From NCBI GenBank assembly GCA_021324655.1, contig JAJPIP010000060.1, positions 228 to 64,227 of the forward strand: a stretch of DNA of 64,000 nt, written 5' to 3'. This stretch comes from Pseudomonadota bacterium (GTDB lineage: Bacteria > Chloroflexota > UBA5177). The position numbers and the translations under genes are program-made. Positions 1 to 64,000 of the stretch are shown here, in pieces; positions within the stretch are counted from its first letter, which is position 1; the number at the start of each line of letters is the position of its first letter. The notes under the pieces were generated by a model. It had not been told where the DNA came from. It saw only the letters and a program-made list of their open reading frames with translations, and ran no database searches.

Positions 1-308
1 AGGGGACGCCGATCACGGCACCCGCCGGCAATCGCCTCTCCCAGCCGATGCCGGTTGGCGGGATTCAGGTTCCCCCGGACGGACAGCCGATCGTGCTCCT
101 CGCCGGCCGCGGCACGATCGGAGGCTATCCATTGGTGGCAACCGTCATCTCGGCCGACCTACGCCTGCCGGCACAGGCTCGCCCGGGAGATGCCATTCGA
201 TTCGCCGCGGTGACAGTCGAGGAAGCGCAAGGCATTGCCCGCGCGGCGGCCGAAGACCTGGCATACGGCAAGCCGATTGCCGGGCGCCTGCGCCAGGAGG
301 GAAGATGA
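1..308 (+). CDS. pxpC: 5-oxoprolinase subunit C / allophanate hydrolase subunit 2 family (KipA/PxpC), C-terminal part; gene begins upstream of the window
   Basis: Frame is open from base 3. GGIQVPPDGQPIVLLAGRGTIGGYPLVATVISADL...GDAIRF looks like the conserved C-terminus of KipA/PxpC. The stop overlaps the next start (ATGA at 305-308). Confidence 0.75.
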   Translation, partial: GTPITAPAGNRLSQPMPVGGIQVPPDGQPIVLLAGRGTIGGYPLVATVISADLRLPAQARPGDAIRFAAVTVEEAQGIARAAAEDLAYGKPIAGRLRQEGR

Positions 309-1087
309 TCGTCGACATCAACTGCGACATGGGAGAGAGCTTCGGCGTCTACCAGATCGGCGACGACGAGGCGGTGCTGCCGAGCGTCAGCTCGATCAAC
401 GTCGCCTGCGGCTTCCACGCCGGAGACCCGCGGGTGATGGCGCGGACGGTCGGGGAGGCGGCAAAACAGGGAGTTGCGGTCGGTGCTCACCCCGGCTTTC
501 CCGATCTCGCCGGCTTCGGGCGGCGCAACCTGACCCTGACAGCGGACGAGGCCCGCAGCGACGTCCTCTACCAGATCGGCGCGCTGGACGCCTTCACCCG
601 TGCCGCCGGCATCCCCCTCCAGCACGTCAAGCCGCACGGCCAGCTCAATAACATGGCGGTGACCGACCGGACGCTGGCGGATGCCGTCATCGCCGGCATC
701 CGTGCCTTCGATCCCGCCCTCATCGTGATCTCCTACGGCGGCGAGTTGACGCGGGCCGCCGAGGAGGCAGGGCTGCCTGTCGCCCACGAGGTCTACGCCG
801 ACCGCGCCTACAACCCCGACGGTACCCTCGTCTCGCGCCGGCTCCCCGGAGCCGTCATCCATGACGAAGAAGAGGTGGTGCGGCGCGCGGTTCAGATGGT
901 GCGAACCGGCCGCGTCCGTACCATCGTCGGTGAAGAAATCACTCTCCCGGTCGACACCATCTGCGTCCACGGCGACACCCCAGGTGCGGCTCAGCTTGCC
1001 CGGGCTCTTCGTGAGGGCCTGGAGGCAGCAGGCATCATCGTTCGCCCGTTACGGGACATCGTAGCGGCACGGCACGGATACCTCTGA
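305..1087 (+). CDS. pxpA: 5-oxoprolinase subunit A (LamB/YcsF family)
   Basis: 260 aa. MIVDINCDMGESFG...INVACGFHAGDP is the LamB/YcsF signature. Translationally coupled to the upstream pxpC-like gene. Confidence 0.9.
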   Translation: MIVDINCDMGESFGVYQIGDDEAVLPSVSSINVACGFHAGDPRVMARTVGEAAKQGVAVGAHPGFPDLAGFGRRNLTLTADEARSDVLYQIGALDAFTRAAGIPLQHVKPHGQLNNMAVTDRTLADAVIAGIRAFDPALIVISYGGELTRAAEEAGLPVAHEVYADRAYNPDGTLVSRRLPGAVIHDEEEVVRRAVQMVRTGRVRTIVGEEITLPVDTICVHGDTPGAAQLARALREGLEAAGIIVRPLRDIVAARHGYL

Positions 1088-1113
1088 CGACAGTAGCTCA
1101 GTGAATTAAACTG

Positions 1114-2058
1114 CTACCTCTTGCCGCCGGAGAGCAGCCGCGCCCTATCTTGCGGCTCCTCCCAATCGAGCATCGGGCCGGCCGGCACGATGCGGGACGG
1201 ATTCAGCTGCGGGTGCGTCATGTAGTAGTGGCGCTTGATGTGGTCGAAGTTGGTCGTCTCGCCGAACGCCGGAATGCTGTACAGATCGCGGGCGTAGGCC
1301 CAGAGATTGGGATAGTCGGTGAGGCGCCGCAGGTTGCACTTGAAGTGGTAGTGGTAGACCGCGTCGAAGCGCGCCAGGGTGGGATAGAGGCGGATATCGG
1401 CCTCGGTGATCTGATCTCCCAGCAGGTAGCGGCGGGTGGCCAGGTGTTCTTCCAGCGCGTCGAGACGGGCAAAGAGGCGGCCCACGGCATACTCATACGC
1501 CTCCTGACTCTGAGCGAAACCGGCGCGGTAGACACCGTCGTTGACGTCCTCATAGATCTCCTCGATGAGGCGATCAATCGCCGGACGCAGCGGCTCCGGG
1601 TAGAGATCGGGCGCGCCGGGCCGCTGAAACGCTTTGAACTGCGTCTCCAGGTCAATCGTGATGTCGGGAAAGTTGTTGCTGACAATCCGGCCCGTCTTCA
1701 TGTCCCACAGTGTCGGCACCGTGTAGCGGGCGTCGTAGCTCGGATCGCTCCGCCGGTAGGCTTCGGAAAGGAACCGGAAGCCGTTGATCGGATCGGGGAA
1801 CTCATCGCTGAACTCCCAGCCGCGCTCGTCACGAACGGGATCCACCACCGAGAGGGAGACCACATTCTCCAGCCCGAGAAGTTGCCGCACGATGACGGCG
1901 CGATGCGCCCAGGGACAAGCGAGCGAGACGTACAGATGGTACCGTCCCGCCTCGGCGGGAAAGCCGGACGACCCATCGGCGGTGATGCGGTCGCGAAACG
2001 TGTACTGTTGACGAACGAATGCCCCGTCGAGGCTGACCTCTCCTTGCCTGGTGGTCAT
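1114..2058 (-). CDS. Xi-class glutathione S-transferase / glutathionyl-hydroquinone reductase (YqjG/ECM4-like)
   Basis: CPWAHR active-site motif and DPVRDERGWEF block. I moved the start to ATG 2058 (GGAGGG 6 nt upstream) instead of the ORF-track start at 2100. Confidence 0.85.
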   Translation of the reverse strand: MTTRQGEVSLDGAFVRQQYTFRDRITADGSSGFPAEAGRYHLYVSLACPWAHRAVIVRQLLGLENVVSLSVVDPVRDERGWEFSDEFPDPINGFRFLSEAYRRSDPSYDARYTVPTLWDMKTGRIVSNNFPDITIDLETQFKAFQRPGAPDLYPEPLRPAIDRLIEEIYEDVNDGVYRAGFAQSQEAYEYAVGRLFARLDALEEHLATRRYLLGDQITEADIRLYPTLARFDAVYHYHFKCNLRRLTDYPNLWAYARDLYSIPAFGETTNFDHIKRHYYMTHPQLNPSRIVPAGPMLDWEEPQDRARLLSGGKR

Positions 2059-2158
2059 GGCATACCCTCCGTCCCATCCCTCGCTACTCTCTGCACGCAT
2101 TATCGCCTTCGTAGCGACGACACTAGACCATACGTTCTAATACGGCTACCATAGACGT

Positions 2159-3058
2159 ATGGCGCGGTTCACCGTCCGCGAGATTCCCTGCAAGACGCTC
2201 ATCAATCGTGTTCAGGGCATGCCGTTCAACTGGAGCATCAATCCCTATCGCGGGTGCCGCCACGCCTGCGTCTACTGCTATGCACGCCCCACGCACCAGT
2301 ACCTGGGCCTGGACGGCGGTGAAGCGTTTGAGGAGATCATCATCGCCAAGATCAACGCGCCGGACGCGGCGCGGCGGGAGCTGGGAAAACGCTCGTGGCG
2401 GCGCGAGAACGTCGTGATCGGCACGGCGACCGACCCGTACCAGCAAGCCGAGTCCCGCTACCGCCTCACCCGCGGCATCCTGGAAGCCTTTCGCGACTTC
2501 CGCAATCCGGTCTCGATCACGACCAAGTCTCCCATGATCCTGCGGGACCTTGATCTGCTGGCCGACCTCGCTCGGGACGTGCCGGTGACGGTTCACTTCA
2601 CGGTGACGACACTGGACGAGCGGCTCTGGCGCGAGATCGAGCCCACGACCGCCAGGCCGCGCAAGCGGCTCGAGGCACTGCGGACGCTTCGTGCCCATGG
2701 CATTCGGGCCGGCATCTTTCTCAGCCCGGTTCTACCCGGCCTCACCGACGACGCGGGACATCTCGAGACCGTGGTCGCCGCCGCAGCCGAGTATGGCGCC
2801 GACTTCGTCTTCTCGCAGGCTCTCCGTCTCGGTCCAGGTATTAGCGAGTACTATCTCCCGTGGCTGGAAAGCGCTCACCCGGAGTTAGCCGCACGCTACC
2901 GCCGACTCTACCGGCATTCCTCCCCGCCGAGCGCCTACAGCGAGGGCATCTCGGCACTGGTGCGCGATCTGAAGCAGCGCTACCGTCTCCCGGATCGTCC
3001 CTCGGCGAAAGGGCCGGCTCAGGAACCGCCGGCCCGCCAATTGCGCTTACTGGGGTAG
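2159..3058 (+). CDS. Radical SAM protein (SplB-like / Rv2578c-type family)
   Basis: CRHACVYC (CxxxCxxC) cluster motif about 35 aa from the N-terminus; 299 aa. Confidence 0.8.
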   Translation: MARFTVREIPCKTLINRVQGMPFNWSINPYRGCRHACVYCYARPTHQYLGLDGGEAFEEIIIAKINAPDAARRELGKRSWRRENVVIGTATDPYQQAESRYRLTRGILEAFRDFRNPVSITTKSPMILRDLDLLADLARDVPVTVHFTVTTLDERLWREIEPTTARPRKRLEALRTLRAHGIRAGIFLSPVLPGLTDDAGHLETVVAAAAEYGADFVFSQALRLGPGISEYYLPWLESAHPELAARYRRLYRHSSPPSAYSEGISALVRDLKQRYRLPDRPSAKGPAQEPPARQLRLLG

Positions 3059-3071
3059 GCACGTCGGGAGA

Positions 3072-3857
3072 TCAACCAGCCAATCCCCCGCCATCCACAA
3101 CCAACGTCGTGCCGGTGACGAAGCGAGCGGCATCGCCGGCCAGGAACAACGCGGCGTCGGCGATATCCTCCGGCCGGCCGATCCTTCCCAGCGGCCGCTC
3201 AGCCGCCTCGGCCAGGAAGCGCTCGGGTGATTCCCCGAGTTGTTCCGCCTCCTTCATCAGCATGCCGGTGGCGGTGTCACCGGGACAGAGACAGTTGACG
3301 CGCACACCGGACGGCCCATGATCGAGCGCCATGGCACGGGTGAGTTGCACGATCGCCCCTTTCGAGGCGCAGTAGGCAGCAGCATCGCGGCCACCTACCA
3401 GCCCCCAACCACTCCCCATGTTGATGATCACCCCGCCGCCCCGCTCGATCATCCCGGGAAGCACCGCCTTGGAGAGCAGGAAGGCGGACTTCACGTTGAC
3501 CGCCATCACGCGATCCCAATCCTCTTCGCTCGTCTCCAGGACGCTCGTCCGCCGGATGATGCCGGCGTTGTTGACGAGGATGGTGATCGGGCCAAGCTCC
3601 ACTTGCGCCATGGTGACCGCGCGCCGGCAATCGGCGGCATTGCACGCGTCGCCGAGCGCGAAGACGGCGCGTCCGCCACGCGTGACGATACTCTCGGCCA
3701 CATCCGATCCTTCCGCCGCGAGATCAAGGATGACGACGGCCGCCCCTTCCCGCGCGAAGCGCTCGGCAATGGCGCGGCCAATCCCGGACGCGCCGCCGCT
3801 AATCAGCGCTATCTCCCCGGACAGCGTGCTGGCCGCCTCTCGTCCTCTGTCCCTCAT
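3072..3857 (-). CDS. SDR-family oxidoreductase
   Basis: GGASGIGRAIA cofactor motif and YCASK (YxxxK) catalytic motif. The start overlaps the xylulokinase stop (ATGA on the minus strand). Confidence 0.85.
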   Translation of the reverse strand: MRDRGREAASTLSGEIALISGGASGIGRAIAERFAREGAAVVILDLAAEGSDVAESIVTRGGRAVFALGDACNAADCRRAVTMAQVELGPITILVNNAGIIRRTSVLETSEEDWDRVMAVNVKSAFLLSKAVLPGMIERGGGVIINMGSGWGLVGGRDAAAYCASKGAIVQLTRAMALDHGPSGVRVNCLCPGDTATGMLMKEAEQLGESPERFLAEAAERPLGRIGRPEDIADAALFLAGDAARFVTGTTLVVDGGGLAG

Positions 3858-5362
3858 GCTCTCGCGACCGACTGTTTGCTCTCGGCCGCCTCCAGGCCGG
3901 CAAGTTCTTCGAACTTCGGGCGTAGCGCCGGGTACAGCCGATCGAACATGGCATGGTACCGGCGGTACACATCAATCGTCTCCGGATTAGGACGCGTCTC
4001 TTCGGCGGTTCGGACGAGGCGGACCGCCTCCTCGATCGATCCGAAGACCCCTGCTCCAATACCGGCCAGAAAAGCCGCGCCGAGTGCCGGTCCGGCGGAG
4101 ACGCGCGCCATCGGCGCCCCGAGAATATCGGCGGCGAGCTGCTGCCAGAACGCGTGGCGCGCCCCACCCCCCGTGAGGCGGATGGAGGGGAGCCTCAATC
4201 CGAGGTCACGCATAATTGTCGCCGCGTCGGCCAGCGCAAACGTGATGCCCTCGAGCACGGCCCGTGTCAGATGGGCGCGCGTGTGGTGAAGAGAGAGGCC
4301 GAAGAAGACACCGCGCGCGTCGGGATCGGCGTGCGGCGTCCGCTCCCCACTGAGATACGGCAGGAAGAGCAGTCCCTCGGCGCCGGCGGGCATGAGCGCT
4401 GCGTGGTCGAGGAGCGACGCGTAGGGTTCGTCGCCGGCCATCGTGTCGCGATACCAGCTCAGGGATGCGCCGGCCGACAGGACGACGCCCATCAGGTACC
4501 AGGTGGCAGGAACGGCATGGCAGAAAGTGTGGAGGCGGAGATCGGGATCCTGCCGTGGATCGGCGGTGGGCGCCAGGAGGGTGCCGGACGTCCCGAGGCT
4601 GAGCAGCGCTTGCCCATCGGCGACGACCCCGCCGGCGAGTGCGGCACAGGCGTTGTCCGCTCCACCGGCGGCGACCGGGATGCCGGAGGGCAGACCGAGT
4701 TCGGCAGCAGCCTCAGCTGCCAGGTGCCCGATGATCTCGGACGACTCACGGACCGGTGGCAAGATCCCCTCCGGCAAGCCAAGCGCCACCGGCATCTCGG
4801 CCGACCAGCGGCGGTGGGCGACATCGAAGAGAAGCGTCCCCGACGCATCGGAAGGGTCGGTGGCGCGGATGCCGGTCAGCCGGAAGTTGATATAGTCCTT
4901 GGGCAGCAGCACGGTCGCGATGCGGCGAAACACCTCGAGCTCGTGCTCGCGGACCCAGAGCAGCTTCGGGGCGGTGAAGCCGGCGAGCGCCGGATTGGCG
5001 ACCCAGCGTCGCAAATTGGCAAGTCCGACACGGGCCGTGATCTCGGCACTCTGCGGGGCGCTCCGTTGATCGTTCCAGAGGATGCACGGACGCAGGACAG
5101 CGCCGTCTGCATCCAGGAGTGTCGCGCCATGCATCTGGCCGGAGAGGGCGATGCCGTCAATCGCGTCGGATCGCCGGCCGGCTAGCCCGCGTACCGCCGT
5201 CACCACGCCCTGCCACCAATCGGACGGCTCCTGCTCCGACCATCCGGGACGTGGCACGTGCAAGGGGAGCGCGGCATCATGCTCGGCCAGAACCGTGCCG
5301 TCGGGATCGAGGAGGAGCGCTTTGACGCCGGAGGTGCCGAGATCGATGCCGAGGAGGGCCAT
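3854..5362 (-). CDS. xylB: Xylulokinase (FGGY carbohydrate kinase family)
   Basis: 502 aa. MALLGIDLGTSGVKALL N-terminal ATPase motif and FGGY-like architecture throughout. The start overlaps the stop of the upstream isomerase-like gene (TAATG). Confidence 0.8.
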   Translation of the reverse strand: MALLGIDLGTSGVKALLLDPDGTVLAEHDAALPLHVPRPGWSEQEPSDWWQGVVTAVRGLAGRRSDAIDGIALSGQMHGATLLDADGAVLRPCILWNDQRSAPQSAEITARVGLANLRRWVANPALAGFTAPKLLWVREHELEVFRRIATVLLPKDYINFRLTGIRATDPSDASGTLLFDVAHRRWSAEMPVALGLPEGILPPVRESSEIIGHLAAEAAAELGLPSGIPVAAGGADNACAALAGGVVADGQALLSLGTSGTLLAPTADPRQDPDLRLHTFCHAVPATWYLMGVVLSAGASLSWYRDTMAGDEPYASLLDHAALMPAGAEGLLFLPYLSGERTPHADPDARGVFFGLSLHHTRAHLTRAVLEGITFALADAATIMRDLGLRLPSIRLTGGGARHAFWQQLAADILGAPMARVSAGPALGAAFLAGIGAGVFGSIEEAVRLVRTAEETRPNPETIDVYRRYHAMFDRLYPALRPKFEELAGLEAAESKQSVARA

Positions 5363-6405
5363 TAGCGCGTTGCCCGGCGCACCATCTCCGGATCCATGCC
5401 GAGCGCGCGATAGACCACGCGGTACGCCGCCAGCGCATCCTTCTGCGCCTGGGCGTCGCGCAGTGTCGCCTCGTCCAGCTTTTCCGCCACCCCGTCAATA
5501 AATTCCCACTGCAGCAGACTCTGTCGCGCCGCCCCGATCTGATCTTCGGTGTATGGGTACAGGTCCATCCCCAGCCACTCGCCCTTCTCGCCATAGCCGA
5601 CCTTGCGCAGGGCGCGCGCCATCTCCAGCGTCTCCATGAAGCGGGTGGCGCCGACGATGTTGTCGTCGTCGAACTGCCCCCAGCCGGAGTTGGCGTGCTG
5701 GTGGCCGAGGAGCCCCTGCATGGCGAGCAGCTCGGCATACTCGGCGAGGTTCTCGCCGTTCATGATGAGGTGTTGCCAGTCCATGTTCACGGCAACGTTG
5801 GAGACGTCGAGGCCGCGCGCCCCCAGCGCATGGATGGTGAAGAGCGTCATGCCGATATCGCGCATGTAGATCTTCATCTGCGGCTCGCTGTTCTTGTGCT
5901 CGAGAAAGATCGCCACGCCCTTCTCGCGCGCATGGGAGACGGCGTCGCCAATGCCGTCGAGGAACAATTGCCACTGCGTGGTGTAATCGGCCTGGAACGG
6001 ATAGTTGTAACCCTCGATGCCGGGCCAGATGATGAGCCTGGCACCAAGCTGAGCAGCGAGATCGATAGCCCGGCGATTCATCGCCCTGGCTTCATCCCGA
6101 ATCGCCGCGTCCGGACTCGTCAGCGCCCCACGGCCGTGCTTGGGGAAAGTATGCGAGCCGGTGGCGATGGCGTAGACGCGCATCGGCTTGATGGCGTCCA
6201 CGATCTGCTGGGCGTTGTTCTCGTCGATCTCCCCCGGGTAATGGAACTCCAGGCCATCATAGAGATCGGACAGTCCGTCGGCCGCCCGCTTCGCCCTATT
6301 GAGAGGCGACTCCGCCGCGACCTGCGGGTGATATCCGGCCAGCAAGAATCGCGTCCCCAGCGTCCCAAAGGCCCAGATCCCGATACTGCTCTTCAACCGC
6401 CCCAT
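5362..6405 (-). CDS. Xylose-isomerase-like TIM-barrel protein (putative sugar isomerase)
   Basis: Blocks LEHKNSEP, HQHANSGWG and MDLYPYTED resemble class-I XylA FEPKPNEP / HIDLNGQ / FDFKP. The start was trimmed to ATG 6405 (GGAGGGAG upstream), because the 5' 72 codons of the track ORF run into the next gene. Confidence 0.75.
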   Translation of the reverse strand: MGRLKSSIGIWAFGTLGTRFLLAGYHPQVAAESPLNRAKRAADGLSDLYDGLEFHYPGEIDENNAQQIVDAIKPMRVYAIATGSHTFPKHGRGALTSPDAAIRDEARAMNRRAIDLAAQLGARLIIWPGIEGYNYPFQADYTTQWQLFLDGIGDAVSHAREKGVAIFLEHKNSEPQMKIYMRDIGMTLFTIHALGARGLDVSNVAVNMDWQHLIMNGENLAEYAELLAMQGLLGHQHANSGWGQFDDDNIVGATRFMETLEMARALRKVGYGEKGEWLGMDLYPYTEDQIGAARQSLLQWEFIDGVAEKLDEATLRDAQAQKDALAAYRVVYRALGMDPEMVRRATR

Positions 6406-6461
6406 GCTCTCCCTCCACGCCGTTTGGCCCCAGAATATCGCCCGACTGAATGCAATGCGTG

Positions 6462-7043
6462 CTAGCGCCAGTCGATGAATGGCGCCGGCGAGATGCGCTC
6501 GCGCGGAAGGATCGGGACATCCGGATAGCCGACATACACAAAGGCGACGATATGCGCGTCCGATGGTAGACCGAGATGGCGCTTCACCGCTGCGCTGTAG
6601 GCCGGCTTGCCGGTCCGCCACATAGCACCCAGTCCCAGCGCCTGGGCCGCCAGCAGCATGTTCTCGACACCCGCCGCGGCTGCTTCGATCTCCTCGATCT
6701 CGATCGCCTTGGGATGGGGCTGCGGCACCGCCGCCGCCACAATGATCACCGGTGCCCGCAGGGGCTTCGTCCGCTGCTTGGCCAGGATCGCCCGGCCCTC
6801 CTCGCTCTCCGGATCCCGCAGCGTGCGCGCTGCCTCGGTCGCCATCACCTCACCCAGCGCCTCCCGCGCCTCGCCGGTCAGAACCACAAAGCGCCAGGGA
6901 CTGGTCCGGTGATGATTGGGCGCCCAGGTCGCCGCTTCGATGATCTGCTCGATCATCTCCCGCGGCGGCGTTTCTTCGCGCACCTTCGGCACAGAGCGCC
7001 GCGTCCGCAGCGCCTCCAGCACAGCGTTTTCAGTCCCAATCAC
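6462..7043 (-). CDS. Nitroreductase family protein
   Basis: 193 aa. RRSVPKV...WAPNHHRTSPWRFVVL is typical of NAD(P)H-flavin nitroreductase folds. Confidence 0.8.
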   Translation of the reverse strand: MIGTENAVLEALRTRRSVPKVREETPPREMIEQIIEAATWAPNHHRTSPWRFVVLTGEAREALGEVMATEAARTLRDPESEEGRAILAKQRTKPLRAPVIIVAAAVPQPHPKAIEIEEIEAAAAGVENMLLAAQALGLGAMWRTGKPAYSAAVKRHLGLPSDAHIVAFVYVGYPDVPILPRERISPAPFIDWR

Positions 7044-7236
7044 CCTTCACCATACCCCGCCGACACTGCCTTGATCCTACCGGTCGCGACATCCCTGGGT
7101 ATGAGCTCGCTTCATGGAACCTTCAATCATATTGACACGCGTAGTTTCGCAACGCATACTCGCTGCTAGGGAGATCCGCCGCCGTTCGCCGGGCAGCGTG
7201 ATGGCGAGCGGCGGCATCAGCGCGAGGAGGGGCGTC

Positions 7237-7698
7237 ATGACGGTGACGGGCAATAAGAAGTTGGTACGTGATTTCACCCGAGAGGTCCTCGACAAGGGGC
7301 ACCTCGATGCAGCCGACCACTACCTCGCGCCGGACTTTTTCAACCACGTGACGGGCGAGACGGGGATCGAGGCCTTCAAGGACGTCATCCGCTTCGTCCG
7401 CACATTTCTCAATATGCCGAGCATCGTGGACGACATCATTGCCGAGGGAGACAAGGTCGCGCTCTTCCTCACGGCACGGGGCCTCCACAGCGAGCCTATC
7501 GTGCTGCAGGGCACCTGCTATACCCCGACGGGCAAACCGTTCGCGAGCAAACAGGTCCACCTCTTCCGTGCGCGGGATGGCTTGCTCACCGAGCACTGGT
7601 CGGTGCGCAACGACCTCACCATGCTCCTACCGCTCGGCATTGTCCAGTACACGACGCCGGCCGGCGCCGCCGAACGCGAGACAGTCCTCCAGAGGTGA
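7237..7698 (+). CDS. SnoaL-like ester cyclase family protein
   Basis: MTVTGNKKLVRDFTREVLDKGHLDAADHYLAPDFFNH is typical of COG5485 / SnoaL-like proteins. ATG 7237 is preceded by GAGGAGGGG. Confidence 0.7.
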   Translation: MTVTGNKKLVRDFTREVLDKGHLDAADHYLAPDFFNHVTGETGIEAFKDVIRFVRTFLNMPSIVDDIIAEGDKVALFLTARGLHSEPIVLQGTCYTPTGKPFASKQVHLFRARDGLLTEHWSVRNDLTMLLPLGIVQYTTPAGAAERETVLQR

Positions 7699-7721
7699 AT
7701 CGGCCGCCCGGATAACGGGTC

Positions 7722-7814
7722 TCAGGATCTGCCGGTCGTGACAATCATCGCCATGAACACCACGGCGACGAGTGCCACGATCAGAATGCCAAGCTCGCCA
7801 GGGGTCAAAGCCAT
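7722..7814 (-). CDS. Small hydrophobic peptide, 30 aa, single predicted TM helix (hypothetical)
   Basis: Not in the ORF track (under 60 aa). AGGAGGTG lies 7 nt upstream of the ATG. Translation: MALTPGELGILIVALVAVVFMAMIVTTGRS. Same strand as the Gfo/Idh/MocA gene and about 97 nt downstream of it. Confidence 0.35.
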   Translation of the reverse strand: MALTPGELGILIVALVAVVFMAMIVTTGRS

Positions 7815-7911
7815 GGGGCAACACCTCCTGTTGCTGCCCCATGATATGACTTCCATTACCAGAGTCAAGCAGGTCTTTGTCCCCTCCCCCGCGGGAGGCC
7901 AATGCCAGGCG

Positions 7912-9108
7912 TTACCGATACGTCACATCGACGCGGCGGCCCGTGCGGTTGGACTCGAGGATGGCATCGGCCACCACGCCGGCCCGATAGCCGTCCATGA
8001 AGTCGGCGCCGTGCGGCGTGACGGTCGTCCCATCCACGATGGCCTGCAAGAAGTGACGGATCTCATGCACGAAGGTGTGCTCCCAGCCGATGATGTGCCC
8101 CTGCGGCCACCAGGCAGCGTAGTACGGGTGATAGCTCTCCGTTACCAGCACCTGCCGGAAACCCTGGGCGTCGCGCGGCTCCTCTTCCTCGGGAAGATAC
8201 ACCTCCAGCTCGTTGAGCCGTTCCAGGTTGAAGACCAGTGATCCCTTCTCTCCGTTGATCTCCACCACCTGATGATTCTTGCGGCCCTGGGCGAAGCGCG
8301 ACGCTTCCAGGGTACCCATGGCGCCGTTCTGGAAGGAGATAAGGGCGGCAAAGGCATCGTCGACGGTCACCTGCGCCGTGCTGCCCTCCGGTGTGCGCCG
8401 CTCTGGGATGAAGGTCCTGGCGAGTCCCTGCACGCTCTCCGGCTCACCGACCAGATAGCGGGCGAGGTCGATGATGTGGGTGCCGAGATCACCCAGCACG
8501 CCCGATCCGGCCTCGGCCGCATCGAGACGCCAGACCATCTCGAACTCCGGACTGATGATCCATTCCTGAAGGTAGCGGGCGCGGAAATGATAGATCCGTC
8601 CCAAGCGTCCGGCCGCGATGATATCGTGCATGAGGCGGACCGCCGGCACGAAGCGGTAGTTGAAGGCCGTCATGTTCACCACGCCGGCCTTCTGCACCGC
8701 CTCCACCATGCGCCACGCCTCCTCGGCGTCGCGTGCCAGCGGCTTCTCGCAGATGATGTGCTTGCCGGCCTCCGCTGCCGCGATGCACGGCTCGGCGTGC
8801 AGGTTGTTGGGTGCGGAGTTGTCGAAGATCTGGATGTCGGGCGATGCGACCAGATCATGCCAATTGGTGACGGCTCGAGCGTAGCCGTAGCGCCGTGCCG
8901 CCGCCTCAACTTTGTCCCGGGAGCGGCCGCCCAGAATCTCGAGACGGGTTCGGGCCGGCGGGGGTGTGTCGATGTAGTCCAGCGTCTTGTAAGCGTTGGT
9001 GTGCGCCTTCCCCATGAAGGCATACCCGAGCATGCCGACACCGAAGGTCGGGACCTCCCGCTCTTCGCCCATCTCGCCCATGGTCACGAATCCGACTTTC
9101 TCTGTCAT
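7912..9108 (-). CDS. Gfo/Idh/MocA family oxidoreductase
   Basis: N-terminal Rossmann segment FGVGMLGYAFMGKAH and the ICEKPLA motif. I prefer ATG 9108 (GGAGAGAGGG upstream) to the GTG at 9144. Confidence 0.85.
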   Translation of the reverse strand: MTEKVGFVTMGEMGEEREVPTFGVGMLGYAFMGKAHTNAYKTLDYIDTPPPARTRLEILGGRSRDKVEAAARRYGYARAVTNWHDLVASPDIQIFDNSAPNNLHAEPCIAAAEAGKHIICEKPLARDAEEAWRMVEAVQKAGVVNMTAFNYRFVPAVRLMHDIIAAGRLGRIYHFRARYLQEWIISPEFEMVWRLDAAEAGSGVLGDLGTHIIDLARYLVGEPESVQGLARTFIPERRTPEGSTAQVTVDDAFAALISFQNGAMGTLEASRFAQGRKNHQVVEINGEKGSLVFNLERLNELEVYLPEEEEPRDAQGFRQVLVTESYHPYYAAWWPQGHIIGWEHTFVHEIRHFLQAIVDGTTVTPHGADFMDGYRAGVVADAILESNRTGRRVDVTYR

Positions 9109-9134
9109 CCCTCTCTCCTCCAATGTCCGTTGCG

Positions 9135-9341
9135 TGGCCCTCACTGCCGGATGGCCCTCACCCCCTAACCCCCTCTCCCACTGCGGTGGGCGAGGGGGAA
9201 GTAGGAGGGGAAGGTCGCGCTGTCCTCATACGCGACGGCGACCGAGACCGGGATATCTCCAGCCCACCCCGCACCATATCTCCCCTCTCCCATCGCAATG
9301 GGAGAGGGGCCGGGGGTGAGGGCCACTCCGCCGTGAGGGCC
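9135..9341. repeat. REP/MITE-like element: two inverted copies of a ~45-bp hairpin-forming unit
   Basis: Left unit at 9152-9198: GGCCCTCACCCCC..CCCTCTCCCActgcggTGGGCGAGGGGG. Right unit at 9282-9324: CCCCTCTCCCATcgcaATGGGAGAGGGGccGGGGGTGAGGGCC, which is the reverse complement of the same motif. The outer TGGCCCTCAC (9135-9144) pairs with GTGAGGGCCA (9332-9341). Lies between two same-strand genes. Confidence 0.7.
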
Positions 9342-9358
9342 ATGCCGCCGTCTGAAAC

Positions 9359-10360
<1,002 letters not shown>

Positions 10361-10419
10361 GCGTGTCCTCTCCTTGCTGTCGTCTCAAGGAAAGTCTAGG
10401 TACAGGGACGGGCGCAATC

Positions 10420-13140
10420 CTAGCCGGCGGCGGGCAGGACGAGCGGCGCGATGGCGGAGGGCGCGATGGGACGGGAGAGATAGTAGCCCTGAGCCATATC
10501 GGAACCGAGGCGACGCAGCGCCTCCAGGGTGTCCGCGTCTTCTACCCCTTCCGCCACCACCCGCAGACCGAGGTTACGCGCCAGATCGACGATGGAGCGC
10601 ACGATGATGGCGCTATCGGGGTTGGTCACCATATCGGTGACAAACGAGCGGTCTACCTTGATCTCACGAGCCGGCAAGCGCTGCAGATAGCTGAGGGAGG
10701 AATAGCCGGTGCCAAAATCGTCGATCGACAGCTCGATCCCCATGCGGTGCAATTCGATCAGGGTCTGGAGGGATCCCTCCGGGTCCAGCATGATCCCACT
10801 CTCGGTGATCTCCAGCACCAGGCTGCTCCCGGGTACGCGGAAGGTATCGAGGAGGCGGCGAACCGAGCGACCGAGATCCTCATCGTGGAGTGTCCGAGCC
10901 GACAGATTGATGGCAACCCGCAGATCGAGGCCCTGGCGGTGCCAGATGGAGAGCTGCTGCAGCGCCTCCCTCATCACCCATTCCGTCAGCCGGCGGGTGA
11001 GGCCGTTTTCCTCGGCCACCGGAATGAAGATACCCGGCATGAGCAGGCCACGCTCCGGATGCTGCCACCGCACCAGCGCCTCGACCTGCCGCATCTCGCC
11101 GGTCGCCAGATCGACCTGCGGCTGATAGTGCAGGAAAAGAGTTCCTTCCTCAATGGCGCTCCGCAGCTCAGACACGAGGCGCAAGCGCTCGGGATCGGTC
11201 GGATCCTGCTCGGGCGCGTAAACCATATGGCCTCGTTCCATGCGTTTAGCCGCGTACATTGCCACATCGGCGCGGCGCATGAGGGTGGAGGAATCGGTCC
11301 CCTGCTCCGGATACAGGGCAATGCCGATACTCACGCCAACGTCAAAGACGTGGTCCAGGACATGGAAGGGCGCATCCAGAATCGACAGCAGGCGCCGCGC
11401 TTCGAGACCCGCCGCCGCCGCGTCAGCGCCCGGCAGCACCACGGCGAATTCGTCCCCACCGAGGCGCGCGATCGTCTCGGGACCACGCACCGACGAGGCA
11501 AGCCGCCGGGCAATACGCTCGAGAAGCGCATCTCCCACATGGTGACCGAAGGTATCGTTCACATCTTTGAAGCGATTGAGATCGAGGAACAGGAGTGCGA
11601 GGGGAGCGTGGCTACGCATGGCACCGGCGATGGCGGCATCCAGCCGCTCTCGCAGGAGAGTGCGGTTGGGCAGCCCAGTCAGTGCGTCGTGGCGCGCCTG
11701 ATGGGTCAGCGCCTCTTCAGACCGCTTGCGATCGGTGATGTCCTGGTGCTGGCTGATGTAATGGGCAATCGATCCGTCGGGGTTGTGGATCGGCGCGACG
11801 GTGGTGAGGCACCAGACCAGGCGCCCATCTCTGGCACGATAGCGGCGTTCCGACTCGTAATGTGAGAGCTCCCCCCGCATGAGCTGTATCCCTTCCTCAC
11901 GCGCCTCATCACGCTCGGCGGGATCGAGAAGCGAGAGGAGCGGCTTGCCGATCAGATCGCGCGGAGTGTAACCGAGCATGGTTCCCATCGCAGCATTGGC
12001 TTCGACGACCACACCGGAGGGGCTGAGCAGTGTCATGCCGGCAGCGGAATGGGTAAAGGCGCCCCGGAATCGCTCCTCGTTGAACCGAATCTCGTCGGCC
12101 GCGGTGCGAAGCGTCGTAATGTCCTGCAACAGCCCGATGAGGTAGCGCGTCCGCCGCGAGCGATCACGGACAGCCGAGGCGCTCAAGATGACCCACACGC
12201 TGTGCCCATCGCGATGCACGTACCGTTTTTCCACCTGGTACTGGTCGATGCTTCCCGCCACCAGTTGTGCTTCCAGATCCCGGCCCACCTCCACGTCATC
12301 CGGGTGGACGAACTCCTTGAGGCGGCGACTCTGCATCTCGTCGAGGTCATACCCGAGCATGTCGCAGAGCGCCTTATTGAAGCGGCGGGTCGAGCGATCG
12401 GTGCTGACGATGGCGACGCCGAGACTGGCGCTCTCGAATGCCAGACGAAAACGCTCCTCACTCTCCCGCAGAGCCTCCGCCTCATGGAGCACACGGCGCT
12501 GGAAGCGCGTAATAAGGAGAAGGAAGATGATGAGCAAGACCAGCCCAAGCGCAATCACGACCGTCGTCACGCGGTGTAGCGCCTGCCGGCGTGTCGTCAG
12601 AGCATTGAGGAGTTGGGCACTGCGCCTCTCCGCTGCCCTCGTTTCCGCGTCGACCGAGGCCTCAAGGCGGGTGACCTGCGGCTCGATCACCGCATCGTCC
12701 ACGTAAGCCGCCCGGCCGGTCTCGCCGGCGGCCAGTACCGCGCTCAAGGTCTGAAAGTCGCGGTCGAGGCGATGGGCCCGGGTCAGGATGACAGCGGCCC
12801 GCCGGGCGTCCGCGCGCGTTCCCTCCCGCGCCACGAGGCGCTGCGTCCAGTTGAAATTGAGGGTGACAGCGCGTAGGCGAGCCGCGACATGGGAGTGTGG
12901 ATCACGAGCGTCGGCGAGCTCCTGTGCCAGGTCGGACCGTGCCTGCAGAGAGGCCGCCGCTACTCGCGACGCTCTCTCGACGTGCGGCACCAGGCCGGCG
13001 GAGCTGGAGTCCACCCACAGGGTCACCAGAGACAGGACGGCCACGATGGAGAGGAAGCCGAGGATACCAGCTCCAAAGGCCGCGCGCGGAGACACGTGCA
13101 TACGGTATTTCGCCCTTTGCCGCCACAGAATCATGGGCAA
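10420..13140 (-). CDS. Membrane-anchored PAS-PAS-GGDEF-EAL signalling protein (c-di-GMP turnover)
   Basis: N-terminal TM segments and PAS-like repeats. RLGGDEFAVVL (GGDEF), EALVRWQHP and DDFGTGYSSLSYL (EAL) are present. The start could instead be the internal Met at 13101. Confidence 0.9.
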   Translation of the reverse strand: MPMILWRQRAKYRMHVSPRAAFGAGILGFLSIVAVLSLVTLWVDSSSAGLVPHVERASRVAAASLQARSDLAQELADARDPHSHVAARLRAVTLNFNWTQRLVAREGTRADARRAAVILTRAHRLDRDFQTLSAVLAAGETGRAAYVDDAVIEPQVTRLEASVDAETRAAERRSAQLLNALTTRRQALHRVTTVVIALGLVLLIIFLLLITRFQRRVLHEAEALRESEERFRLAFESASLGVAIVSTDRSTRRFNKALCDMLGYDLDEMQSRRLKEFVHPDDVEVGRDLEAQLVAGSIDQYQVEKRYVHRDGHSVWVILSASAVRDRSRRTRYLIGLLQDITTLRTAADEIRFNEERFRGAFTHSAAGMTLLSPSGVVVEANAAMGTMLGYTPRDLIGKPLLSLLDPAERDEAREEGIQLMRGELSHYESERRYRARDGRLVWCLTTVAPIHNPDGSIAHYISQHQDITDRKRSEEALTHQARHDALTGLPNRTLLRERLDAAIAGAMRSHAPLALLFLDLNRFKDVNDTFGHHVGDALLERIARRLASSVRGPETIARLGGDEFAVVLPGADAAAAGLEARRLLSILDAPFHVLDHVFDVGVSIGIALYPEQGTDSSTLMRRADVAMYAAKRMERGHMVYAPEQDPTDPERLRLVSELRSAIEEGTLFLHYQPQVDLATGEMRQVEALVRWQHPERGLLMPGIFIPVAEENGLTRRLTEWVMREALQQLSIWHRQGLDLRVAINLSARTLHDEDLGRSVRRLLDTFRVPGSSLVLEITESGIMLDPEGSLQTLIELHRMGIELSIDDFGTGYSSLSYLQRLPAREIKVDRSFVTDMVTNPDSAIIVRSIVDLARNLGLRVVAEGVEDADTLEALRRLGSDMAQGYYLSRPIAPSAIAPLVLPAAG

Positions 13141-13238
13141 CGTAGCAGATGCATTCCGCGCCGTATAGAGGTCGAACGGTCATCGGGCGAGGAAGGGACG
13201 GACGTCCTGCCGCCTCGGGGGCCGTTGGTCCCGGCGGT

Positions 13239-14258
13239 TTACACGCGCACCGGAACGCGACATCCCGTCCCGGCCGACTCGATGGCGGCGAACGCCATCG
13301 CCAACGTCTTGATGTTGTCGTGGCACTCGCCGTGCGGCGTGGCACCTGTATCCAGAGCCCGCAGAAAATCAGCAAGCGAGCCGGCGAAAAAAGGCTCGAT
13401 CTCCGGCACATCCGCCGTGATCCGCCGCTGTTTCCGTACAAAGCCTTCTTCGGACGCCGGCACCTCGGCGGCCGGTGCATTCACCCCATCCCACACAGCG
13501 GTGCCGCGCTCGCCCACGGCTCGCCACTCCGACTCCCACGAGGTATGGAACCCTTCCGCGCACCAGCAGCCGCTGAACGTGTAGCGGATACCACCCTCCA
13601 TCTCGAAGACACAGGTGGCAGCCGCCTTCCCGTGAAACCAACTCCAGGGAGGATTGAACTCATCACAGTAGACGGCGACGGCGTCGCGGCCGGCAAGGAA
13701 ACGGGCGGCATCGAAGATGTGAACGCCCATATCGACCAGGAGAATGTGCTCCAGGTTGTGCCGGAAGGGATCGCTCCCGTGCATGGCGATGTAGAAGTCC
13801 GAGTTGAGGATGCCGAGCGGACCGACGGTCGTCTCGATGAGATGTTTGAGCGCCTCCAGATTGGCGTCATAACGACGCATCTGGCTCACCATATAGAGCT
13901 GCCCGGTCCGCTCCGAGGCGGACACCATGGCGCAGGCCGCCTCCATGGTGTCCGCCATCGGCTTCTCACCGAGAACCGGCACCCCAAACTCCAACGAGCG
14001 AATCGTCACGTCGCGGTGGGCGGACGGCACGGTCACGTCCACCACGAAATCCGGCCGGACCGCATGCAGGGCCTCCTCGAGGTCCGTTCCCGTATAAATG
14101 CCGTCCAGTCCCGCCTGGTGCGCCGCCGCTTCCGCCGCTCCGGGGACGATATCAATCCAGCCGGCGACCTCCGTCCCAGGATTGGATCGCAGCGTCGGCT
14201 CCCACGCGTTCCGCGCCAGTCCACCGGCCCCCACCAGCAGCGCCCGCCGTGTGCTCAC
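13239..14258 (-). CDS. Gfo/Idh/MocA family oxidoreductase (ThuB-like partner of the adjacent ThuA-domain protein)
   Basis: Rossmann N-terminus ALLVGAGGLARNAW and the VLGEKPMA motif. 4-nt overlap with the upstream ThuA-domain gene. Confidence 0.8.
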   Translation of the reverse strand: MSTRRALLVGAGGLARNAWEPTLRSNPGTEVAGWIDIVPGAAEAAAHQAGLDGIYTGTDLEEALHAVRPDFVVDVTVPSAHRDVTIRSLEFGVPVLGEKPMADTMEAACAMVSASERTGQLYMVSQMRRYDANLEALKHLIETTVGPLGILNSDFYIAMHGSDPFRHNLEHILLVDMGVHIFDAARFLAGRDAVAVYCDEFNPPWSWFHGKAAATCVFEMEGGIRYTFSGCWCAEGFHTSWESEWRAVGERGTAVWDGVNAPAAEVPASEEGFVRKQRRITADVPEIEPFFAGSLADFLRALDTGATPHGECHDNIKTLAMAFAAIESAGTGCRVPVRV

Positions 14259-15004
14259 GACCTCTCCCCCTCGAACCAGCCCATCGGCGTAAACGACATA
14301 TCGGTGGGAGCGCGCCGCGGACCCGCGCGATTCGCCCAGAGAACGGCGTTCGCCAGTACCCGACGAATCTCGGGCTGCGCGTAAACCGGATACGTCTCAT
14401 GTCCGGGGCTGAAGTAGAAGACACGTCCTGCCGCCCGATAAAAGCAGCAACCGCTGCGAAAGACCTCGCCGCCTGTGAACGAGCTGATAAAGATCAATTC
14501 ATCCGGCTGCGGGATGTCGAAGTACTCGCCGTACATCTCCTGGCGGGGGATGATGAACACCTCCGGCACGCCACCGGCGATGGGATGGCCGGGATTGACC
14601 GTCCAGACCACCTCGCGGTCGTCCGCTTCCCGCCAGCGCAGGGAACACGACGTGCCCATGAGACGCCGAAAGATCTTGGAGAGATGGCCGGAGTGGAGGA
14701 CGAGCAGTCCCATGCCGGCCAGCACCGCCTGGTAGACGCGGTCCACGACCACATCGCTCACTTGCTCATGGGCGGCATGCCCCCACCAGGTCAGAACGTC
14801 GGTGGCTGCCAGCACCTCCGGCGTCAGGCCATGTTCCGTTTCCTGCAGGGTCGCCGTTCGCACCTGCACTCGCTCACCCAGGTCCGCTCGCAGTCCCTGC
14901 GCGATCGCCTCGTGCATGCCCTCTGGGTAAAGCTCACGCACGCGCGGCATCTCGTGCTCATGGACGTTTTCGCCCCACACCGTCACCCGTATCGGCTCTG
15001 TCAC
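14255..15004 (-). CDS. ThuA (trehalose utilisation)-domain protein
   Basis: IRVTVWGENVHE...DVLTWWGHAAH...LVLHSGH...FYFSPGHETYP is ThuA-like. I placed the start at GTG 15004 (GGGAGGGGG 5 nt upstream); the track ORF extends a further 83 codons with Arg/Ser-rich non-coding-like sequence. Confidence 0.75.
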   Translation of the reverse strand: MTEPIRVTVWGENVHEHEMPRVRELYPEGMHEAIAQGLRADLGERVQVRTATLQETEHGLTPEVLAATDVLTWWGHAAHEQVSDVVVDRVYQAVLAGMGLLVLHSGHLSKIFRRLMGTSCSLRWREADDREVVWTVNPGHPIAGGVPEVFIIPRQEMYGEYFDIPQPDELIFISSFTGGEVFRSGCCFYRAAGRVFYFSPGHETYPVYAQPEIRRVLANAVLWANRAGPRRAPTDMSFTPMGWFEGERS

Positions 15005-15164
15005 TCGTACCCCCTCCCGCTGTTTTCTACTGTAGCGGCTCTGTCGGGAGGGCGGCCGCCGTACCCCGGTGCGGCAGCGCTGTGTGTACGAGCCGGAGGG
15101 TTTGCTCGCCCGCATGCCTTCTCTGCCGCTCGGAGGAACGGAGCGTTCTCCGCACCCACCTCGC

Positions 15165-15193
15165 TTGACAGTTGCCAGGTCCCGCGGTAGGCT
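15165..15193 (+). promoter_or_regulatory. Sigma-70-like promoter candidate (TTGACA-17 nt-TAGGCT)
   Basis: TTGACA at 15165-15170 and TAGGCT at 15188-15193, with an exact 17-nt spacer. It lies about 240 nt upstream of ATG 15433 in a 428-bp divergent intergenic region. Confidence 0.35.
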
Positions 15194-15432
15194 ATCTGCA
15201 TCCGAGGGGAGAGACAGCCCAAAGGGCAGCGATGACGCGGAAGGTGTCGACACGTAGAGCCTGCTTGGCCACCTGCTCGACGTCGAGCCACTGGTGAACC
15301 CGATCCGCTGAGGATCGCGTGTTGTCTTGCGGGACAGGGTCGGACAGGAGGCCGATCACCGAGCGGAATCCGGTCACTGTCGTGGGGGGTCAGGAATCCC
15401 TCGGGAGCGGAGATGGTGAAGGAGGATCGATC

Positions 15433-17166
15433 ATGCTCCATGCGATCAGATCATCGCGCCTGGTGAACGGGCGTGCCGGCCGGCTCATCGTGGCGGCCGG
15501 CCTCGTCTCGATCGGACTACTGAGTCCTGTAGCGTCACACGCGTCCACGCCAACCAGCGTCACCTTCCACGCCCAACCCTCACTGGGAACGCGCGTCGGC
15601 ACGGCACACGCGTTGCCGACGGGATCGGCGTTTACTGGGGGACAAACGTTCAACCCGGTTCCGTTCATGACACCGTGGCGAGGGCCGCACGGCGTAGGGA
15701 AGGGTATCGGCGCTCCCTCGGCAGGGTCACTTCCGTTGGCTCCCCACCGAGGTGCCGTCCTCCAGCAATTCAACGGCCTGGACAACAATGCGCAGGCATA
15801 CCAGAGCGGCATCGTGTTGACGCCGCCGGACCAGGGTGTTTGTGCCGGGTATGACCCGTTCCTGAGCGGGCATCCGGAAGTGGTCTTCGAGGTCATCAAC
15901 GAGGCCGGCGAAGAGGTGACGCCCGGCGGGAAGGTTCTGGCCGGTCCCTTCAGCCTCGCCGCGCTCTTCAATGATCCCTATACTCTCGGCGACGTCCGCT
16001 GCTATTACGATGCCACCACGCAGAGCTTCTACTTTACGGAGATTGGCTTCAACATGACGGGACCCAATCCAGGCTCGAATAGTACCGTCGACATTGCCGT
16101 GTACAACTCCAACGGCCTGGCCGAGTACCAGTTCGACACCTCCCAGAGTGGCGCCGTCTTTGGCGACCAGCCGGAGATTGGGTACGACAACTACAACCTC
16201 TACGTCGCCACCGATCAATTCCCATCCAGCGGCTACGACAATGCCGAACTGATCGCGATCAGTAAGTCGGATCTGGTCGATGAAGTGGCATCGCCGCAGG
16301 ATGCCTACTTCCAGAACGTCTCCATCGGCGGCCTGCCGATGATCGCCCTCGAGCCGGCCGTCAGCCCGGGCGTCAACACCGAGTACATGCTGAACTCTTT
16401 CAGCTACGACCAGAACTTCAATCCGATTAGTCCCGCCACCACGCTCGGCTTCTGGCGCATGAACGGGGAGGCCAACCTCCACACGGCGACCCTGCAAGGA
16501 ACCCTCATCAATAGCGAGGCCTACGCTTTCCCGGTCCCCGCCGCCAGCGACGGTAGCGGAAACGCCGAGTACTCGGTTTCCGGTCTACCAATCACCGCCG
16601 AGGCCTACCTCCAACCGGATGACAGTCGCCTGTTGCAGGTGCAGGTGGCCAGTGACAGTAGCGGCCTGACGATGTGGGCGGCGCTGGACAGCGCCGTCAC
16701 CATCCCGGGTGACACCACCCGTGACGCCGCTGCCTGGTTCGAGGTGGATCCCACCAAGGTCAATTTCTCATCCTCGACAGGTGCCGGCATACTCCACCAG
16801 GGCTACCTGGCGGCCGCCGGCCAGAACCTGCTCTACCCGGCCATCTGGTACCAGCACGGCACCGTCACCGTGGTCTACACAGACAGCAGTGCGACGATGA
16901 ACCCCAGCGCGGCTTACAGCGCGTTCACCCTCGGCACCAAGACGCCGAGCATCTACATCCTCGCCACCGGGCCGTCGCCCCACTACAGCTTCTGTGAGTA
17001 TTTCGGGTGCTCCCGGTGGGGTGATTACTCTGCCGCCACCGCCGACCCATCCGGGTCCGGCGTCTGGATCGCCACGGAGTACACAGCACCGGAAAGCACA
17101 GATGCCACGAACGGCGATGCGTACGACAACTGGGGAACGTACGTCGCCGAGACCCGCAGCTCATAG
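15433..17166 (+). CDS. Secreted hypothetical protein (578 aa), possibly of the beta-propeller / sialidase-like superfamily
   Basis: ATG 15433 follows GGTGAAGGAGGA. Signal peptide MLHAIRSSRLVNGRAGRLIVAAGLVSIGLLSPVASHA. The C-terminal RWGDYSAATADP motif resembles WGDY motifs of secreted propeller proteins. I recognise no confident family. Confidence 0.7.
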   Translation: MLHAIRSSRLVNGRAGRLIVAAGLVSIGLLSPVASHASTPTSVTFHAQPSLGTRVGTAHALPTGSAFTGGQTFNPVPFMTPWRGPHGVGKGIGAPSAGSLPLAPHRGAVLQQFNGLDNNAQAYQSGIVLTPPDQGVCAGYDPFLSGHPEVVFEVINEAGEEVTPGGKVLAGPFSLAALFNDPYTLGDVRCYYDATTQSFYFTEIGFNMTGPNPGSNSTVDIAVYNSNGLAEYQFDTSQSGAVFGDQPEIGYDNYNLYVATDQFPSSGYDNAELIAISKSDLVDEVASPQDAYFQNVSIGGLPMIALEPAVSPGVNTEYMLNSFSYDQNFNPISPATTLGFWRMNGEANLHTATLQGTLINSEAYAFPVPAASDGSGNAEYSVSGLPITAEAYLQPDDSRLLQVQVASDSSGLTMWAALDSAVTIPGDTTRDAAAWFEVDPTKVNFSSSTGAGILHQGYLAAAGQNLLYPAIWYQHGTVTVVYTDSSATMNPSAAYSAFTLGTKTPSIYILATGPSPHYSFCEYFGCSRWGDYSAATADPSGSGVWIATEYTAPESTDATNGDAYDNWGTYVAETRSS

Positions 17167-17171
17167 GCTCA

Positions 17172-17206
17172 AGCGAGAGGGGCGGCCGCCGGCTGCCCCT
17201 CTCGCT
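17172..17206. terminator. GC-rich hairpin between convergent genes (bidirectional terminator candidate)
   Basis: AGCGAGAGGGGC (17172-17183) pairs perfectly with GCCCCTCTCGCT (17195-17206), and further G-C pairs are possible in the loop. It starts 6 nt after the TAG at 17164-17166. No U-tract. Confidence 0.5.
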
Positions 17207-17281
17207 GACTCTCGCCCAGGACCCGGGCGGCCACAGGAGCGATGTCCGTTTGGTCAGACGTCATCGCCACTCAGCGGCGCA

Positions 17282-19990
17282 TTACTCATTGCGCAGCGCC
17301 TCGATCGGGCGCACTCCAACCGGACCCCGCGCCGCTACGTACGCAATCGCCGCTGCCAGTCCTGTCGCAAACACCAGCACCATCACGGCGACGGCGGGAT
17401 CGAATCCGACGGCACGCCGTAGGGCGAAATGGGAGATCAGGGCCAGCGCGATCGCCACGCCAAGGACACTCAGCGCACCGGCCAGAGTGCCGATGAGCGC
17501 ATTCTCCAGGAGCACGAAGCCCAGGACGCTGCGATTGCGGAAACCCACGCTCTTGAAGAGAGCGATCTCGCGCCGGCGCTCCAGCATGGCCAGTCCGACA
17601 CCATTGCCGACGACAGCGGTCCCGGCTCCCAGCACGAGGGCCGTGATGACCGCCAGGACGTCCAGGAGCTCGCCCAGAACTTGATTCACGATCGCGACCA
17701 GAGCCGCCGTATCGACGACCAGCGCGCCCGGAACCGCTCGCTGAAGGGTCGCAGCATCGGTCGAGAGATGGGTGGGATCGACGGAGAAGACGACAATCGA
17801 CTGGGCTCCGGAACCACCAATCCGGCGCGCGAAGGAACGATCAGCCAGCACCGGCGGGGTAAAGAACGACCCGAAGGTGCGGGTCGCGCGGCGAACCACA
17901 TAGAAACCGACGATGTGCCCGCTGCCGCTCCGATCGGAGTCGGTGGCCCGCAAGACGATCCGATCGCCCAGGCTCAGGGAGAAGGGAGGCCGCATCAGCA
18001 CGGCGTTCACCAGAATGTTGTCGTGCCCGCTATCCCCCGAGCCGAGAGTCCGGCCGGCTGCCAGCGTCAGGTTCGTCGGACGGCTCCCCTGAGCCAGATC
18101 ATATCCCGTTACCCCACCGAGCGTGCGACGCGTGTCGATGGAGGCATCGCCGTCATTCGAAGGAAGCCGGCCCGCGAAGACATCAAACGGGCGACCGTCT
18201 AGTGAAACGGGGACGGTTTGCGCGACGAGAACGGCCTGCCGGCTCCGCACGCCGGTCAGACTGTGCGACGCACGAACGATCTGCCGCGCACTGGAGCTGT
18301 TGGCGATGGCCACGAGATTGTTGGTGGCCGCGGTGGCCAGCGCCGTGTTGATCTGGTTGCGCAAGCTGATTGCAACCGTCAGCGAGATCGCCATGGCAAG
18401 AACCCCGGCCAGAAACGCCACCAGGATGACAGACGTGCGAGCCTGCCGGCGGCTCAGGCTGCGAATCGCCACCAGCATGGGAAGCCGCCTCTCGACCGGG
18501 ACGAAGAGCATGACAGCCCAGAGAACAACCGCCAGCGCGACCACCGCCGCCAGCGGCGTCACGCGTTGAGCCGTGACGGCGAGACCGGCAAGGAGAACGA
18601 GAAGGACGAGGATGCCGGCCGGACGAGAACGCGGCGGCCCGATGCGCTCCAGCACGGTCAGAACCAGAGCGAACAGTCCCGTGAGCACGGCAAAGGCGGC
18701 GAGGGCTCCCGCCACCAGTTCGACGGCCAGCACAGTACTGCCTAGCTCGGTGGCGGCCAGCGCCATAAATAGGATCGCGACCAGCACGATGAGGCCGATC
18801 GTCTTCGTCCAGCCCCGCCACGCCATCCCGCCCTCACCTTCTCGCAGGAGCTCGAGGGGCCGGATCGAGGTGGCACGCACGATTGGAATGACGGCAAAGA
18901 TCAGCGTTGCTCCCACACCGAGACCGACGGCACCGAGCAGAGGACGAGGATCGATGACCAGCGTGACCTGCAGGGCCAGTGCCGCCGCGAGGGCGCTCGT
19001 GATCACGGTACTGATCAGCGCCCCGAGCAGGGCACCGACGACACCGGCGCCCAGTCCCAGGATGATGGCTTCTCCCCCGAAGAGGAGGTAGAGAGCGACG
19101 TTTCGATAGCCCATGGCCTTGAGCATGGCGATCTCCAGGCGACGGCGAACGTACATGGACTGCATAGCGTTCAACGTGCCGATCCCAGCGATCAGCAAGG
19201 CCAGCAGCCCGACGAGTGTGAGGAACTGCTGAAAGTCATGAACCTGCGCCTTGTCGGCCTGGAGAGCCTCGGTGACCGTCTGCACCGTCGCGCTGGGAAA
19301 GGCGTCCCGCAGCGTCGCCGCGAGTGATGCCGGCGGACCGACCGTGTTAACGAACACGTTGGCGTAGGTGGTGGCACGACCCAGGGCGCCGGCATACCGG
19401 CGCTGGACGATCATCGTATCGTCCTGCGAGAAGTTGGTCTGGTTGAGAATGCCGCGTATGACGACCATCAACCCCCTGCCTCCGATGGAGTTGACGACGA
19501 ACCGGCTCCCGATCTGTGCTCCTAACTCTTGCGCCAGAAACGAGCTGACCACCACGTCGCCCGGTCGAGCAAGCGCGGTCTCGACGCGTCCATTCGACGG
19601 TGACGCGAAGGCCGGCTCACCGCCCAGCGGGTACGGAGGCGAGGAGACAACCTCGACTTCAAAGGGAATGAGGTCATGATTCTCTCCGACGGCGGTCGCG
19701 TGTAGTGTTGATGCGGCGGTCCAGCCTCGGATGCGACCCGCACGCATCAGACTCCGAAACACGTCAAGATCGCCTGCCGAGAGGGGGGAGGCGTTGCTGC
19801 TGAGCGAGATGTCACCGCCGTTGGCCGCCCGGACGTTGGAGATGAGGGTATTCGAGACGGTCGCGGAGGCGATTTGCAGGGCGACGATCCCCGCGATCCC
19901 GACGGCGATGCAGGTCATAGCCAGAAGCGCCGGCGTACCTCCCCGCCACAGGGAGCGAACGATGTAGCGGAGAGCGAAGATCAGGCTCAC
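17282..19990 (-). CDS. ABC transporter permease, FtsX/MacB-type, duplicated (two FtsX modules)
   Basis: 902 aa with two repeats, each of a large extracytoplasmic loop plus a 4-TM FtsX-like bundle. 4-nt overlap with the upstream ATPase gene. Confidence 0.85.
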   Translation of the reverse strand: MSLIFALRYIVRSLWRGGTPALLAMTCIAVGIAGIVALQIASATVSNTLISNVRAANGGDISLSSNASPLSAGDLDVFRSLMRAGRIRGWTAASTLHATAVGENHDLIPFEVEVVSSPPYPLGGEPAFASPSNGRVETALARPGDVVVSSFLAQELGAQIGSRFVVNSIGGRGLMVVIRGILNQTNFSQDDTMIVQRRYAGALGRATTYANVFVNTVGPPASLAATLRDAFPSATVQTVTEALQADKAQVHDFQQFLTLVGLLALLIAGIGTLNAMQSMYVRRRLEIAMLKAMGYRNVALYLLFGGEAIILGLGAGVVGALLGALISTVITSALAAALALQVTLVIDPRPLLGAVGLGVGATLIFAVIPIVRATSIRPLELLREGEGGMAWRGWTKTIGLIVLVAILFMALAATELGSTVLAVELVAGALAAFAVLTGLFALVLTVLERIGPPRSRPAGILVLLVLLAGLAVTAQRVTPLAAVVALAVVLWAVMLFVPVERRLPMLVAIRSLSRRQARTSVILVAFLAGVLAMAISLTVAISLRNQINTALATAATNNLVAIANSSSARQIVRASHSLTGVRSRQAVLVAQTVPVSLDGRPFDVFAGRLPSNDGDASIDTRRTLGGVTGYDLAQGSRPTNLTLAAGRTLGSGDSGHDNILVNAVLMRPPFSLSLGDRIVLRATDSDRSGSGHIVGFYVVRRATRTFGSFFTPPVLADRSFARRIGGSGAQSIVVFSVDPTHLSTDAATLQRAVPGALVVDTAALVAIVNQVLGELLDVLAVITALVLGAGTAVVGNGVGLAMLERRREIALFKSVGFRNRSVLGFVLLENALIGTLAGALSVLGVAIALALISHFALRRAVGFDPAVAVMVLVFATGLAAAIAYVAARGPVGVRPIEALRNE

Positions 19991-20676
19991 GGCCCCGCCA
20001 ATTTGCCGTCGCGCAAGCGCAGAACGCGATTAGCCCGGGCAGCCACGGCGTCATTGTGGGTAGCCAGGAGGATGGTCAGTCCCAACTCCGCCCGCAGGGA
20101 GGACAGGAGTTCCATGAGGGCCGCTCCACTCTCCGAATCGAGGTTCCCGGTCGGCTCATCGGCAATCAACAGCGGCGGCGCCGACACCAGGGCCCGCGCG
20201 ACGGCAACACGCTGCTGCTCACCGCCGGAGAGCTGCGACGGGCGGTGATGGAGGCGATGTCCCAGACCGACGGTCTCCAGAACGTGCTGCGCGTGCTCGG
20301 CATGATGGCCGTTGTGATTCGTCACGAACAGAGGGAGCTGGACGTTCTCCAGCGCGGTGAGGGTGGGGATCAGATTGTAGGCCTGGAAGACCATGCCCAC
20401 ATGCGAGGCACGGAAAGCGGCGAGTCGGCGCTCCGGTAAGCGGCTGATCTCCAGCCCGTCGAGGATGACGTCTCCGCTGGTCGGCCGGTCCAGTCCCGCC
20501 ACGATCCCAAGCAGGGTGCTCTTGCCACTTCCCGACGGGCCCATGAGCGCCACCATCTCTCCTGCCTGGAGGTCGAAGCTGACCCCGCCCAGAATCGAGA
20601 TGCGTTCGCTTCCCAGAGGGAGTTCCTTAATGACGTCACGGACCGACAGCGTTGGCTCGGTCACGGCCGGCGCCAC
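19987..20676 (-). CDS. ABC transporter ATP-binding protein (MacB/LolD-like)
   Basis: Walker A GPSGSGKST, signature LSGGEQQR, Walker B LLIADEPT. Confidence 0.95.
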   Translation of the reverse strand: MAPAVTEPTLSVRDVIKELPLGSERISILGGVSFDLQAGEMVALMGPSGSGKSTLLGIVAGLDRPTSGDVILDGLEISRLPERRLAAFRASHVGMVFQAYNLIPTLTALENVQLPLFVTNHNGHHAEHAQHVLETVGLGHRLHHRPSQLSGGEQQRVAVARALVSAPPLLIADEPTGNLDSESGAALMELLSSLRAELGLTILLATHNDAVAARANRVLRLRDGKLAGP

Positions 20677-21398
20677 AGGCCGTCACGCCTGATCGCCGCC
20701 ACCACGACCTGAGCCAGGCGCTGGTGGCCGGCATTGCTCGGGTGCAGTCCGTCGGGCGCGACGTAGTTCGGATGGGCGGCAAGCTCCCGGGTAAAGGACT
20801 GCAGATCCAGGAAGCGTGCGCCGGCCCGGCGAGCAACGCGGGCCATTCCGGCATTCCACGCGTGGACAACCGCGGCCACGCCAACGATGTGCACACGCCG
20901 CACGACAGGGAGAGAGCTCAGATCCGGCATGCCGATGATGAGAACGCGCACGTGCGCGCGCCGCAGCGTCACCACCAGACTGTAGAGATCGCTCAGAAAG
21001 CGTTTGAGCGGAACGCCGGCTCGCAGGTCGTTCACGCCGAAGAAGACGGTACAGAGGACGGGCCGTGCCGCCAGCGCGCCGCTCAATTCGGTGTCATAGC
21101 CCTGAGCGAGCGTTGTCCCCGGGATGCCGACATCCACGAAGCGTTTCGCCCCCAGCATCTTCGCCACCAGGTGCGCGTAGCTGCGTGCCGGCGAGGTAGC
21201 ACCTATACCGAATGTCTCAGACGCCCCCAGGGCGGCGTACGAACCCAGCGCCGGACCGGCCAGCTGCGGGATGGCGTTTGAGGCCGAAGCCGGCTGGACG
21301 TGCGCGCGCGAGGCTGCCTGGCCGCATGCGGCCAGAAACAGGGCACACACCAGGCCAAGGACGAGGAAAGGACGCGGTGATGGGTGGGGCTGCAACAA
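20661..21398 (-). CDS. SGNH/GDSL hydrolase-family lipoprotein
   Basis: Lipobox LFLAAC. SGNH-like blocks GASETFG, FFGVNDL and DGLHPS. Confidence 0.85.
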   Translation of the reverse strand: MLQPHPSPRPFLVLGLVCALFLAACGQAASRAHVQPASASNAIPQLAGPALGSYAALGASETFGIGATSPARSYAHLVAKMLGAKRFVDVGIPGTTLAQGYDTELSGALAARPVLCTVFFGVNDLRAGVPLKRFLSDLYSLVVTLRRAHVRVLIIGMPDLSSLPVVRRVHIVGVAAVVHAWNAGMARVARRAGARFLDLQSFTRELAAHPNYVAPDGLHPSNAGHQRLAQVVVAAIRRDGLWRRP

Positions 21399-21517
21399 AA
21401 GGGCCGATTCTGATCAAGCGAATGAGGGTACGTCCCAGGGCACCGCAGTATAACGAACATGAAGTCCGCATCCTGCCCCCGCGCCACGCTGGAAAACGCC
21501 GCATCGAAGCACCCGCC

Positions 21518-21943
21518 ATGCCCTTGCATCCGAGTCATGCCGTTCTCATCATCCCGATTCTGTTGGAGGTCGGGCTCACCTCGTGCACCCTGCTCCCTCC
21601 GCGGCGCCCACTCGGCACGCCGACTCCCCGTCCCCGCCCCACATCAACTCCCAGCCCCCTCGCCTCGGCATTCGGGAGCGCTTCCGGAGCGATTCCGCAT
21701 CTCGTGGCCGCCGGTCCCTGGCAAGCGACGTGGCAGTATGCCTGCACCGGGCCCCGCTGGTTCCTGCGGATGGAGGCGCATCCGACGCGCCGCAACGTGC
21801 GCCCATCCACCGTCGGCATTCTGGACGCGCGGCCTCCGGCTCCTCGCTCGGGGCACGGGACGACGTCGATGCCGGATCGTGGCAATCTCTACATCACGAT
21901 TCACAGCAGCGGGTGCCGCTGGCGGTTGACCGCGCTCCCGTGA
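21518..21943 (+). CDS. Hypothetical lipoprotein-like protein (141 aa)
   Basis: Internal Met of track ORF 21212-21943. MPLHPSHAVLIIPILLEVGLTSC has a lipobox-like LTSC followed by a Pro/Thr linker. About 80% G/C at third positions by eye. The stop overlaps the next start (GTGA). Confidence 0.45.
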   Translation: MPLHPSHAVLIIPILLEVGLTSCTLLPPRRPLGTPTPRPRPTSTPSPLASAFGSASGAIPHLVAAGPWQATWQYACTGPRWFLRMEAHPTRRNVRPSTVGILDARPPAPRSGHGTTSMPDRGNLYITIHSSGCRWRLTALP

Positions 21944-22353
21944 GGCGGCACACTCCGCACTTCTACCTGGCGCTCCTGGGTCTGGCCCTATCTCTCGCCA
22001 CGGTCGGCGTGACCATCTGGGCCTACTACGACGAGCGCATCGTGAGCAGCGTGATCGCCTTCGCCCTGGGGACCATCACCGACGCAGTGCTCTACCTCAC
22101 CTGGTTCTGGGGCATTTATCTCCTGCTCGCCGGCCGTGTCCCGCGGCGTCTACCCTTTCTTCTCATTCACGCCGCGCTCGGCTCGGTCATTCCTCTGCTG
22201 TACACCATCAGTCTGGGGGTGCAGCTGCCGATCCTGCAGAGCCAGGTGGTGGGTGATCTGCAGGTTAATGTCGCCATGGTCACCGTCCCCGTCATCGGCG
22301 TACAGATCGCGCTGGCGCGCCTGGTCTTTGGCCACCGGCTCACGGCCCGCTAG
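21940..22353 (+). CDS. Hypothetical integral membrane protein (about 4 TM)
   Basis: GTG 21940 overlaps the upstream TGA. Hydrophobic segments FYLALLGLALSLATVGVTIW, VIAFALGTITDAVLYLTWFWGIYLLL, LPFLLIHAALGSVIPLLY and VAMVTVPVIGVQIAL. Confidence 0.5.
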   Translation: MRRHTPHFYLALLGLALSLATVGVTIWAYYDERIVSSVIAFALGTITDAVLYLTWFWGIYLLLAGRVPRRLPFLLIHAALGSVIPLLYTISLGVQLPILQSQVVGDLQVNVAMVTVPVIGVQIALARLVFGHRLTAR

Positions 22354-22422
22354 TCGCCGGCGGGATCCCTCTTTGGCTGTCCTTCCGTCACGTGCTAGCG
22401 TGACCTCAGAGACCACAAGGGG

Positions 22423-23184
22423 GTGGAGATGGCATCAGGGAATGGGCCGGGCCTCGCGTTGCAGCTGTATACGGTGCGCGAAGACTTCGCACGGAATCCG
22501 GAGGACACGGTGCGGCGGGTCGCCGATGCGGGTTATACGGCTGTCGAGGTGGCAGGAACGGGCTCGATGTCGGCCGCAGATTTCCGCGAGCTTCTCGATC
22601 GCTACGGTCTGCAGGCGGTCGGGACACACGTCAGCCTGAACACCATGGAGACGAACCCGCAGCAGGAGATCGAGAACGCGCGGACGCTGGGAGCCCGCTA
22701 CATCAGCAATGCCTACCTCCCACCGAACGAGCGGCAGAATCCGGAAGAGTTGGGCCGGCGGTTGAACGCCGTGGGGCAACGCGTGCGTGAAGCGGGCCTC
22801 ACCTTCTCTCACCACAATCACGACTTCGAGTTTGCCCAGGTGGACGGTGAGCGCTTCATCGACCGCATGCTCAATGCTGCCGAGCCGGACAATTTGTCTC
22901 TTGAGCTGGACGTTTACTGGGCCGAATACGCGGGGGTCGATCCCCTCGACTACTTCCGGCGCTACAGCGGCCGGATCCCTCTCGTCCACATCAAGGACAT
23001 GGCCCCGGATCGTTCCTTCGCCAATGTCGGCGAGGGAACGATGGACTTCAAGCAGATCACATCGGCGGCAGCGGCCCAGGGAACACAGTGGCTGATCGTG
23101 GAGAACGATCAACCGGGTCCCAATCCGGTCGGCGCTGCCGCGACTTCGCTGACAAACCTCAAGCAAATGGGGATCGCCCGATGA
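22423..23184 (+). CDS. Sugar phosphate isomerase/epimerase (xylose-isomerase-like TIM barrel)
   Basis: 253 aa. GYTAVEVAG...FSHHNHDFEF...LELDVYW...VHIKD pattern. Confidence 0.8.
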   Translation: MEMASGNGPGLALQLYTVREDFARNPEDTVRRVADAGYTAVEVAGTGSMSAADFRELLDRYGLQAVGTHVSLNTMETNPQQEIENARTLGARYISNAYLPPNERQNPEELGRRLNAVGQRVREAGLTFSHHNHDFEFAQVDGERFIDRMLNAAEPDNLSLELDVYWAEYAGVDPLDYFRRYSGRIPLVHIKDMAPDRSFANVGEGTMDFKQITSAAAAQGTQWLIVENDQPGPNPVGAAATSLTNLKQMGIAR

Positions 23185-24329
23185 CGGCCGAGGCACCGAT
23201 GCGGGTGGGAGTGATCGGCTGCGGCAACATCAGCAGCGTCTACCTGCGTAACCTTCTCGCCTTCGACAATCTCGAGGTGGTAGCGGTCGCCGACATCGAT
23301 GAGGATCGCGCTCGTGCCCAGGCGGAGCGCTTCGGCGTGCCGCAAGTCCTGACTGTTGACGAACTTCTCGCCTCGCCCGACATCGAGGTCGTCCTCGATC
23401 TCACCGTGCCCGGCGCCCATGCCGATATCAATCGGCGGGCGATTGAAGCCGGGAAGCACATTTACAGCGAGAAACCGTGGGCCACGACACGCGAGGAAGG
23501 ACGTGAGGTGCTCTGCCTGGCGGAGCAGAAAGGAGTCCGTGCCGGCGCGGCGCCCGATACCTTCCTCGGCAATTCGTTCCAGACGGCGCGGCGGCTCATC
23601 GACGAGGGAGTGATCGGCAAGCCGCTCGCCGCGGTCGCCGCTTTCCTGGGCTCCGGACCAGAGCGCTGGCATCCCAATCCGGAATTCTTCTATCAACCGG
23701 GTGCCGGTCCGCTCTTCGACATGGGCCCGTACTACCTCACCGTCCTGATCTCCCTCCTCGGCCCAATTCGCCGGGTCTCCTCGGCCGCACAAATCTCACG
23801 TCCGGAACGCACCATCGGTAGCGGTCCCCTCAAGGGAGAAACGATTCCGGTGAACACGCCGACCCACGTCAGCGCCAGTCTCGAGTTCGAGAGCAATGCG
23901 GTAGGAACACTCCTCACCAGCTTCGACGTGCCGGCCGATACCCTGCCGTTCATCGAGATCTACGGGACGGAGGGCACGCTGGTTCTTCCCGACCCCAACC
24001 GCTTCGACGGCCCGCTCCGTGTCTTTCATGACGGAGAGTGGGAAGAGATCCCGGCACAGGATGAGGTCCCGACCAATTGGCGGGGCGTCGGTCTGGCCGA
24101 CATGGCCGCGGCGATCCGCGAGGGGCGCCCGCACCGTGCCGATGCCGCCACCGCGTTCCACGTGCTCGACGTCATGCAGGCGGCACTCGACTCGTCGCGG
24201 GAAGGACAGCACATCACTCCGGAAACCCGTCCGTCGCGCCCCGCGCCCCTCCCCGGTGGGCCGGCGACGTTCCCGATCAGGAATGGTGAGGAGTTCTTCG
24301 CGCGCTCGGCACGCCAGGACAACTGGTAA
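23181..24329 (+). CDS. Gfo/Idh/MocA family oxidoreductase
   Basis: MRVGVIGCGNIS Rossmann start and the YSEKPWA motif. ATG 23181 overlaps the upstream stop (ATGA). Confidence 0.85.
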   Translation: MTAEAPMRVGVIGCGNISSVYLRNLLAFDNLEVVAVADIDEDRARAQAERFGVPQVLTVDELLASPDIEVVLDLTVPGAHADINRRAIEAGKHIYSEKPWATTREEGREVLCLAEQKGVRAGAAPDTFLGNSFQTARRLIDEGVIGKPLAAVAAFLGSGPERWHPNPEFFYQPGAGPLFDMGPYYLTVLISLLGPIRRVSSAAQISRPERTIGSGPLKGETIPVNTPTHVSASLEFESNAVGTLLTSFDVPADTLPFIEIYGTEGTLVLPDPNRFDGPLRVFHDGEWEEIPAQDEVPTNWRGVGLADMAAAIREGRPHRADAATAFHVLDVMQAALDSSREGQHITPETRPSRPAPLPGGPATFPIRNGEEFFARSARQDNW

Positions 24330-24436
24330 GACGAGGCAATCGCCGCCTGCACCCAGGGAGTTGACCGCAGCGAGGCATCCCTGAAGGATGCGACGGCCGG
24401 AGCGCGGAACAGACGTGGGAGGTTCCGTCCCTGGGC

Positions 24437-24937
24437 TTACAGGTCCAGCACCATCTTGACCTCAGATAGCTCGGGATGTGACGGCAAGGCCTGGGTGTCA
24501 CCAGTCTCTGTGAAACCGGCGCGCCGGTACAGCGTCATGGCCGGGGCATTGTTCTCCGTTACCCACAGCGTCGCCTGGACCGCCCGGCGCTCCCGAGCCC
24601 AGTCCAGCACCGCTTCAATCAAGGCACGCCCCAGGCCCTGTCCCCGATAGGCGGGATCCACCCACATCGAGACGACATCGACGCCGCGTGCCGACGCTGC
24701 GTCATCAAGGAAGCCGGCGACGACGCCGACCCAGGTAGCTCCATGGTCGGCTACCAGCAGGACGTTATCGACACCTTCCGCTCCCTGGCGGGCCCGCTCC
24801 TCCCAGTACCGCGGCGGGCGCGCTTCGATCTCGGCCGGCGTCGACCCGAAGGCGCGCGGGCTCTCCCCGATCGCCCGCCGCCGAATGGCGCGAAAGGCCA
24901 TCCCTTCGTCGGCGCGGATACGTCGAATGGTGATCAC
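24437..24937 (-). CDS. GNAT family N-acetyltransferase
   Basis: RGQGLGRALIE acetyl-CoA binding motif. I placed the start tentatively at GTG 24937 (VITIRRIRADEG); the track ORF begins at 24997. Confidence 0.75.
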   Translation of the reverse strand: MITIRRIRADEGMAFRAIRRRAIGESPRAFGSTPAEIEARPPRYWEERARQGAEGVDNVLLVADHGATWVGVVAGFLDDAASARGVDVVSMWVDPAYRGQGLGRALIEAVLDWARERRAVQATLWVTENNAPAMTLYRRAGFTETGDTQALPSHPELSEVKMVLDL

Positions 24938-24944
24938 GTGGAGG

Positions 24945-25631
24945 TCACCGCGAGCGAGCCGCGGCCGTCTTGCCGGCCGGTGCCAGCAAGGTGTCAATCA
25001 TCTCGACCACTCCCTCCCCGGCTTCGCCGGCCGTCACCCACGCGGCCTCCTCCTTGAGGAGCGAGATTGCATTGGCAACGGCAACCCCCAGCCCGGCAAG
25101 GCGAAGGAGCGGGAGGTCGTTCTCGGCGTCACCAACCGCAACCGTCTCCTCGGCCGCGATGCCCATCTCATCCAGTGCCGCGGCCAGGCCATAGGCCTTG
25201 TCCACACCCTCCGGCAGCACCATTGCCCACTCTTTGTTGTAGGTGAGGTGATGAGTGAGCCCAAGATCACGAATGATGCGCTCGATGGCCTCACGGTGCG
25301 AGGCCCGGGCACCGATGACGACCTCTCCCACGTCGCCCCGCAGATTCTCGGCATCGAGCGCCTCCAGAAGGGCCGCCGGTGGTGGTGGGGCCAGAAGATG
25401 GACCTCCGCACCGGCTGGACGATAAAGAACAGCGCCGTCTTCCGCGACAATGCGATCGAAGACATCCGGACAGTCCAGCGCTTCCAGGATGCTCTGCAGG
25501 CGCCGTCCGGTGACGAGAATAGCCGCGTGACCCGCCTCCCGCCAACGCCTCAGCGCCGCAATCGTCGCCGGCCCCACGGTCCCGAAGCCGAGCGTTCCGT
25601 CGTAGTCGGAGGCGATAGCGCAATAGTCCAC
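24945..25631 (-). CDS. HAD-superfamily hydrolase (Cof/HAD-IIB-like phosphatase)
   Basis: The N-terminal DYDGTL motif (DxD nucleophile), VTGR, and the GDAENDLPLL motif IV. Confidence 0.75.
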   Translation of the reverse strand: MDYCAIASDYDGTLGFGTVGPATIAALRRWREAGHAAILVTGRRLQSILEALDCPDVFDRIVAEDGAVLYRPAGAEVHLLAPPPPAALLEALDAENLRGDVGEVVIGARASHREAIERIIRDLGLTHHLTYNKEWAMVLPEGVDKAYGLAAALDEMGIAAEETVAVGDAENDLPLLRLAGLGVAVANAISLLKEEAAWVTAGEAGEGVVEMIDTLLAPAGKTAAARSR

Positions 25632-25693
25632 TCCTTAACGTAGCCGGAACCATCCAGGATGTCGTGAAACGCGACCGGCGAGGGCGATAAGAC

Positions 25694-26224
25694 ATGACGA
25701 TCCGGATCATCTTCGAGACGCACTCCACGACGACCGACAACGAGCGGGGCATCGCGACGGGCTGGCTGCCGGGCGAATTGTCCGCCGCCGGGAATGAACA
25801 GGCCCGTGCTCTGGGTGAGCGGAGGCGGGAGGGCATCGACGCCGTCTTCGTATCCGACCTGGCACGCGCTGTGGAAACGGCTGAGGTCGCTTTCGCCGGC
25901 CGCGCCATCCCGATCTACCGGGATCGCCGGCTACGGGAATGCAACTACGGCGACCGCAACGGGCAGCCGGTGGCGCAGCTCCATCAGGAGCGCTTGCAGC
26001 ACATCACCAAACCCTGGCCCGGGGGACAGAGCTATCTCGAGGTGGCCGAGGGCATGAAGAGTTTCCTGCAGGACCTGTCCGTCGCGTGGGACGGCCGGAC
26101 CGTCCTCCTCATCGGCCATTCCGCCACCCGCTGGGCCCTGGACTACTTGCTGAAGGGCATCCCTCTCGAGGATGCTATCGCCTCACCATCCTGGCAGCCC
26201 GGGTGGGAGTATGGGCTGCCGTAG
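25694..26224 (+). CDS. Histidine phosphatase family protein (phosphoglycerate-mutase-like)
   Basis: 176 aa. The IRIIFETHSTT...NERG N-terminus and later LIGHSATRWAL fit the two-His phosphatase pattern. Confidence 0.7.
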   Translation: MTIRIIFETHSTTTDNERGIATGWLPGELSAAGNEQARALGERRREGIDAVFVSDLARAVETAEVAFAGRAIPIYRDRRLRECNYGDRNGQPVAQLHQERLQHITKPWPGGQSYLEVAEGMKSFLQDLSVAWDGRTVLLIGHSATRWALDYLLKGIPLEDAIASPSWQPGWEYGLP

Positions 26225-26233
26225 GCCTTGCCC

Positions 26234-27538
26234 CTATGCCGTTACCGCCTCGCGTCCGCGGGTGAATTGTGGGAGATAGTCCGCGTTCTCCTCCAGAATG
26301 TCCTTCCAGAGCGCCTGCGCTGTCGACCAATCGGGCACCAGCGGGTTGTTGAGGAGGGCCAGCAGCGCGGCCCGCTCGCTCCCGGTGATGGCGGCTTCGA
26401 TGGTCAACTCCTCGTACGCCTTGACGTGCTGGACGAGGCCGCGGATGCTCCACGGCAGGTGTCCGGCCGTGATGGCTTGGGCCCCGTGCCCGCTGATGAC
26501 GGCCGGCACCTCCACCGCGACATCGTCCGGCAGATCGGCAATAGCACCAGTGTTGCGGCAGTCGACGATGTGGACATCCTGGCGGTCATTCGCGATCGAA
26601 TCCACCAGCGAGACGGCCAGCGTCGAATAGTAGGCGCCGCCACGCTTGGCAAGCAGTGGCGGCTTGCAGCAAAGCTCCGGATCGCGGTACTGCTCGAGCA
26701 GATTCTGCTCGATCTCCCACACCACCTCGCCGCGCGTCTTGCCGCCCTCCCGCTGATGCGCCAGCACGTCCTGCTGGTGATAGAAGTAGCGCAGGTAGCC
26801 GGACGGGACCATCCGCAGGTTGGCGATCAAGCTCGCGTCGAACGAATCGTCGTGGTCGCGTAATCCCTCCACCATCATGTCGATCAGCCGGTCGGTGACA
26901 TCCTGCCCGTCCAGATAGACAGTTCGGACCCAGCTCAGGTGGTTGAGCCCCACCACGTCCATCTTGACGCGCTCCGGCGTCGCGTCTAGAACCCTGGCGA
27001 TCTGAACCTGGGTGCCGTACGGCCCGTTGCAGAGACCCATCACCTTGATCTCGCCGTAGCGCAGCAGCGACTCCGTTACCATACCGGCGGGATTCGTGAA
27101 GTTGATCATCCAGGCATCCGGCGCGAGGCGGCGAATATCGGCGGCAATGGAGAGTGCCACCGGAATGGTTCGCAGCGCCTTGGCGAACCCGCCGGGACCG
27201 GTTGTCTCCTGACCCACGACGTCGTGCCGGCGGCCCATCTTCTCGTCGCGAATACGCGCCGGCTGACCACCCACCCGAATCTGATTCAGCACGAAGTCCG
27301 CCCCTTCGATGCCGCGCCGGCGGTCGGTCGTTGGCGTCACCGTGAAGTCCAGATCGGCCGCCTTGATCATACGGCGTGCCATCTCTGTCAGGTTCTGCAG
27401 ACGATCCTCATTGATATCGACGAAGGTCAGGTCACGCACCGGTAAACTCTCGTGCCGGTCGATGAGACCTTCCACCAACTCCGGCGTATACGTACTGCCG
27501 GCGCCGATCACCGTGATCTTGTATGCCCGCTCGCTCAT
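26234..27538 (-). CDS. Glycoside hydrolase family 4 (6-phospho-beta-glucosidase-like)
   Basis: KITVIGAGSTYTPELVEGL NAD-binding N-terminus; 434 aa; GH4-like throughout (GLCNGP, NHLSW). Confidence 0.85.
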   Translation of the reverse strand: MSERAYKITVIGAGSTYTPELVEGLIDRHESLPVRDLTFVDINEDRLQNLTEMARRMIKAADLDFTVTPTTDRRRGIEGADFVLNQIRVGGQPARIRDEKMGRRHDVVGQETTGPGGFAKALRTIPVALSIAADIRRLAPDAWMINFTNPAGMVTESLLRYGEIKVMGLCNGPYGTQVQIARVLDATPERVKMDVVGLNHLSWVRTVYLDGQDVTDRLIDMMVEGLRDHDDSFDASLIANLRMVPSGYLRYFYHQQDVLAHQREGGKTRGEVVWEIEQNLLEQYRDPELCCKPPLLAKRGGAYYSTLAVSLVDSIANDRQDVHIVDCRNTGAIADLPDDVAVEVPAVISGHGAQAITAGHLPWSIRGLVQHVKAYEELTIEAAITGSERAALLALLNNPLVPDWSTAQALWKDILEENADYLPQFTRGREAVTA

Positions 27539-28566
27539 GCTGTCATCTCCTCGCCGGCTGCCGGCGCCGCGTAGCTATCACGGGCACGCGCCCGCACCTC
27601 GTCATTGACCGTCACACCCAGGATATCCAGTGCGCCGACCATTGCTCCGACGACCGGCTCCACCTCGGGCCGAATGACCCTCGCCCGCGGCGCGTACTCT
27701 GCCAATTGCGCGCGCACCGCTTGCGTCAGCATCTCCCCGTCACCCTTGAAGACACTGCCCCCCAGAACCACATCGGCCTCCTTGTCGCGGAGATCGACCT
27801 TTCCCAGCAGCGCCAGGGCCGTGCGGGTGATCTCGTCGGCGGCACGATCGACGAGCTCTCGGGCCACGCCATCGCCCATCGCCGCTGCCTGAAAGATGAG
27901 GGGCGGCAGCGAGTACAGCCGCCGATAGCGCCCCTCCGGGGACAGGGTCACGCCGTTGGAGGCTTCACCCGTATGCAGCAGGGCAATGAGCTCCTCGCCA
28001 TCCGGCACGCCGAAGATGGGGAGCACAAGATCACTGAGCATGGTGGGCTCGCCCCGGCCATCCCAGGCACGGACCACCAGACTCACCACCTCACGGGCCA
28101 ACTCCATGCCGCCACCCCAATCACCCGAGATCCAACCCAACGCCGCCAGCCGAAACGTCTCTCCTGCCGCGTTGCGAGCGACCCCGTTGGTCCCGGATCC
28201 CCACCCGACGGCAACGCGATCGGGATTGTCGGAACCGGAGCGCAGGATGGCGACACTGTCGTTATCGAGACCGATCCGCGGCGCGAGCTTGAGTGCCTCC
28301 AGGGCAGGGATCAACAGCGCGAAGTCTTCCGGAAGATCGGCTCCCGCCAGATCAAAGGCTGCCGCGTCCAACGCCGTCACTCCGGCATTCTGCATCGCCT
28401 GCCGCGCCGCCGATGCGACACGCCGCATCGCCTCGTCCAGCCCCACGCCCTGATGATTGCTTCCCGCGGCACGGCCGATACCCAGGATCCGTCCTGTCTC
28501 ATCGGCCACCACGGCGAGCGTCTTCGACGCTCCACCGTCAACCCCTAGTACATGCCTCACCGGCAC
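27535..28566 (-). CDS. BadF/BadG/BcrA/BcrD-type ATPase (N-acetylglucosamine-kinase-like sugar kinase)
   Basis: LGVDGGASKTLAVVAD ASKHA phosphate-1 motif; 343 aa; 4-nt overlap with the GH4 gene. Confidence 0.75.
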   Translation of the reverse strand: MPVRHVLGVDGGASKTLAVVADETGRILGIGRAAGSNHQGVGLDEAMRRVASAARQAMQNAGVTALDAAAFDLAGADLPEDFALLIPALEALKLAPRIGLDNDSVAILRSGSDNPDRVAVGWGSGTNGVARNAAGETFRLAALGWISGDWGGGMELAREVVSLVVRAWDGRGEPTMLSDLVLPIFGVPDGEELIALLHTGEASNGVTLSPEGRYRRLYSLPPLIFQAAAMGDGVARELVDRAADEITRTALALLGKVDLRDKEADVVLGGSVFKGDGEMLTQAVRAQLAEYAPRARVIRPEVEPVVGAMVGALDILGVTVNDEVRARARDSYAAPAAGEEMTA

Positions 28567-28708
28567 CCCCTGTCCGTTACCCTATCACGGCTCCCCAACG
28601 GACAGTCTTGAGGGAAGTGGTCCGCACGCCGGGTCCGGGCTCGTTTCTCGCCCAATTATGAGAAACGGCACGGTATCTCACCAACCGCACCGCGTTATCA
28701 TCGGCGGC

Positions 28709-29938
28709 ATGGACCTCTTGCAGAGCCGGGGATTCGTCCTGCTTCTAACGGGCCAACTCCTCGCCACGTTCGGTATTTGGGCATTCCGGACCGTTCTGTT
28801 GATCTGGGTCTACAGTCTGTCTCACTCAGGGACCGCGGTCAGCCTCGTCGGCTTTGCCGAGACCCTGCCCCTGTTGGTGGTGTCGCCGGTGAGCGGAGTC
28901 CTGGTCGATCGCTGGCACCGGGCCCTCACCATGGCGGCCGGTACCGCCGCGACCGCCCTGCTCATGTTGCCTCTCCTGCTCGCACATGGGACATTTGCCC
29001 TCCCGCTCATCTTCGGCGCGGCTCTCCTGGCAAACGCCGCGGTCCAGTTCTTCTTTACCGCGTCCGGGGCGGCGCTTCCCGCCCTGGTCGGGCAAGAGCA
29101 TGTGGCGCAGGCGAACAGTCTCGTCTCGATCCTCAACGGCGGCGTTGCCGTCCTGGGACCGGCCATCGCCGCCTTTCTTGTCACGGCGTTCGCGCCGCAC
29201 GGCGCTATCCTCGCTCTTGCCGGTCTATTTGTGCTCGCAACGCCGATCCTGGCACTGGTACCGGCACCTCGCGCGGTCGGCGCGACCTCGGGCTCAGTTG
29301 GAGGTCAGATTCTCGCCGGACTCGCCTACGTGCGGCGATCACGGCTCCTGCTCTCTCTGACGGCGCTCGTCATCGTCGCCGGCCTCGGCTTCGGCGGCCT
29401 CTCCGTCCTCGACGTCGTCTTCGTGAGTCGGGCACTGCACCTGCCGCCCAGCAATGTCGGCATTCTGCTGTCATCGGCGGGTTTCGGCGAGCTGGCCGGC
29501 GGAGTCCTTATTACGCTCGCTGCCCGGCGTCTCGAGGGACGCTATCACCTGGTGTTGGGGCTGACGGTCCTGGTCGCGGGCGGCTCGCTGGTCGCCTACT
29601 CCCAGTCCCAGACGCTCCTGGCGGCGATCGCGGCTCTTGCCGTTGCCAGCCTGTCCTTTCCCGCTCTCATCGTCTCCTTTACAACCCTGCAGCAGCGAGT
29701 CACGGAAGACGCCTTCATGGGGCGCGTCGTCAGCACCACCGGTACTGCCATGTCCGTCTCCCTGATGATCTCCCTGGCGGTCTCCGGCACCCTCACCGAT
29801 CTGACCGGCGTGCGCCATGTCATCGCCGCCGGCGGGACCATCATGCTGTTGACCGGGGTTCTCTCCCTCTACCTGATTCGGGCCACACCGCCGCCACATT
29901 CGCTTCCGGGGGGCGAGGGAGAGTCGTTAGCCCTGTAA
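28709..29938 (+). CDS. MFS transporter
   Basis: About 12 hydrophobic segments and a GVLVDRWHR loop 2-3 motif. The start is uncertain (ATG 28709 or ATG 28658); the 5' 67 codons of the track ORF overlap the divergent kinase gene. Confidence 0.8.
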   Translation: MDLLQSRGFVLLLTGQLLATFGIWAFRTVLLIWVYSLSHSGTAVSLVGFAETLPLLVVSPVSGVLVDRWHRALTMAAGTAATALLMLPLLLAHGTFALPLIFGAALLANAAVQFFFTASGAALPALVGQEHVAQANSLVSILNGGVAVLGPAIAAFLVTAFAPHGAILALAGLFVLATPILALVPAPRAVGATSGSVGGQILAGLAYVRRSRLLLSLTALVIVAGLGFGGLSVLDVVFVSRALHLPPSNVGILLSSAGFGELAGGVLITLAARRLEGRYHLVLGLTVLVAGGSLVAYSQSQTLLAAIAALAVASLSFPALIVSFTTLQQRVTEDAFMGRVVSTTGTAMSVSLMISLAVSGTLTDLTGVRHVIAAGGTIMLLTGVLSLYLIRATPPPHSLPGGEGESLAL

Positions 29939-29992
29939 CACGGCGTCGACCGGATCCCGTCCATCTATCCTCATCGCGCGATAGAGTGAGGC

Positions 29993-30370
29993 ATGCGGGT
30001 CATGCTGGTGCTGGTGGGGGGCGGCATCGGATCCCTGGCGCGTTACCTCATTGCGCTCTGGACCGCCTCCGTCTTCGGCCCCTCTTTTCCCTGGGGCACC
30101 CTGACGGTCAATGTCACGGGCTCGTTCCTTATAGGAGTGCTGGCGACGGCGGCTGATGACTACGGCCTGATCGGATCCAATCTACGCGTCTTTCTGGTCA
30201 TCGGCATTCTCGGCGGCTTCACCCCCTTCTCCTCCTTCTCTCTGGAAACAGCGCGCCTCGCCGAGGGGAGGGAGATGATCCCCGTCGCGACGAATCTCGT
30301 GGCCAATCTCGTACTGGGATTGAGTGCCGTGTTTATCGGCATAGCGTGCGCGCGCATACTGGCACGGTAG
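29993..30370 (+). CDS. crcB: Fluoride ion channel CrcB/FluC
   Basis: 125 aa, 4 TM. GGGIGSLARY...FPWGTLTVNVTGSFLIG...GGFTPFSSF are CrcB hallmarks. Confidence 0.9.
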   Translation: MRVMLVLVGGGIGSLARYLIALWTASVFGPSFPWGTLTVNVTGSFLIGVLATAADDYGLIGSNLRVFLVIGILGGFTPFSSFSLETARLAEGREMIPVATNLVANLVLGLSAVFIGIACARILAR

Positions 30371-30472
30371 AGCAGCACGGGGGGATGAGGGTCACCCGCT
30401 GGTAGCTGACTTTTTACGCTTGCCAGCGCCCTCTTCACACGGTATGCTTGGCGCATTGTCGCGCACCGCCGG

Positions 30473-33400
30473 ATGAATCGCCACACTCTCGCCAGCTACG
30501 CTTGTGCCCTCCTGCTGACAGTGGGGGCGGTTCTGGCATGGCGCATCGTTGGCACGCGTCTCGATCCGACACCACTTCCGCTTTTCTTTGTCGCGGTTGC
30601 GCTCTCGGCGCTGATGGGTCTTGGTCCAACCATTGTGGCGAGTGTTTATACCGGTGGCGCGGCGACGGTGATCATGCTGGGCAGCATGCCCCTCGACGGC
30701 ACGAACGTCCTGGAAGTCGCCCTGAGGATTCTGTCCTACCTCCTGATGTGCACCCTCCTGATCTACGTCTTGATCCGGCGAGCGCATGCCGAGCGGCAAC
30801 ACGCTCGTCTGGCGCAGGAGCATGCCGGCGAAGCGCGCTTCCGCCTGCAATATCACGTGGCTCCGACGCCGATCATGATGTGGAAGCGTGCCGGGGATGA
30901 TTGGGTACTGGAAGACTACAACCCGGCAGCTGCTGAGCTGACCAAGAACGGCCTGACCCGCTGGATCGGGCGAACGGCGCGTGAGATGTACGCCACGCAT
31001 CCCGACATCCTGGAAGCCTTCTCGCAGTGCTGCGGGGAGAGCGGCGTTTTGCAGCGCGACCTGGCGTACAACCTGGTCACCACCGGGGAGTATCGCCATC
31101 TCGTCTCGACCTTCGCCGTCCTGCCGCCCGATCATCTGATGATCCACATGCAGGACATAACGGCACTGAAACAGGCGGAACACGGGCTTCGTGCGCAGGC
31201 GGATCGTATGGCAGCGATTGTCACCATCCAGCAAGAGGTGGAGCGGGCCGATCTTGAGCCCGATATCATTGCCGCGCTCATCGTCGAGCGGGCGCGGGCC
31301 GTGCTGCAGGCTGACGGAGCGGCTATTGCTGTGCGGGAGGGCGCCGAGATCGTCTTCACGCATGCCATCGGAGCGTCGGGGCCCCTCCTGGGGCGCCGGC
31401 AAGATATCGCATCCAGCATGGCGGGAAACACACTGCTCTCCGGTGCCACCCAGCGCTCGGGTGATATTCGGAGTGACACCCGCATCGATCCGGCTCTGCT
31501 CGACGCCACCGGCCTGCTCTCCCTCATGTGTGTTCCCCTCACCGGTAGCGGACCCGGCACGACGGTCCTGATCGTCGGATCCTGCAGTGCTGATGCCTTC
31601 TCGGATGACGACCAACACACGCTGGAGATTCTCGCCGGCTTCTTCGGCTCGGCGGTTGGTCATGCCGCGGATTACGCGGCCCGCCGTGCCGCCCTGGAGG
31701 CCCTGGGAGAGAGTGAGGAGCGCTACCGCCGGCTGGTCGAGCTCTCCCCCGACCCAATCGCCGTTCACGCCGGCAATAAGATCGTCTATGCCAACAGCGC
31801 CGCGGCGGAGTTGATGGGAGCGCTCAATCCGTCGGAACTGATCGGTCTGCCCGCTCTCGACATCGTCTATCCCGAGGATCGAGAACGAGCACGCGTCAGA
31901 ATCGCCGCCGTCCTGGAGACCGGCGGCTCCAACAAGCCGATGGAGGAGAGATTCATCCGCCTGGATGGGCGCGTCATCGACGTCGAGGTCGCCAGCGCGG
32001 CGATTGTCTATCGCGGCAAGCCGGCGCTGCAAACGGTGGTGCGTGATGTGACCGATCGCAAACGCGCCGAAGCGGCGAGACGGGCCAGCGAGTCCCGCTT
32101 CCGAACTCTCTTCTCCAGCGCGGCGATGGCCATCAATGTCGTGCGATCCGATGGACGCATCGTCGAGTGCAACCCCGCCTTCGCGCGGATGCTCGGCTAC
32201 CCGCAGCAGGAATTGAGCGCGCTCCTCATCGGTGACGTGACGCATCCGGAGGATCGTGAACGCGATCTCGCCTTGCATCAAGAGGTCGTCGCCGGGCGAC
32301 GCGATGAGTACGAGATGGAAAAGCGCTACCTGCGGAAAGACGGAACGCCGGTCTGGGTCCACCTCACGGTGTCCGGTCTTCCCGGGGAGGACGGCCGGAT
32401 CGAGCATACCATCGGGATCGCGGCCGACATCACCGAGCGGAAACGGACGCGGGACGCCCTTCTCCACCAGGCGCTACACGATGCGCTGACCGGACTGCCC
32501 AACCGTTCTCTCCTCCAGGACCGCCTGCAACAGGCGATCCTGACCGCGCGGCGTGAGGGTGAATCCGTGGCGCTACTTCTGATCGACCTGGATCGTTTCA
32601 AAGACGTCAACGATACGTATGGTCACCAGTACGGTGATCTGCTGTTGCAGCAAGCGGCCACGCGGCTCAAGACGTTGGTGCGTGAGTCCGACACGGTGGC
32701 CCGTCTCGGCGGCGATGAGTTCGCGATCATCCTACCGGCCAGCGATGCATCCGGGGCCGAGCGCATCGGTCACCGGGTGATCGCCGACCTGGGACGGCGC
32801 TTTGACCTGGAAGACCAGGTCGGGCAGGTGGGAGTGAGCATCGGCATTGCCGTCTTCCCGGCACACGGAGATGATGCGCGTACGCTCATCCAGCACGCCG
32901 ATGTCGCCATGTACGCCGCCAAACGCAGCCGCCGGGGACTGCAGCGTTACAACCCGGCCATGGACCGCAATCGTGCCCTCCGCCTCAGCCTGGCGAGCGA
33001 CCTCCACGATGCCATCGACAACTCCGACCTCGTCTTGCATTACCAACCGCAGATTGCTCTGGCGACGGGCAAGCCGGTCGGGCTGGAAGCTCTGGTGCGC
33101 TGGAAGCATCCGCAGCACGGCCTGGTGCCGCCCGATCAGTTCATTCCACTGGCCGAGGAGACCGGGCTCATCAACGCCCTCACGCGCTGGGTGCTGCGGG
33201 CCGCGGTGCACGACGTTCGATCTCTGTGTGAGCGCGGATTTGACCTGGCTCTCGCCGTCAACCTCTCACCGCGCGCCCTGCACGATCCACGGCTGCTCTC
33301 CTCGGTGCGGCGCCTTCTCGCCGTGGCTCCGCCCTCGTTCCGATTGGTTCTCGAGATTACAGAGAGCGCCATCATGGACGACCCCGAGCGCGCCGTGGCC

Positions 33401-33769
33401 ACCCTCAATCACCTGCACGGCTACGGAATCCGCCTGGCTGTCGACGATTTCGGCACCGGCTATTCTTCTCTCGGGTACCTCAAAGACTTGCCGCTGGACG
33501 AGATCAAGATCGATAAGTCTTTTGTCTGCGGGCGACTGGTCGACGCCGGGGACCGGGCAATTGTCCGGGCCATCACGGAACTGGGGCACACCCTGGGACT
33601 GCAGGTCGTGGCGGAAGGAGTCGAGGACGAGCGCTCTCTCCTTCTCCTCTCCGATCTCGGGTGCGACGTCGCCCAGGGATACTACTTCTCCCACCCCATG
33701 CCGTTTGCCGACGTCCTGGGCTGGCTCGACGAGCAGGGACTGAACGAGAGGCAAGACGCCGCCGTCTGA
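30473..33769 (+). CDS. Membrane-anchored multi-PAS/GAF-GGDEF-EAL signalling protein
   Basis: 1,098 aa. N-terminal TM helices and several PAS/GAF-like modules. RLGGDEFAIIL, EALVRWKHP and DDFGTGYSSLGYL are present. Confidence 0.9.
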   Translation: MNRHTLASYACALLLTVGAVLAWRIVGTRLDPTPLPLFFVAVALSALMGLGPTIVASVYTGGAATVIMLGSMPLDGTNVLEVALRILSYLLMCTLLIYVLIRRAHAERQHARLAQEHAGEARFRLQYHVAPTPIMMWKRAGDDWVLEDYNPAAAELTKNGLTRWIGRTAREMYATHPDILEAFSQCCGESGVLQRDLAYNLVTTGEYRHLVSTFAVLPPDHLMIHMQDITALKQAEHGLRAQADRMAAIVTIQQEVERADLEPDIIAALIVERARAVLQADGAAIAVREGAEIVFTHAIGASGPLLGRRQDIASSMAGNTLLSGATQRSGDIRSDTRIDPALLDATGLLSLMCVPLTGSGPGTTVLIVGSCSADAFSDDDQHTLEILAGFFGSAVGHAADYAARRAALEALGESEERYRRLVELSPDPIAVHAGNKIVYANSAAAELMGALNPSELIGLPALDIVYPEDRERARVRIAAVLETGGSNKPMEERFIRLDGRVIDVEVASAAIVYRGKPALQTVVRDVTDRKRAEAARRASESRFRTLFSSAAMAINVVRSDGRIVECNPAFARMLGYPQQELSALLIGDVTHPEDRERDLALHQEVVAGRRDEYEMEKRYLRKDGTPVWVHLTVSGLPGEDGRIEHTIGIAADITERKRTRDALLHQALHDALTGLPNRSLLQDRLQQAILTARREGESVALLLIDLDRFKDVNDTYGHQYGDLLLQQAATRLKTLVRESDTVARLGGDEFAIILPASDASGAERIGHRVIADLGRRFDLEDQVGQVGVSIGIAVFPAHGDDARTLIQHADVAMYAAKRSRRGLQRYNPAMDRNRALRLSLASDLHDAIDNSDLVLHYQPQIALATGKPVGLEALVRWKHPQHGLVPPDQFIPLAEETGLINALTRWVLRAAVHDVRSLCERGFDLALAVNLSPRALHDPRLLSSVRRLLAVAPPSFRLVLEITESAIMDDPERAVATLNHLHGYGIRLAVDDFGTGYSSLGYLKDLPLDEIKIDKSFVCGRLVDAGDRAIVRAITELGHTLGLQVVAEGVEDERSLLLLSDLGCDVAQGYYFSHPMPFADVLGWLDEQGLNERQDAAV

Positions 33770-33798
33770 CCGGTACACTGGGCCGCACACCCTGAGAC

Positions 33799-34446
33799 TT
33801 GCCGTCTCGTACCGTCTATGGACAACCGCCAGTGACCGATGATCAGAGCGCGTCGCCCGACCCGCCACGGCTGCGTCAGTGGCGGACCAACCCGCTCAAT
33901 CCGCACGAGCAGCTGATCTCCATCCATCCGGGTGAGGGCTTGATAGAAAAGGCGTTGCGCGAGGCGCAGGAGCGCGGGGATCTGGAGCACCTCAAGGGCA
34001 AGCCGCTCGACCTCGACGATGATCCCGATTGGCTGGTCATGCGGGTCCTCAAAGGAGCCGGCTTCTCCCATCCCTCTATCGAGCGCGCCCGTGAGTTGGC
34101 CGGCCGGCAGGGCGGAGCGGAAGAGAAGGTCACGAATCTGGCCCGGCGCCGGCGAGCGATGCTGGAGCGAGGATACTCCTCGGCGCAAGCCGAGGACTTC
34201 AACGCGCATCGTACCGAGGTCCTCGCCGCCTATCGGCAGGCGCTGGAGCAGGTCCGCGGCGAAACGCTGGCCTATAACCTCACCGTCCCCGACCGCCTTC
34301 AGCGTCGCCTGCCCAACGTCGTTGAGGCCATCTCCCGCGCCGAGGCGGAGATTCCTGCCCTATCGGTAGTCCCCGTCCCACTCGCGCCTCCTGCGCCTCG
34401 TTCACGAGGCTTCCGTGGCCTCAGATTCCGCCGGCGGCGCGAGTGA
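33799..34446 (+). CDS. DUF1992 (DnaJC28-like) domain protein
   Basis: GEGLIEKALREAQERGDLEHLKGKPLDLDDDPDW matches the DUF1992 core. The start is uncertain (TTG 33799 or GTG 33832). Confidence 0.65.
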   Translation: MPSRTVYGQPPVTDDQSASPDPPRLRQWRTNPLNPHEQLISIHPGEGLIEKALREAQERGDLEHLKGKPLDLDDDPDWLVMRVLKGAGFSHPSIERARELAGRQGGAEEKVTNLARRRRAMLERGYSSAQAEDFNAHRTEVLAAYRQALEQVRGETLAYNLTVPDRLQRRLPNVVEAISRAEAEIPALSVVPVPLAPPAPRSRGFRGLRFRRRRE

Positions 34447-35488
34447 GGTGCGGGCCACCCCCGCCGTCCGGGCCCGAGCCCTCGCCCGACGATGGGTGCT
34501 GGCCGAGGGCAGCCGAATACCCGGATTTCACGGCGCCTACCTCGCCGGCTCGATCAACTGGCTACCGGACGACGCCGTGCTCCCCGCCACCTCCGATCTC
34601 GACATCAACGTCGTCGTCACCGGCAATGCGCCCCTCAGGCGGGAGAAGCTCCTCTATCACGGCCTGCTGCTGGAGATCACCAGCCTCCCCTTCGAGCAGA
34701 TCCGCTCACCGGAGATGGTGCTCGGGCACTATCACCTGGCCGGTGGCTTCCGGCGGCCGAGTGTCCTCCTTGATCCCTCCGGTGATCTCACGGCACTGCA
34801 GCAGGCAGTTACCCGCGGCTACGCGCAGCGGGAGTGGGTGCGGCAGCGCTGTGACCATGCGCGGCGTGAGGCGCTGGCCGGGCTCGGCGACGTGACCAGT
34901 CCTGGCTCCTCCCCGGCGCAGGTCATGTCCTGGCTCTTCGCCACCGGCCGGTCGACACATGTGCTGCTCACTGCCGGTCTCCGGAACCCCACGGTCCGGA
35001 CGCGCTATGCCGCAGTCCGCGAGCTTCTGGCCGAGTATGGGCACCGGGAGTTCCACGACACACTCCTTGACCTGCTCGGCAGCCGACAGATGAGCCGGCG
35101 ACGGGTTGAGAGACATCTCACCGCGCTCGAGACGATCTTCGACGTCGCCAAAGACCGGAGCACGTCGTTCCCCTTCGCCTGTGACATCAGCGAGCTTGCC
35201 CGTCCCCTTGCCATTGACGGCAGCCGGGACCTCATTGCAAACGGGCTCTACCGCGAAGCCGTGTTCTGGATCGCCGTCACCCACCTGCGTTGCCGGCTGG
35301 TGCTGGCGGCCGAGCATCCGGCTTCGGTGCGACAATTCGACACCGACTACCGAGAGTTGCTGGACGATCTGGGCATCGCATCGCGCGGCGATCTCACCGT
35401 CCGCGAAGAACAGGTCAGAGACCAGATGGCACGCGTCTGGGAGGTCGCCGAGGCCATCATGGACGCCAATCCGGCCATTGAAGACTAG
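34415..35488 (+). CDS. Pol-beta-type nucleotidyltransferase-domain protein with a helical C-terminal domain
   Basis: AGS-x17-DLDINVVV fits the hG[GS]...D-h-D-h NTase motif. The function is unknown. The start is GTG 34415 or GTG 34448. The last 5 codons and the stop lie inside a 39-bp repeat. Confidence 0.55.
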   Translation: MASDSAGGASEVRATPAVRARALARRWVLAEGSRIPGFHGAYLAGSINWLPDDAVLPATSDLDINVVVTGNAPLRREKLLYHGLLLEITSLPFEQIRSPEMVLGHYHLAGGFRRPSVLLDPSGDLTALQQAVTRGYAQREWVRQRCDHARREALAGLGDVTSPGSSPAQVMSWLFATGRSTHVLLTAGLRNPTVRTRYAAVRELLAEYGHREFHDTLLDLLGSRQMSRRRVERHLTALETIFDVAKDRSTSFPFACDISELARPLAIDGSRDLIANGLYREAVFWIAVTHLRCRLVLAAEHPASVRQFDTDYRELLDDLGIASRGDLTVREEQVRDQMARVWEVAEAIMDANPAIED

Positions 35489-35509
35489 GAGAGTGTCATG
35501 GCCGCGAAG
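35471..35509 (+). repeat. Copy A of a 39-bp direct repeat spanning a stop codon, SD and start codon
   Basis: CCGGCCATTGAAGACTAGGAGAGTGTCATGGCCGCGAAG matches 37831-37869 at 35 of 39 positions. Confidence 0.85.
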
Positions 35510-35629
35510 GATGGTCTCCTGGGATTGGCACGAGGAGACGAGCGGAGGCACGGCGAGTGTGACGTGCCCGTATCGGGGCCGGCGGAGGATGCCGTCGGCT
35601 TCGTTCCGAGGGTCGTGATCGGCCGATGA
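35498..35629 (+). CDS. Possible 43-codon leader ORF created by repeat copy A, translationally coupled to the TPR gene
   Basis: ATG 35498 sits 6 nt after the duplicated GGAGA. The stop TGA 35627-35629 overlaps ATG 35626 of the TPR gene (ATGA). I see no similarity to anything I know beyond its first codons, which copy the map start. Confidence 0.3.
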   Translation: MAAKDGLLGLARGDERRHGECDVPVSGPAEDAVGFVPRVVIGR

Positions 35630-36672
35630 CGCCACGGCACCTGGGGATCGTGGTTCGCCAAGCGCTGGAGGGCATCGCTCGGCGACTACCTTTTCATGAT
35701 CATGCAGCGCGCCAATGCGCCTATGCACGTGCTCTGCTCGAACAGGGCCGCTACGAGGAAGCGCTGGAATTGTGTGAGCGAGTCGTCCGGGCTGCGCCCG
35801 CCTACTCCCGGGCCTGGTCCGCCACGGCAACCGTCCTCCGGCTACTGGAACGGTATGCCGACGCCGTGACGGCCGCCAACAGGGCCGTTTCCCTCGACCC
35901 GGACGAGGCACAGGGATGGATCGAGAAGGCCCGAGCGCTAGCGGCAGGAGGTCGGTCCCAGGAGGCACTGGTCGTCTGTGACGAGGCAGCGAAGCGCCTG
36001 CCCCACACTCCGGCGGTCTGGCTGGAAAGGGCCCGCACTCTCGGGACCCTCGAGAGGCACCACGATGCTCTGGCCGCCTGTGACGTTGCGATCGGCCTCG
36101 ACTCAGGGAACGCTCGAGCATGGTCCACGCGTGCGCACGTCCTGACCAGAGCGCGGCGCTATCAGGAGGCGCTGGCAGCGTGCGACCGCGCCCTCGACCT
36201 CCGCCCCGCCTTCGCGCCGACCTGGCATCGCAAGAGCAGCCTTCTGCAGCATCTCGGTCGGTACCAGGATGCGCTGGAAGCGTCGGAGCACGCCATCACA
36301 CTGGAGCCGGACAACGATGAAGGGTGGCGGCTTAAAGCAAAGGCGCTCTTCTCGCTGCACCGTCTCGACGAGGCGCTCGCGGCCGAGGATCGCGCGCTGG
36401 CTCTCGACGCGGGAGTCGCGGACACGTGGCGCTCCAGAGGGATCATCCTCCGTCATCTGGGGCGATTCGAGGAGGCCTTACAGGCCTGCGACCGAGCCCT
36501 TGAGCTGGCCCCCGGTCTGGTGGGGGCTCTGGTGGCCCGGGGGAAGGCGCTTCAGTCTCTGGAGCGCTTCGAGGAGGCTCTGGCGGCGTACGAGCTGGCC
36601 CTGGCCTCGCAGCCCGGCGACCCGGCCGCCCTTGCCGGCAGAGCTGAAACCCTGCGCCAGCTGGGACGGTAG
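35626..36672 (+). CDS. Tetratricopeptide-repeat (TPR) protein
   Basis: About nine 34-residue repeats of the form W..KA..L..LGRY.EAL.A.D.AL.L.P. Confidence 0.8.
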   Translation: MTPRHLGIVVRQALEGIARRLPFHDHAARQCAYARALLEQGRYEEALELCERVVRAAPAYSRAWSATATVLRLLERYADAVTAANRAVSLDPDEAQGWIEKARALAAGGRSQEALVVCDEAAKRLPHTPAVWLERARTLGTLERHHDALAACDVAIGLDSGNARAWSTRAHVLTRARRYQEALAACDRALDLRPAFAPTWHRKSSLLQHLGRYQDALEASEHAITLEPDNDEGWRLKAKALFSLHRLDEALAAEDRALALDAGVADTWRSRGIILRHLGRFEEALQACDRALELAPGLVGALVARGKALQSLERFEEALAAYELALASQPGDPAALAGRAETLRQLGR

Positions 36673-36860
36673 CCGCCGATCGGACTCCCTCCTGCCGTCG
36701 ATCTCCCGCACCCCGGCGGGGCCCCCCTCAGCACCCGCGAGACGGACTGAGACGACGTGCAGGGCCCCGGTGGTCTTTGCCTGTGTCGTCGGATCAGTCG
36801 CTGCATCCCGGCGAACGTCTGGCCGCCGGTGCACTCCCCGTCATCCCCATCCAGGGGATT

Positions 36861-37451
36861 TCATGACCCGAGCACGTCGCGCATCCGCTTCTGGACACGC
36901 TCCGCCAGCGTCGGTTCGTCGCGCACCGTGACGCTGCCACAGCAGACCATGCCTGTAAGGCGGATGATCGGCGCCCCGGGGGCAGGTGATCCCGTGAGGC
37001 TGACAGTGCGGCTGCCCATGCATGTGCTCACGTCGACGTCCACCTCCACACCGACCGGCACGACCACCTCGACGCTTCCCAGCATCACGTCGAGGTCGAT
37101 GGTCGACATGCGGGAGGAGATGGCGGCGTCTCGGAGGTCGAGCAGGCACGAGCCGAGCAGAGTACGGACGTGGAGACCCGCACCGAGCCGCCACCGACCT
37201 GTTCGCTTCACACTCCCCAGAATGGCCGTGGCGACCGAGGCGCGGTCACCCGAAATGACGGGAGCAATCGGAAGGTCTCCGACAAGCACGTCCAGATCGT
37301 TCCGTGTCCGGGCGTTGAGGGCGCCCTCAACGCGCTGCGCATACTCCTCCAGGGTAAGTCGGCCGTCCACACAGGCGGCTTGCAGTCGTCCCACTGCCGC
37401 CTCTCGCTCCTGGTCGGAGGCGCGGATGGCAGGCGCATCCTGATCGGCCAT
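36861..37451 (-). CDS. DUF1707 domain protein with a LiaF-like C-terminal domain
   Basis: IRASDQEREAAVGRLQAACVDGRLTLEEYAQRVEGALNARTRNDL is the DUF1707 motif. The start is the internal Met at 37451; the 129 upstream codons of the track ORF look non-coding. Confidence 0.75.
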   Translation of the reverse strand: MADQDAPAIRASDQEREAAVGRLQAACVDGRLTLEEYAQRVEGALNARTRNDLDVLVGDLPIAPVISGDRASVATAILGSVKRTGRWRLGAGLHVRTLLGSCLLDLRDAAISSRMSTIDLDVMLGSVEVVVPVGVEVDVDVSTCMGSRTVSLTGSPAPGAPIIRLTGMVCCGSVTVRDEPTLAERVQKRMRDVLGS

Positions 37452-37587
37452 CACGCCCCAGCTTAACTGCCGGCGGCGGTACGGTGTCCAAACCGAGCCA
37501 TCGGATTGTGTCTTTACAGGACGCGGTGCGGCAAAGATCCTCGACGCGCTGAGCTCCCGGCTGCGCGATGACAGGTAGCATACAGCG

Positions 37588-37848
37588 ATGGACACGTCAG
37601 GCGCTGCGGGCAAGCATCCCGAGACCTCGGTCGTGTGGTCGATGCCTCCGGTCATCAGACCCGACGAGCCCTTCGTGGCTGATGAGCGCGCCATGCTGGA
37701 CGGCTTCCTCGACCGGTCTCGGTCAGCACGTCTGGAGAGGTGCGTGGGGCTGATCGGCGAGCAGCTTGCACGCCAGGTGGCGCCACCGTCGAATCTCTCC
37801 TTGCTCGGCTTGATCCGGCACGTTACCGATCCCGCCATTGAAGATTAG
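37588..37848 (+). pseudogene. Truncated DinB/DUF664-family gene (N-terminal ~80 codons only)
   Basis: ERAMLDGFLDRSRSARLERCVGLIGEQLARQVAPPSNLSLLGLIRH matches the first helices of ~170-190 aa DinB-like proteins. The frame then enters repeat copy B and ends ...TDPAIED*, the same last 5 residues as the unrelated gene ending at 35488. Confidence 0.55.
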
Positions 37849-37869
37849 GAGAGTGTGATGGTCGCGAAG
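37831..37869 (+). repeat. Copy B of the 39-bp direct repeat (contains the SD and start of map)
   Basis: CCCGCCATTGAAGATTAGGAGAGTGTGATGGTCGCGAAG; see copy A. Confidence 0.85.
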
Positions 37870-38619
37870 ACGAAGCGGGATGTACAGGGCATGCGGCGCG
37901 CCAACCAGGTCACAGCGCGTCTACTCCGGGAATTGACGGTGCTGGCGCAGCCGGGGATGCGGACGCGGGATCTCGACAACCATGCGGTGCGCTACATCCA
38001 GCGCGCCGGTGGCGAGGCCGTCTTCCACACACAGAATCACTTCCCCGCGGCGATCAACACATCCGTCAACGACGAAGCCGTCCATGGTGTCCCGGGCGAT
38101 CGGGTCCTGCGTGCCGGCGACCTCCTGAAAATCGATTGCGGTATCAGACTCGACGGCTATTGCGGTGACACGACAGCCAGCGTGATCGTTGGCGATGGAA
38201 CGGAACCCCTCGTCGAGAGAGCGGCGGTCCTGGCGGGAGCACGGGATGCACTCGACGCCGGCATCGCGGCGGTTCGCGTTGGCGGGCGGGTCAGCGACAT
38301 CGGACACGCCATCGAGCGCGTGGCTCACCGCCGGGAATTGCGGGTCCTGCGCCAGTTCACCGGACACGGCATCGGGCACCGGTTGTGGGAGCAGCCCTCA
38401 ATCCCGGCCTTTGGTGCTCCCGGCACCGGCGCGGTGATCGTGGACGGCATGGTCTTCACCATCGAGCCCATCCTGACGTCCGGCGACGGCCGTGTGTATC
38501 TCGCCCCCGACGGCTGGACCGTTCGAACCGTGGACGGCGCCCCAGTGGCGCAGTTCGAGCATACGGTGATGGCAACCCGTGCCGGGCCCCGCATTCTGAG
38601 CGTCGTCTCGTCACGATGA
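37858..38619 (+). CDS. map: Type I methionine aminopeptidase
   Basis: Metal-ligand blocks LKIDCGIRLDGYCGD, GHGIGH, FTIEP and QFEHTV. ATG 37858 lies 6 nt after GGAGA. Confidence 0.9.
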   Translation: MVAKTKRDVQGMRRANQVTARLLRELTVLAQPGMRTRDLDNHAVRYIQRAGGEAVFHTQNHFPAAINTSVNDEAVHGVPGDRVLRAGDLLKIDCGIRLDGYCGDTTASVIVGDGTEPLVERAAVLAGARDALDAGIAAVRVGGRVSDIGHAIERVAHRRELRVLRQFTGHGIGHRLWEQPSIPAFGAPGTGAVIVDGMVFTIEPILTSGDGRVYLAPDGWTVRTVDGAPVAQFEHTVMATRAGPRILSVVSSR

Positions 38620-39185
38620 CCAAACGGGAAGTCGATCGTCTGAGCAAAGCTCTAGAGGTCGTGGACCGAGATGCCTTCTGCGTTGACGATCGCGGTGACC
38701 GGATTCCGCAAACGTCTGCCGAGCACATCGTTGCCGACATGCTCCGCCTTGTAGATGCCCAGCCAGGTAATCATGTGCTGGAGATCGGGACTGGTTCCGG
38801 CTACAGCACAGCTCTATTGGCGGAACTCGTGGAGATCGATGGGTCGGTGTGTAGTGTCGACGTGGATCCTGAGCTCGCGGATCGAACGAGCAGGTTGCTG
38901 GCACCGTACTCGCACGTCCACCTCCTAACTGCTGATGGGAGCGGCGGCTGGTTGCAGTATGCCCCCTACGACCGGGTCGTCGCGTGGTGCTCAGTGACGC
39001 ATATACCGGAGGCATGGTCTAGGCAGACGAGACCGGATGGAATCCTCGTCATACCGCTGCGGGGAGGAGCCCGCCCGCGCATCGTGCGTTACATCCGTCA
39101 CGCCGACGGACATCTCGAGCACGATGGCGAGATCGAGGGCGCCTTCATTCCGCTTACCGCCTCTCCCTTCCATCCCTGGGAGTAA
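38616..39185 (+). CDS. Protein-L-isoaspartate O-methyltransferase-like (PIMT/PCMT family) methyltransferase, short form (189 aa)
   Basis: VLEIGTGSGYSTALLAELV SAM motif I in a PCMT-like context (QTSAEHIVADMLRLV). ATG 38616 overlaps the map stop (ATGA). Confidence 0.7.
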   Translation: MTKREVDRLSKALEVVDRDAFCVDDRGDRIPQTSAEHIVADMLRLVDAQPGNHVLEIGTGSGYSTALLAELVEIDGSVCSVDVDPELADRTSRLLAPYSHVHLLTADGSGGWLQYAPYDRVVAWCSVTHIPEAWSRQTRPDGILVIPLRGGARPRIVRYIRHADGHLEHDGEIEGAFIPLTASPFHPWE

Positions 39186-39188
39186 GAA

Positions 39189-40088
39189 GTGCGCCACCTG
39201 CTTGTGGATCCCCTCCTCTTTGCGGCTGCGTCCGATCCTGCCGGCCGCGGCTGGATCGAGCAGATTCCTTCCCTCATAGAAGAGCTCAGCCGGCGCTGGA
39301 ATCTGGACATCGGGAAGGCCCCTCTCGGTCAGGGCTACCACGCCGTCGTCCTGCCGGCCCGGCGAGGCAATGACGAGCTCGCCCTCAAGCTGGAATGGCC
39401 GCAGGCGCGCACAGGTGGAGAGGTCCGTGCCCTGACAGCCTGGGACGGGCATGGGACAGTGCGGCTCTATGAAGCCGATACAGCGCTGGGGGCACTGCTG
39501 TTGGAACGTCTCGATTCTGCCCGGACCCTCCACTCCCTGCCTCTCGGCGGGGCCGCCGTCCAGGCCGGACGGCTGCTGCGCCGCCTCATGATGCCGGCAC
39601 CCGCGGGCTTCCCCCACGTACGTGCCATTGCCGCCGACATGGCCTCCTCTCTGGATGCGCGTCAGTCGGCTCTCGGCAACCCCATCCCGCGGTCGTGGCT
39701 GGATGCGGCGCGAAAGCTCGCCGAAGACCTCGCTCGCGACGCCGGCGAAACCCTCCTGATCCATGCCGACCTGCACTACGACAACGTGCTGGCCGGACGG
39801 GGCGGTGAGTGGGTGGCGATCGATCCCAGGCCGGTCGCGGGCGAACCGGAATACGCGGTCCCTGAGCTCATGTGGACGCGGATTGACGAGATTGGCGACG
39901 ACGAAGGGGTGCGTCACCTGCTGGCATCGGTGGTCCGACACGCGGGCCTCGATGGAGAGCGCGCCCGGGCCTGGACCATCGTCCGTTGCGTGGACTACTG
40001 CCTCTGGGGCCTGGAGCACGGCCTGACGCAGGATCCACCCCGCTGCCTCCGTATCCTCGCCGCCTTGACCGAGGAGAGTCCGCCGTGA
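39189..40088 (+). CDS. Aminoglycoside phosphotransferase-fold kinase, APH(6)/StrB-like
   Basis: LLIHADLHYDNVL catalytic loop and AIDPRPVAGEPEYA. GTG start 3 nt after the upstream stop. Confidence 0.75.
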   Translation: MRHLLVDPLLFAAASDPAGRGWIEQIPSLIEELSRRWNLDIGKAPLGQGYHAVVLPARRGNDELALKLEWPQARTGGEVRALTAWDGHGTVRLYEADTALGALLLERLDSARTLHSLPLGGAAVQAGRLLRRLMMPAPAGFPHVRAIAADMASSLDARQSALGNPIPRSWLDAARKLAEDLARDAGETLLIHADLHYDNVLAGRGGEWVAIDPRPVAGEPEYAVPELMWTRIDEIGDDEGVRHLLASVVRHAGLDGERARAWTIVRCVDYCLWGLEHGLTQDPPRCLRILAALTEESPP

Positions 40089-40334
40089 CGGTCGACAGCG
40101 ACCTCTACGAGCGGCAAGGAGCGACCGGGCGCGACAGTTCACGCCGGTATGACAACCGGGCCGGACCCGACTGTCACGACGGTCGCCCCTTTCTCGACTA
40201 GCAGACCCGCGATCAGCCCTCCTACACCCCCTGTAACGCCGCTGTAACGGCACATCGGGCACGCTGCCTCTGTCTACGCCCGCAGAGCGGTATCGCCGCT
40301 GGGAGCGGGCGACAGGCAGTGAGGGGATCGGGTC

Positions 40335-41591
40335 ATGAGAACCACCGTGCGGCGCGGGCACTCGCCGCTGCGATACCGGTCGGATGGACTCATCACGAGG
40401 ACAGCCGAGTCGGCGGCATCTCATGTGTTGTCGGTGGCGTCCCTGATCCGTGGGGTCATGGTCCAGGACGAGTTCAGGATTCCTGTCGGCATCTTTCTCC
40501 TCTCGCGGGCCCTCTTTCTCCTCATCACCTATGTCGGCACGGATGGGTTTCGTGTCCACGCCTTCGTCCTCACGCAGCACGGGTCGCAGCATTTGTGGCG
40601 GCACTGGGATACCGGCTGGTACATCACGATCGCCGAGCATGGCTACGCCATCTCCGGCCATACCGGCTCGCCGCTCGCCTTCTTCCCGCTGTTTCCTCTG
40701 CTCATACGCGCCATCATGGGTGCCACCGGTCTGACGGCGTTCCTATCGGCCATCGTGGCGTCGAACGCGGCGTTCCTGGTTGCTCTGCTCTACTTGTGGC
40801 GCCTGGTATGCGAGGAGTTCTCGGCCGCGGCGGCGACACGGAGCGTCCTCTACGTCACCGTCTTCCCCACGGCATTGTTTTTCTTTGCCGGCTACACGGA
40901 GTCGCTCTTCCTCGCCCTGTCGGTCGCAGCTTTTTACCATCTGCGGCGCGGCAGCTGGTTGCCGGCAGGATGTGCCGCCGCTCTGGCATCCGGCACCCGG
41001 GTCACGGGTGCCATCCTCCTGGCCCCTTTCCTCTATGAGTATCTGCGAACGCACGACCCGCCATGGCGTCCCCATCGCGACCTTCTCGGCGTGCTCCTGG
41101 TACCCGCCGGCCTGGGCGCCTTCATGCTGTATCTGGCGATCACGGCCGGCGATCCGCTCGCTTTCAGCCATGTCCAGGTGCACTGGCACCGCGTGGTCAC
41201 CGCCCAGCTCTGGACCGGCTTCGCCGCCGGCGCGCGCCTCCTCGTGACCCTGCCGCCGGCCTCCTTCTACCAGGCGCACGATCTCATCGATGTCGGGCTG
41301 GGTGGTGGGTTCCTCGTGCTGACCATCTATGCCGCGCGCATCCTGCCCGCGGCGTACACCATCTATGCGGCGGCCTTCTGGCCCCTGGTGCTCAGCGACC
41401 CCGCGCTGGCGGGGGCCTACCCGGCTCCTCTCGTGTCACTATCCCGCTATATCCTGGCGCTGTTTCCCATCTTCATGTCTCTCGGCGTCCTTGGCCGCCA
41501 CCCCCGCGTGCACGAGAGCTACCTCCTGCTGGCAACCGCCGGCCTGGTTGTCCTGGCCATCGTCTTCATGACCGGCGGCTGGATGACATAG
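40335..41591 (+). CDS. Polytopic membrane protein, PIG-V/mannosyltransferase-like (GT-C fold) candidate
   Basis: HLWRHWDTGWYITIAEHGY motif and at least 9 hydrophobic segments. The start is uncertain (40335 or ATG 40458). Confidence 0.6.
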   Translation: MRTTVRRGHSPLRYRSDGLITRTAESAASHVLSVASLIRGVMVQDEFRIPVGIFLLSRALFLLITYVGTDGFRVHAFVLTQHGSQHLWRHWDTGWYITIAEHGYAISGHTGSPLAFFPLFPLLIRAIMGATGLTAFLSAIVASNAAFLVALLYLWRLVCEEFSAAAATRSVLYVTVFPTALFFFAGYTESLFLALSVAAFYHLRRGSWLPAGCAAALASGTRVTGAILLAPFLYEYLRTHDPPWRPHRDLLGVLLVPAGLGAFMLYLAITAGDPLAFSHVQVHWHRVVTAQLWTGFAAGARLLVTLPPASFYQAHDLIDVGLGGGFLVLTIYAARILPAAYTIYAAAFWPLVLSDPALAGAYPAPLVSLSRYILALFPIFMSLGVLGRHPRVHESYLLLATAGLVVLAIVFMTGGWMT

Positions 41592-41808
41592 CCGCCTTGA
41601 GACGCGGCCAGCTGGGAAATCCGTTCTCCCGCGCCACGACGAAGAGTGCGTGGGCCAGAAGCAGCCTCTGGTCGCCGGTGGGGCGACGTGAGAAGCGCGG
41701 GAGATGGAGCGTGACCCGCTTCCAGGCGAGGGGATCGCCGGCATGGCAGGCACGCAGCAGATCTCTGGCCTGCTCTTTAAGGTGGTGGAGCTCAGAGACA
41801 GATGACAT
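41566..41808 (-). CDS. Small hypothetical protein (80 aa)
   Basis: ATG 41808 is preceded by CAGGAGG. LAHALFVVARENGFPSWPRLKAA resembles a recurrent N-terminal helical module found on many actinobacterial and planctomycete proteins. It converges with the previous gene and overlaps it by 26 nt. Confidence 0.5.
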   Translation of the reverse strand: MSSVSELHHLKEQARDLLRACHAGDPLAWKRVTLHLPRFSRRPTGDQRLLLAHALFVVARENGFPSWPRLKAAMSSSRRS

Positions 41809-41939
41809 GGAAACCTCCTGGCGCGTCTGCCTGACGTCCGTTCTTTCAGGCGAACAGAAGGTTTCGATCCGGTGACTCCAGTGAGCAGGGCCCTTTCCAC
41901 GGACGGGATGCGCCTGGCGCGCAGTAAGCTCGGTATGAC

Positions 41940-42608
41940 ATGAATGACTCGTCATCACCCTCCGACCCGGAAGCTGCCTACGACGCCGTCGCTGTGGACT
42001 ATGCTGCGCACTACTACCATGAGCTGCAGCACAAGCCGTTTGACCGGGCCATCCTGGGGCGTCTCGCGGTCATCGCCGGTCCGCTCGGCCCGATCTGCGA
42101 TCTGGGATGCGGTCCCGGACAGATCGCCCGCTACCTCCACGACCACGGCGCCGATGCCATCGGCCTCGACCTCTCCTCGCAGATGGTCGCCGAGGCGCAG
42201 CGCCTCAATCCGGACATCGCCTTCCGCCAGGGTACGATGCTCGCCCTGCCCTACGACGACTCCTCACTGGGCGGTATCGCCGCTTTCTACTCGATCATTC
42301 ACATCCCACCGGTGCAGCGTCCGGCCGTGTTCGCGGAGATGTGGCGCGTGCTTCGTCCGGGAGGAGCAATTCTGATCGCGTTTCACCTCGGCGACGAGGT
42401 TGTCCACCGTGACGAGTGGTGGGGACACCCCATCTCGCTCGACGGTTACTTGCTCAAGCGGCCCGAGCTCGAGGAGGAGATACGAGAAGCGGGCTTTCAC
42501 ATCGTGGAGAGCCGGGAGCGCGACCCCAATCCCGCCGTCGAGAATCCCACCCGGCGGGCCTACATACTGGCTCAGAAGCCGGCCGGCAGGGCGCCGCGGC
42601 CTGAGTAG
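41940..42608 (+). CDS. Class I SAM-dependent methyltransferase
   Basis: ICDLGCGPGQIARYL motif I and a LRPGGAILIAFH post-I/III pattern. Confidence 0.85.
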   Translation: MNDSSSPSDPEAAYDAVAVDYAAHYYHELQHKPFDRAILGRLAVIAGPLGPICDLGCGPGQIARYLHDHGADAIGLDLSSQMVAEAQRLNPDIAFRQGTMLALPYDDSSLGGIAAFYSIIHIPPVQRPAVFAEMWRVLRPGGAILIAFHLGDEVVHRDEWWGHPISLDGYLLKRPELEEEIREAGFHIVESRERDPNPAVENPTRRAYILAQKPAGRAPRPE

Positions 42609-42656
42609 CAGAGAGCTTTAGCTCGCCGCGAACCGCGAGCTAAAGCTCTCTGCTAC
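42605..42656. terminator. Perfect 22-bp-stem hairpin (8-nt loop) overlapping the TAG stop codon
   Basis: GTAGCAGAGAGCTTTAGCTCGC (42605-42626) and GCGAGCTAAAGCTCTCTGCTAC (42635-42656) are exact reverse complements. No U-tract follows. Confidence 0.55.
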
Positions 42657-42769
42657 GTCCCCGGTGCCCGATAGCCGGGACCCAAGTCCCGGCGCCGGCG
42701 GGACTCCTTCCCCTACTCCCAGATCCGCGAGCAGGTCACACTGTGGATCGCTAGGGGGAGATACCCATC

Positions 42770-42988
42770 ATGTTGTTCGACGCCGCCTTCCACCTCCAAC
42801 TGATCGCGAGCCTGCGGCAGCGGTTTGCCCGGGAAGAGGGGCAGGACATGATTGAGTACGCGCTGCTGGCAGCGCTCATCTCGATCGTGGCCATTGCCAT
42901 CATCATCCTGATTGGTCCGTATCTGCAGGACATCTTCCAGGACGTCGTCAACGGCCTGGCCTCGGCCGCTCCCGCCGTCCAGCACTGA
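42770..42988 (+). CDS. flp: Flp/Fap family type IVb pilin precursor
   Basis: EEG/QDMIEYALLAALISIVAIAI matches the Flp motif (G / xxxxEY + hydrophobic helix). GGGGGAGA lies 8 nt upstream of the ATG. Confidence 0.7.
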   Translation: MLFDAAFHLQLIASLRQRFAREEGQDMIEYALLAALISIVAIAIIILIGPYLQDIFQDVVNGLASAAPAVQH

Positions 42989-43134
42989 TCGCCGGCCGCA
43001 CCTCCGCGGTCAACCTCCCTCGGGTTCGTGGGAGTGAGTCGGCATCTGCCGGTGTTCCGGGCGCAGCATCCGTGATTTCCCTCATGACGTGAGGTTCCCA
43101 TGGCAGTAGAGTAGGGTCCACAGGAGGATCCGAT

Positions 43135-43935
43135 ATGACCGGGCAACGCACCCTGCTCACCGTGGCCGGACTCGTCGCGGTCACGATGTCACCCCCACTC
43201 GCAGTTGCCGGCACGCCCGCCATGACATCCGGGCAGTTGGTACAGAGCACAATGCACGCCATGTCCGCGCTGCATGGCCTTCACAGCGAGACCAATGTCC
43301 ATCTCATCGGACCACCCGCCGGGGGCACAGGCAGCGAAGACATCAAGGCTCATGTCAGCCTCGATTGCGTCATCACGTACGCCGGCTCGAAAGGCATGGC
43401 CGCCATCCGCGCATCCGTCCAGGGAACGGTTGTGCCGGCCGGCGCCAAAGCCTCTCGCCCTTTCAACATGCGCTACATCCTGCTGGCGTCCAGCGGTCCG
43501 AACGGCTCAAGTCAACACCTCTCTCTGTGGGAACGCGATGTGATGGCGGGTACGGGCTGGCACTCCCCTCACACATCCATGCAATCTCCTGCCTATGCCG
43601 CCTTCGTCAATGCGCAGGAAGAGGGTTGTCCCGCGGGGATCGCGGCGCTCCATGCCATCCAGGGCGCTCGTAGCAAAGCGCCTGTGATGACCGGGACCGG
43701 CGGCCGTCGTGACTGGAGCGTGAGCGGTACCTCGGGGAATCTGGTGGCAGGCCGTTTCACCATCCGGCTACTCATCGCTCCTGCGACCTACCGGCTCTAT
43801 CGGGCGACGCTCCAACTGCGCCAATCGGTCAGAAACACACCGACAATCATCCGGCAAGACACCACGACCGTGTATTCAGGCTACGGTGAGAGGCTCACCA
43901 TCACGGCACCAAAGCCGGGGTCCCGTACGCCGTGA
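43135..43935 (+). CDS. Secreted hypothetical protein (266 aa)
   Basis: Signal-peptide-like N-terminus MTGQRTLLTVAGLVAVTMSPPLAVAG. AGGAGGA lies upstream. I recognise no domain. Confidence 0.6.
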   Translation: MTGQRTLLTVAGLVAVTMSPPLAVAGTPAMTSGQLVQSTMHAMSALHGLHSETNVHLIGPPAGGTGSEDIKAHVSLDCVITYAGSKGMAAIRASVQGTVVPAGAKASRPFNMRYILLASSGPNGSSQHLSLWERDVMAGTGWHSPHTSMQSPAYAAFVNAQEEGCPAGIAALHAIQGARSKAPVMTGTGGRRDWSVSGTSGNLVAGRFTIRLLIAPATYRLYRATLQLRQSVRNTPTIIRQDTTTVYSGYGERLTITAPKPGSRTP

Positions 43936-44435
43936 CGGAGTCCCCACCTTCACCCGCCAGCCGGGCGAAGCGATCCACCCGTGGGCTGAACCTGCCGGGC
44001 GTGCTCCTGCTGCTCGGTGGCCTGCTGGCCATCGCGGGAAGTTGCAGTGCCATCGCCCTGACACAGCTCGATCGGCGTGGCGGGGTCACACCCTGGCCAT
44101 ACTTCGCCGTGCCCGGGCTCATCCTTGCCGGCCTGTATCTCTTCGGTACCTGGCACGCGTGGCAAACCGGTCGCGGCCCAGTCGTCCTCGCCGTCATCCT
44201 CATCCCAGTTTCCGGCGTCGTATCGATCTTCGAGAGCGTGACCCTGGGGTACGTCTGTCTGAATTACGGGGCGAATCCCATGCTCATGACCGGCTGCAAG
44301 GGCCTCATTCCCAATGGCCGGCTCGCCTCGGTGGCCGTCATCAGCCTCACCACCTGCGTTCTGATCGCCCTATTGGCGGCTCTGACCTCTGCGGTCATGG
44401 CATGGCGTGCGCGGTGGCGTTGGCGTCACGAGTAA
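43932..44435 (+). CDS. Hypothetical integral membrane protein (about 4 TM)
   Basis: The GTG start overlaps the upstream TGA (GTGA). Hydrophobic segments LPGVLLLLGGLLAIAGS, LILAGLYLFGTW, VVLAVILIPVSGVVSIF and VAVISLTTCVLIALLAAL. Confidence 0.55.
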   Translation: MTESPPSPASRAKRSTRGLNLPGVLLLLGGLLAIAGSCSAIALTQLDRRGGVTPWPYFAVPGLILAGLYLFGTWHAWQTGRGPVVLAVILIPVSGVVSIFESVTLGYVCLNYGANPMLMTGCKGLIPNGRLASVAVISLTTCVLIALLAALTSAVMAWRARWRWRHE

Positions 44436-44528
44436 GGCCCGCCCCGATTCCCACACCTCGTCCAGGGCACGGAAAGAATCTCGGCTCCTCCGGCACTCGA
44501 TCTCTATACTCGCCGTAGGCGGACCGCC

Positions 44529-45158
44529 ATGCCCTTTCGCATGCCTCATCAGGAGCTCGTGGCACGGTTCCACCGCCGGATGGGGATCCCGGCTCCCCAG
44601 CAACCGACACCGTTGTCGAGCGAGCGAGCCGAGTTGCGGGCCAGGCTCATGGACGAAGAGGCAGCGAAGTCTCGCGATGCCGTGGCCCGGCAGGACACGC
44701 ACGAAATGATTGACGCGCTGACGGACCTACTGTCTGTCACGCTGGGAGCTGCGGTTGAGATGGGCGTCGACCTGGCGCCGTTCTTTGAGGAGGTGCATCG
44801 AACGAACATGCAGAAGATTCCGGCTCCCCACGGAGGAAAGAGCATCAAGCCTGACGGCTGGTCCCCGCCCGACATTGCGGGCGTCCACGAACGATGGATG
44901 GCCACCAGCCGGAGCCTGCTGCGCAAGGTAGACTGCGTGCGAATACCGGTGGCAGAACTCGATGCGGGTCTTGCCTTCTACCGGGATCAATTGGGACACG
45001 CCTTACTGTGGCGAAACGAGACGGCAGCGGGGCTGCGCTGGCCCGAGTCCGATGCTGAGATCGACCTCCACCTGGAGCCCCAGGGGACGGATGCGTCGGG
45101 TCATGCCGTAGGAGTGAGTCGTACGCCGAGCGCCCCGGATCGCATGGCCGACGAATAG
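44529..45158 (+). CDS. MazG-like NTP-pyrophosphohydrolase domain fused to a truncated VOC/glyoxalase-like segment
   Basis: Residues 1-125 (RAELRARLMDEEAAKS...IDALTDLLSVTLGAAVEMGVDL..FFEEVHRTNMQK) look like all-alpha MazG/HisE-type proteins. Residues ~135-185 (VDCVRIPVAELDAGLAFYRDQLGHALLWR) look like the first beta-alpha-beta-beta-beta unit of a VOC domain, and then the frame degenerates. Confidence 0.55.
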   Translation: MPFRMPHQELVARFHRRMGIPAPQQPTPLSSERAELRARLMDEEAAKSRDAVARQDTHEMIDALTDLLSVTLGAAVEMGVDLAPFFEEVHRTNMQKIPAPHGGKSIKPDGWSPPDIAGVHERWMATSRSLLRKVDCVRIPVAELDAGLAFYRDQLGHALLWRNETAAGLRWPESDAEIDLHLEPQGTDASGHAVGVSRTPSAPDRMADE

Positions 45159-45258
45159 CGCATCCTGACTGCCGGGGCATGCCGTCCGCCGTCTATGATG
45201 AGTGCACAAGAAGGCATCTGGTCCCTGCCACTCATCAGCCAGCACATGGGAGGACACA

Positions 45259-45675
45259 GTGGACAGAAATGAACTGCGCGAAGAGTTGTTGGCCGTCCTG
45301 GCGGCAAACCGTGAGTTGACCGGGGAGCAGGACGAGGCGTTGGTCGAGAGTTTTCTCGCCAGGCTGGAGGCGACGCAGCCACACCGGCCACTTATCCGAT
45401 TGCGTGAGATCTACGAGCAACTCGTGCCACTGACGTTCCCCACCGTCCTCGTTATTGCCGCGGCCCAGGGGGTCACCCTCTTCACACTGGGCGCGTACTT
45501 GCTCCAGCGGCTGGACTTTTACTACGGTGCCGACGGCTTTGTGCAGGCCTGGGTCGTGTTCGGTTTCATGTGGCTCGCCGAGGTTCTTGTCACCATCGCC
45601 GTGCTCTCTATCCTGGCTCCCCGGGAAAAGCCGGCACCTGGGCGCAGCACGGCAGGCCGGCGCCTCCAGCTGTAG
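45259..45675 (+). CDS. Hypothetical membrane protein (138 aa)
   Basis: GTG 45259 lies 5 nt after GGAGGA. A soluble helical N-terminus is followed by 2-3 hydrophobic segments. Confidence 0.45.
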   Translation: MDRNELREELLAVLAANRELTGEQDEALVESFLARLEATQPHRPLIRLREIYEQLVPLTFPTVLVIAAAQGVTLFTLGAYLLQRLDFYYGADGFVQAWVVFGFMWLAEVLVTIAVLSILAPREKPAPGRSTAGRRLQL

Positions 45676-46023
45676 TTTCGGCGCCAGACCCGATCCGGGC
45701 ACCTACATTGTTCCCGTCGTCGCACCCCTCGTGGATGCGTTGGTTCGGCTGTCACGACGTTCGCTCGTCCCCGCAATCGTTCCGCCCGGCATCCGCCGGC
45801 GGATCAGGTCGTCGGCTCCCACCTGCTGTTTGGTGATCGCAGCCACGCACGCATCCCGCGTGCGGCTACAGGCGCGATGTCACAGGTAGGGTCCGGCACC
45901 GGTTCGCCGCCCTCCCAGCTGCTTGACTATGAGGAGTGCATTACACTCGTTGTAAGTATGACTTCTTGAACTGGTAATGAATCTCCCGGACGGGGTTGGA
46001 TAGTCGGCAAGATAAGGAAGCCC

Positions 46024-46278
46024 ATGGACACGACAATCACAGAGAAGGGGCAGGTGACGATTCCCGTCGCCGTGCGCCGGGCGCTCGGTCTCAAGCCGCG
46101 CGACCGGGTTCGGGTGGAATACGATGCCGAGCGCGGCGTTGCCACCCTTCGACCTGCTCCGTCCCGCATCGCGGACATCTACGGAGCAGTAACACCGCGC
46201 CAACGTCCGGAGGACTTTACGGCGCGGCGTGCGGAGTTCGAAGACGGCATCGCCGACGACGCGATGCAGCGGCCCTAA
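46024..46278 (+). CDS. vapB: AbrB/SpoVT-fold antitoxin (VapB-like)
   Basis: KGQVTIPVAVRRALGLKPRDRV looped-hinge-helix motif; 84 aa; lies directly upstream of a PIN gene. Confidence 0.8.
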   Translation: MDTTITEKGQVTIPVAVRRALGLKPRDRVRVEYDAERGVATLRPAPSRIADIYGAVTPRQRPEDFTARRAEFEDGIADDAMQRP

Positions 46279-46287
46279 ACCACCGCA

Positions 46288-46695
46288 TTGTCTCGCCGTT
46301 TCATCGACACCAACGTCCTGCTGCGTGTATTGACGCGTGACGACGAGAGCAAAGGGGCCGCTGCACTCATGCTGCTGCAGCGGATCGAGCGGGGAGAAGA
46401 ACGGGCCGTAACCTCCCCGCTCGTCATCTTCGAGGTCATTTACACCCTGCAACGGTCCTACCAGGTTCCGCGTGAGCGGGTCAGGCAGCTCGTGGTGCCT
46501 ATCATCGCGCTGCGTGGTTTGGAGATACCGGGAAAATCTGTCTTCGTCCGCGCCCTCGATCTGTACGTGCAGGCACGGATTTCCTTCGCCGATGCCTACA
46601 ACGCTGCCTACATGGAGTCCCGCGGGATCGACGAAATCTATTCCTGGGACACGGACTTCGACCGTTTAGCAGGAATCGTGCGAGTGGACCCTTGA
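46288..46695 (+). CDS. vapC: PIN-domain ribonuclease toxin (VapC-like)
   Basis: FIDTNVLL N-terminal acidic motif and C-terminal ...YSWDTDFDR; 135 aa; TTG start. Confidence 0.8.
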   Translation: MSRRFIDTNVLLRVLTRDDESKGAAALMLLQRIERGEERAVTSPLVIFEVIYTLQRSYQVPRERVRQLVVPIIALRGLEIPGKSVFVRALDLYVQARISFADAYNAAYMESRGIDEIYSWDTDFDRLAGIVRVDP

Positions 46696-46765
46696 TCTCG
46701 GTTCCGTCCTCGAGACCGACTTGCCCGGTACGGTCCCTGCAGACCCTATCTGCAAAGGAGATCGC

Positions 46766-46948
46766 ATGGAAACCCCGGAGCCGGACAACGAGGAACTGCA
46801 GTCGGAAGAGTATTACGCCGAGCTGGCCGTCCATCGTTCGCGTGGTGACGCCAACGCCGCCAACGCGGAGGGCACCATCTATCCGCGGGGCGAGCCCATC
46901 GAAGCGACCGGACAGTATGCCGATCGGCATGTCGACGAGGACGAGTAG
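46766..46948 (+). CDS. Small acidic hypothetical protein (60 aa)
   Basis: ATG 46766 follows AAAGGAG by 6 nt. Translation METPEPDNEELQSEEYYAEL...; a hairpin + T-tract follows. Confidence 0.35.
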   Translation: METPEPDNEELQSEEYYAELAVHRSRGDANAANAEGTIYPRGEPIEATGQYADRHVDEDE

Positions 46949-46966
46949 GCAACCACTGTCACAAAA

Positions 46967-47001
46967 GAGCACGGCAGGGCTGCGGAGAGCCGTCTCTTTC
47001 T
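46967..47001 (+). terminator. Intrinsic-terminator-like hairpin with a short T-tract
   Basis: GAG(C)ACGGC ... GCCGTCTC (8 bp plus one bulge, 13-nt loop) followed by TTTCT. Confidence 0.35.
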
Positions 47002-47020
47002 AACGGATCACGTATATTCT

Positions 47021-48979
47021 GTGGGCCGGCGCGAGTCCGTGCCGGCTGGAGGGGAGGACGTGATCCGAGACGATCGCCTGACGCCGGAGCTTGTCGTCGA
47101 CCTGCCCTGGATACGCGAGGTCCAGCTGTCGCCGCAGGGGCTTATCGCCTACGTGCTCGCGCCCTTCGGCAAGAAGGAAGAGCACGAGCAGAGCGCCATC
47201 TGGGTGGTGCCGGCCGATCCCGCCGGCGGGGAGCCGCGCCAATTCACGGCCGGCGACGCCCACGATCATCAACCGCGCTGGTCGCCGGACGGCACCCGGC
47301 TGGCCTTTCTCTCCGATCGCCGGGAGCGCGGCACGGCGCACATCTACGTCATGCCGGCCGACGGCGGTGAGGCGATCGCTCTCACCGAGGGCAAGAAGGG
47401 AATCACCGACTTCCAGTGGTCCCCGGACGGCACCTGCATCGCCTACACCGGTCCCGACGAGCCGACCGAGGACGATGAGCGGCGTGAGAAGGAGCGGGAT
47501 GATCCCGCCGTCTTCGGCGAGCGCTGGCCATTCGACCGGCTGCGTGTCATCGCGTATCCGGATGGTGAGCCGCGCACCCTGATCGACGGTGATCGTCACG
47601 TCGAGAACTTCTGCTGGCACCCGGATGGACAATCGCTCGCGTGCGTGGTGCGCCCGACGCCGGAGCTGAATGCCCGGCTGGGCCCCGGCACGATCCTAAA
47701 CGTCCCCCTGACCGACGGCACCGAGCAGGAGATCGCCTGCATCACGGGACAGGCGGCTGGTCTCACTTACGGTCCGGACGCCCGATGGTTGCTGTACCAA
47801 CGTCCCGCCTCTGAATTCCACCAGAGCTCGTCGTCCATCTGGCGCCTCCCGGCGTCCGGCGGGGAGCCGGAACGGCTGTGTGGCGGCGAGGTGAACTGCG
47901 CCTTCAATCTCAGCCGGCCGCTGGGCGGCAATCGCCTCGCCTGTCTGGTGGCCGAGGGACTCGACACCGATGTCGCCTGGCTCGATGCCGAGACCGGTCA
48001 CGTCGAGAGCATCTACCGGCCGCCGCAGGGCACCATCGACGACGCCGCGCTGATCATGCGCGACGGACACCCCCTGATAGCCGTGGCGCTCAGCCTCCCC
48101 GACCATCCTGGCGAGATCGACGCCGGAGATCCAGCCGGGGAGCTGACCCGTCGCACCGCACATCATCCCGAGCTGGAAGGAATGACCTTCGGCCGCCAGG
48201 AGGACTTTCACTGGACCGCTCCCGACGGCCTGGAGCTGGACGGCATTCTGATCCGGCCGGTCGGTGACTCCACGTCCCGCCCGGCACCGACCGTCGTTCT
48301 CGTGCATGGCGGACCGTACGGTCGCTGGGAGCGTGACTTTCACCTCAGCTGGGGTGACTGGGGACAGTGGCTCGCCACGGCGGGCTATGCGGTCCTCATG
48401 CCGAATCCGCGGGGCGGTTTCGGACACGGTGAGACCTTCGCCGCCGCGGCGCGAGGCGATGTAGGCGGGGCGGACTGGCTCGACGTGCTTTCGGCGGTTG
48501 ATGCGGCGGTGGAACGGGGTATCGCCGACCCGGAACGGCTCGGCATCGGCGGCTGGAGCCAGGGCGGCTTCATGACCGCCTGGGCCGTGACGCAGACCAA
48601 CCGCTTCAAGGCAGGCGTCGACGGCGCCGGCCCAACCGAATGGGGCTGGATGGCGGCCACCAGCGACATGGGGAGCTTCGAGGCGGAACTGGGCGGCAGC
48701 ACGCCCTGGGAGGGACGCGGTCCGCATCGCCATGCCGAGATCAGTCCTCTCTCCTTTGCCCGTCAGGTCACCACACCGCTCCTGATCGTCCATGGCGAGA
48801 ACGATGAGCGCGTCCCGCTCAGCCAGGCCACCAGCTTCCACCGGGCCCTGCGCGAGAACGGCGCTCCCGTCGAGATGGTGATCTACCCGCGTGAACCGCA
48901 CGGCATCCGCGAACGCAACCACCAGATCGACCTTCTGCGGCGCGTCCGGGACTGGTTCGATACGTATCTGCTGGACTGA
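47021..48979 (+). CDS. S9-family serine peptidase (prolyl oligopeptidase / acylaminoacyl-peptidase type)
   Basis: N-terminal beta-propeller repeats (P.WSPDG.., W.PDG). Catalytic GGWSQGG, HGENDERVP and EPHGI are present. The start may instead be GTG 47060, which follows GGAGGGGAGG. Confidence 0.9.
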   Translation: MGRRESVPAGGEDVIRDDRLTPELVVDLPWIREVQLSPQGLIAYVLAPFGKKEEHEQSAIWVVPADPAGGEPRQFTAGDAHDHQPRWSPDGTRLAFLSDRRERGTAHIYVMPADGGEAIALTEGKKGITDFQWSPDGTCIAYTGPDEPTEDDERREKERDDPAVFGERWPFDRLRVIAYPDGEPRTLIDGDRHVENFCWHPDGQSLACVVRPTPELNARLGPGTILNVPLTDGTEQEIACITGQAAGLTYGPDARWLLYQRPASEFHQSSSSIWRLPASGGEPERLCGGEVNCAFNLSRPLGGNRLACLVAEGLDTDVAWLDAETGHVESIYRPPQGTIDDAALIMRDGHPLIAVALSLPDHPGEIDAGDPAGELTRRTAHHPELEGMTFGRQEDFHWTAPDGLELDGILIRPVGDSTSRPAPTVVLVHGGPYGRWERDFHLSWGDWGQWLATAGYAVLMPNPRGGFGHGETFAAAARGDVGGADWLDVLSAVDAAVERGIADPERLGIGGWSQGGFMTAWAVTQTNRFKAGVDGAGPTEWGWMAATSDMGSFEAELGGSTPWEGRGPHRHAEISPLSFARQVTTPLLIVHGENDERVPLSQATSFHRALRENGAPVEMVIYPREPHGIRERNHQIDLLRRVRDWFDTYLLD

Positions 48980-49012
48980 GTTCAGTCCCACCGGCCCGGT
49001 CCGAAAGGCGGC

Positions 49013-49028
49013 TTGACCTTTTGGTCAA
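49013..49028. promoter_or_regulatory. Operator-like palindrome TTGACC-TTTT-GGTCAA
   Basis: Perfect 6+6 inverted repeat with a 4-nt spacer, 143 nt upstream of ATG 49171. No properly spaced -10 element is evident. Confidence 0.3.
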
Positions 49029-49170
49029 AGTCGCCCGGGATAGTCTCACCTTTCGGAGATGTAACGGTGCGCGATTCCTCTCTCCCCGTGCGGCCGTAAC
49101 CCACTGCGTATGAAGAGGTCAAAGATCACTTCCCACCCTGGGGCTCATCACCACACGAAAGGAGTTACGC

Positions 49171-49650
49171 ATGAAGGCACTCTCTCGCCGGCTTGTCGCA
49201 CCATTCCTCTCTCTGCTGCTCCTGCTCCCTCTCGGAAGCAGCAGTCTTGCCGCCTCCTCCCCGGCGAACGTCCGGAGTCACGCCGGGCGGATGGCCGCGG
49301 TCACCATCTCCATCACCACGACCGGCACGGTCTGGGGCAAAGTCACGAGCAAGTACACGGTCAAAGGGCGGACCACCACCCGCTCCTGTGCGACGGCGAC
49401 CTGCACTCTGCGTGTCCCACGTGGCGCGACCCTGCATCTGTCTCAGTCGCCGATCGATAGCTCGACCTGGCCGTTCAAGGACTGGAAGGTCACGGTCAAT
49501 CACCGGACCAGCACCATGATGGGCAGCGCGATCTCGGTCAAAGTCAGCGGGATCGTCCGCGTGAAGGCAATCTACGTGGTGGCAGGCGGGTCGGGCTACG
49601 GCTCGGGAAGCGGTTCCGGCGGCTCCGGGAGCGGCGCCGGCTGGCCGTGA
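49171..49650 (+). CDS. Secreted protein with one divergent InlB-B-repeat-like domain and a Gly/Ser tail
   Basis: Signal peptide MKALSRRLVAPFLSLLLLLPLGSSSLAA. C..ATCTLRVPRGATLHLSQSP...FKDWKV...VKVSG.VRVKAIY fits the Listeria-Bacteroides repeat pattern. AAAGGAG lies upstream. Confidence 0.6.
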   Translation: MKALSRRLVAPFLSLLLLLPLGSSSLAASSPANVRSHAGRMAAVTISITTTGTVWGKVTSKYTVKGRTTTRSCATATCTLRVPRGATLHLSQSPIDSSTWPFKDWKVTVNHRTSTMMGSAISVKVSGIVRVKAIYVVAGGSGYGSGSGSGGSGSGAGWP

Positions 49651-49894
49651 TCCGGCCTCTGAACACCTGACGCACTCTCTACCTCCTCCGGACGGAGCGG
49701 CGCACGGCCTCCCCTGCGCCGCTCCGCCGTTCTCCTCGACGGCAAACGGTGGTACGCGTCTTGCGGCGTTGCCTTGGTACCAGACGTGGTAGGGCTTCAG
49801 CCCGCCCTCCGCAACGAACCCGGCACCTGACCGAAACTGCCGCGCGTGAACGCCTCGTCTGCCGAGTTGAGGCCAACAATGGGAGGAGCCGGCC

Positions 49895-50353
49895 ATGAGC
49901 GAATCCCGCGCTCCGCACGATCTCCCCGATGCGCTTGCCGCGAACCGGGAAGACCTCCGGCGCCGTTCCCGGGCCGAGCGCATCCACCCTCTCTGGCTCT
50001 GGATCGGCATCCTGGCCGGCCCGCTGTCCTTTCTCATGGTGCGAGTCGCCGGCATCGTCCTTCTCTCCCACGGGTGCGGGCAGACAGCCACCAGGTCCGT
50101 CCTTGGCCTCTCCTCGCCGCAGCTCATCACCACCGGAGTCACGATCCTGGGCGTCCTCATCACGCTGGCGGCGGGCCTGCTCTCCTGGCGCATCTGGCGG
50201 CGGACGAGCCTGGCCGAAGATGAGGTCTCGGCCGGAAACATGCCCCGCGTGCCCTTCTGGGCGCTGGGCGGCATGCTGCTCAACGCCTTCTTCCTGCTCT
50301 TCATCCTGGTCACCGGCGGCACGGCGCTCGTGCTGAGCGCGGGCTGCCCGTAA
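49895..50353 (+). CDS. Hypothetical integral membrane protein (about 4 TM)
   Basis: Hydrophobic segments LWLWIGILAGPLSFLMV, ITTGVTILGVLITLAAGLL and FWALGGMLLNAFFLLFILV. Confidence 0.5.
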   Translation: MSESRAPHDLPDALAANREDLRRRSRAERIHPLWLWIGILAGPLSFLMVRVAGIVLLSHGCGQTATRSVLGLSSPQLITTGVTILGVLITLAAGLLSWRIWRRTSLAEDEVSAGNMPRVPFWALGGMLLNAFFLLFILVTGGTALVLSAGCP

Positions 50354-50354
50354 G

Positions 50355-51560
50355 GTGCGGACGCTCCTCGCCGCCGCCGTCCTGGTGGTGCTGGCCGTCA
50401 TCGCCGGCTTCCTCATCTATGCGCACGTCACCTATCCGACAACCTCGGCCGGCAACGTCCTCGCCGATCTGGTCTCGGCCGAGCAACACCCGCACATCTC
50501 CCTGCACGGCGAGACCATGGCCTTTCTGCCCTACTGGCGCCTGGACAACATCCAGTACGCCCGCTACGACCTCCTCTCGGAGGTCAACTTCTTCAGCCTC
50601 ACCATCGGACCCGACGGGCACATCGTCCAGATCATCGGCAATCAAACCGAGCCGGGCTGGCGCTGGTGGAACACGCCCCAGGTCGAGGACCTGATCCCCC
50701 GAGTGCAGATCGCCGGTGCCACCTTCGGCCTCACCCTCGCCATGCTGAACAACAGCGACATCCGGTCCTTCCTGGCCGGCCCGAGCGCGCAAGAGAATCT
50801 GATCGCCGACACGGTGGCGCAGGTCCGGGCCCGCCGGCTGAACGCGATCACCCTGGACGTTGAGTATGCCGGCACTCCGCCCGCCGTGGACCGCCGCGAG
50901 TTCACTTCCTTCGCGGAGCGCTTTTCCCTGGCCCTGCGGCAGCGTGCACCGGGCGTCCAGCTCAGCCTGACGCTCCCGCCCGAGGCCGGCCGGGACCGCG
51001 GCCTCTTCAACCTCCCCGCTCTGGCTCCCCTTTTCGACCGTTTCATCGGCATGACGTACGACTACTACAACTCCAGCACTGCCGTGGCGGGACCGGAGGC
51101 ACCGATGCGCGGGTTCTCGCCGCACCGGTACATCTTCGACGTCACCACTGCCTACCGGGACTATCTGCTCGCCATTCCACGCACGAAGATCGTGATGGGC
51201 ATCCCGTATTCCGGCTGGGACTGGGCCGTGCGCAAGGGGAAAGGACTACTGCGCCCCGTCCTGCCGCCGAGTAATCCCCACAGCTACGCCGCCATCCTCT
51301 CCTACGGCAGGATGCGCAGCTTCGCGGCGCTCAACGGGGCGCAATGCCGGTGGATCAAAGACGCGGAGGAGCCGCACTGCTGGTACACGGACGGCACGGG
51401 CACCCGGCACTCGGTGTGGTTTGAGAACGACCGCTCGATTGCGGTGAAGGACGCCTACGCCCGCGCGCAGGGCTTCGCCGGCATCGCCATCTGGGTCCTC
51501 GGCTACGACAGCAAGTATCCCAACCTGTGGGACATCCTGCGCCGGACGCTCCAGCGATGA
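50355..51560 (+). CDS. Membrane-anchored glycoside hydrolase family 18-like protein (YaaH/YdhD-type)
   Basis: N-terminal TM anchor. LNAITLDVEY (D-x-E catalytic-type motif), MTYDYY and IAIWVLGYD blocks. Confidence 0.7.
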   Translation: MRTLLAAAVLVVLAVIAGFLIYAHVTYPTTSAGNVLADLVSAEQHPHISLHGETMAFLPYWRLDNIQYARYDLLSEVNFFSLTIGPDGHIVQIIGNQTEPGWRWWNTPQVEDLIPRVQIAGATFGLTLAMLNNSDIRSFLAGPSAQENLIADTVAQVRARRLNAITLDVEYAGTPPAVDRREFTSFAERFSLALRQRAPGVQLSLTLPPEAGRDRGLFNLPALAPLFDRFIGMTYDYYNSSTAVAGPEAPMRGFSPHRYIFDVTTAYRDYLLAIPRTKIVMGIPYSGWDWAVRKGKGLLRPVLPPSNPHSYAAILSYGRMRSFAALNGAQCRWIKDAEEPHCWYTDGTGTRHSVWFENDRSIAVKDAYARAQGFAGIAIWVLGYDSKYPNLWDILRRTLQR

Positions 51561-51984
51561 CGGTTAGCAGTCGCGTCTCGTGTGAATGACGTCCGCCGTT
51601 ACCAGCTGTGTCGTCACGGCTGAGTCCGCTCATCTGGAACCGCGGGGCGTGGATGATCCGATCATCCTCCCGGAGGCTAGGGGGGACTGGTTATTCCCGG
51701 CGTTGACTCCAGCCGCTTCTGAGGCCGGAGACCGAGACCAACTCGCAGACGCTTAGGAATGCCTTTCCAAACTTGTAGGGCTGGTACGTGACCGGGCGGC
51801 CGCTCTGCAGTCGGGACTTGAAGTACGCGCGCGCCCCGCGAGTGACCATGCCCGGTCCGGGCCCGCCTACCTCGAGCGCTTGCGCACGGAGGCCACTGGC
51901 AGGCGACCAGCCTCACCGTGTATAGTCCTCATCGCTGCGTCTTCACAGATGCGACGACTTGACCATTGAGGAGAATAAACGTCT

Positions 51985-54900
51985 ATGAAGACGCAGTTAC
52001 CGGTTGGACTGCGGATCTTGGTCATGGGTGCGGCGGTTGTAGCGCCGCTCGCGACCGGGCGGTCCCTTGCCTCGCCGGCCACGCCCGCCCCTGCCGGTCT
52101 CAGCGTCTTCCATGGCAACCCGGCCCACACGCCACTCTATCTCGCTTCCTATCGTCGATTCCGCCACGCGGCTAGAGATCCGCGGCGGCGTCTGCCGGCC
52201 CACAAGCACCGCTTCCGTGCTTCGCTCAGCTCCGCCTGTGCGCCCGGATGGACCTGCCGCGATATCGGCACACCGCTGACAGCTGGCGGTGACTCCTTCG
52301 ATGGTACGACCTGGACGCTCGAGGGGAGTGGGGATCTCGGTGGGTCTAGCGACAGCTATCACTTCGTGTGGCAGAACTGGGGGAACGCTAGCACCGCGAC
52401 GGCCACGGCTCACGTTGCCTCCATCACGGGGACAGGCGCGGACGTCTCGGCCGGCGTCATGATGCGGGATGGCACCGACCCAACCGCCAACTTTTATTCG
52501 GTCAGCATCACGGCAGGCAACCAGATTCATGTCTGGTACCGCAATACGTTTGGTACCTCGGTCGTCTCCGCCCCGGTGCCCAGCGGGACAACCGCCGCCT
52601 ACATTCAGATCCAGCGAACTGGCTTCCTCTTTACGGCAGCGACCTCATCCACCGGCGCGCCGGGCAGCTTTACGACGGTTCCCGGTACAGCGATCGGTGT
52701 CGATATGGCAACCACCTTGGCCGGCCTCTACGTGACAAGCGGTGACAGCAGTCTCACGACAGCCACCTTTGATGGGGTCAGCACGAGTGGCGGAGGAACA
52801 CCGGTCACAGACTGCCCGAGCAATTGGGCCTGCCAGGATATCGGCAATCCTACGCCGGCCGGGACGCAGCACGCGACAGTCGATGGGTCGGCATGGGCAC
52901 TCGACGGCTGGGGCTACGGCCTCCTCTATAACTCCGGCAGCGGCAACAGTAACGACCAGTTCCGCTATGGATACCAGTACTTCAATGGGGGCGGTGCGAT
53001 CACCGCGCGCGTCACCTTCAACACGCAGCAGGTCAACGGGAGCGAAGAAGAGACGGGGCTGATGTTCCGGCAGAGCACCGCCGGGGCCAGTCAGTACTAC
53101 GGCATCTTTGCCCGCGGCGGGTCGGGTGTCGCGGTCCAGTTCCGCGGGTGCGGCTATGCACCGACCTGTGACCTGAACACCCCATCCAGTTGCTACGACA
53201 GCAGCGCCACGCTGCCGATTTATCTGCGCCTGACGTGGTCCGGAGGCAATACCTTCACCGCAAGCGATTCCCCGGACGGCATCACCTGGAAGACGATTCC
53301 GTGCCCGGTCAGTAACGGCGCCGGCACCATCCTCTGGCCATTCAGCAATGTCGCGTTGGGAGGACTGGTCAATGCGACCGCAACCCACCCGACGCTCGGC
53401 ACCTTCGACAACGTGTCGGTCCAGGGTGGCCTGGGACCGACGGCGCCCGAAGTGGGCAGCCCGACCGAGCATGGCACCACCTGCGACTGCGGCCAGCCGG
53501 TCAACATGGCGACCGGCTCCTTCTGGCACACCTTCAGTGACATCGCGATCCCGGGCCGGGGCCTCCCGCTGGATCTGACGCACACGTATCGCTCGCTCCT
53601 GGTGAGCCAGGATAGCCCGCTCGGATTCGGCTGGACCGACAGCTACAACATGTTCCTCTCCTCCAACGCCGATGGCTCGATCGGCGTCCACGAGGAGAGC
53701 GGCACCGTCGTGACCTTCGCTTCGAATGGATCCGGATACCAAGCGCCTAGCCGCGTCCTGGGCACATTGACAACTAACAGTGACGGCACTCTCACCTTCA
53801 AGCGGAATGACCAGACCAGCTACGTGTTCTCCGCACCGACGCCGTCGACCGCCGGGCGGCTCCTGAAAGAGATCGATCGCAACGGGTACACGACGAGCCT
53901 CAGCTATAACGGGAGCGGCCAACTCACCACAGTGACCGACCCGGCGGGCCGGACCCTCTTCTTCACGTACAATGCTGCCAACCGCATCCAGAGTGTCGCC
54001 GATCAGAGCGAGCGGCAGGTGTCGTTTGGGTACGACAACAACGGCAACCTCACGACGGCGACCGACACGCGGAACGGTACTTGGTACTTCACCTACGACG
54101 CCAACCACGAACTGCTCACGATGGAGGATCCCCGCCAGTACGCCCTCCACGGACCACTCTCCAGCGGGCCGGTCGCCACCAACGTCTATGACGACGTGGG
54201 GCGCGTGACGCAGCAGACGGATGCCATAGGGCGGGCGACACAGTTTGCCTACGCGATGAATAGCGACGGGACACATCGGACGACCATCACCGATCCCAAG
54301 GGGAACGTGACGGTTCAGGTCTACCAGAACAACGAGCTGGTGTCCCTGACGAAGGGTGAAGGGACCTCCCAGCAGGCCACCTGGACCTACACCTATGATC
54401 CCGCGACCCTCGGCGTCACCTCGGTCACCGATCCCAACAATCACACCTGGAACTACGCCTGGGACTCCAACGGGAGTCTGCTCACGACAGCACAGCCCCT
54501 TGTGAGCGGGGAAAGTTCGCGGCGCACGACCACTTACACCTACAACGCCTTCAACGAGCCACTCACCATCCAGGATCCGTCCGGCATCACCACGACGCTC
54601 ACCTATGATGCCAACGGCAACCTCGAGACGATCTCGCGTCCCCTGAACGGGATGCAGCCATCAGCGCCGACGCGCACACAATCCGGCATTTGCATCGGAT
54701 CGTGCCCGACGCCCACCCCGACCCCCACACCGTTTGAGGGCAAGAGCACGCCGACGCCGACACCCCGCGCGACCGCCACCCCCACGCCGCGTCCCACGGC
54801 CACGAGCACGCCTCGCCCCACCGCCACGAGGACCCCGCTTCCCACCCCCACGGGTACGCCCCTTCCCACGGCGACCAATACGCCTCTCCCGACCCCAACG

Positions 54901-57501
54901 AACACCCCCCTCCCGACCGCCACCAACACGCCGGCGCCCACCGCCACCAATACCCCGCTGCCCACCGCAACCGCCACCAGCACGCCAACCAACACGCCAA
55001 CGCCGCTGCCGACGCCCACCCTGGGGCCGTCATCAGCCTGCACCGTGTCGACACCGACACCGCCCTCGACCACGAGCCAGGTCATCACCTTCCAGTACGG
55101 GGACAGCACCCACCCCGGCGATGTGACTGGCTACGTCGATCCCAAAGGCAACACCACGACCTTCCAGTACGACAGCAATGGCGATCTCACCCAGGTCTGT
55201 GATCCCCTCGGCAACGAGACCACGTACGGGTACGACGGCATGGGCCGGATGACCTCCATGGTCAGCCCCAAGGGCAACGCCCCCGGCAGCAATCCAGCGT
55301 CCTTCACGTCGAGTTACATCGATAACGCCGCCAACCAGGTCACGCAGGTGACCGATCCCCTCGGCCACATCACGAGCGACCAGTACGATGAGAACGGCAA
55401 TCTGATCCAGACCACCGATCCCCGCACCAACCTCACGACCTATGGGTATGATGCCGACAACGAGCTCACGAGCGTGACCCGGGCGAACACCCCGCCGCTG
55501 ACCTATGGGTATGACGGGGACGGCAACCTCCAGACCGAGTCCAACGGCCTGAGCAAGACGACGACCTACGGGTACGATCCGCTGGACCGCCTGAGTTCGG
55601 TCACCGATCCCCTCAGCCGGACGACGGCCTACGGATACGATGGCGCCGGCAACCTCACCTCGGTCCAGGACGCCCTGCAGCGGACCACGACCTACGGCTA
55701 CGACGCCGTCAACGAGCTGACCTCAATCACCTACTCGGACGGGACAACCCATAACGTCTCCTACGGCTACACCCCGGATGGACTGCTCGCCAGCATGACC
55801 GACGGGACGGGGTCCAGCTCCTTCCTCTATGACTCTCTGAATCGCCTGGTGCAGGCCACCGATGGGGCGGGCCAGGTGGTTAAGTACGGTTACGACCTCG
55901 CCAACAACCTGACGAGTCTCACCTACCCCAATACCGAGGTGGTCAGCCGAGGCTACGATGCCGACAACCGTCTGACGAGTGTCGCTGACTGGCTGAGCCA
56001 CACAACCTCGTTCGGCTACGACCCGAACAGCAATCTCACCAGCGAGACCTACCCTAACGGGACGGCTGCCAACTTCTCCTTCGATAACGCCGACACCCTG
56101 ACCCAGATCGCCGACACGAAGGGTGGCGCCCCCTTGTGGACCTTCGGCTACACGCGCGATCCCAACGAACAGGTCCAGACCAGCACCGATCCCTTGCAAA
56201 GTGCAACTCACACCTACAGTTACGATGCCCTCAACCGTCTGACCGGCGACAGCCAGGGATCCAACAACACGACGACCTGGGGGTACGACAACGCCGACCA
56301 GCTGCAGACGGTGACGAACACGGCGGCCAACACGGCCAGCACCTATCAGGACGATCCGGCTGGCGAGCTGACAAGTCTGGTCACGACCACGGGGAGCACC
56401 ACCACCCAGAACCTGACTGTGGGGTACAACGCCAAGGGAGACCGGACCAGTCAGAGCGACAGCGTGAGCGGGACGAGCACCAGCTTCGGCTACAACCAGG
56501 CCGATGAGCTGACGGGCTTCGCCCGCGGGAGCACCACGGCGAATTACGCCTACGACGGGACCGGATTGCGCATGAGCAAGACCGTGAACGGGACGACCAG
56601 CCAGACCACCTGGGATCGGGCAGAGGGGATGCCGCTGGTCCTGGTTGATGGCAGCACCAGCTACCTGACCGGTCCGGATGGTCTCCCCCTCGAGCAGATC
56701 GACGGGAGCGGCAATGCTCTCTACGACTACCAGGACCAACTGGGCAGCACCCGGGGGATGGCCGATAGCAGCGGGAATGTCATGGCCACCTTCAGTTACG
56801 ACGCCTATGGCAACCTGACAAGTGCCACCGGGACGGTCACCACCCCCTTTGGCTATGCCGGCCAGTACACGGACGCCGAGTCGGGTCTGCAGTACCTGCG
56901 GAACCGGTACTACGATCCCAGCACGGAGCAGTTCCTGACTGTCGACCCGCTGGTCGGGCAGACTCAGCAGCCGTATGGCTATGCGGGGGACAACCCGGTG
57001 AACTGGGATGATCCCTCCGGCCTGTGCTCGTTAGGGCCAATAAAGACGCCATTCTGGGGTAGAGGACCGTGCTTCCATCTGCCAAACCGAGGACCAGACT
57101 ACGTGACTGTTCAAGTTCAGGTGGGACCTATCGTAGGGGCGCAGGCCGGCGTGACCGTCACCCGCTACGGGCAGATCTACGGCGATGCGGGCGCGAATGT
57201 CGGCACACCGGGGCTCGCCGTCACCGGAGGAGCGGGGTGGATCAACCAGGCGCAGCCTCCATTGCCGTGCCAGATCAACGCTTTTGTGGGGGGCTGGAGC
57301 GTTTCGGGGAGCGTGACCCTCGACGCCGGAACCGGCGTCACGTGGGGTCAGCCGTGGGAGCCTTTTGGCTGGAACACGCCGAGCATGAAGCAGAGTGACT
57401 TCGCTTACGAGGCACTTTTTGGCACACCTCAAGCCGGGATTTCTGACACGTATGCCGTCAACCGATTTCCCTGGTCTCGCTCCCCCTGGCGATTACCTTG
57501 A
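51985..57501 (+). CDS. Rhs/YD-repeat polymorphic toxin with a Sec signal peptide (1,838 aa)
   Basis: GAGGAG lies upstream. Signal peptide [29 protein letters not shown]. Two ~190-aa internal repeats, then [25 protein letters not shown] (Rhs N-terminal plug). Dozens of YD repeats (Y.YD..G.L....D..G). The core ends [19 protein letters not shown]...[19 protein letters not shown] (57007-57027). A unique 157-aa tail follows. Confidence 0.95.
54706..55077 (+). repeat. Pro/Thr-rich low-complexity insert (~124 aa) inside the Rhs repeat region
   Basis: [53 protein letters not shown], then four 8-residue units P-T-[AP]-T-N-T-P-[LA] (about 54864-54970). The insert is flanked by Cys residues (GICIGSC ... 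SSAC). Confidence 0.9.
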
Positions 57502-57878
57502 TGCCACGAAACGAGGACACGCCTACTCTGACCACGTGGCCACGGGCGTCTGCTCCGGCGGCGCTCAAATGGTGGAACCGCCTCACGCTTGCACTGCTGG
57601 CTGTATTCCTCGTGGCGGGCGCGACGACGCGAAGTAAGAGGCCGGCGGGCGTTGTTCTAGTGCTGGGCGGGCTCGTTCAGGTGGTGTTCGGCCTAGCCCT
57701 AGTGCTCAACTACAGAGAGTTCACCGACAGAGTGGCTCACTACTATGCGCATCGTCCACTCATGCTAGGGGGGCACATTCTTAACCGCAGTGTGAAGCTG
57801 ACCCGCATCGAGGGCCTCGCGATGGTATCCGCGGGGCTCGTGCTGTCCTCCCTCGGGGTACTTCTTCTCGTGACATGA
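57501..57878 (+). CDS. Putative immunity protein 1 (3-TM membrane protein, 125 aa)
   Basis: The ATG overlaps the Rhs stop (TGATG). Hydrophobic segments LTLALLAVFLVAGATT, VVLVLGGLVQVVFGLALVL and LAMVSAGLVLSSLGVLLLV. The immunity role is inferred from position only. Confidence 0.6.
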   Translation: MPRNEDTPTLTTWPRASAPAALKWWNRLTLALLAVFLVAGATTRSKRPAGVVLVLGGLVQVVFGLALVLNYREFTDRVAHYYAHRPLMLGGHILNRSVKLTRIEGLAMVSAGLVLSSLGVLLLVT

Positions 57879-58675
57879 TCTGTCTCGCCAAACGGCGACT
57901 TACTGACCTTTGGCGAATTGACGGCGCGGGAAACGTGGCTGCGACCGTGAGCTACGATGCCTGTGGCAACCTGACAAGTGCCACCGGGACGGTCACCACC
58001 CCCTTTGGCTATGCCGGCCAGTACACGGACGCCGAGTCGGGTCTGCAGTACCTGCGCAATCGCTACTACGATCCGAGCACGGAGCAGTTCCTGACCGTGG
58101 ATCCCCTGCAGGCGCTGACCCAGCAGCCGTACGGCTATGCGAGCGACAGTCCAGTGAACTGGGACGATCCGGAGGGACTCACCTCGGCCGGTGTTTGTGT
58201 ATCCGGTCTGGGCGGGTGGGCTTACGGCACTTACAACTCGGCCTGTCTGCAGGTGGTTACTGGTGGCAATGTCGTCAGTGACGTGGTGGGTACGCTCGAA
58301 TGTCTCGGAGGTCTGCTGTCGTCGTGCCTCACCGAACTGGGCCGCGTCGAAACGCTGGGTGCAACCTGGACAACCGGAGGAGGTGCGCAGACGCCGGCAG
58401 CTGGCGCAAGTCTCGGCGTTCAAGTCACGAATGCCACGTCTCTCTGTGATCTCGGGGGCTGGTTTGCGTATGGCGGAGGCAGTGCCTTTGAGCCGGTGAC
58501 TGTGGGGGTAGGTGGCTTCGGTGGACTGGCGGGGAGGATTCTAGGCGGAGAGCTCGATCTTGGTGGAGGGGCCGACTTTCCGGTCCCGGGCGAACTGCAC
58601 GGAGGGATGAGCTACACGTGGACAGAGACGATCTGGACCCGTCACCGCCCGGGGAACAGGCGTCCACACGAATGA
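57875..58675 (+). CDS. Orphan Rhs fragment 1: ~100-aa core remnant plus alternative C-terminal toxin domain
   Basis: [52 protein letters not shown]...PVNWDDPEGL, then an unrelated Gly/Cys-rich tail (58181-58672). 93 bp are identical to the main gene. The ATG overlaps the upstream stop (ATGA). Confidence 0.75.
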   Translation: MICLAKRRLTDLWRIDGAGNVAATVSYDACGNLTSATGTVTTPFGYAGQYTDAESGLQYLRNRYYDPSTEQFLTVDPLQALTQQPYGYASDSPVNWDDPEGLTSAGVCVSGLGGWAYGTYNSACLQVVTGGNVVSDVVGTLECLGGLLSSCLTELGRVETLGATWTTGGGAQTPAAGASLGVQVTNATSLCDLGGWFAYGGGSAFEPVTVGVGGFGGLAGRILGGELDLGGGADFPVPGELHGGMSYTWTETIWTRHRPGNRRPHE

Positions 58676-59214
58676 CCGGTGCGGGAATCGTGCCATCCAT
58701 GATGCGGTCCAACCACGAGTTTGAGACCCCGCTGTCTCCGACCGAGGTTGTACGGCGTATCGAGAGTCTCACCGCGCCTCCAGGGAACGCCTTCACTCGG
58801 CGGCTAGGGATGAATATGGACTACCCGTTGCGCGGCTATGTGACACCGGGCGGGTTCAGAATCACTCGCAACACCAAAGGGTTAAATAGTTGGCGTCCTG
58901 TCGCTGAAGGCGCCGTTTTGGGCAGGCCGAGCGGCAGCCTGGTGACAGTCAACTTTCGGCTCGACGAGCGAGTCCGAATAGTGCAGATAAGCTTTCTAGC
59001 TGTCTGGGCCAGTTTGATGACCCTCGTCAGCGCGACGGCCATCGTGTCCGGCCGCCTAAGTGCGCTCATGCCGGTCGTAGTTCTGGTCCTTATCGCCGGA
59101 CAAGCGATTGCCGCGTATAGGGCTGGTCGCCTCAGCGGAGGCAAGCAGCGAGCCGAGATTCTGGACATCCTTTGCCAGCGACTTGACCTACACCGAGTTG
59201 AAACGCAGGGGTGA
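58672..59214 (+). CDS. Putative immunity protein 2 (soluble N-domain plus 2 TM, 180 aa)
   Basis: ATG 58672 overlaps the orphan-1 stop (ATGA). Hydrophobic segments IVQISFLAVWASLMTLVSATAIV and LMPVVVLVLIAGQAIAAY. Confidence 0.6.
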   Translation: MTGAGIVPSMMRSNHEFETPLSPTEVVRRIESLTAPPGNAFTRRLGMNMDYPLRGYVTPGGFRITRNTKGLNSWRPVAEGAVLGRPSGSLVTVNFRLDERVRIVQISFLAVWASLMTLVSATAIVSGRLSALMPVVVLVLIAGQAIAAYRAGRLSGGKQRAEILDILCQRLDLHRVETQG

Positions 59215-60005
59215 GAGTCGTCCTACCACGCACCTTGACGACTATCGATGGGCCGGGGACCATGGCTGAGATTTTTAGCTACGATGCCTATGGCACCGTG
59301 ACGGGGGCCACCGGGACAGTCACCAGCCCCTTTGGCTATGCCGGCCAGTACACCGATGCCGAGTCCGGACTCCTGTACTTGCGGAACCGCTACTACGATC
59401 CGGAGACCGATCAGTTCCTGACGGTCGATCCTCTGGGGTCGCAGACTCAACAGCCGTACAGCTACGCTACCGACACCCCGCTGAATGTCACGGACCCCTT
59501 GGGGCTCTGTGGTTGCGGGTCAGCGGGAGCTACGGGTTCGGGGCCTCTCGGTTGGATTTGGAACTGGATTCAGCAGCATGCTGGCGAAATCTCCTTGCTA
59601 GCTGGTGTTGCCGGTGTTGCTTTGACCAGCGTTGCCCCCGAGTGGCTACTGATAGCGCTAACAATCATTGCGATAGGCGCCGGGGTTATTGCCGCCTGGC
59701 ACGACTATCAAAACGGTGATTACCTGGCAGCGGCTCTCGATCTCGGGGGAGCGGTCACCGGCGTCCGGGCGCTGCAACTACTTGTGAAAGCCGTCAACCT
59801 CCTGAGGGAGGGAGTGACCTGGGCCAAACTCGCTGGCTTCATGGAGGAATTGGGGAATGATGAGGGGTTCCTGACGGATCTCCGAGCGGCCGAGCGGAGA
59901 GGGCTCGCGGCGGGAGCGGACAAGGAGGCTTCCGACTGGTGGGCATGGAAGAGCAACGATCTTGCCGCGGCGGGGCTCGGTGTTGCGAGGGCTTTTGGAT
60001 GCTGA
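59211..60005 (+). CDS. Orphan Rhs fragment 2: core remnant plus alternative C-terminal domain containing a hydrophobic helical hairpin
   Basis: [53 protein letters not shown]...DPLGLC, then a tail with ISLLAGVAGVALTSVAPEWLLIALTIIAIGAGVIAAW. The GTG overlaps the upstream stop (GTGA). Confidence 0.7.
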   Translation: MRVVLPRTLTTIDGPGTMAEIFSYDAYGTVTGATGTVTSPFGYAGQYTDAESGLLYLRNRYYDPETDQFLTVDPLGSQTQQPYSYATDTPLNVTDPLGLCGCGSAGATGSGPLGWIWNWIQQHAGEISLLAGVAGVALTSVAPEWLLIALTIIAIGAGVIAAWHDYQNGDYLAAALDLGGAVTGVRALQLLVKAVNLLREGVTWAKLAGFMEELGNDEGFLTDLRAAERRGLAAGADKEASDWWAWKSNDLAAAGLGVARAFGC

Positions 60006-60451
60006 CTAGGCGCATCGCCGTCTTGGGCAACTGGTTCGCGTGGCTCGGTACGCCTGCGGATTCCCGGGCCGCTGTCGGCCTCGTCGGTGACCTGCCCGGG
60101 CGGTTCGCGGAGGACTGCCAGAGCGAGACGATTACCCTCGCGTTCGTTTGGGGCGGCCTGGTCATCGTGTTTGCCCTTGGTGCGATCGCCATAGGCGCAG
60201 TGCACTCGGCGATAGCGGGCGGGCACCCGCATGCACTCTTGACTGCCTTTTTCGCGCCCACCATATTTGCACTGACAGGTGTAGTGCTGCAGGGCATCAG
60301 AGCGATGGTGGCATCGGTGCTCGTTTCGAAGATCGGCCGAGGAGGTTACTGGGAGCCTCCTCCAATGGTAAGGTGGCTGCTCACACCACGGGACGCCGAC
60401 CTCCTGGTCCAGCTCGCGGTCGCCGTCCTCTTTGTGCGTGCCAACACCTAG
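59999..60451 (+). CDS. Putative immunity protein 3 (about 3 TM, 150 aa)
   Basis: ATG 59999 overlaps the end of orphan 2 (ATGCTGA). Hydrophobic segments ITLAFVWGGLVIVFALGAIAIGAV, LLTAFFAPTIFALTGVVLQGI and LLVQLAVAVLFV. Confidence 0.55.
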   Translation: MLTRRIAVLGNWFAWLGTPADSRAAVGLVGDLPGRFAEDCQSETITLAFVWGGLVIVFALGAIAIGAVHSAIAGGHPHALLTAFFAPTIFALTGVVLQGIRAMVASVLVSKIGRGGYWEPPPMVRWLLTPRDADLLVQLAVAVLFVRANT

Positions 60452-60463
60452 AGCAGAACGCCG

Positions 60464-60730
60464 ATGTCACAACCCTCCCAGCCTGGTGAAAAAGGGGTGG
60501 GTAAATTGAAGGACTTCTCGCACTCGAAAGTCCTCCCCACCCTCATGCTCGGTCCTCCCAAGCAGCGCGACCTCGATCGCTGTGTCCTGGTCTCCCTCGA
60601 CCGCCTGGTCCCTCCCCACCACGTCTACCGTCATCTCGAACGCACGCTTGATCTGTCCTTTGTCCGGGAGTGCGTCGTCCGCGGTCGTCGTGGGAGCGGG
60701 GTCTGTCTCAACCGGTTGGTCTGCGCCTGA
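60464..60730 (+). pseudogene. IS5/IS1182-family transposase remnant (N-terminal DUF772-like segment only)
   Basis: MLGPPKQRDLDRCVLVSLDRLVPPHHVYRHLERTLDLSFVRE (from 60545) resembles the conserved LVPxDHxYRxLExxLDLSFVR N-terminus. No DDE domain follows. The frame ends at the point where Rhs-core homology resumes. Confidence 0.55.
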
Positions 60731-60745
60731 ACGGGCCCGACCCTG

Positions 60746-61534
60746 GTGGTGCCAGCAGGCGGTCTCCCCTTGGAGCAGATCGCCTCGAACGGGGAAGTCC
60801 TCTACTTCTACCAGGATCAGCCGGGCAGCACCCGGGCGCTGCTCAACCAGAGCGGGACCACCGTGGCGACGTTTGCCTACTTCGCCTATGGGACCCTCAA
60901 GAGCAGTACGGGGACAACGACCACCCCGTTCGGCTTTGCCGGCCAGTACACAGACAGTGAGTGGGGGCTTCTGTACCTGCGGAATCGCTATTACGATCCC
61001 GGGACCGATCAGTTCCTGACGGTCGATCCCCTGTCGTCGCAGACTCAGCAGCCGTATGGCTATGCGGGGGATAACCCAGTGAACTGGGATGATCCCTCGG
61101 GGCTATGCAGGGCGGGCTTCGTCAATCTGCCAGTCGGAGGTCGGGGCAGGTGCTCGGATGAGGTCGACCAAGGCATCCGTGAAGGTGCGCATATCGCGCT
61201 CGACCTTGCCGCCGTCCCGCCATACACTGCTTACTATGTTTCTTACGAGGTTTCGCGACGCGTCAACAGGTGGGGGGCTCAGCACGGGCCAGCGGCGGTC
61301 ATTGCGAGCCGTACTGCAACGGCCCCCCTGATTGTCCCCGAAGGCCTGGGACTCGGGGAAGATGTGGTCATCGACTGGATAAAGGGGCATTCGGTGAACA
61401 ACGAAACCCCTTGCGACGAGGGCAAAGTCGGGTACATCAATCCGCTGCATGCCTACGTGCCTCGCCCCCTCAGGGGGCCTGTCACATATCTGCCCGGCGT
61501 GCACCGCGGTGGCGCCGTCGACTGGGAATGGTAG
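60746..61534 (+). CDS. Orphan Rhs fragment 3: ~120-aa core remnant plus alternative C-terminal toxin domain
   Basis: GLPLEQIASNGEVLYFYQDQPGSTRALL...[34 protein letters not shown]...[19 protein letters not shown], then a unique 141-aa tail (61109-61531). Confidence 0.75.
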   Translation: MVPAGGLPLEQIASNGEVLYFYQDQPGSTRALLNQSGTTVATFAYFAYGTLKSSTGTTTTPFGFAGQYTDSEWGLLYLRNRYYDPGTDQFLTVDPLSSQTQQPYGYAGDNPVNWDDPSGLCRAGFVNLPVGGRGRCSDEVDQGIREGAHIALDLAAVPPYTAYYVSYEVSRRVNRWGAQHGPAAVIASRTATAPLIVPEGLGLGEDVVIDWIKGHSVNNETPCDEGKVGYINPLHAYVPRPLRGPVTYLPGVHRGGAVDWEW

Positions 61535-61538
61535 CGTC

Positions 61539-61796
61539 ATGGATGCTCTTCTCAGCATGGGATTCTTGGCGGTCATTGCCCTCGCAGAGTCGATGGGTGC
61601 TGCCTTGGGCGGCCTGTGGACGTGGCGGCTTCTACGCCGTCGCGCGGTGAATCCCGTACTGGCGATGATCCTTGCGATCGTCGCGGGCATGATCGCGTTT
61701 GGAGGGCCATGGATGGTGCTCGATGTCGTATGGCTTGCCCGGTCCTTTCATCGCCTGTGGGGACGCGCATTCAGGAGGCGGCGGCCAGCGACTTGA
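61539..61796 (+). CDS. Putative immunity protein 4 (2-TM, 85 aa)
   Basis: ATG lies 4 nt after the orphan-3 stop. Hydrophobic segments MDALLSMGFLAVIALAESMGAALGGLW and VLAMILAIVAGMIAFGGPWMVLDVVWL. Confidence 0.5.
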   Translation: MDALLSMGFLAVIALAESMGAALGGLWTWRLLRRRAVNPVLAMILAIVAGMIAFGGPWMVLDVVWLARSFHRLWGRAFRRRRPAT

Positions 61797-61827
61797 CAGG
61801 GATTCGGCCCGAAGAGGGGCTACGCGG

Positions 61828-62091
61828 ATGTATGCCGGTGATGACCCGATGTTCGCGACTGTCCTAGTCACCCTTCTTATCGGTGCGGTCGTAGCGGCGC
61901 GTCGGCTCCGCCCTCGCAACCGCGAGGCCGGACCCCGCGGCGTTGGCCGCGGGGCAGGTAAGCGGAAGGTCGTCGGCATCGCGGCCCGGGGGAAATCGCG
62001 TCGAGCTCTGGGAGCCGGCGCCCGGGGATCGACTGCCGCTGATCCCCGGACACACCACGGGAGCCCCCCTGTCCGGAACTGGCTAGCATGA
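61828..62091 (+). CDS. Possible small protein with one TM helix and a basic tail (87 aa)
   Basis: ATG 61828 lies 8 nt after GAGGGG. MFATVLVTLLIGAVVAA is followed by Arg/Gly/Lys-rich sequence. Weak; this could be non-coding. Confidence 0.25.
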   Translation: MYAGDDPMFATVLVTLLIGAVVAARRLRPRNREAGPRGVGRGAGKRKVVGIAARGKSRRALGAGARGSTAADPRTHHGSPPVRNWLA

Positions 62092-62114
62092 GGGACCAAC
62101 CAAGGGGGCGGGTG

Positions 62115-63500
62115 ATGACCGAGATGAATGACGATTTACTCCGCGACGCCGCGTCGTACGCCGGCCGCTGGCTCGACTATCAGCAGCGTCTGAAGGAGAT
62201 TCCGGCGGTCACGATCGCCATCCGGCACGGCGATGACGTGGTTCTGTCGGCCGGATACGGGCACGCCAACCTGGAGACAGGCGTCCCGGTGACACCGGAC
62301 CACATCTTCCGCGTGGCGTCTCACTCCAAGTGGTTCACCGGAACGGCCATCATGCAGCTCAAAGAGGCCGGCCGGCTGCGCCTCGACGATCCGCTCGGGC
62401 AGTACATTCCATGGCTCCAGCCGCCGCTCGCCGCCGTGACCATCCGGCAGGTGCTGAATCATGCCGGGGGCATCACCCGTGACGGCTACGACAACGATCA
62501 CTGGCAGCTCGAGCACCCCTTTCCCGATGTGGAACAGCTGCGCCGCCTGGTCGAGGAGGGAGGCGAGGTCCTGCCCGCCAACCAGAAGCTCAAATACTCC
62601 AACATCGGCTACTCGCTCCTCGGACTGGTGGTCGAGGCGGCGAGCGGTTCTCCCTATAACCGGTACGTGCGGGAGAACATCGTCGATCGCCTGGGACTGC
62701 AGAACACCGGGCCGGAGACGAACGAGGAGGCGCGGGAACGCATGGTGACCGGGTATACCTCGCGGGCCCTGCTCGAGCCGCGCCTTCCTTTGCCGGATGC
62801 CGACACCCACGCCATGTCGGCGGCGACCGGCTTCTATTCGACCGCGCCCGACCTGACACGCTTTGCCGCCGCGCACTTTCTGGGCAACGACGAGCTGATC
62901 TTGGACGAGTCCAAGCGCGAGATGCAGCGCCCCTACTGGCCGGTGCGGGATGCGGACAGTTATGGCCTGGGCATGATGGTGGCGAGAGTCGGCGAGCGCT
63001 GGATGCCGGGACATGAGGGCGGCTTCCCCGGCCACGCGACGCGCACCCTGCTGGATGCCGGCCAGCAGCTGGCGGTCTCGGTGCTGACCAGTGACTCGGG
63101 AGGTGACGCCGACGCCCTGGCGAAATCCGTGGTCCGGCTCATCGACCTCGCTCTGACGCAAAAGCCCGCCGCGAACCCCACCGAGCTCGATCGCTACACG
63201 GGGCGTTTCAGCAGCCTCTGGGGGTACGTGGATATCGTCCGCCTCGGCAATCAGCTCTTCCTCATCTCCCCGGAGAGCGATAATCCGGCCGCCGACGTGA
63301 CCAGGCTGGAGCCCGTGGAGGTGGACACCCTCAAGATCGAGGAGAAGGAAGGGTACGGCTCCCCCGGTGAGCACGTGCGCTTCATCAGAGACGGCGAGGA
63401 CGCCGTAGAGCGCGTCACGATTGCCGGGGCAACCGTCTATCCGGAAGGGAGGCGGGAGGAGTATCTCCAGCGGCGCCGCCACGAGCTGGCTGCCCGCTGA
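62115..63500 (+). CDS. Serine hydrolase, beta-lactamase/transpeptidase-like family
   Basis: SHSK (SxxK) and YSN motifs. ATG 62115 follows AAGGGGG; the alternative ATG is at 62088. Confidence 0.85.
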   Translation: MTEMNDDLLRDAASYAGRWLDYQQRLKEIPAVTIAIRHGDDVVLSAGYGHANLETGVPVTPDHIFRVASHSKWFTGTAIMQLKEAGRLRLDDPLGQYIPWLQPPLAAVTIRQVLNHAGGITRDGYDNDHWQLEHPFPDVEQLRRLVEEGGEVLPANQKLKYSNIGYSLLGLVVEAASGSPYNRYVRENIVDRLGLQNTGPETNEEARERMVTGYTSRALLEPRLPLPDADTHAMSAATGFYSTAPDLTRFAAAHFLGNDELILDESKREMQRPYWPVRDADSYGLGMMVARVGERWMPGHEGGFPGHATRTLLDAGQQLAVSVLTSDSGGDADALAKSVVRLIDLALTQKPAANPTELDRYTGRFSSLWGYVDIVRLGNQLFLISPESDNPAADVTRLEPVEVDTLKIEEKEGYGSPGEHVRFIRDGEDAVERVTIAGATVYPEGRREEYLQRRRHELAAR

Positions 63501-63651
63501 CGTCTCGGTGCGCAGGGTCAGAGCCGCGATCGCATGATGCCCTGAATGTGGCAAGGGTGCTGTCCGGCCCGGATATTGCGGGCGGAGGGGTCTGAGGATC
63601 CTCCGGGCGGGGACACCTCGCCGGCTTCGCCGGGTACTTGAGGCGGCTGCG

Positions 63652-64000
63652 ATGTGCGTGAACTGCGCCCGTTTCCGGGGAGGGCACGGGCGCGACGGGC
63701 AACATGGCGTCGGCGCAGATCGATCCGATCTGAGCGTCGTTGCCTCCTGCCTCGATATTCCGATCAGCCGGGCACGCCTGCTGGCAGGCCTCGGGGCCGG
63801 CCTTGCCGGACTGGCGACGGGCGGTCTCTGGAGAGCATCCGCTGACGCCGCCGGTCTTCCTTATATCGTGCTCATCGTGCTGGATGGGGCCAGGCCCGAA
63901 TACCTGGCAGCGCCCGGCCTTCCGCACGTCGCCGGCCTCATCCGGCATGGGACGCAGTACACCAATGCCTTCGCCGGCATCCTGGAGTCGGAAACTCCGT
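63652..64000 (+). CDS. Alkaline-phosphatase-superfamily protein (type I phosphodiesterase / nucleotide pyrophosphatase-like), N-terminal part; continues beyond the window
   Basis: The frame is open to the window end. ISRARLLAGLGAGLAGLATGG is signal/Tat-like. LPYIVLIVLDGARPEYL is the typical metal-site N-terminal strand. The start is uncertain (ATG 63652 or GTG 63658). Confidence 0.6.
   Translation, partial: MCVNCARFRGGHGRDGQHGVGADRSDLSVVASCLDIPISRARLLAGLGAGLAGLATGGLWRASADAAGLPYIVLIVLDGARPEYLAAPGLPHVAGLIRHGTQYTNAFAGILESETP

Follow-up and report, generated by a model that had tools for sequence, protein, structure and literature searches.

What kind of weapon is encoded by an Rhs-like gene that is followed by three fragments of its own 3' end, each with a different continuation, and which cells would it act on? 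We analysed this locus in a window of 64,000 nucleotides, the whole stretch of DNA under study. Our reading, to which we give a probability of about 0.75, is a T6SS-independent, Sec-exported, WapA-like Rhs polymorphic toxin with an orphan array, carried by an uncultured soil bacterium. The locus belongs to a known kind of bacterial weapon, and its new part is the four uncharacterised toxin families.

The Rhs gene and its displaced cassettes

The main gene contains the following features:

51985-57501, + strand: main Rhs/YD polymorphic toxin gene, 1,838 aa (Pfam and NCBIfam matches)
51985-52071, + strand: predicted Sec (SPase I) signal peptide, aa 1-29 (read from the sequence)
52234-53460, + strand: two tandem N-terminal repeats of ~195-215 aa each, candidate concanavalin-A-like lectin/CBM beta-sandwiches (alignment and low-confidence model)
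53491-53718, + strand: DUF6531 plug domain (...IPGRGLPL), aa 503-578 (Pfam PF20148, E 3e-16)
54652-55077, + strand: Pro/Thr-rich insertion of ~140 aa (aa ~890-1031) within the YD-repeat shell (24-nt periodic repeats)
56797-57027, + strand: Rhs-associated core end with aspartyl autoprotease motif, ...YLRNRYYDP...DPSGLC (TIGR03696)
57028-57498, + strand: CT0, toxin tip of the expressed gene, 157 aa, predicted Vap-like eight-stranded beta-barrel (homologues, AlphaFold and Foldseek)

A first-pass annotation had called this ORF an Rhs polymorphic toxin and proposed a check with RHS and YD profiles. The Pfam, TIGR03696 and YD searches were all significant: RHS_repeat matched in 16 stretches (Pfam, E 2.8e-99), YD_repeat_2x at E 2.7e-69 (NCBIfam) and Rhs_assc_core (TIGR03696) at aa 1605-1680 (NCBIfam, E 1.7e-20), which together with DUF6531 identifies a genuine Rhs polymorphic toxin. 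The gene is preceded by a GGAG ribosome-binding site at 51970-51973, and the shell of its product resembles the solved Rhs structures 7q97, 8h8a and 8cp6 (Tse5), with E values of 1e-45 to 1e-39. The core closes with ...NWDDPSGLC at 57027 and is followed by the 157-aa tail, exactly where the annotation had placed them, and all its other coordinates hold as well.

Downstream of the main gene lie the following features:

57501-57878, + strand: I0, candidate immunity protein, 125 aa, 3 hydrophobic segments (homologue in contig L092 next to a CT0 homologue)
57875-58675, + strand: orphan 1 (O1), core fragment plus CT1 (58181-58672, Gly-rich) (TIGR03696, E 1.6e-19)
58672-59214, + strand: I1, candidate immunity protein, 180 aa, soluble N-terminal part then 2 TM helices (sequence)
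59211-60005, + strand: orphan 2 (O2), core fragment plus CT2 (59511-60002) (TIGR03696, E 7.4e-21)
59999-60451, + strand: I2, candidate immunity protein, 150 aa, at least 2 TM helices (sequence)
60464-60730, + strand: 88-aa ORF between cassettes 2 and 3, with motif LVPPHHVYRHLERTLDLSFVRE
60746-61534, + strand: orphan 3 (O3), longest core fragment of the three, plus CT3 (61109-61531) (TIGR03696, E 1.5e-20)
61539-61796, + strand: I3, candidate immunity protein, 85 aa, 2 TM helices (similarity to partners in contigs L008 and L089)

Three downstream ORFs had been described as restarting in the core end and splitting abruptly after DPxGL into mutually unrelated tails, and both TIGR03696 and DNA identity agree with this. 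The orphan ORFs begin within the final 70-117 codons of the main core, and their DNA matches to the main core end, all well above chance level, amount to 88% identity over 230 nt for orphan 1 (57941-58170, with a 93-nt exact run), 81% over 212 nt for orphan 2 (59274-59485) and 77% over 351 nt for orphan 3 (60761-61108). This drop in identity with distance fits the prediction of serial displacement. Pairwise comparison of the four tails after DPxGL gave zero similarity. One small ORF follows every tail, as claimed, with best starts at 57501, 58672, 59999 and 61539; HMM matches, core-end repeats, DPxGL divergence and post-tail small ORFs thus all speak for an Rhs gene with an orphan toxin/immunity array.

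The tips and small ORFs had also been judged richer in A/T than their surroundings. This is weakly so for raw GC (0.60-0.64 against 0.654 +/- 0.023 upstream) and clearly so at third codon positions, where GC is 0.62-0.70 in the tails, 0.67-0.75 in the small ORFs, 0.76-0.79 in the core fragments and 0.83-0.85 in the Rhs shell. The motif LVPPHHVYRHLERTLDLSFVRE of the 88-aa ORF is reminiscent of IS5/IS1182 N-termini, and the ORF is possibly a remnant of an IS transposase N-terminus; Pfam, NCBIfam, tblastn and phmmer all gave no support for the transposase reading. The window is near-identical to MAG GCA_035653155.1. Tandem core-end arrays were seen in many related MAG loci, and Rhs genes with orphan arrays are common in Actinomycetota, Dormibacterota and Clostridia MAGs, so that the orphan-cassette architecture stands and is less unusual on a GC-rich, non-enterobacterial backbone than had been supposed.

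Stop and start codons overlap at five of the seven junctions between consecutive genes, five in succession: TGATG (Rhs stop/I0), ATGA (I0/orphan 1 and orphan 1/I1), GTGA with a GTG start (I1/orphan 2) and ATGCTGA (orphan 2/I2). I3 starts 5 nt past the orphan 3 stop. The in-frame ATG and GTG starts of O1 and O2 overlapping the upstream stop, the intact reading frames of all three orphans and the alignments of CT3 and CT1, which reach the C-terminal end or nearly so, would favour orphans that are ~265-aa cytoplasmic proteins made by translation coupled to the immunity gene before them, serving with their own immunity genes as decoys or as modules for addiction or stabilisation, and not as recombination substrates. 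We consider this unlikely, as the orphans have neither signal peptide nor cocoon, O3 has no coupled start and is preceded by the unrelated 88-aa ORF, and in the enterobacterial cases studied it is recombination with the main gene that activates orphans (PMC3967940). The orphans could be expressed and still serve as a reserve, as the two roles are not mutually exclusive. No recombinant joining an orphan to the main gene was found in four independent assemblies of the locus.

The array shares with the enterobacterial Rhs/CDI arrays (Poole 2011, PMC3150448; Koskiniemi 2014, PMC3967940) tandem core 3'-end fragments, each with a distinct tip and immunity gene, and direct repeats that suit recombination with the main gene. 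The enterobacterial toxins are delivered by T6SS or CdiB; the present locus also differs in its membrane-protein partners and in two orphans whose start codons are coupled to the gene before them.

The predicted toxin tips and their membrane partners

A search of 1.84 billion representatives with CT0 gave 88 matches, ~81 of them genuine. They make up a family of ~80 sequence clusters that has no annotation. As projected from the CT0 alignment, the domain lies at the extreme C-terminus, with zero residues beyond, in 67 of 81 matches. Rhs proteins are frequent carriers, and RHS, DUF6531, Ricin and TIG proteins are all represented; the next gene encodes an 87-125-aa protein with 2-3 TM segments in all eight loci examined.

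The structure prediction and Foldseek search that had been proposed were run on CT0. The AlphaFold model (pLDDT 86.9, pTM 0.78) consists of four strands, one helix and four strands, and the only convincing matches were the beta-barrels of VapG, VapD and VapB (probability 1.0, TM 0.54-0.58 on target). Vap proteins are Gly-rich barrels with a C-terminal Gly-rich stretch and a Trp (PMC4118825), and the CT0 family consensus is Gly-rich and closes with a conserved Trp, features shared with VapA/B/D/G of Rhodococcus (Prescottella) equi (PMC4118825, PMC4089522, PMC10100859). However, sequence and profile similarity is not significant: profile-profile comparison with the six pVAPA1037 Vaps gave a probability of 0.4% (E 0.13), and zero CT0-family members matched Pfam R_equi_Vir. 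The link is thus one of predicted fold, not of homology confirmed by profiles. Vaps are free-standing virulence proteins, which are secreted, act on the membranes of the host and lack immunity genes, whereas CT0 is a cleavable polymorphic-toxin tip. VapA makes liposomes permeable and collapses proton gradients (PMC10100859), an activity consistent with the membrane-embedded partners of CT0.

The sole sequence-level link of the CT0 family to a tested toxin is Tse15 of Acinetobacter baumannii (PDB 8uxt, 8uy4; PMC11461821), whose C-terminal domain is marginally matched by the family profile (E 0.009) over the final ~65 residues of the tip. Tse15 also has an Rhs cocoon with an enclosed tip, and a cognate immunity protein counteracts its toxicity, but a T6SS delivers it via VgrG15 and its N-terminus carries an alpha-helical clade domain. 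Cytoplasmic Tse15tox is lethal to E. coli (PMC11461821), which leaves a membrane target neither required nor excluded.

Over its C-terminal ~100 aa, CT1 shares ~40% identity with Rhs tails of Amycolatopsis (L062) and Solirubrobacteraceae (L013), up to within ~15 residues of the end. CT2 is hydrophobic at aa ~25-65, in an N-terminal part that is probably helical and would probably insert into membranes; homologue searches found none anywhere. Eight tails share 38-57% identity with CT3 (L008, 43%; L084-L090, 38-57%) and align with it through its last residue, conservation reaching the C-terminal D(F/W)EW. Because these relatives pair with 2-TM proteins or with lipoprotein-like ones (signal peptide and lipobox), CT3 would work outside the cytoplasm. 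None of the four tips matched a described toxin family, as had been said of the tails, but CT0 and CT3 belong to recurrent undescribed families. At least two of the four tips probably target the cell membrane or envelope.

Each of the four small ORFs codes for a polytopic membrane protein, and a JGI gene call agrees on the I1 start. Two of the four pairs recur jointly in unrelated contigs, which is what cognate toxin/immunity modules should do: CT0/I0 in L092 (toxin 51%, partner 47% identical, E 1e-27) and CT3/I3 in L008 and L089, where I3 resembles the 2-TM ORFs behind CT3-like tails (E 1e-4 and 4e-4). CT1/I1 and CT2/I2 are not conserved as pairs, and we infer from their position that they are toxin/immunity pairs.

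The resemblance of CT0 to Vap proteins, active on host endolysosomal membranes, and the lectin-like domains at the N-terminus of the Rhs protein could point to eukaryotic targets (amoebal or fungal predators, invertebrates), as for Tc toxins and Vap proteins, in place of rival bacteria. This is quite improbable, since each tip has its own membrane protein beside it and across unrelated contigs the partner changes along with the toxin, an arrangement that makes sense only where the membrane of the producer itself is in danger; moreover, orphan arrays are characteristic of interbacterial systems (PMC3150448). Very improbable, too, is that the small ORFs are holin-like or SecF-like helpers of export or release and not immunity proteins, even though all are small polytopic membrane proteins and WapA of S. 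suis uses a dedicated SecF-like membrane partner (PMC12704120): each tip has a different protein, downstream of and overlapping it, a change of toxin subfamily goes with a change in the sequence family of the partner, CT3 relatives have lipoprotein-like partners instead, and the S. suis helper is upstream and not polymorphic.

Export and proposed mode of action

The N-terminal part of the main protein has a single hydrophobic segment (aa 5-23) and a plausible Sec signal, with a K/R n-region, a 13-residue hydrophobic core and an SLA/SP junction. If the host is diderm, this signal by itself would be insufficient to account for release. The two N-terminal repeats (aa 84-275 and 276-492) are 30% identical by alignment and had no match in Pfam and PDB sequence searches. 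Their AlphaFold model is of low confidence (pLDDT 49, pTM 0.51); the top Foldseek matches of this model were nearly all ConA-like (CBM66, GH43 C-terminal domain, LNS/LamG, CBM40), and we tentatively regard the repeats as concanavalin-A-like lectin/CBM beta-sandwiches. Pfam found no T6SS, T7SS or TpsB secretion genes among the ~40 other ORFs of the window, as the first-pass annotation had stated for T6SS, T7SS and CdiB-type genes. PAAR, VgrG, T7SS and TpsB domains were found neither in these ORFs nor in the main protein. The least credible alternative is that a T6SS, T7SS or other dedicated apparatus, with its genes in another part of the genome, of which the scan covered 64 kb, delivers the protein as its effector. 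The CT0-family profile does have a weak similarity to the tip of the T6SS effector Tse15, but Pfam and NCBIfam scans found no PAAR, prePAAR, VgrG-binding, LXG or WXG domain in the protein, its N-terminus is signal-like and the closest core ends are mostly from Actinomycetota, Dormibacterota, Chloroflexota and Clostridia. These groups are mostly not known to have a T6SS.

Tse5 of Pseudomonas aeruginosa has a pore-forming tip. It shares with the main protein the Rhs cocoon and, as predicted on the CT0 side, a membrane-depolarising tip with membrane-associated immunity, but it is T6SS-dependent, and its hydrophobic, helical tip is nearer in character to CT2 than to CT0.

WapA/WapI of Bacillus subtilis, a Sec-dependent Rhs toxin of Gram-positive bacteria, was reportedly described by Koskiniemi in 2013. 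The main protein has in common with WapA of B. subtilis and Streptococcus suis (PMC12704120) an N-terminal signal peptide (predicted here), the absence of T6SS domains, a surface-binding N-terminal region (tentative here), the DUF6531 plug, the YD cocoon, a DPxGL-delimited polymorphic tip and a downstream immunity gene (a candidate here). It differs in its two tentative ConA-like repeats in place of LysM/cell-wall-binding repeats, in the lack of an adjacent sortase or SecF-like gene and in its host, a GC-rich uncultured lineage; moreover, its four partners are integral membrane proteins, unlike the cytoplasmic immunity proteins that go with the tRNase tips of B. subtilis.

For this WapA-like toxin, we propose that the signal peptide would export the 1,838-aa protein, which the two lectin-like domains may anchor to a cell surface. 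The YD-repeat cocoon and DUF6531 plug would enclose CT0, and the core aspartyl protease, judging from what is known of the family, would release it after DPSGL. At roughly even odds, CT0, modelled as a Gly-rich Vap-type barrel, would then hit the target cytoplasmic membrane, probably permeabilising it and dissipating the proton gradient, and the 3-TM I0, translationally coupled to the Rhs stop codon, would shield the producer and its kin. The displaced cassettes O1/I1, O2/I2 and O3/I3 would retain intact tips and membrane-embedded immunity genes, the latter serving as standing protection against neighbours deploying the same tips. The 212-351-nt direct core-end repeats would permit RecA-type recombination, through which the full-length gene could acquire an orphan tip and the weapon would be switched.

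Finally, where the Pro/Thr-rich insertion sits in the shell, the homologue P0016 has only 4 residues, and the flanks are 44-47% identical.

The Rhs gene and its downstream array

The open reading frame at 51985-57501 encodes a single protein of 1,838 aa, downstream of which frames of ~265 aa and ~85-180 aa alternate on the same strand up to 61796. Profile searches confirmed that it is an Rhs protein, as proposed in the first-pass annotation: it matches RHS_repeat (PF05593, E 2.8e-99, 16 stretches, Pfam) and YD_repeat_2x (TIGR01643, E 2.7e-69, NCBIfam), and carries a DUF6531 plug at aa 503-578 (Pfam) and the Rhs-associated core at aa 1605-1680 (TIGR03696, E 1.7e-20, NCBIfam), the latter ending in DPSGLC at 57027 and followed by a 157-aa tail, the toxin tip CT0. 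Solved Rhs cocoons (7q97, 8h8a and Tse5, 8cp6) are sequence matches to the shell. The autoprotease motif YLRNRYYDP...DPSGL is intact, and release of the tip by autoproteolysis is predicted from it. The YD-repeat cocoon is interrupted by a Pro/Thr-rich insertion of ~140 aa made of 24-nt periodic repeats (54652-55077), which sits where the homologous protein P0016, 44-47% identical on both flanks, has 4 residues; it might form a loop on the surface and could carry glycans. The genome scan returned no close relative of the full-length protein.

Genes and junctions of the array (all on the same strand)
51985-57501: main Rhs/YD gene, ending in tip CT0
57501-57878: small ORF I0; Rhs/I0 junction TGATG, ATG at 57501, stop/start overlap
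57875-58675: orphan O1, core-end fragment and tip CT1; I0/O1 junction ATGA at 57875, stop/start overlap
58672-59214: small ORF I1; O1/I1 junction ATGA at 58672, stop/start overlap
59211-60005: orphan O2, core-end fragment and tip CT2; I1/O2 junction GTGA at 59211, stop/start overlap
59999-60451: small ORF I2; O2/I2 junction ATGCTGA at 59999, stop/start overlap
60464-60730: 88-aa ORF
60746-61534: orphan O3, core-end fragment and tip CT3
61539-61796: small ORF I3; O3/I3 junction, I3 start 5 nt past the O3 stop

The N-termini of O1, O2 and O3 each match TIGR03696 (E about 1e-20, NCBIfam), and at the DNA level they are 88% (O1, 230 nt, with a 93-nt exact run), 81% (O2, 212 nt) and 77% (O3, 351 nt) identical to the end of the main core. 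Similarity among the main gene and the orphans stops at DPxGL, and pairwise comparison of the four tails detected none beyond it. The profile hits, the DNA alignments and the tail comparisons thus bear out the earlier reading of three downstream restarts within the core end followed by abrupt divergence after DPxGL. A small ORF had also been noted behind every tail; there is indeed one per tip, and each of the four encodes a membrane protein. Serial displacement of tips predicts lower identity the farther an orphan lies from the main gene, and the observed order, 88 > 81 > 77%, agrees with this.

In O1 (ATG) and O2 (GTG), a potential start codon in frame overlaps the stop of the gene before it, and neither fits the description of orphans lacking a start of their own. 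Only O3 is set apart, behind the 88-aa ORF that separates it from the second cassette. This ORF carries a motif, LVPPHHVYRHLERTLDLSFVRE, that we take to be reminiscent of IS5/IS1182 transposase N-termini; an IS remnant was suspected here, without support from any of the tools used. Scans for promoters and terminators gave scores no better than those of shuffled sequence.

The greater A/T content attributed to the tips and small ORFs proved weak in raw GC, where both lie at 0.60-0.64 against an upstream mean of 0.654, merely 1-2 SD lower. It is clear at third codon positions, with 0.83-0.85 in the Rhs shell, 0.76-0.79 in the core fragments, 0.67-0.75 in the small ORFs and 0.62-0.70 in the tails, a split which fits imported modules.

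Export route and comparison with known systems

The main protein begins with a Sec/SPase I signal-like segment (aa 1-29, then SP), which reads as a putative Sec signal peptide. Neither Pfam nor NCBIfam detected PAAR, VgrG or LXG domains in it, and Pfam detected no T6SS, T7SS or TpsB component among the ~40 other ORFs of the window, in line with the first-pass statement that T6SS, T7SS and CdiB-type genes are missing. A T6SS effector was rejected, the protein having no PAAR/prePAAR or VgrG-linked N-terminus and the window no T6SS genes.

Judged from its sequence, the locus is probably a WapA-like, Sec-dependent Rhs system in function and layout (PMC12704120), and its orphan array is of the type defined in enterobacteria (PMC3150448, PMC3967940). 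It was rejected as a WapA orthologue: the N-terminal domains differ, and the CWB/LysM domain, the sortase and the SecF-like gene are all absent. Whereas WapA has CWB/LysM-type anchoring, aa 1-505 of the main protein have no such Pfam hit, or any other, and contain two tandem repeats (aa 84-492, window 52234-53460, 30% mutual identity) without Pfam or PDB sequence match. The AlphaFold model of the first repeat is of low confidence (pLDDT 49, pTM 0.51), and Foldseek matched it almost exclusively to ConA-like beta-sandwiches (CBM66, GH43 C-terminal domain, LNS/LamG, CBM40); since these matches come from a low-confidence model, a carbohydrate-binding role for the repeats is tentative.

Three genes at 49171-51560 (+) immediately precede the Rhs gene. 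The product of one is small, looks secreted and has a tail rich in Gly and Ser; another is a polytopic membrane protein of 152 aa, and the remaining one a GH18 protein anchored in the membrane. Because the membrane accessories of S. suis WapA are encoded upstream (PMC12704120), a functional link of these genes to the Rhs protein is conceivable by analogy.

The four tips and their membrane partners

None of the tails or small ORFs, CT0 included, matched Pfam at E up to 10 or the PDB in sequence searches, and word-indexed protein searches with CT0, CT2 and CT3 returned nothing or the query alone. A HMMER search of 1.84 billion representatives retrieved 88 hits to CT0, about 81 of them genuine. 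The domain lies at the extreme C-terminus in nearly all, on carriers that include RHS/DUF6531, Ricin and TIG proteins and many short orphan-like fragments. AlphaFold, given a 47-sequence alignment, produced a confident model (pLDDT 86.9, pTM 0.78) of four strands, one helix and four strands. In Foldseek searches of the PDB, the top five matches were all Vaps, the beta-barrel virulence proteins of Rhodococcus equi (VapG, VapD and VapB; probability 1.0, TM(target) 0.54-0.58), and as later hits had probabilities of about 0.2 or less, Vaps are the sole convincing matches. The predicted model has the eight-stranded, double-Greek-key beta-barrel with one helix of the Vaps. This topology was novel when described, in Gly-rich proteins with a Gly-rich C-terminus closing in Trp (PMC4118825), and the CT0 family consensus is likewise Gly-rich with Trp at its end.

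No member of the CT0 family, in the sets of 81 and of 47, matched Pfam R_equi_Vir, and hhalign of the family against the six Vaps of pVAPA1037 was not significant (probability 0.4%). Sequence membership in the Vap family thus fails and, hhalign being non-significant, we do not claim homology. Kinship between CT0 and CT1, despite their similar Gly-rich composition, was unsupported by pairwise BLAST.

In the eight loci inspected, the product of the gene after a CT0-family tip always has 87-125 aa and 2-3 TM helices, and this gene often overlaps that of the tip. The partner of the homologous protein P0002 in locus L092 is 47% identical to I0 (E 1e-27), and a second partner family is common to three other loci (L091, L096, L028). 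Toxin and partner recur jointly for CT0/I0 and CT3/I3, but not for CT1/I1 or CT2/I2. At L092 4001-4818, as in L093 and L094, a tip resembling CT0 (51% identity) stands free beside a partner resembling I0, without an Rhs core fragment, and a DDE transposase gene lies ~1.6 kb upstream of the L092 pair; this suggests that a toxin and its immunity gene are mobile as one unit.

VapA makes liposomes permeable and dissipates proton gradients (PMC10100859). We propose that CT0 would also permeabilise membranes, because of the conserved pairing of toxin and membrane partner and the membrane-active fold predicted for it. The broader reading is that CT0 represents a widespread, unannotated tip family with the Vap beta-barrel fold, whose members number about 80 clusters at 50% identity, occur on Rhs, Ricin, TIG and further carriers, and invariably have a small polytopic membrane protein as immunity partner; we hold it tentatively, at roughly three chances in ten. 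If true, the Vap fold would serve first and foremost as a weapon between bacteria that permeabilises membranes, with the R. equi virulence factors as a host-directed offshoot. The family might then also give a mechanism for the toxin of Tse15, the Rhs T6SS effector of A. baumannii, whose tip is toxic by a mechanism as yet unexplained and is neutralised by its immunity protein Tsi15 (PMC11461821); the CT0-family profile matches Tse15 residues 1513-1578 weakly (E 0.009).

A full-length Acidimicrobiales Rhs protein has a tip that shares 43% identity with CT3 (locus L008, E 1.6e-29), and seven metagenomic tips share 38-57%; CT3 has no relatives in the PDB or Pfam. The family is conserved through a terminal D(F/W)EW and has invariant D, E, K and G positions. 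Two unrelated types of partner follow its members: I3-like 2-TM proteins of ~100 aa (L008, E 1e-4; L089, E 4e-4) and, in L084, L085, L087 and L090, proteins of ~130 aa that bear a signal peptide plus a lipobox. Because both place immunity outside the cytoplasm, CT3 most likely acts there. In L090, the CT3-type domain is on a non-Rhs N-terminus, a trait of polymorphic toxins.

Over its C-terminal ~100 aa, CT1 shares about 40% identity with Rhs tips from Amycolatopsis and Solirubrobacteraceae loci, where the partners are unlike I1. CT2 had no homologue in any search made; the marked hydrophobicity and apparently helical character of its N-terminal part suggest membrane insertion. For the membrane proteins I1 and I2, we infer a candidate immunity role from position.

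What is noteworthy in this locus is four undescribed toxin families, candidate immunity proteins that are all in the membrane, and the predicted Vap-like fold of CT0. Envelope-acting tips and membrane-located immunity suit a weapon without an injection machine. The practical value lies in the cargo, four tips and four candidate immunity proteins outside described families, two pairs of which recur elsewhere as modules. CT0 offers a testable link between a large antibacterial toxin-domain family and the Vap fold, which is membrane-active and whose way of working in R. equi is still under debate.

Distribution of the locus and its surroundings

The last 14.7 kb of the window (49260-64000) are 99.98% identical to contig DASRCI010000027.1 of MAG GCA_035653155.1, and the locus also appears on two JGI soil-metagenome contigs and on a Logan contig. 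The four assemblies of the locus contained no rearranged array or main-orphan recombinant. Both JGI contigs terminate within I1 (window 58857-59010), and one has a 1-nt deletion at 58884 relative to the other three assemblies, which may reflect either misassembly or variation within the population.

The Rhs core ends nearest to this one, at 58-66% identity, come from MAGs of Actinomycetota (Acidimicrobiales, Solirubrobacterales), Dormibacterota, Chloroflexota and one Thermoanaerobaculia (Acidobacteriota), followed by Clostridia. Among the relatives fetched, tandem core-end arrays are frequent, with 3-5 fragments in loci L041, L048, L011, L023, L034 and L057 (of the two Clostridia MAGs, L041 has four and L048 five), which makes this a common layout in these phyla; similar arrays are common in Actinomycetota and Clostridia MAGs, and widespread outside Proteobacteria. 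As the present locus illustrates, Rhs systems built from a main gene with orphan cassettes behind it keep this design unchanged in uncultured, GC-rich soil lineages that probably rely on Sec export.

The ~40 other ORFs of the window encode sugar metabolism enzymes, GGDEF/EAL proteins, an ABC/FtsX pair, peptidases and similar proteins. For the neighbouring GH4 gene, the best plasmid tblastn matches reach only 46%, in Bacillota. Two large PAS-GGDEF-EAL proteins are encoded at 10420-13179 (-) and 30410-33769 (+). A c-di-GMP-II (GAG variant) riboswitch at 15231-15314 (+) scores 40.5 bits in Rfam, where the gathering score is 40. It and the 5' end of a 622-codon open frame without Pfam domain (15298-17166) overlap, so the true start probably lies after the riboswitch, inside that frame. 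A probable VapBC-type toxin-antitoxin pair lies at 45970-46695 (+), consisting of a 103-codon ORF and, after it, the gene of a PIN-domain protein (46279-46695, E 2e-16). Finally, 39186-40088 (+) encodes a phosphotransferase of the APH(6)/hydroxyurea-kinase family (Pfam E 1e-24).
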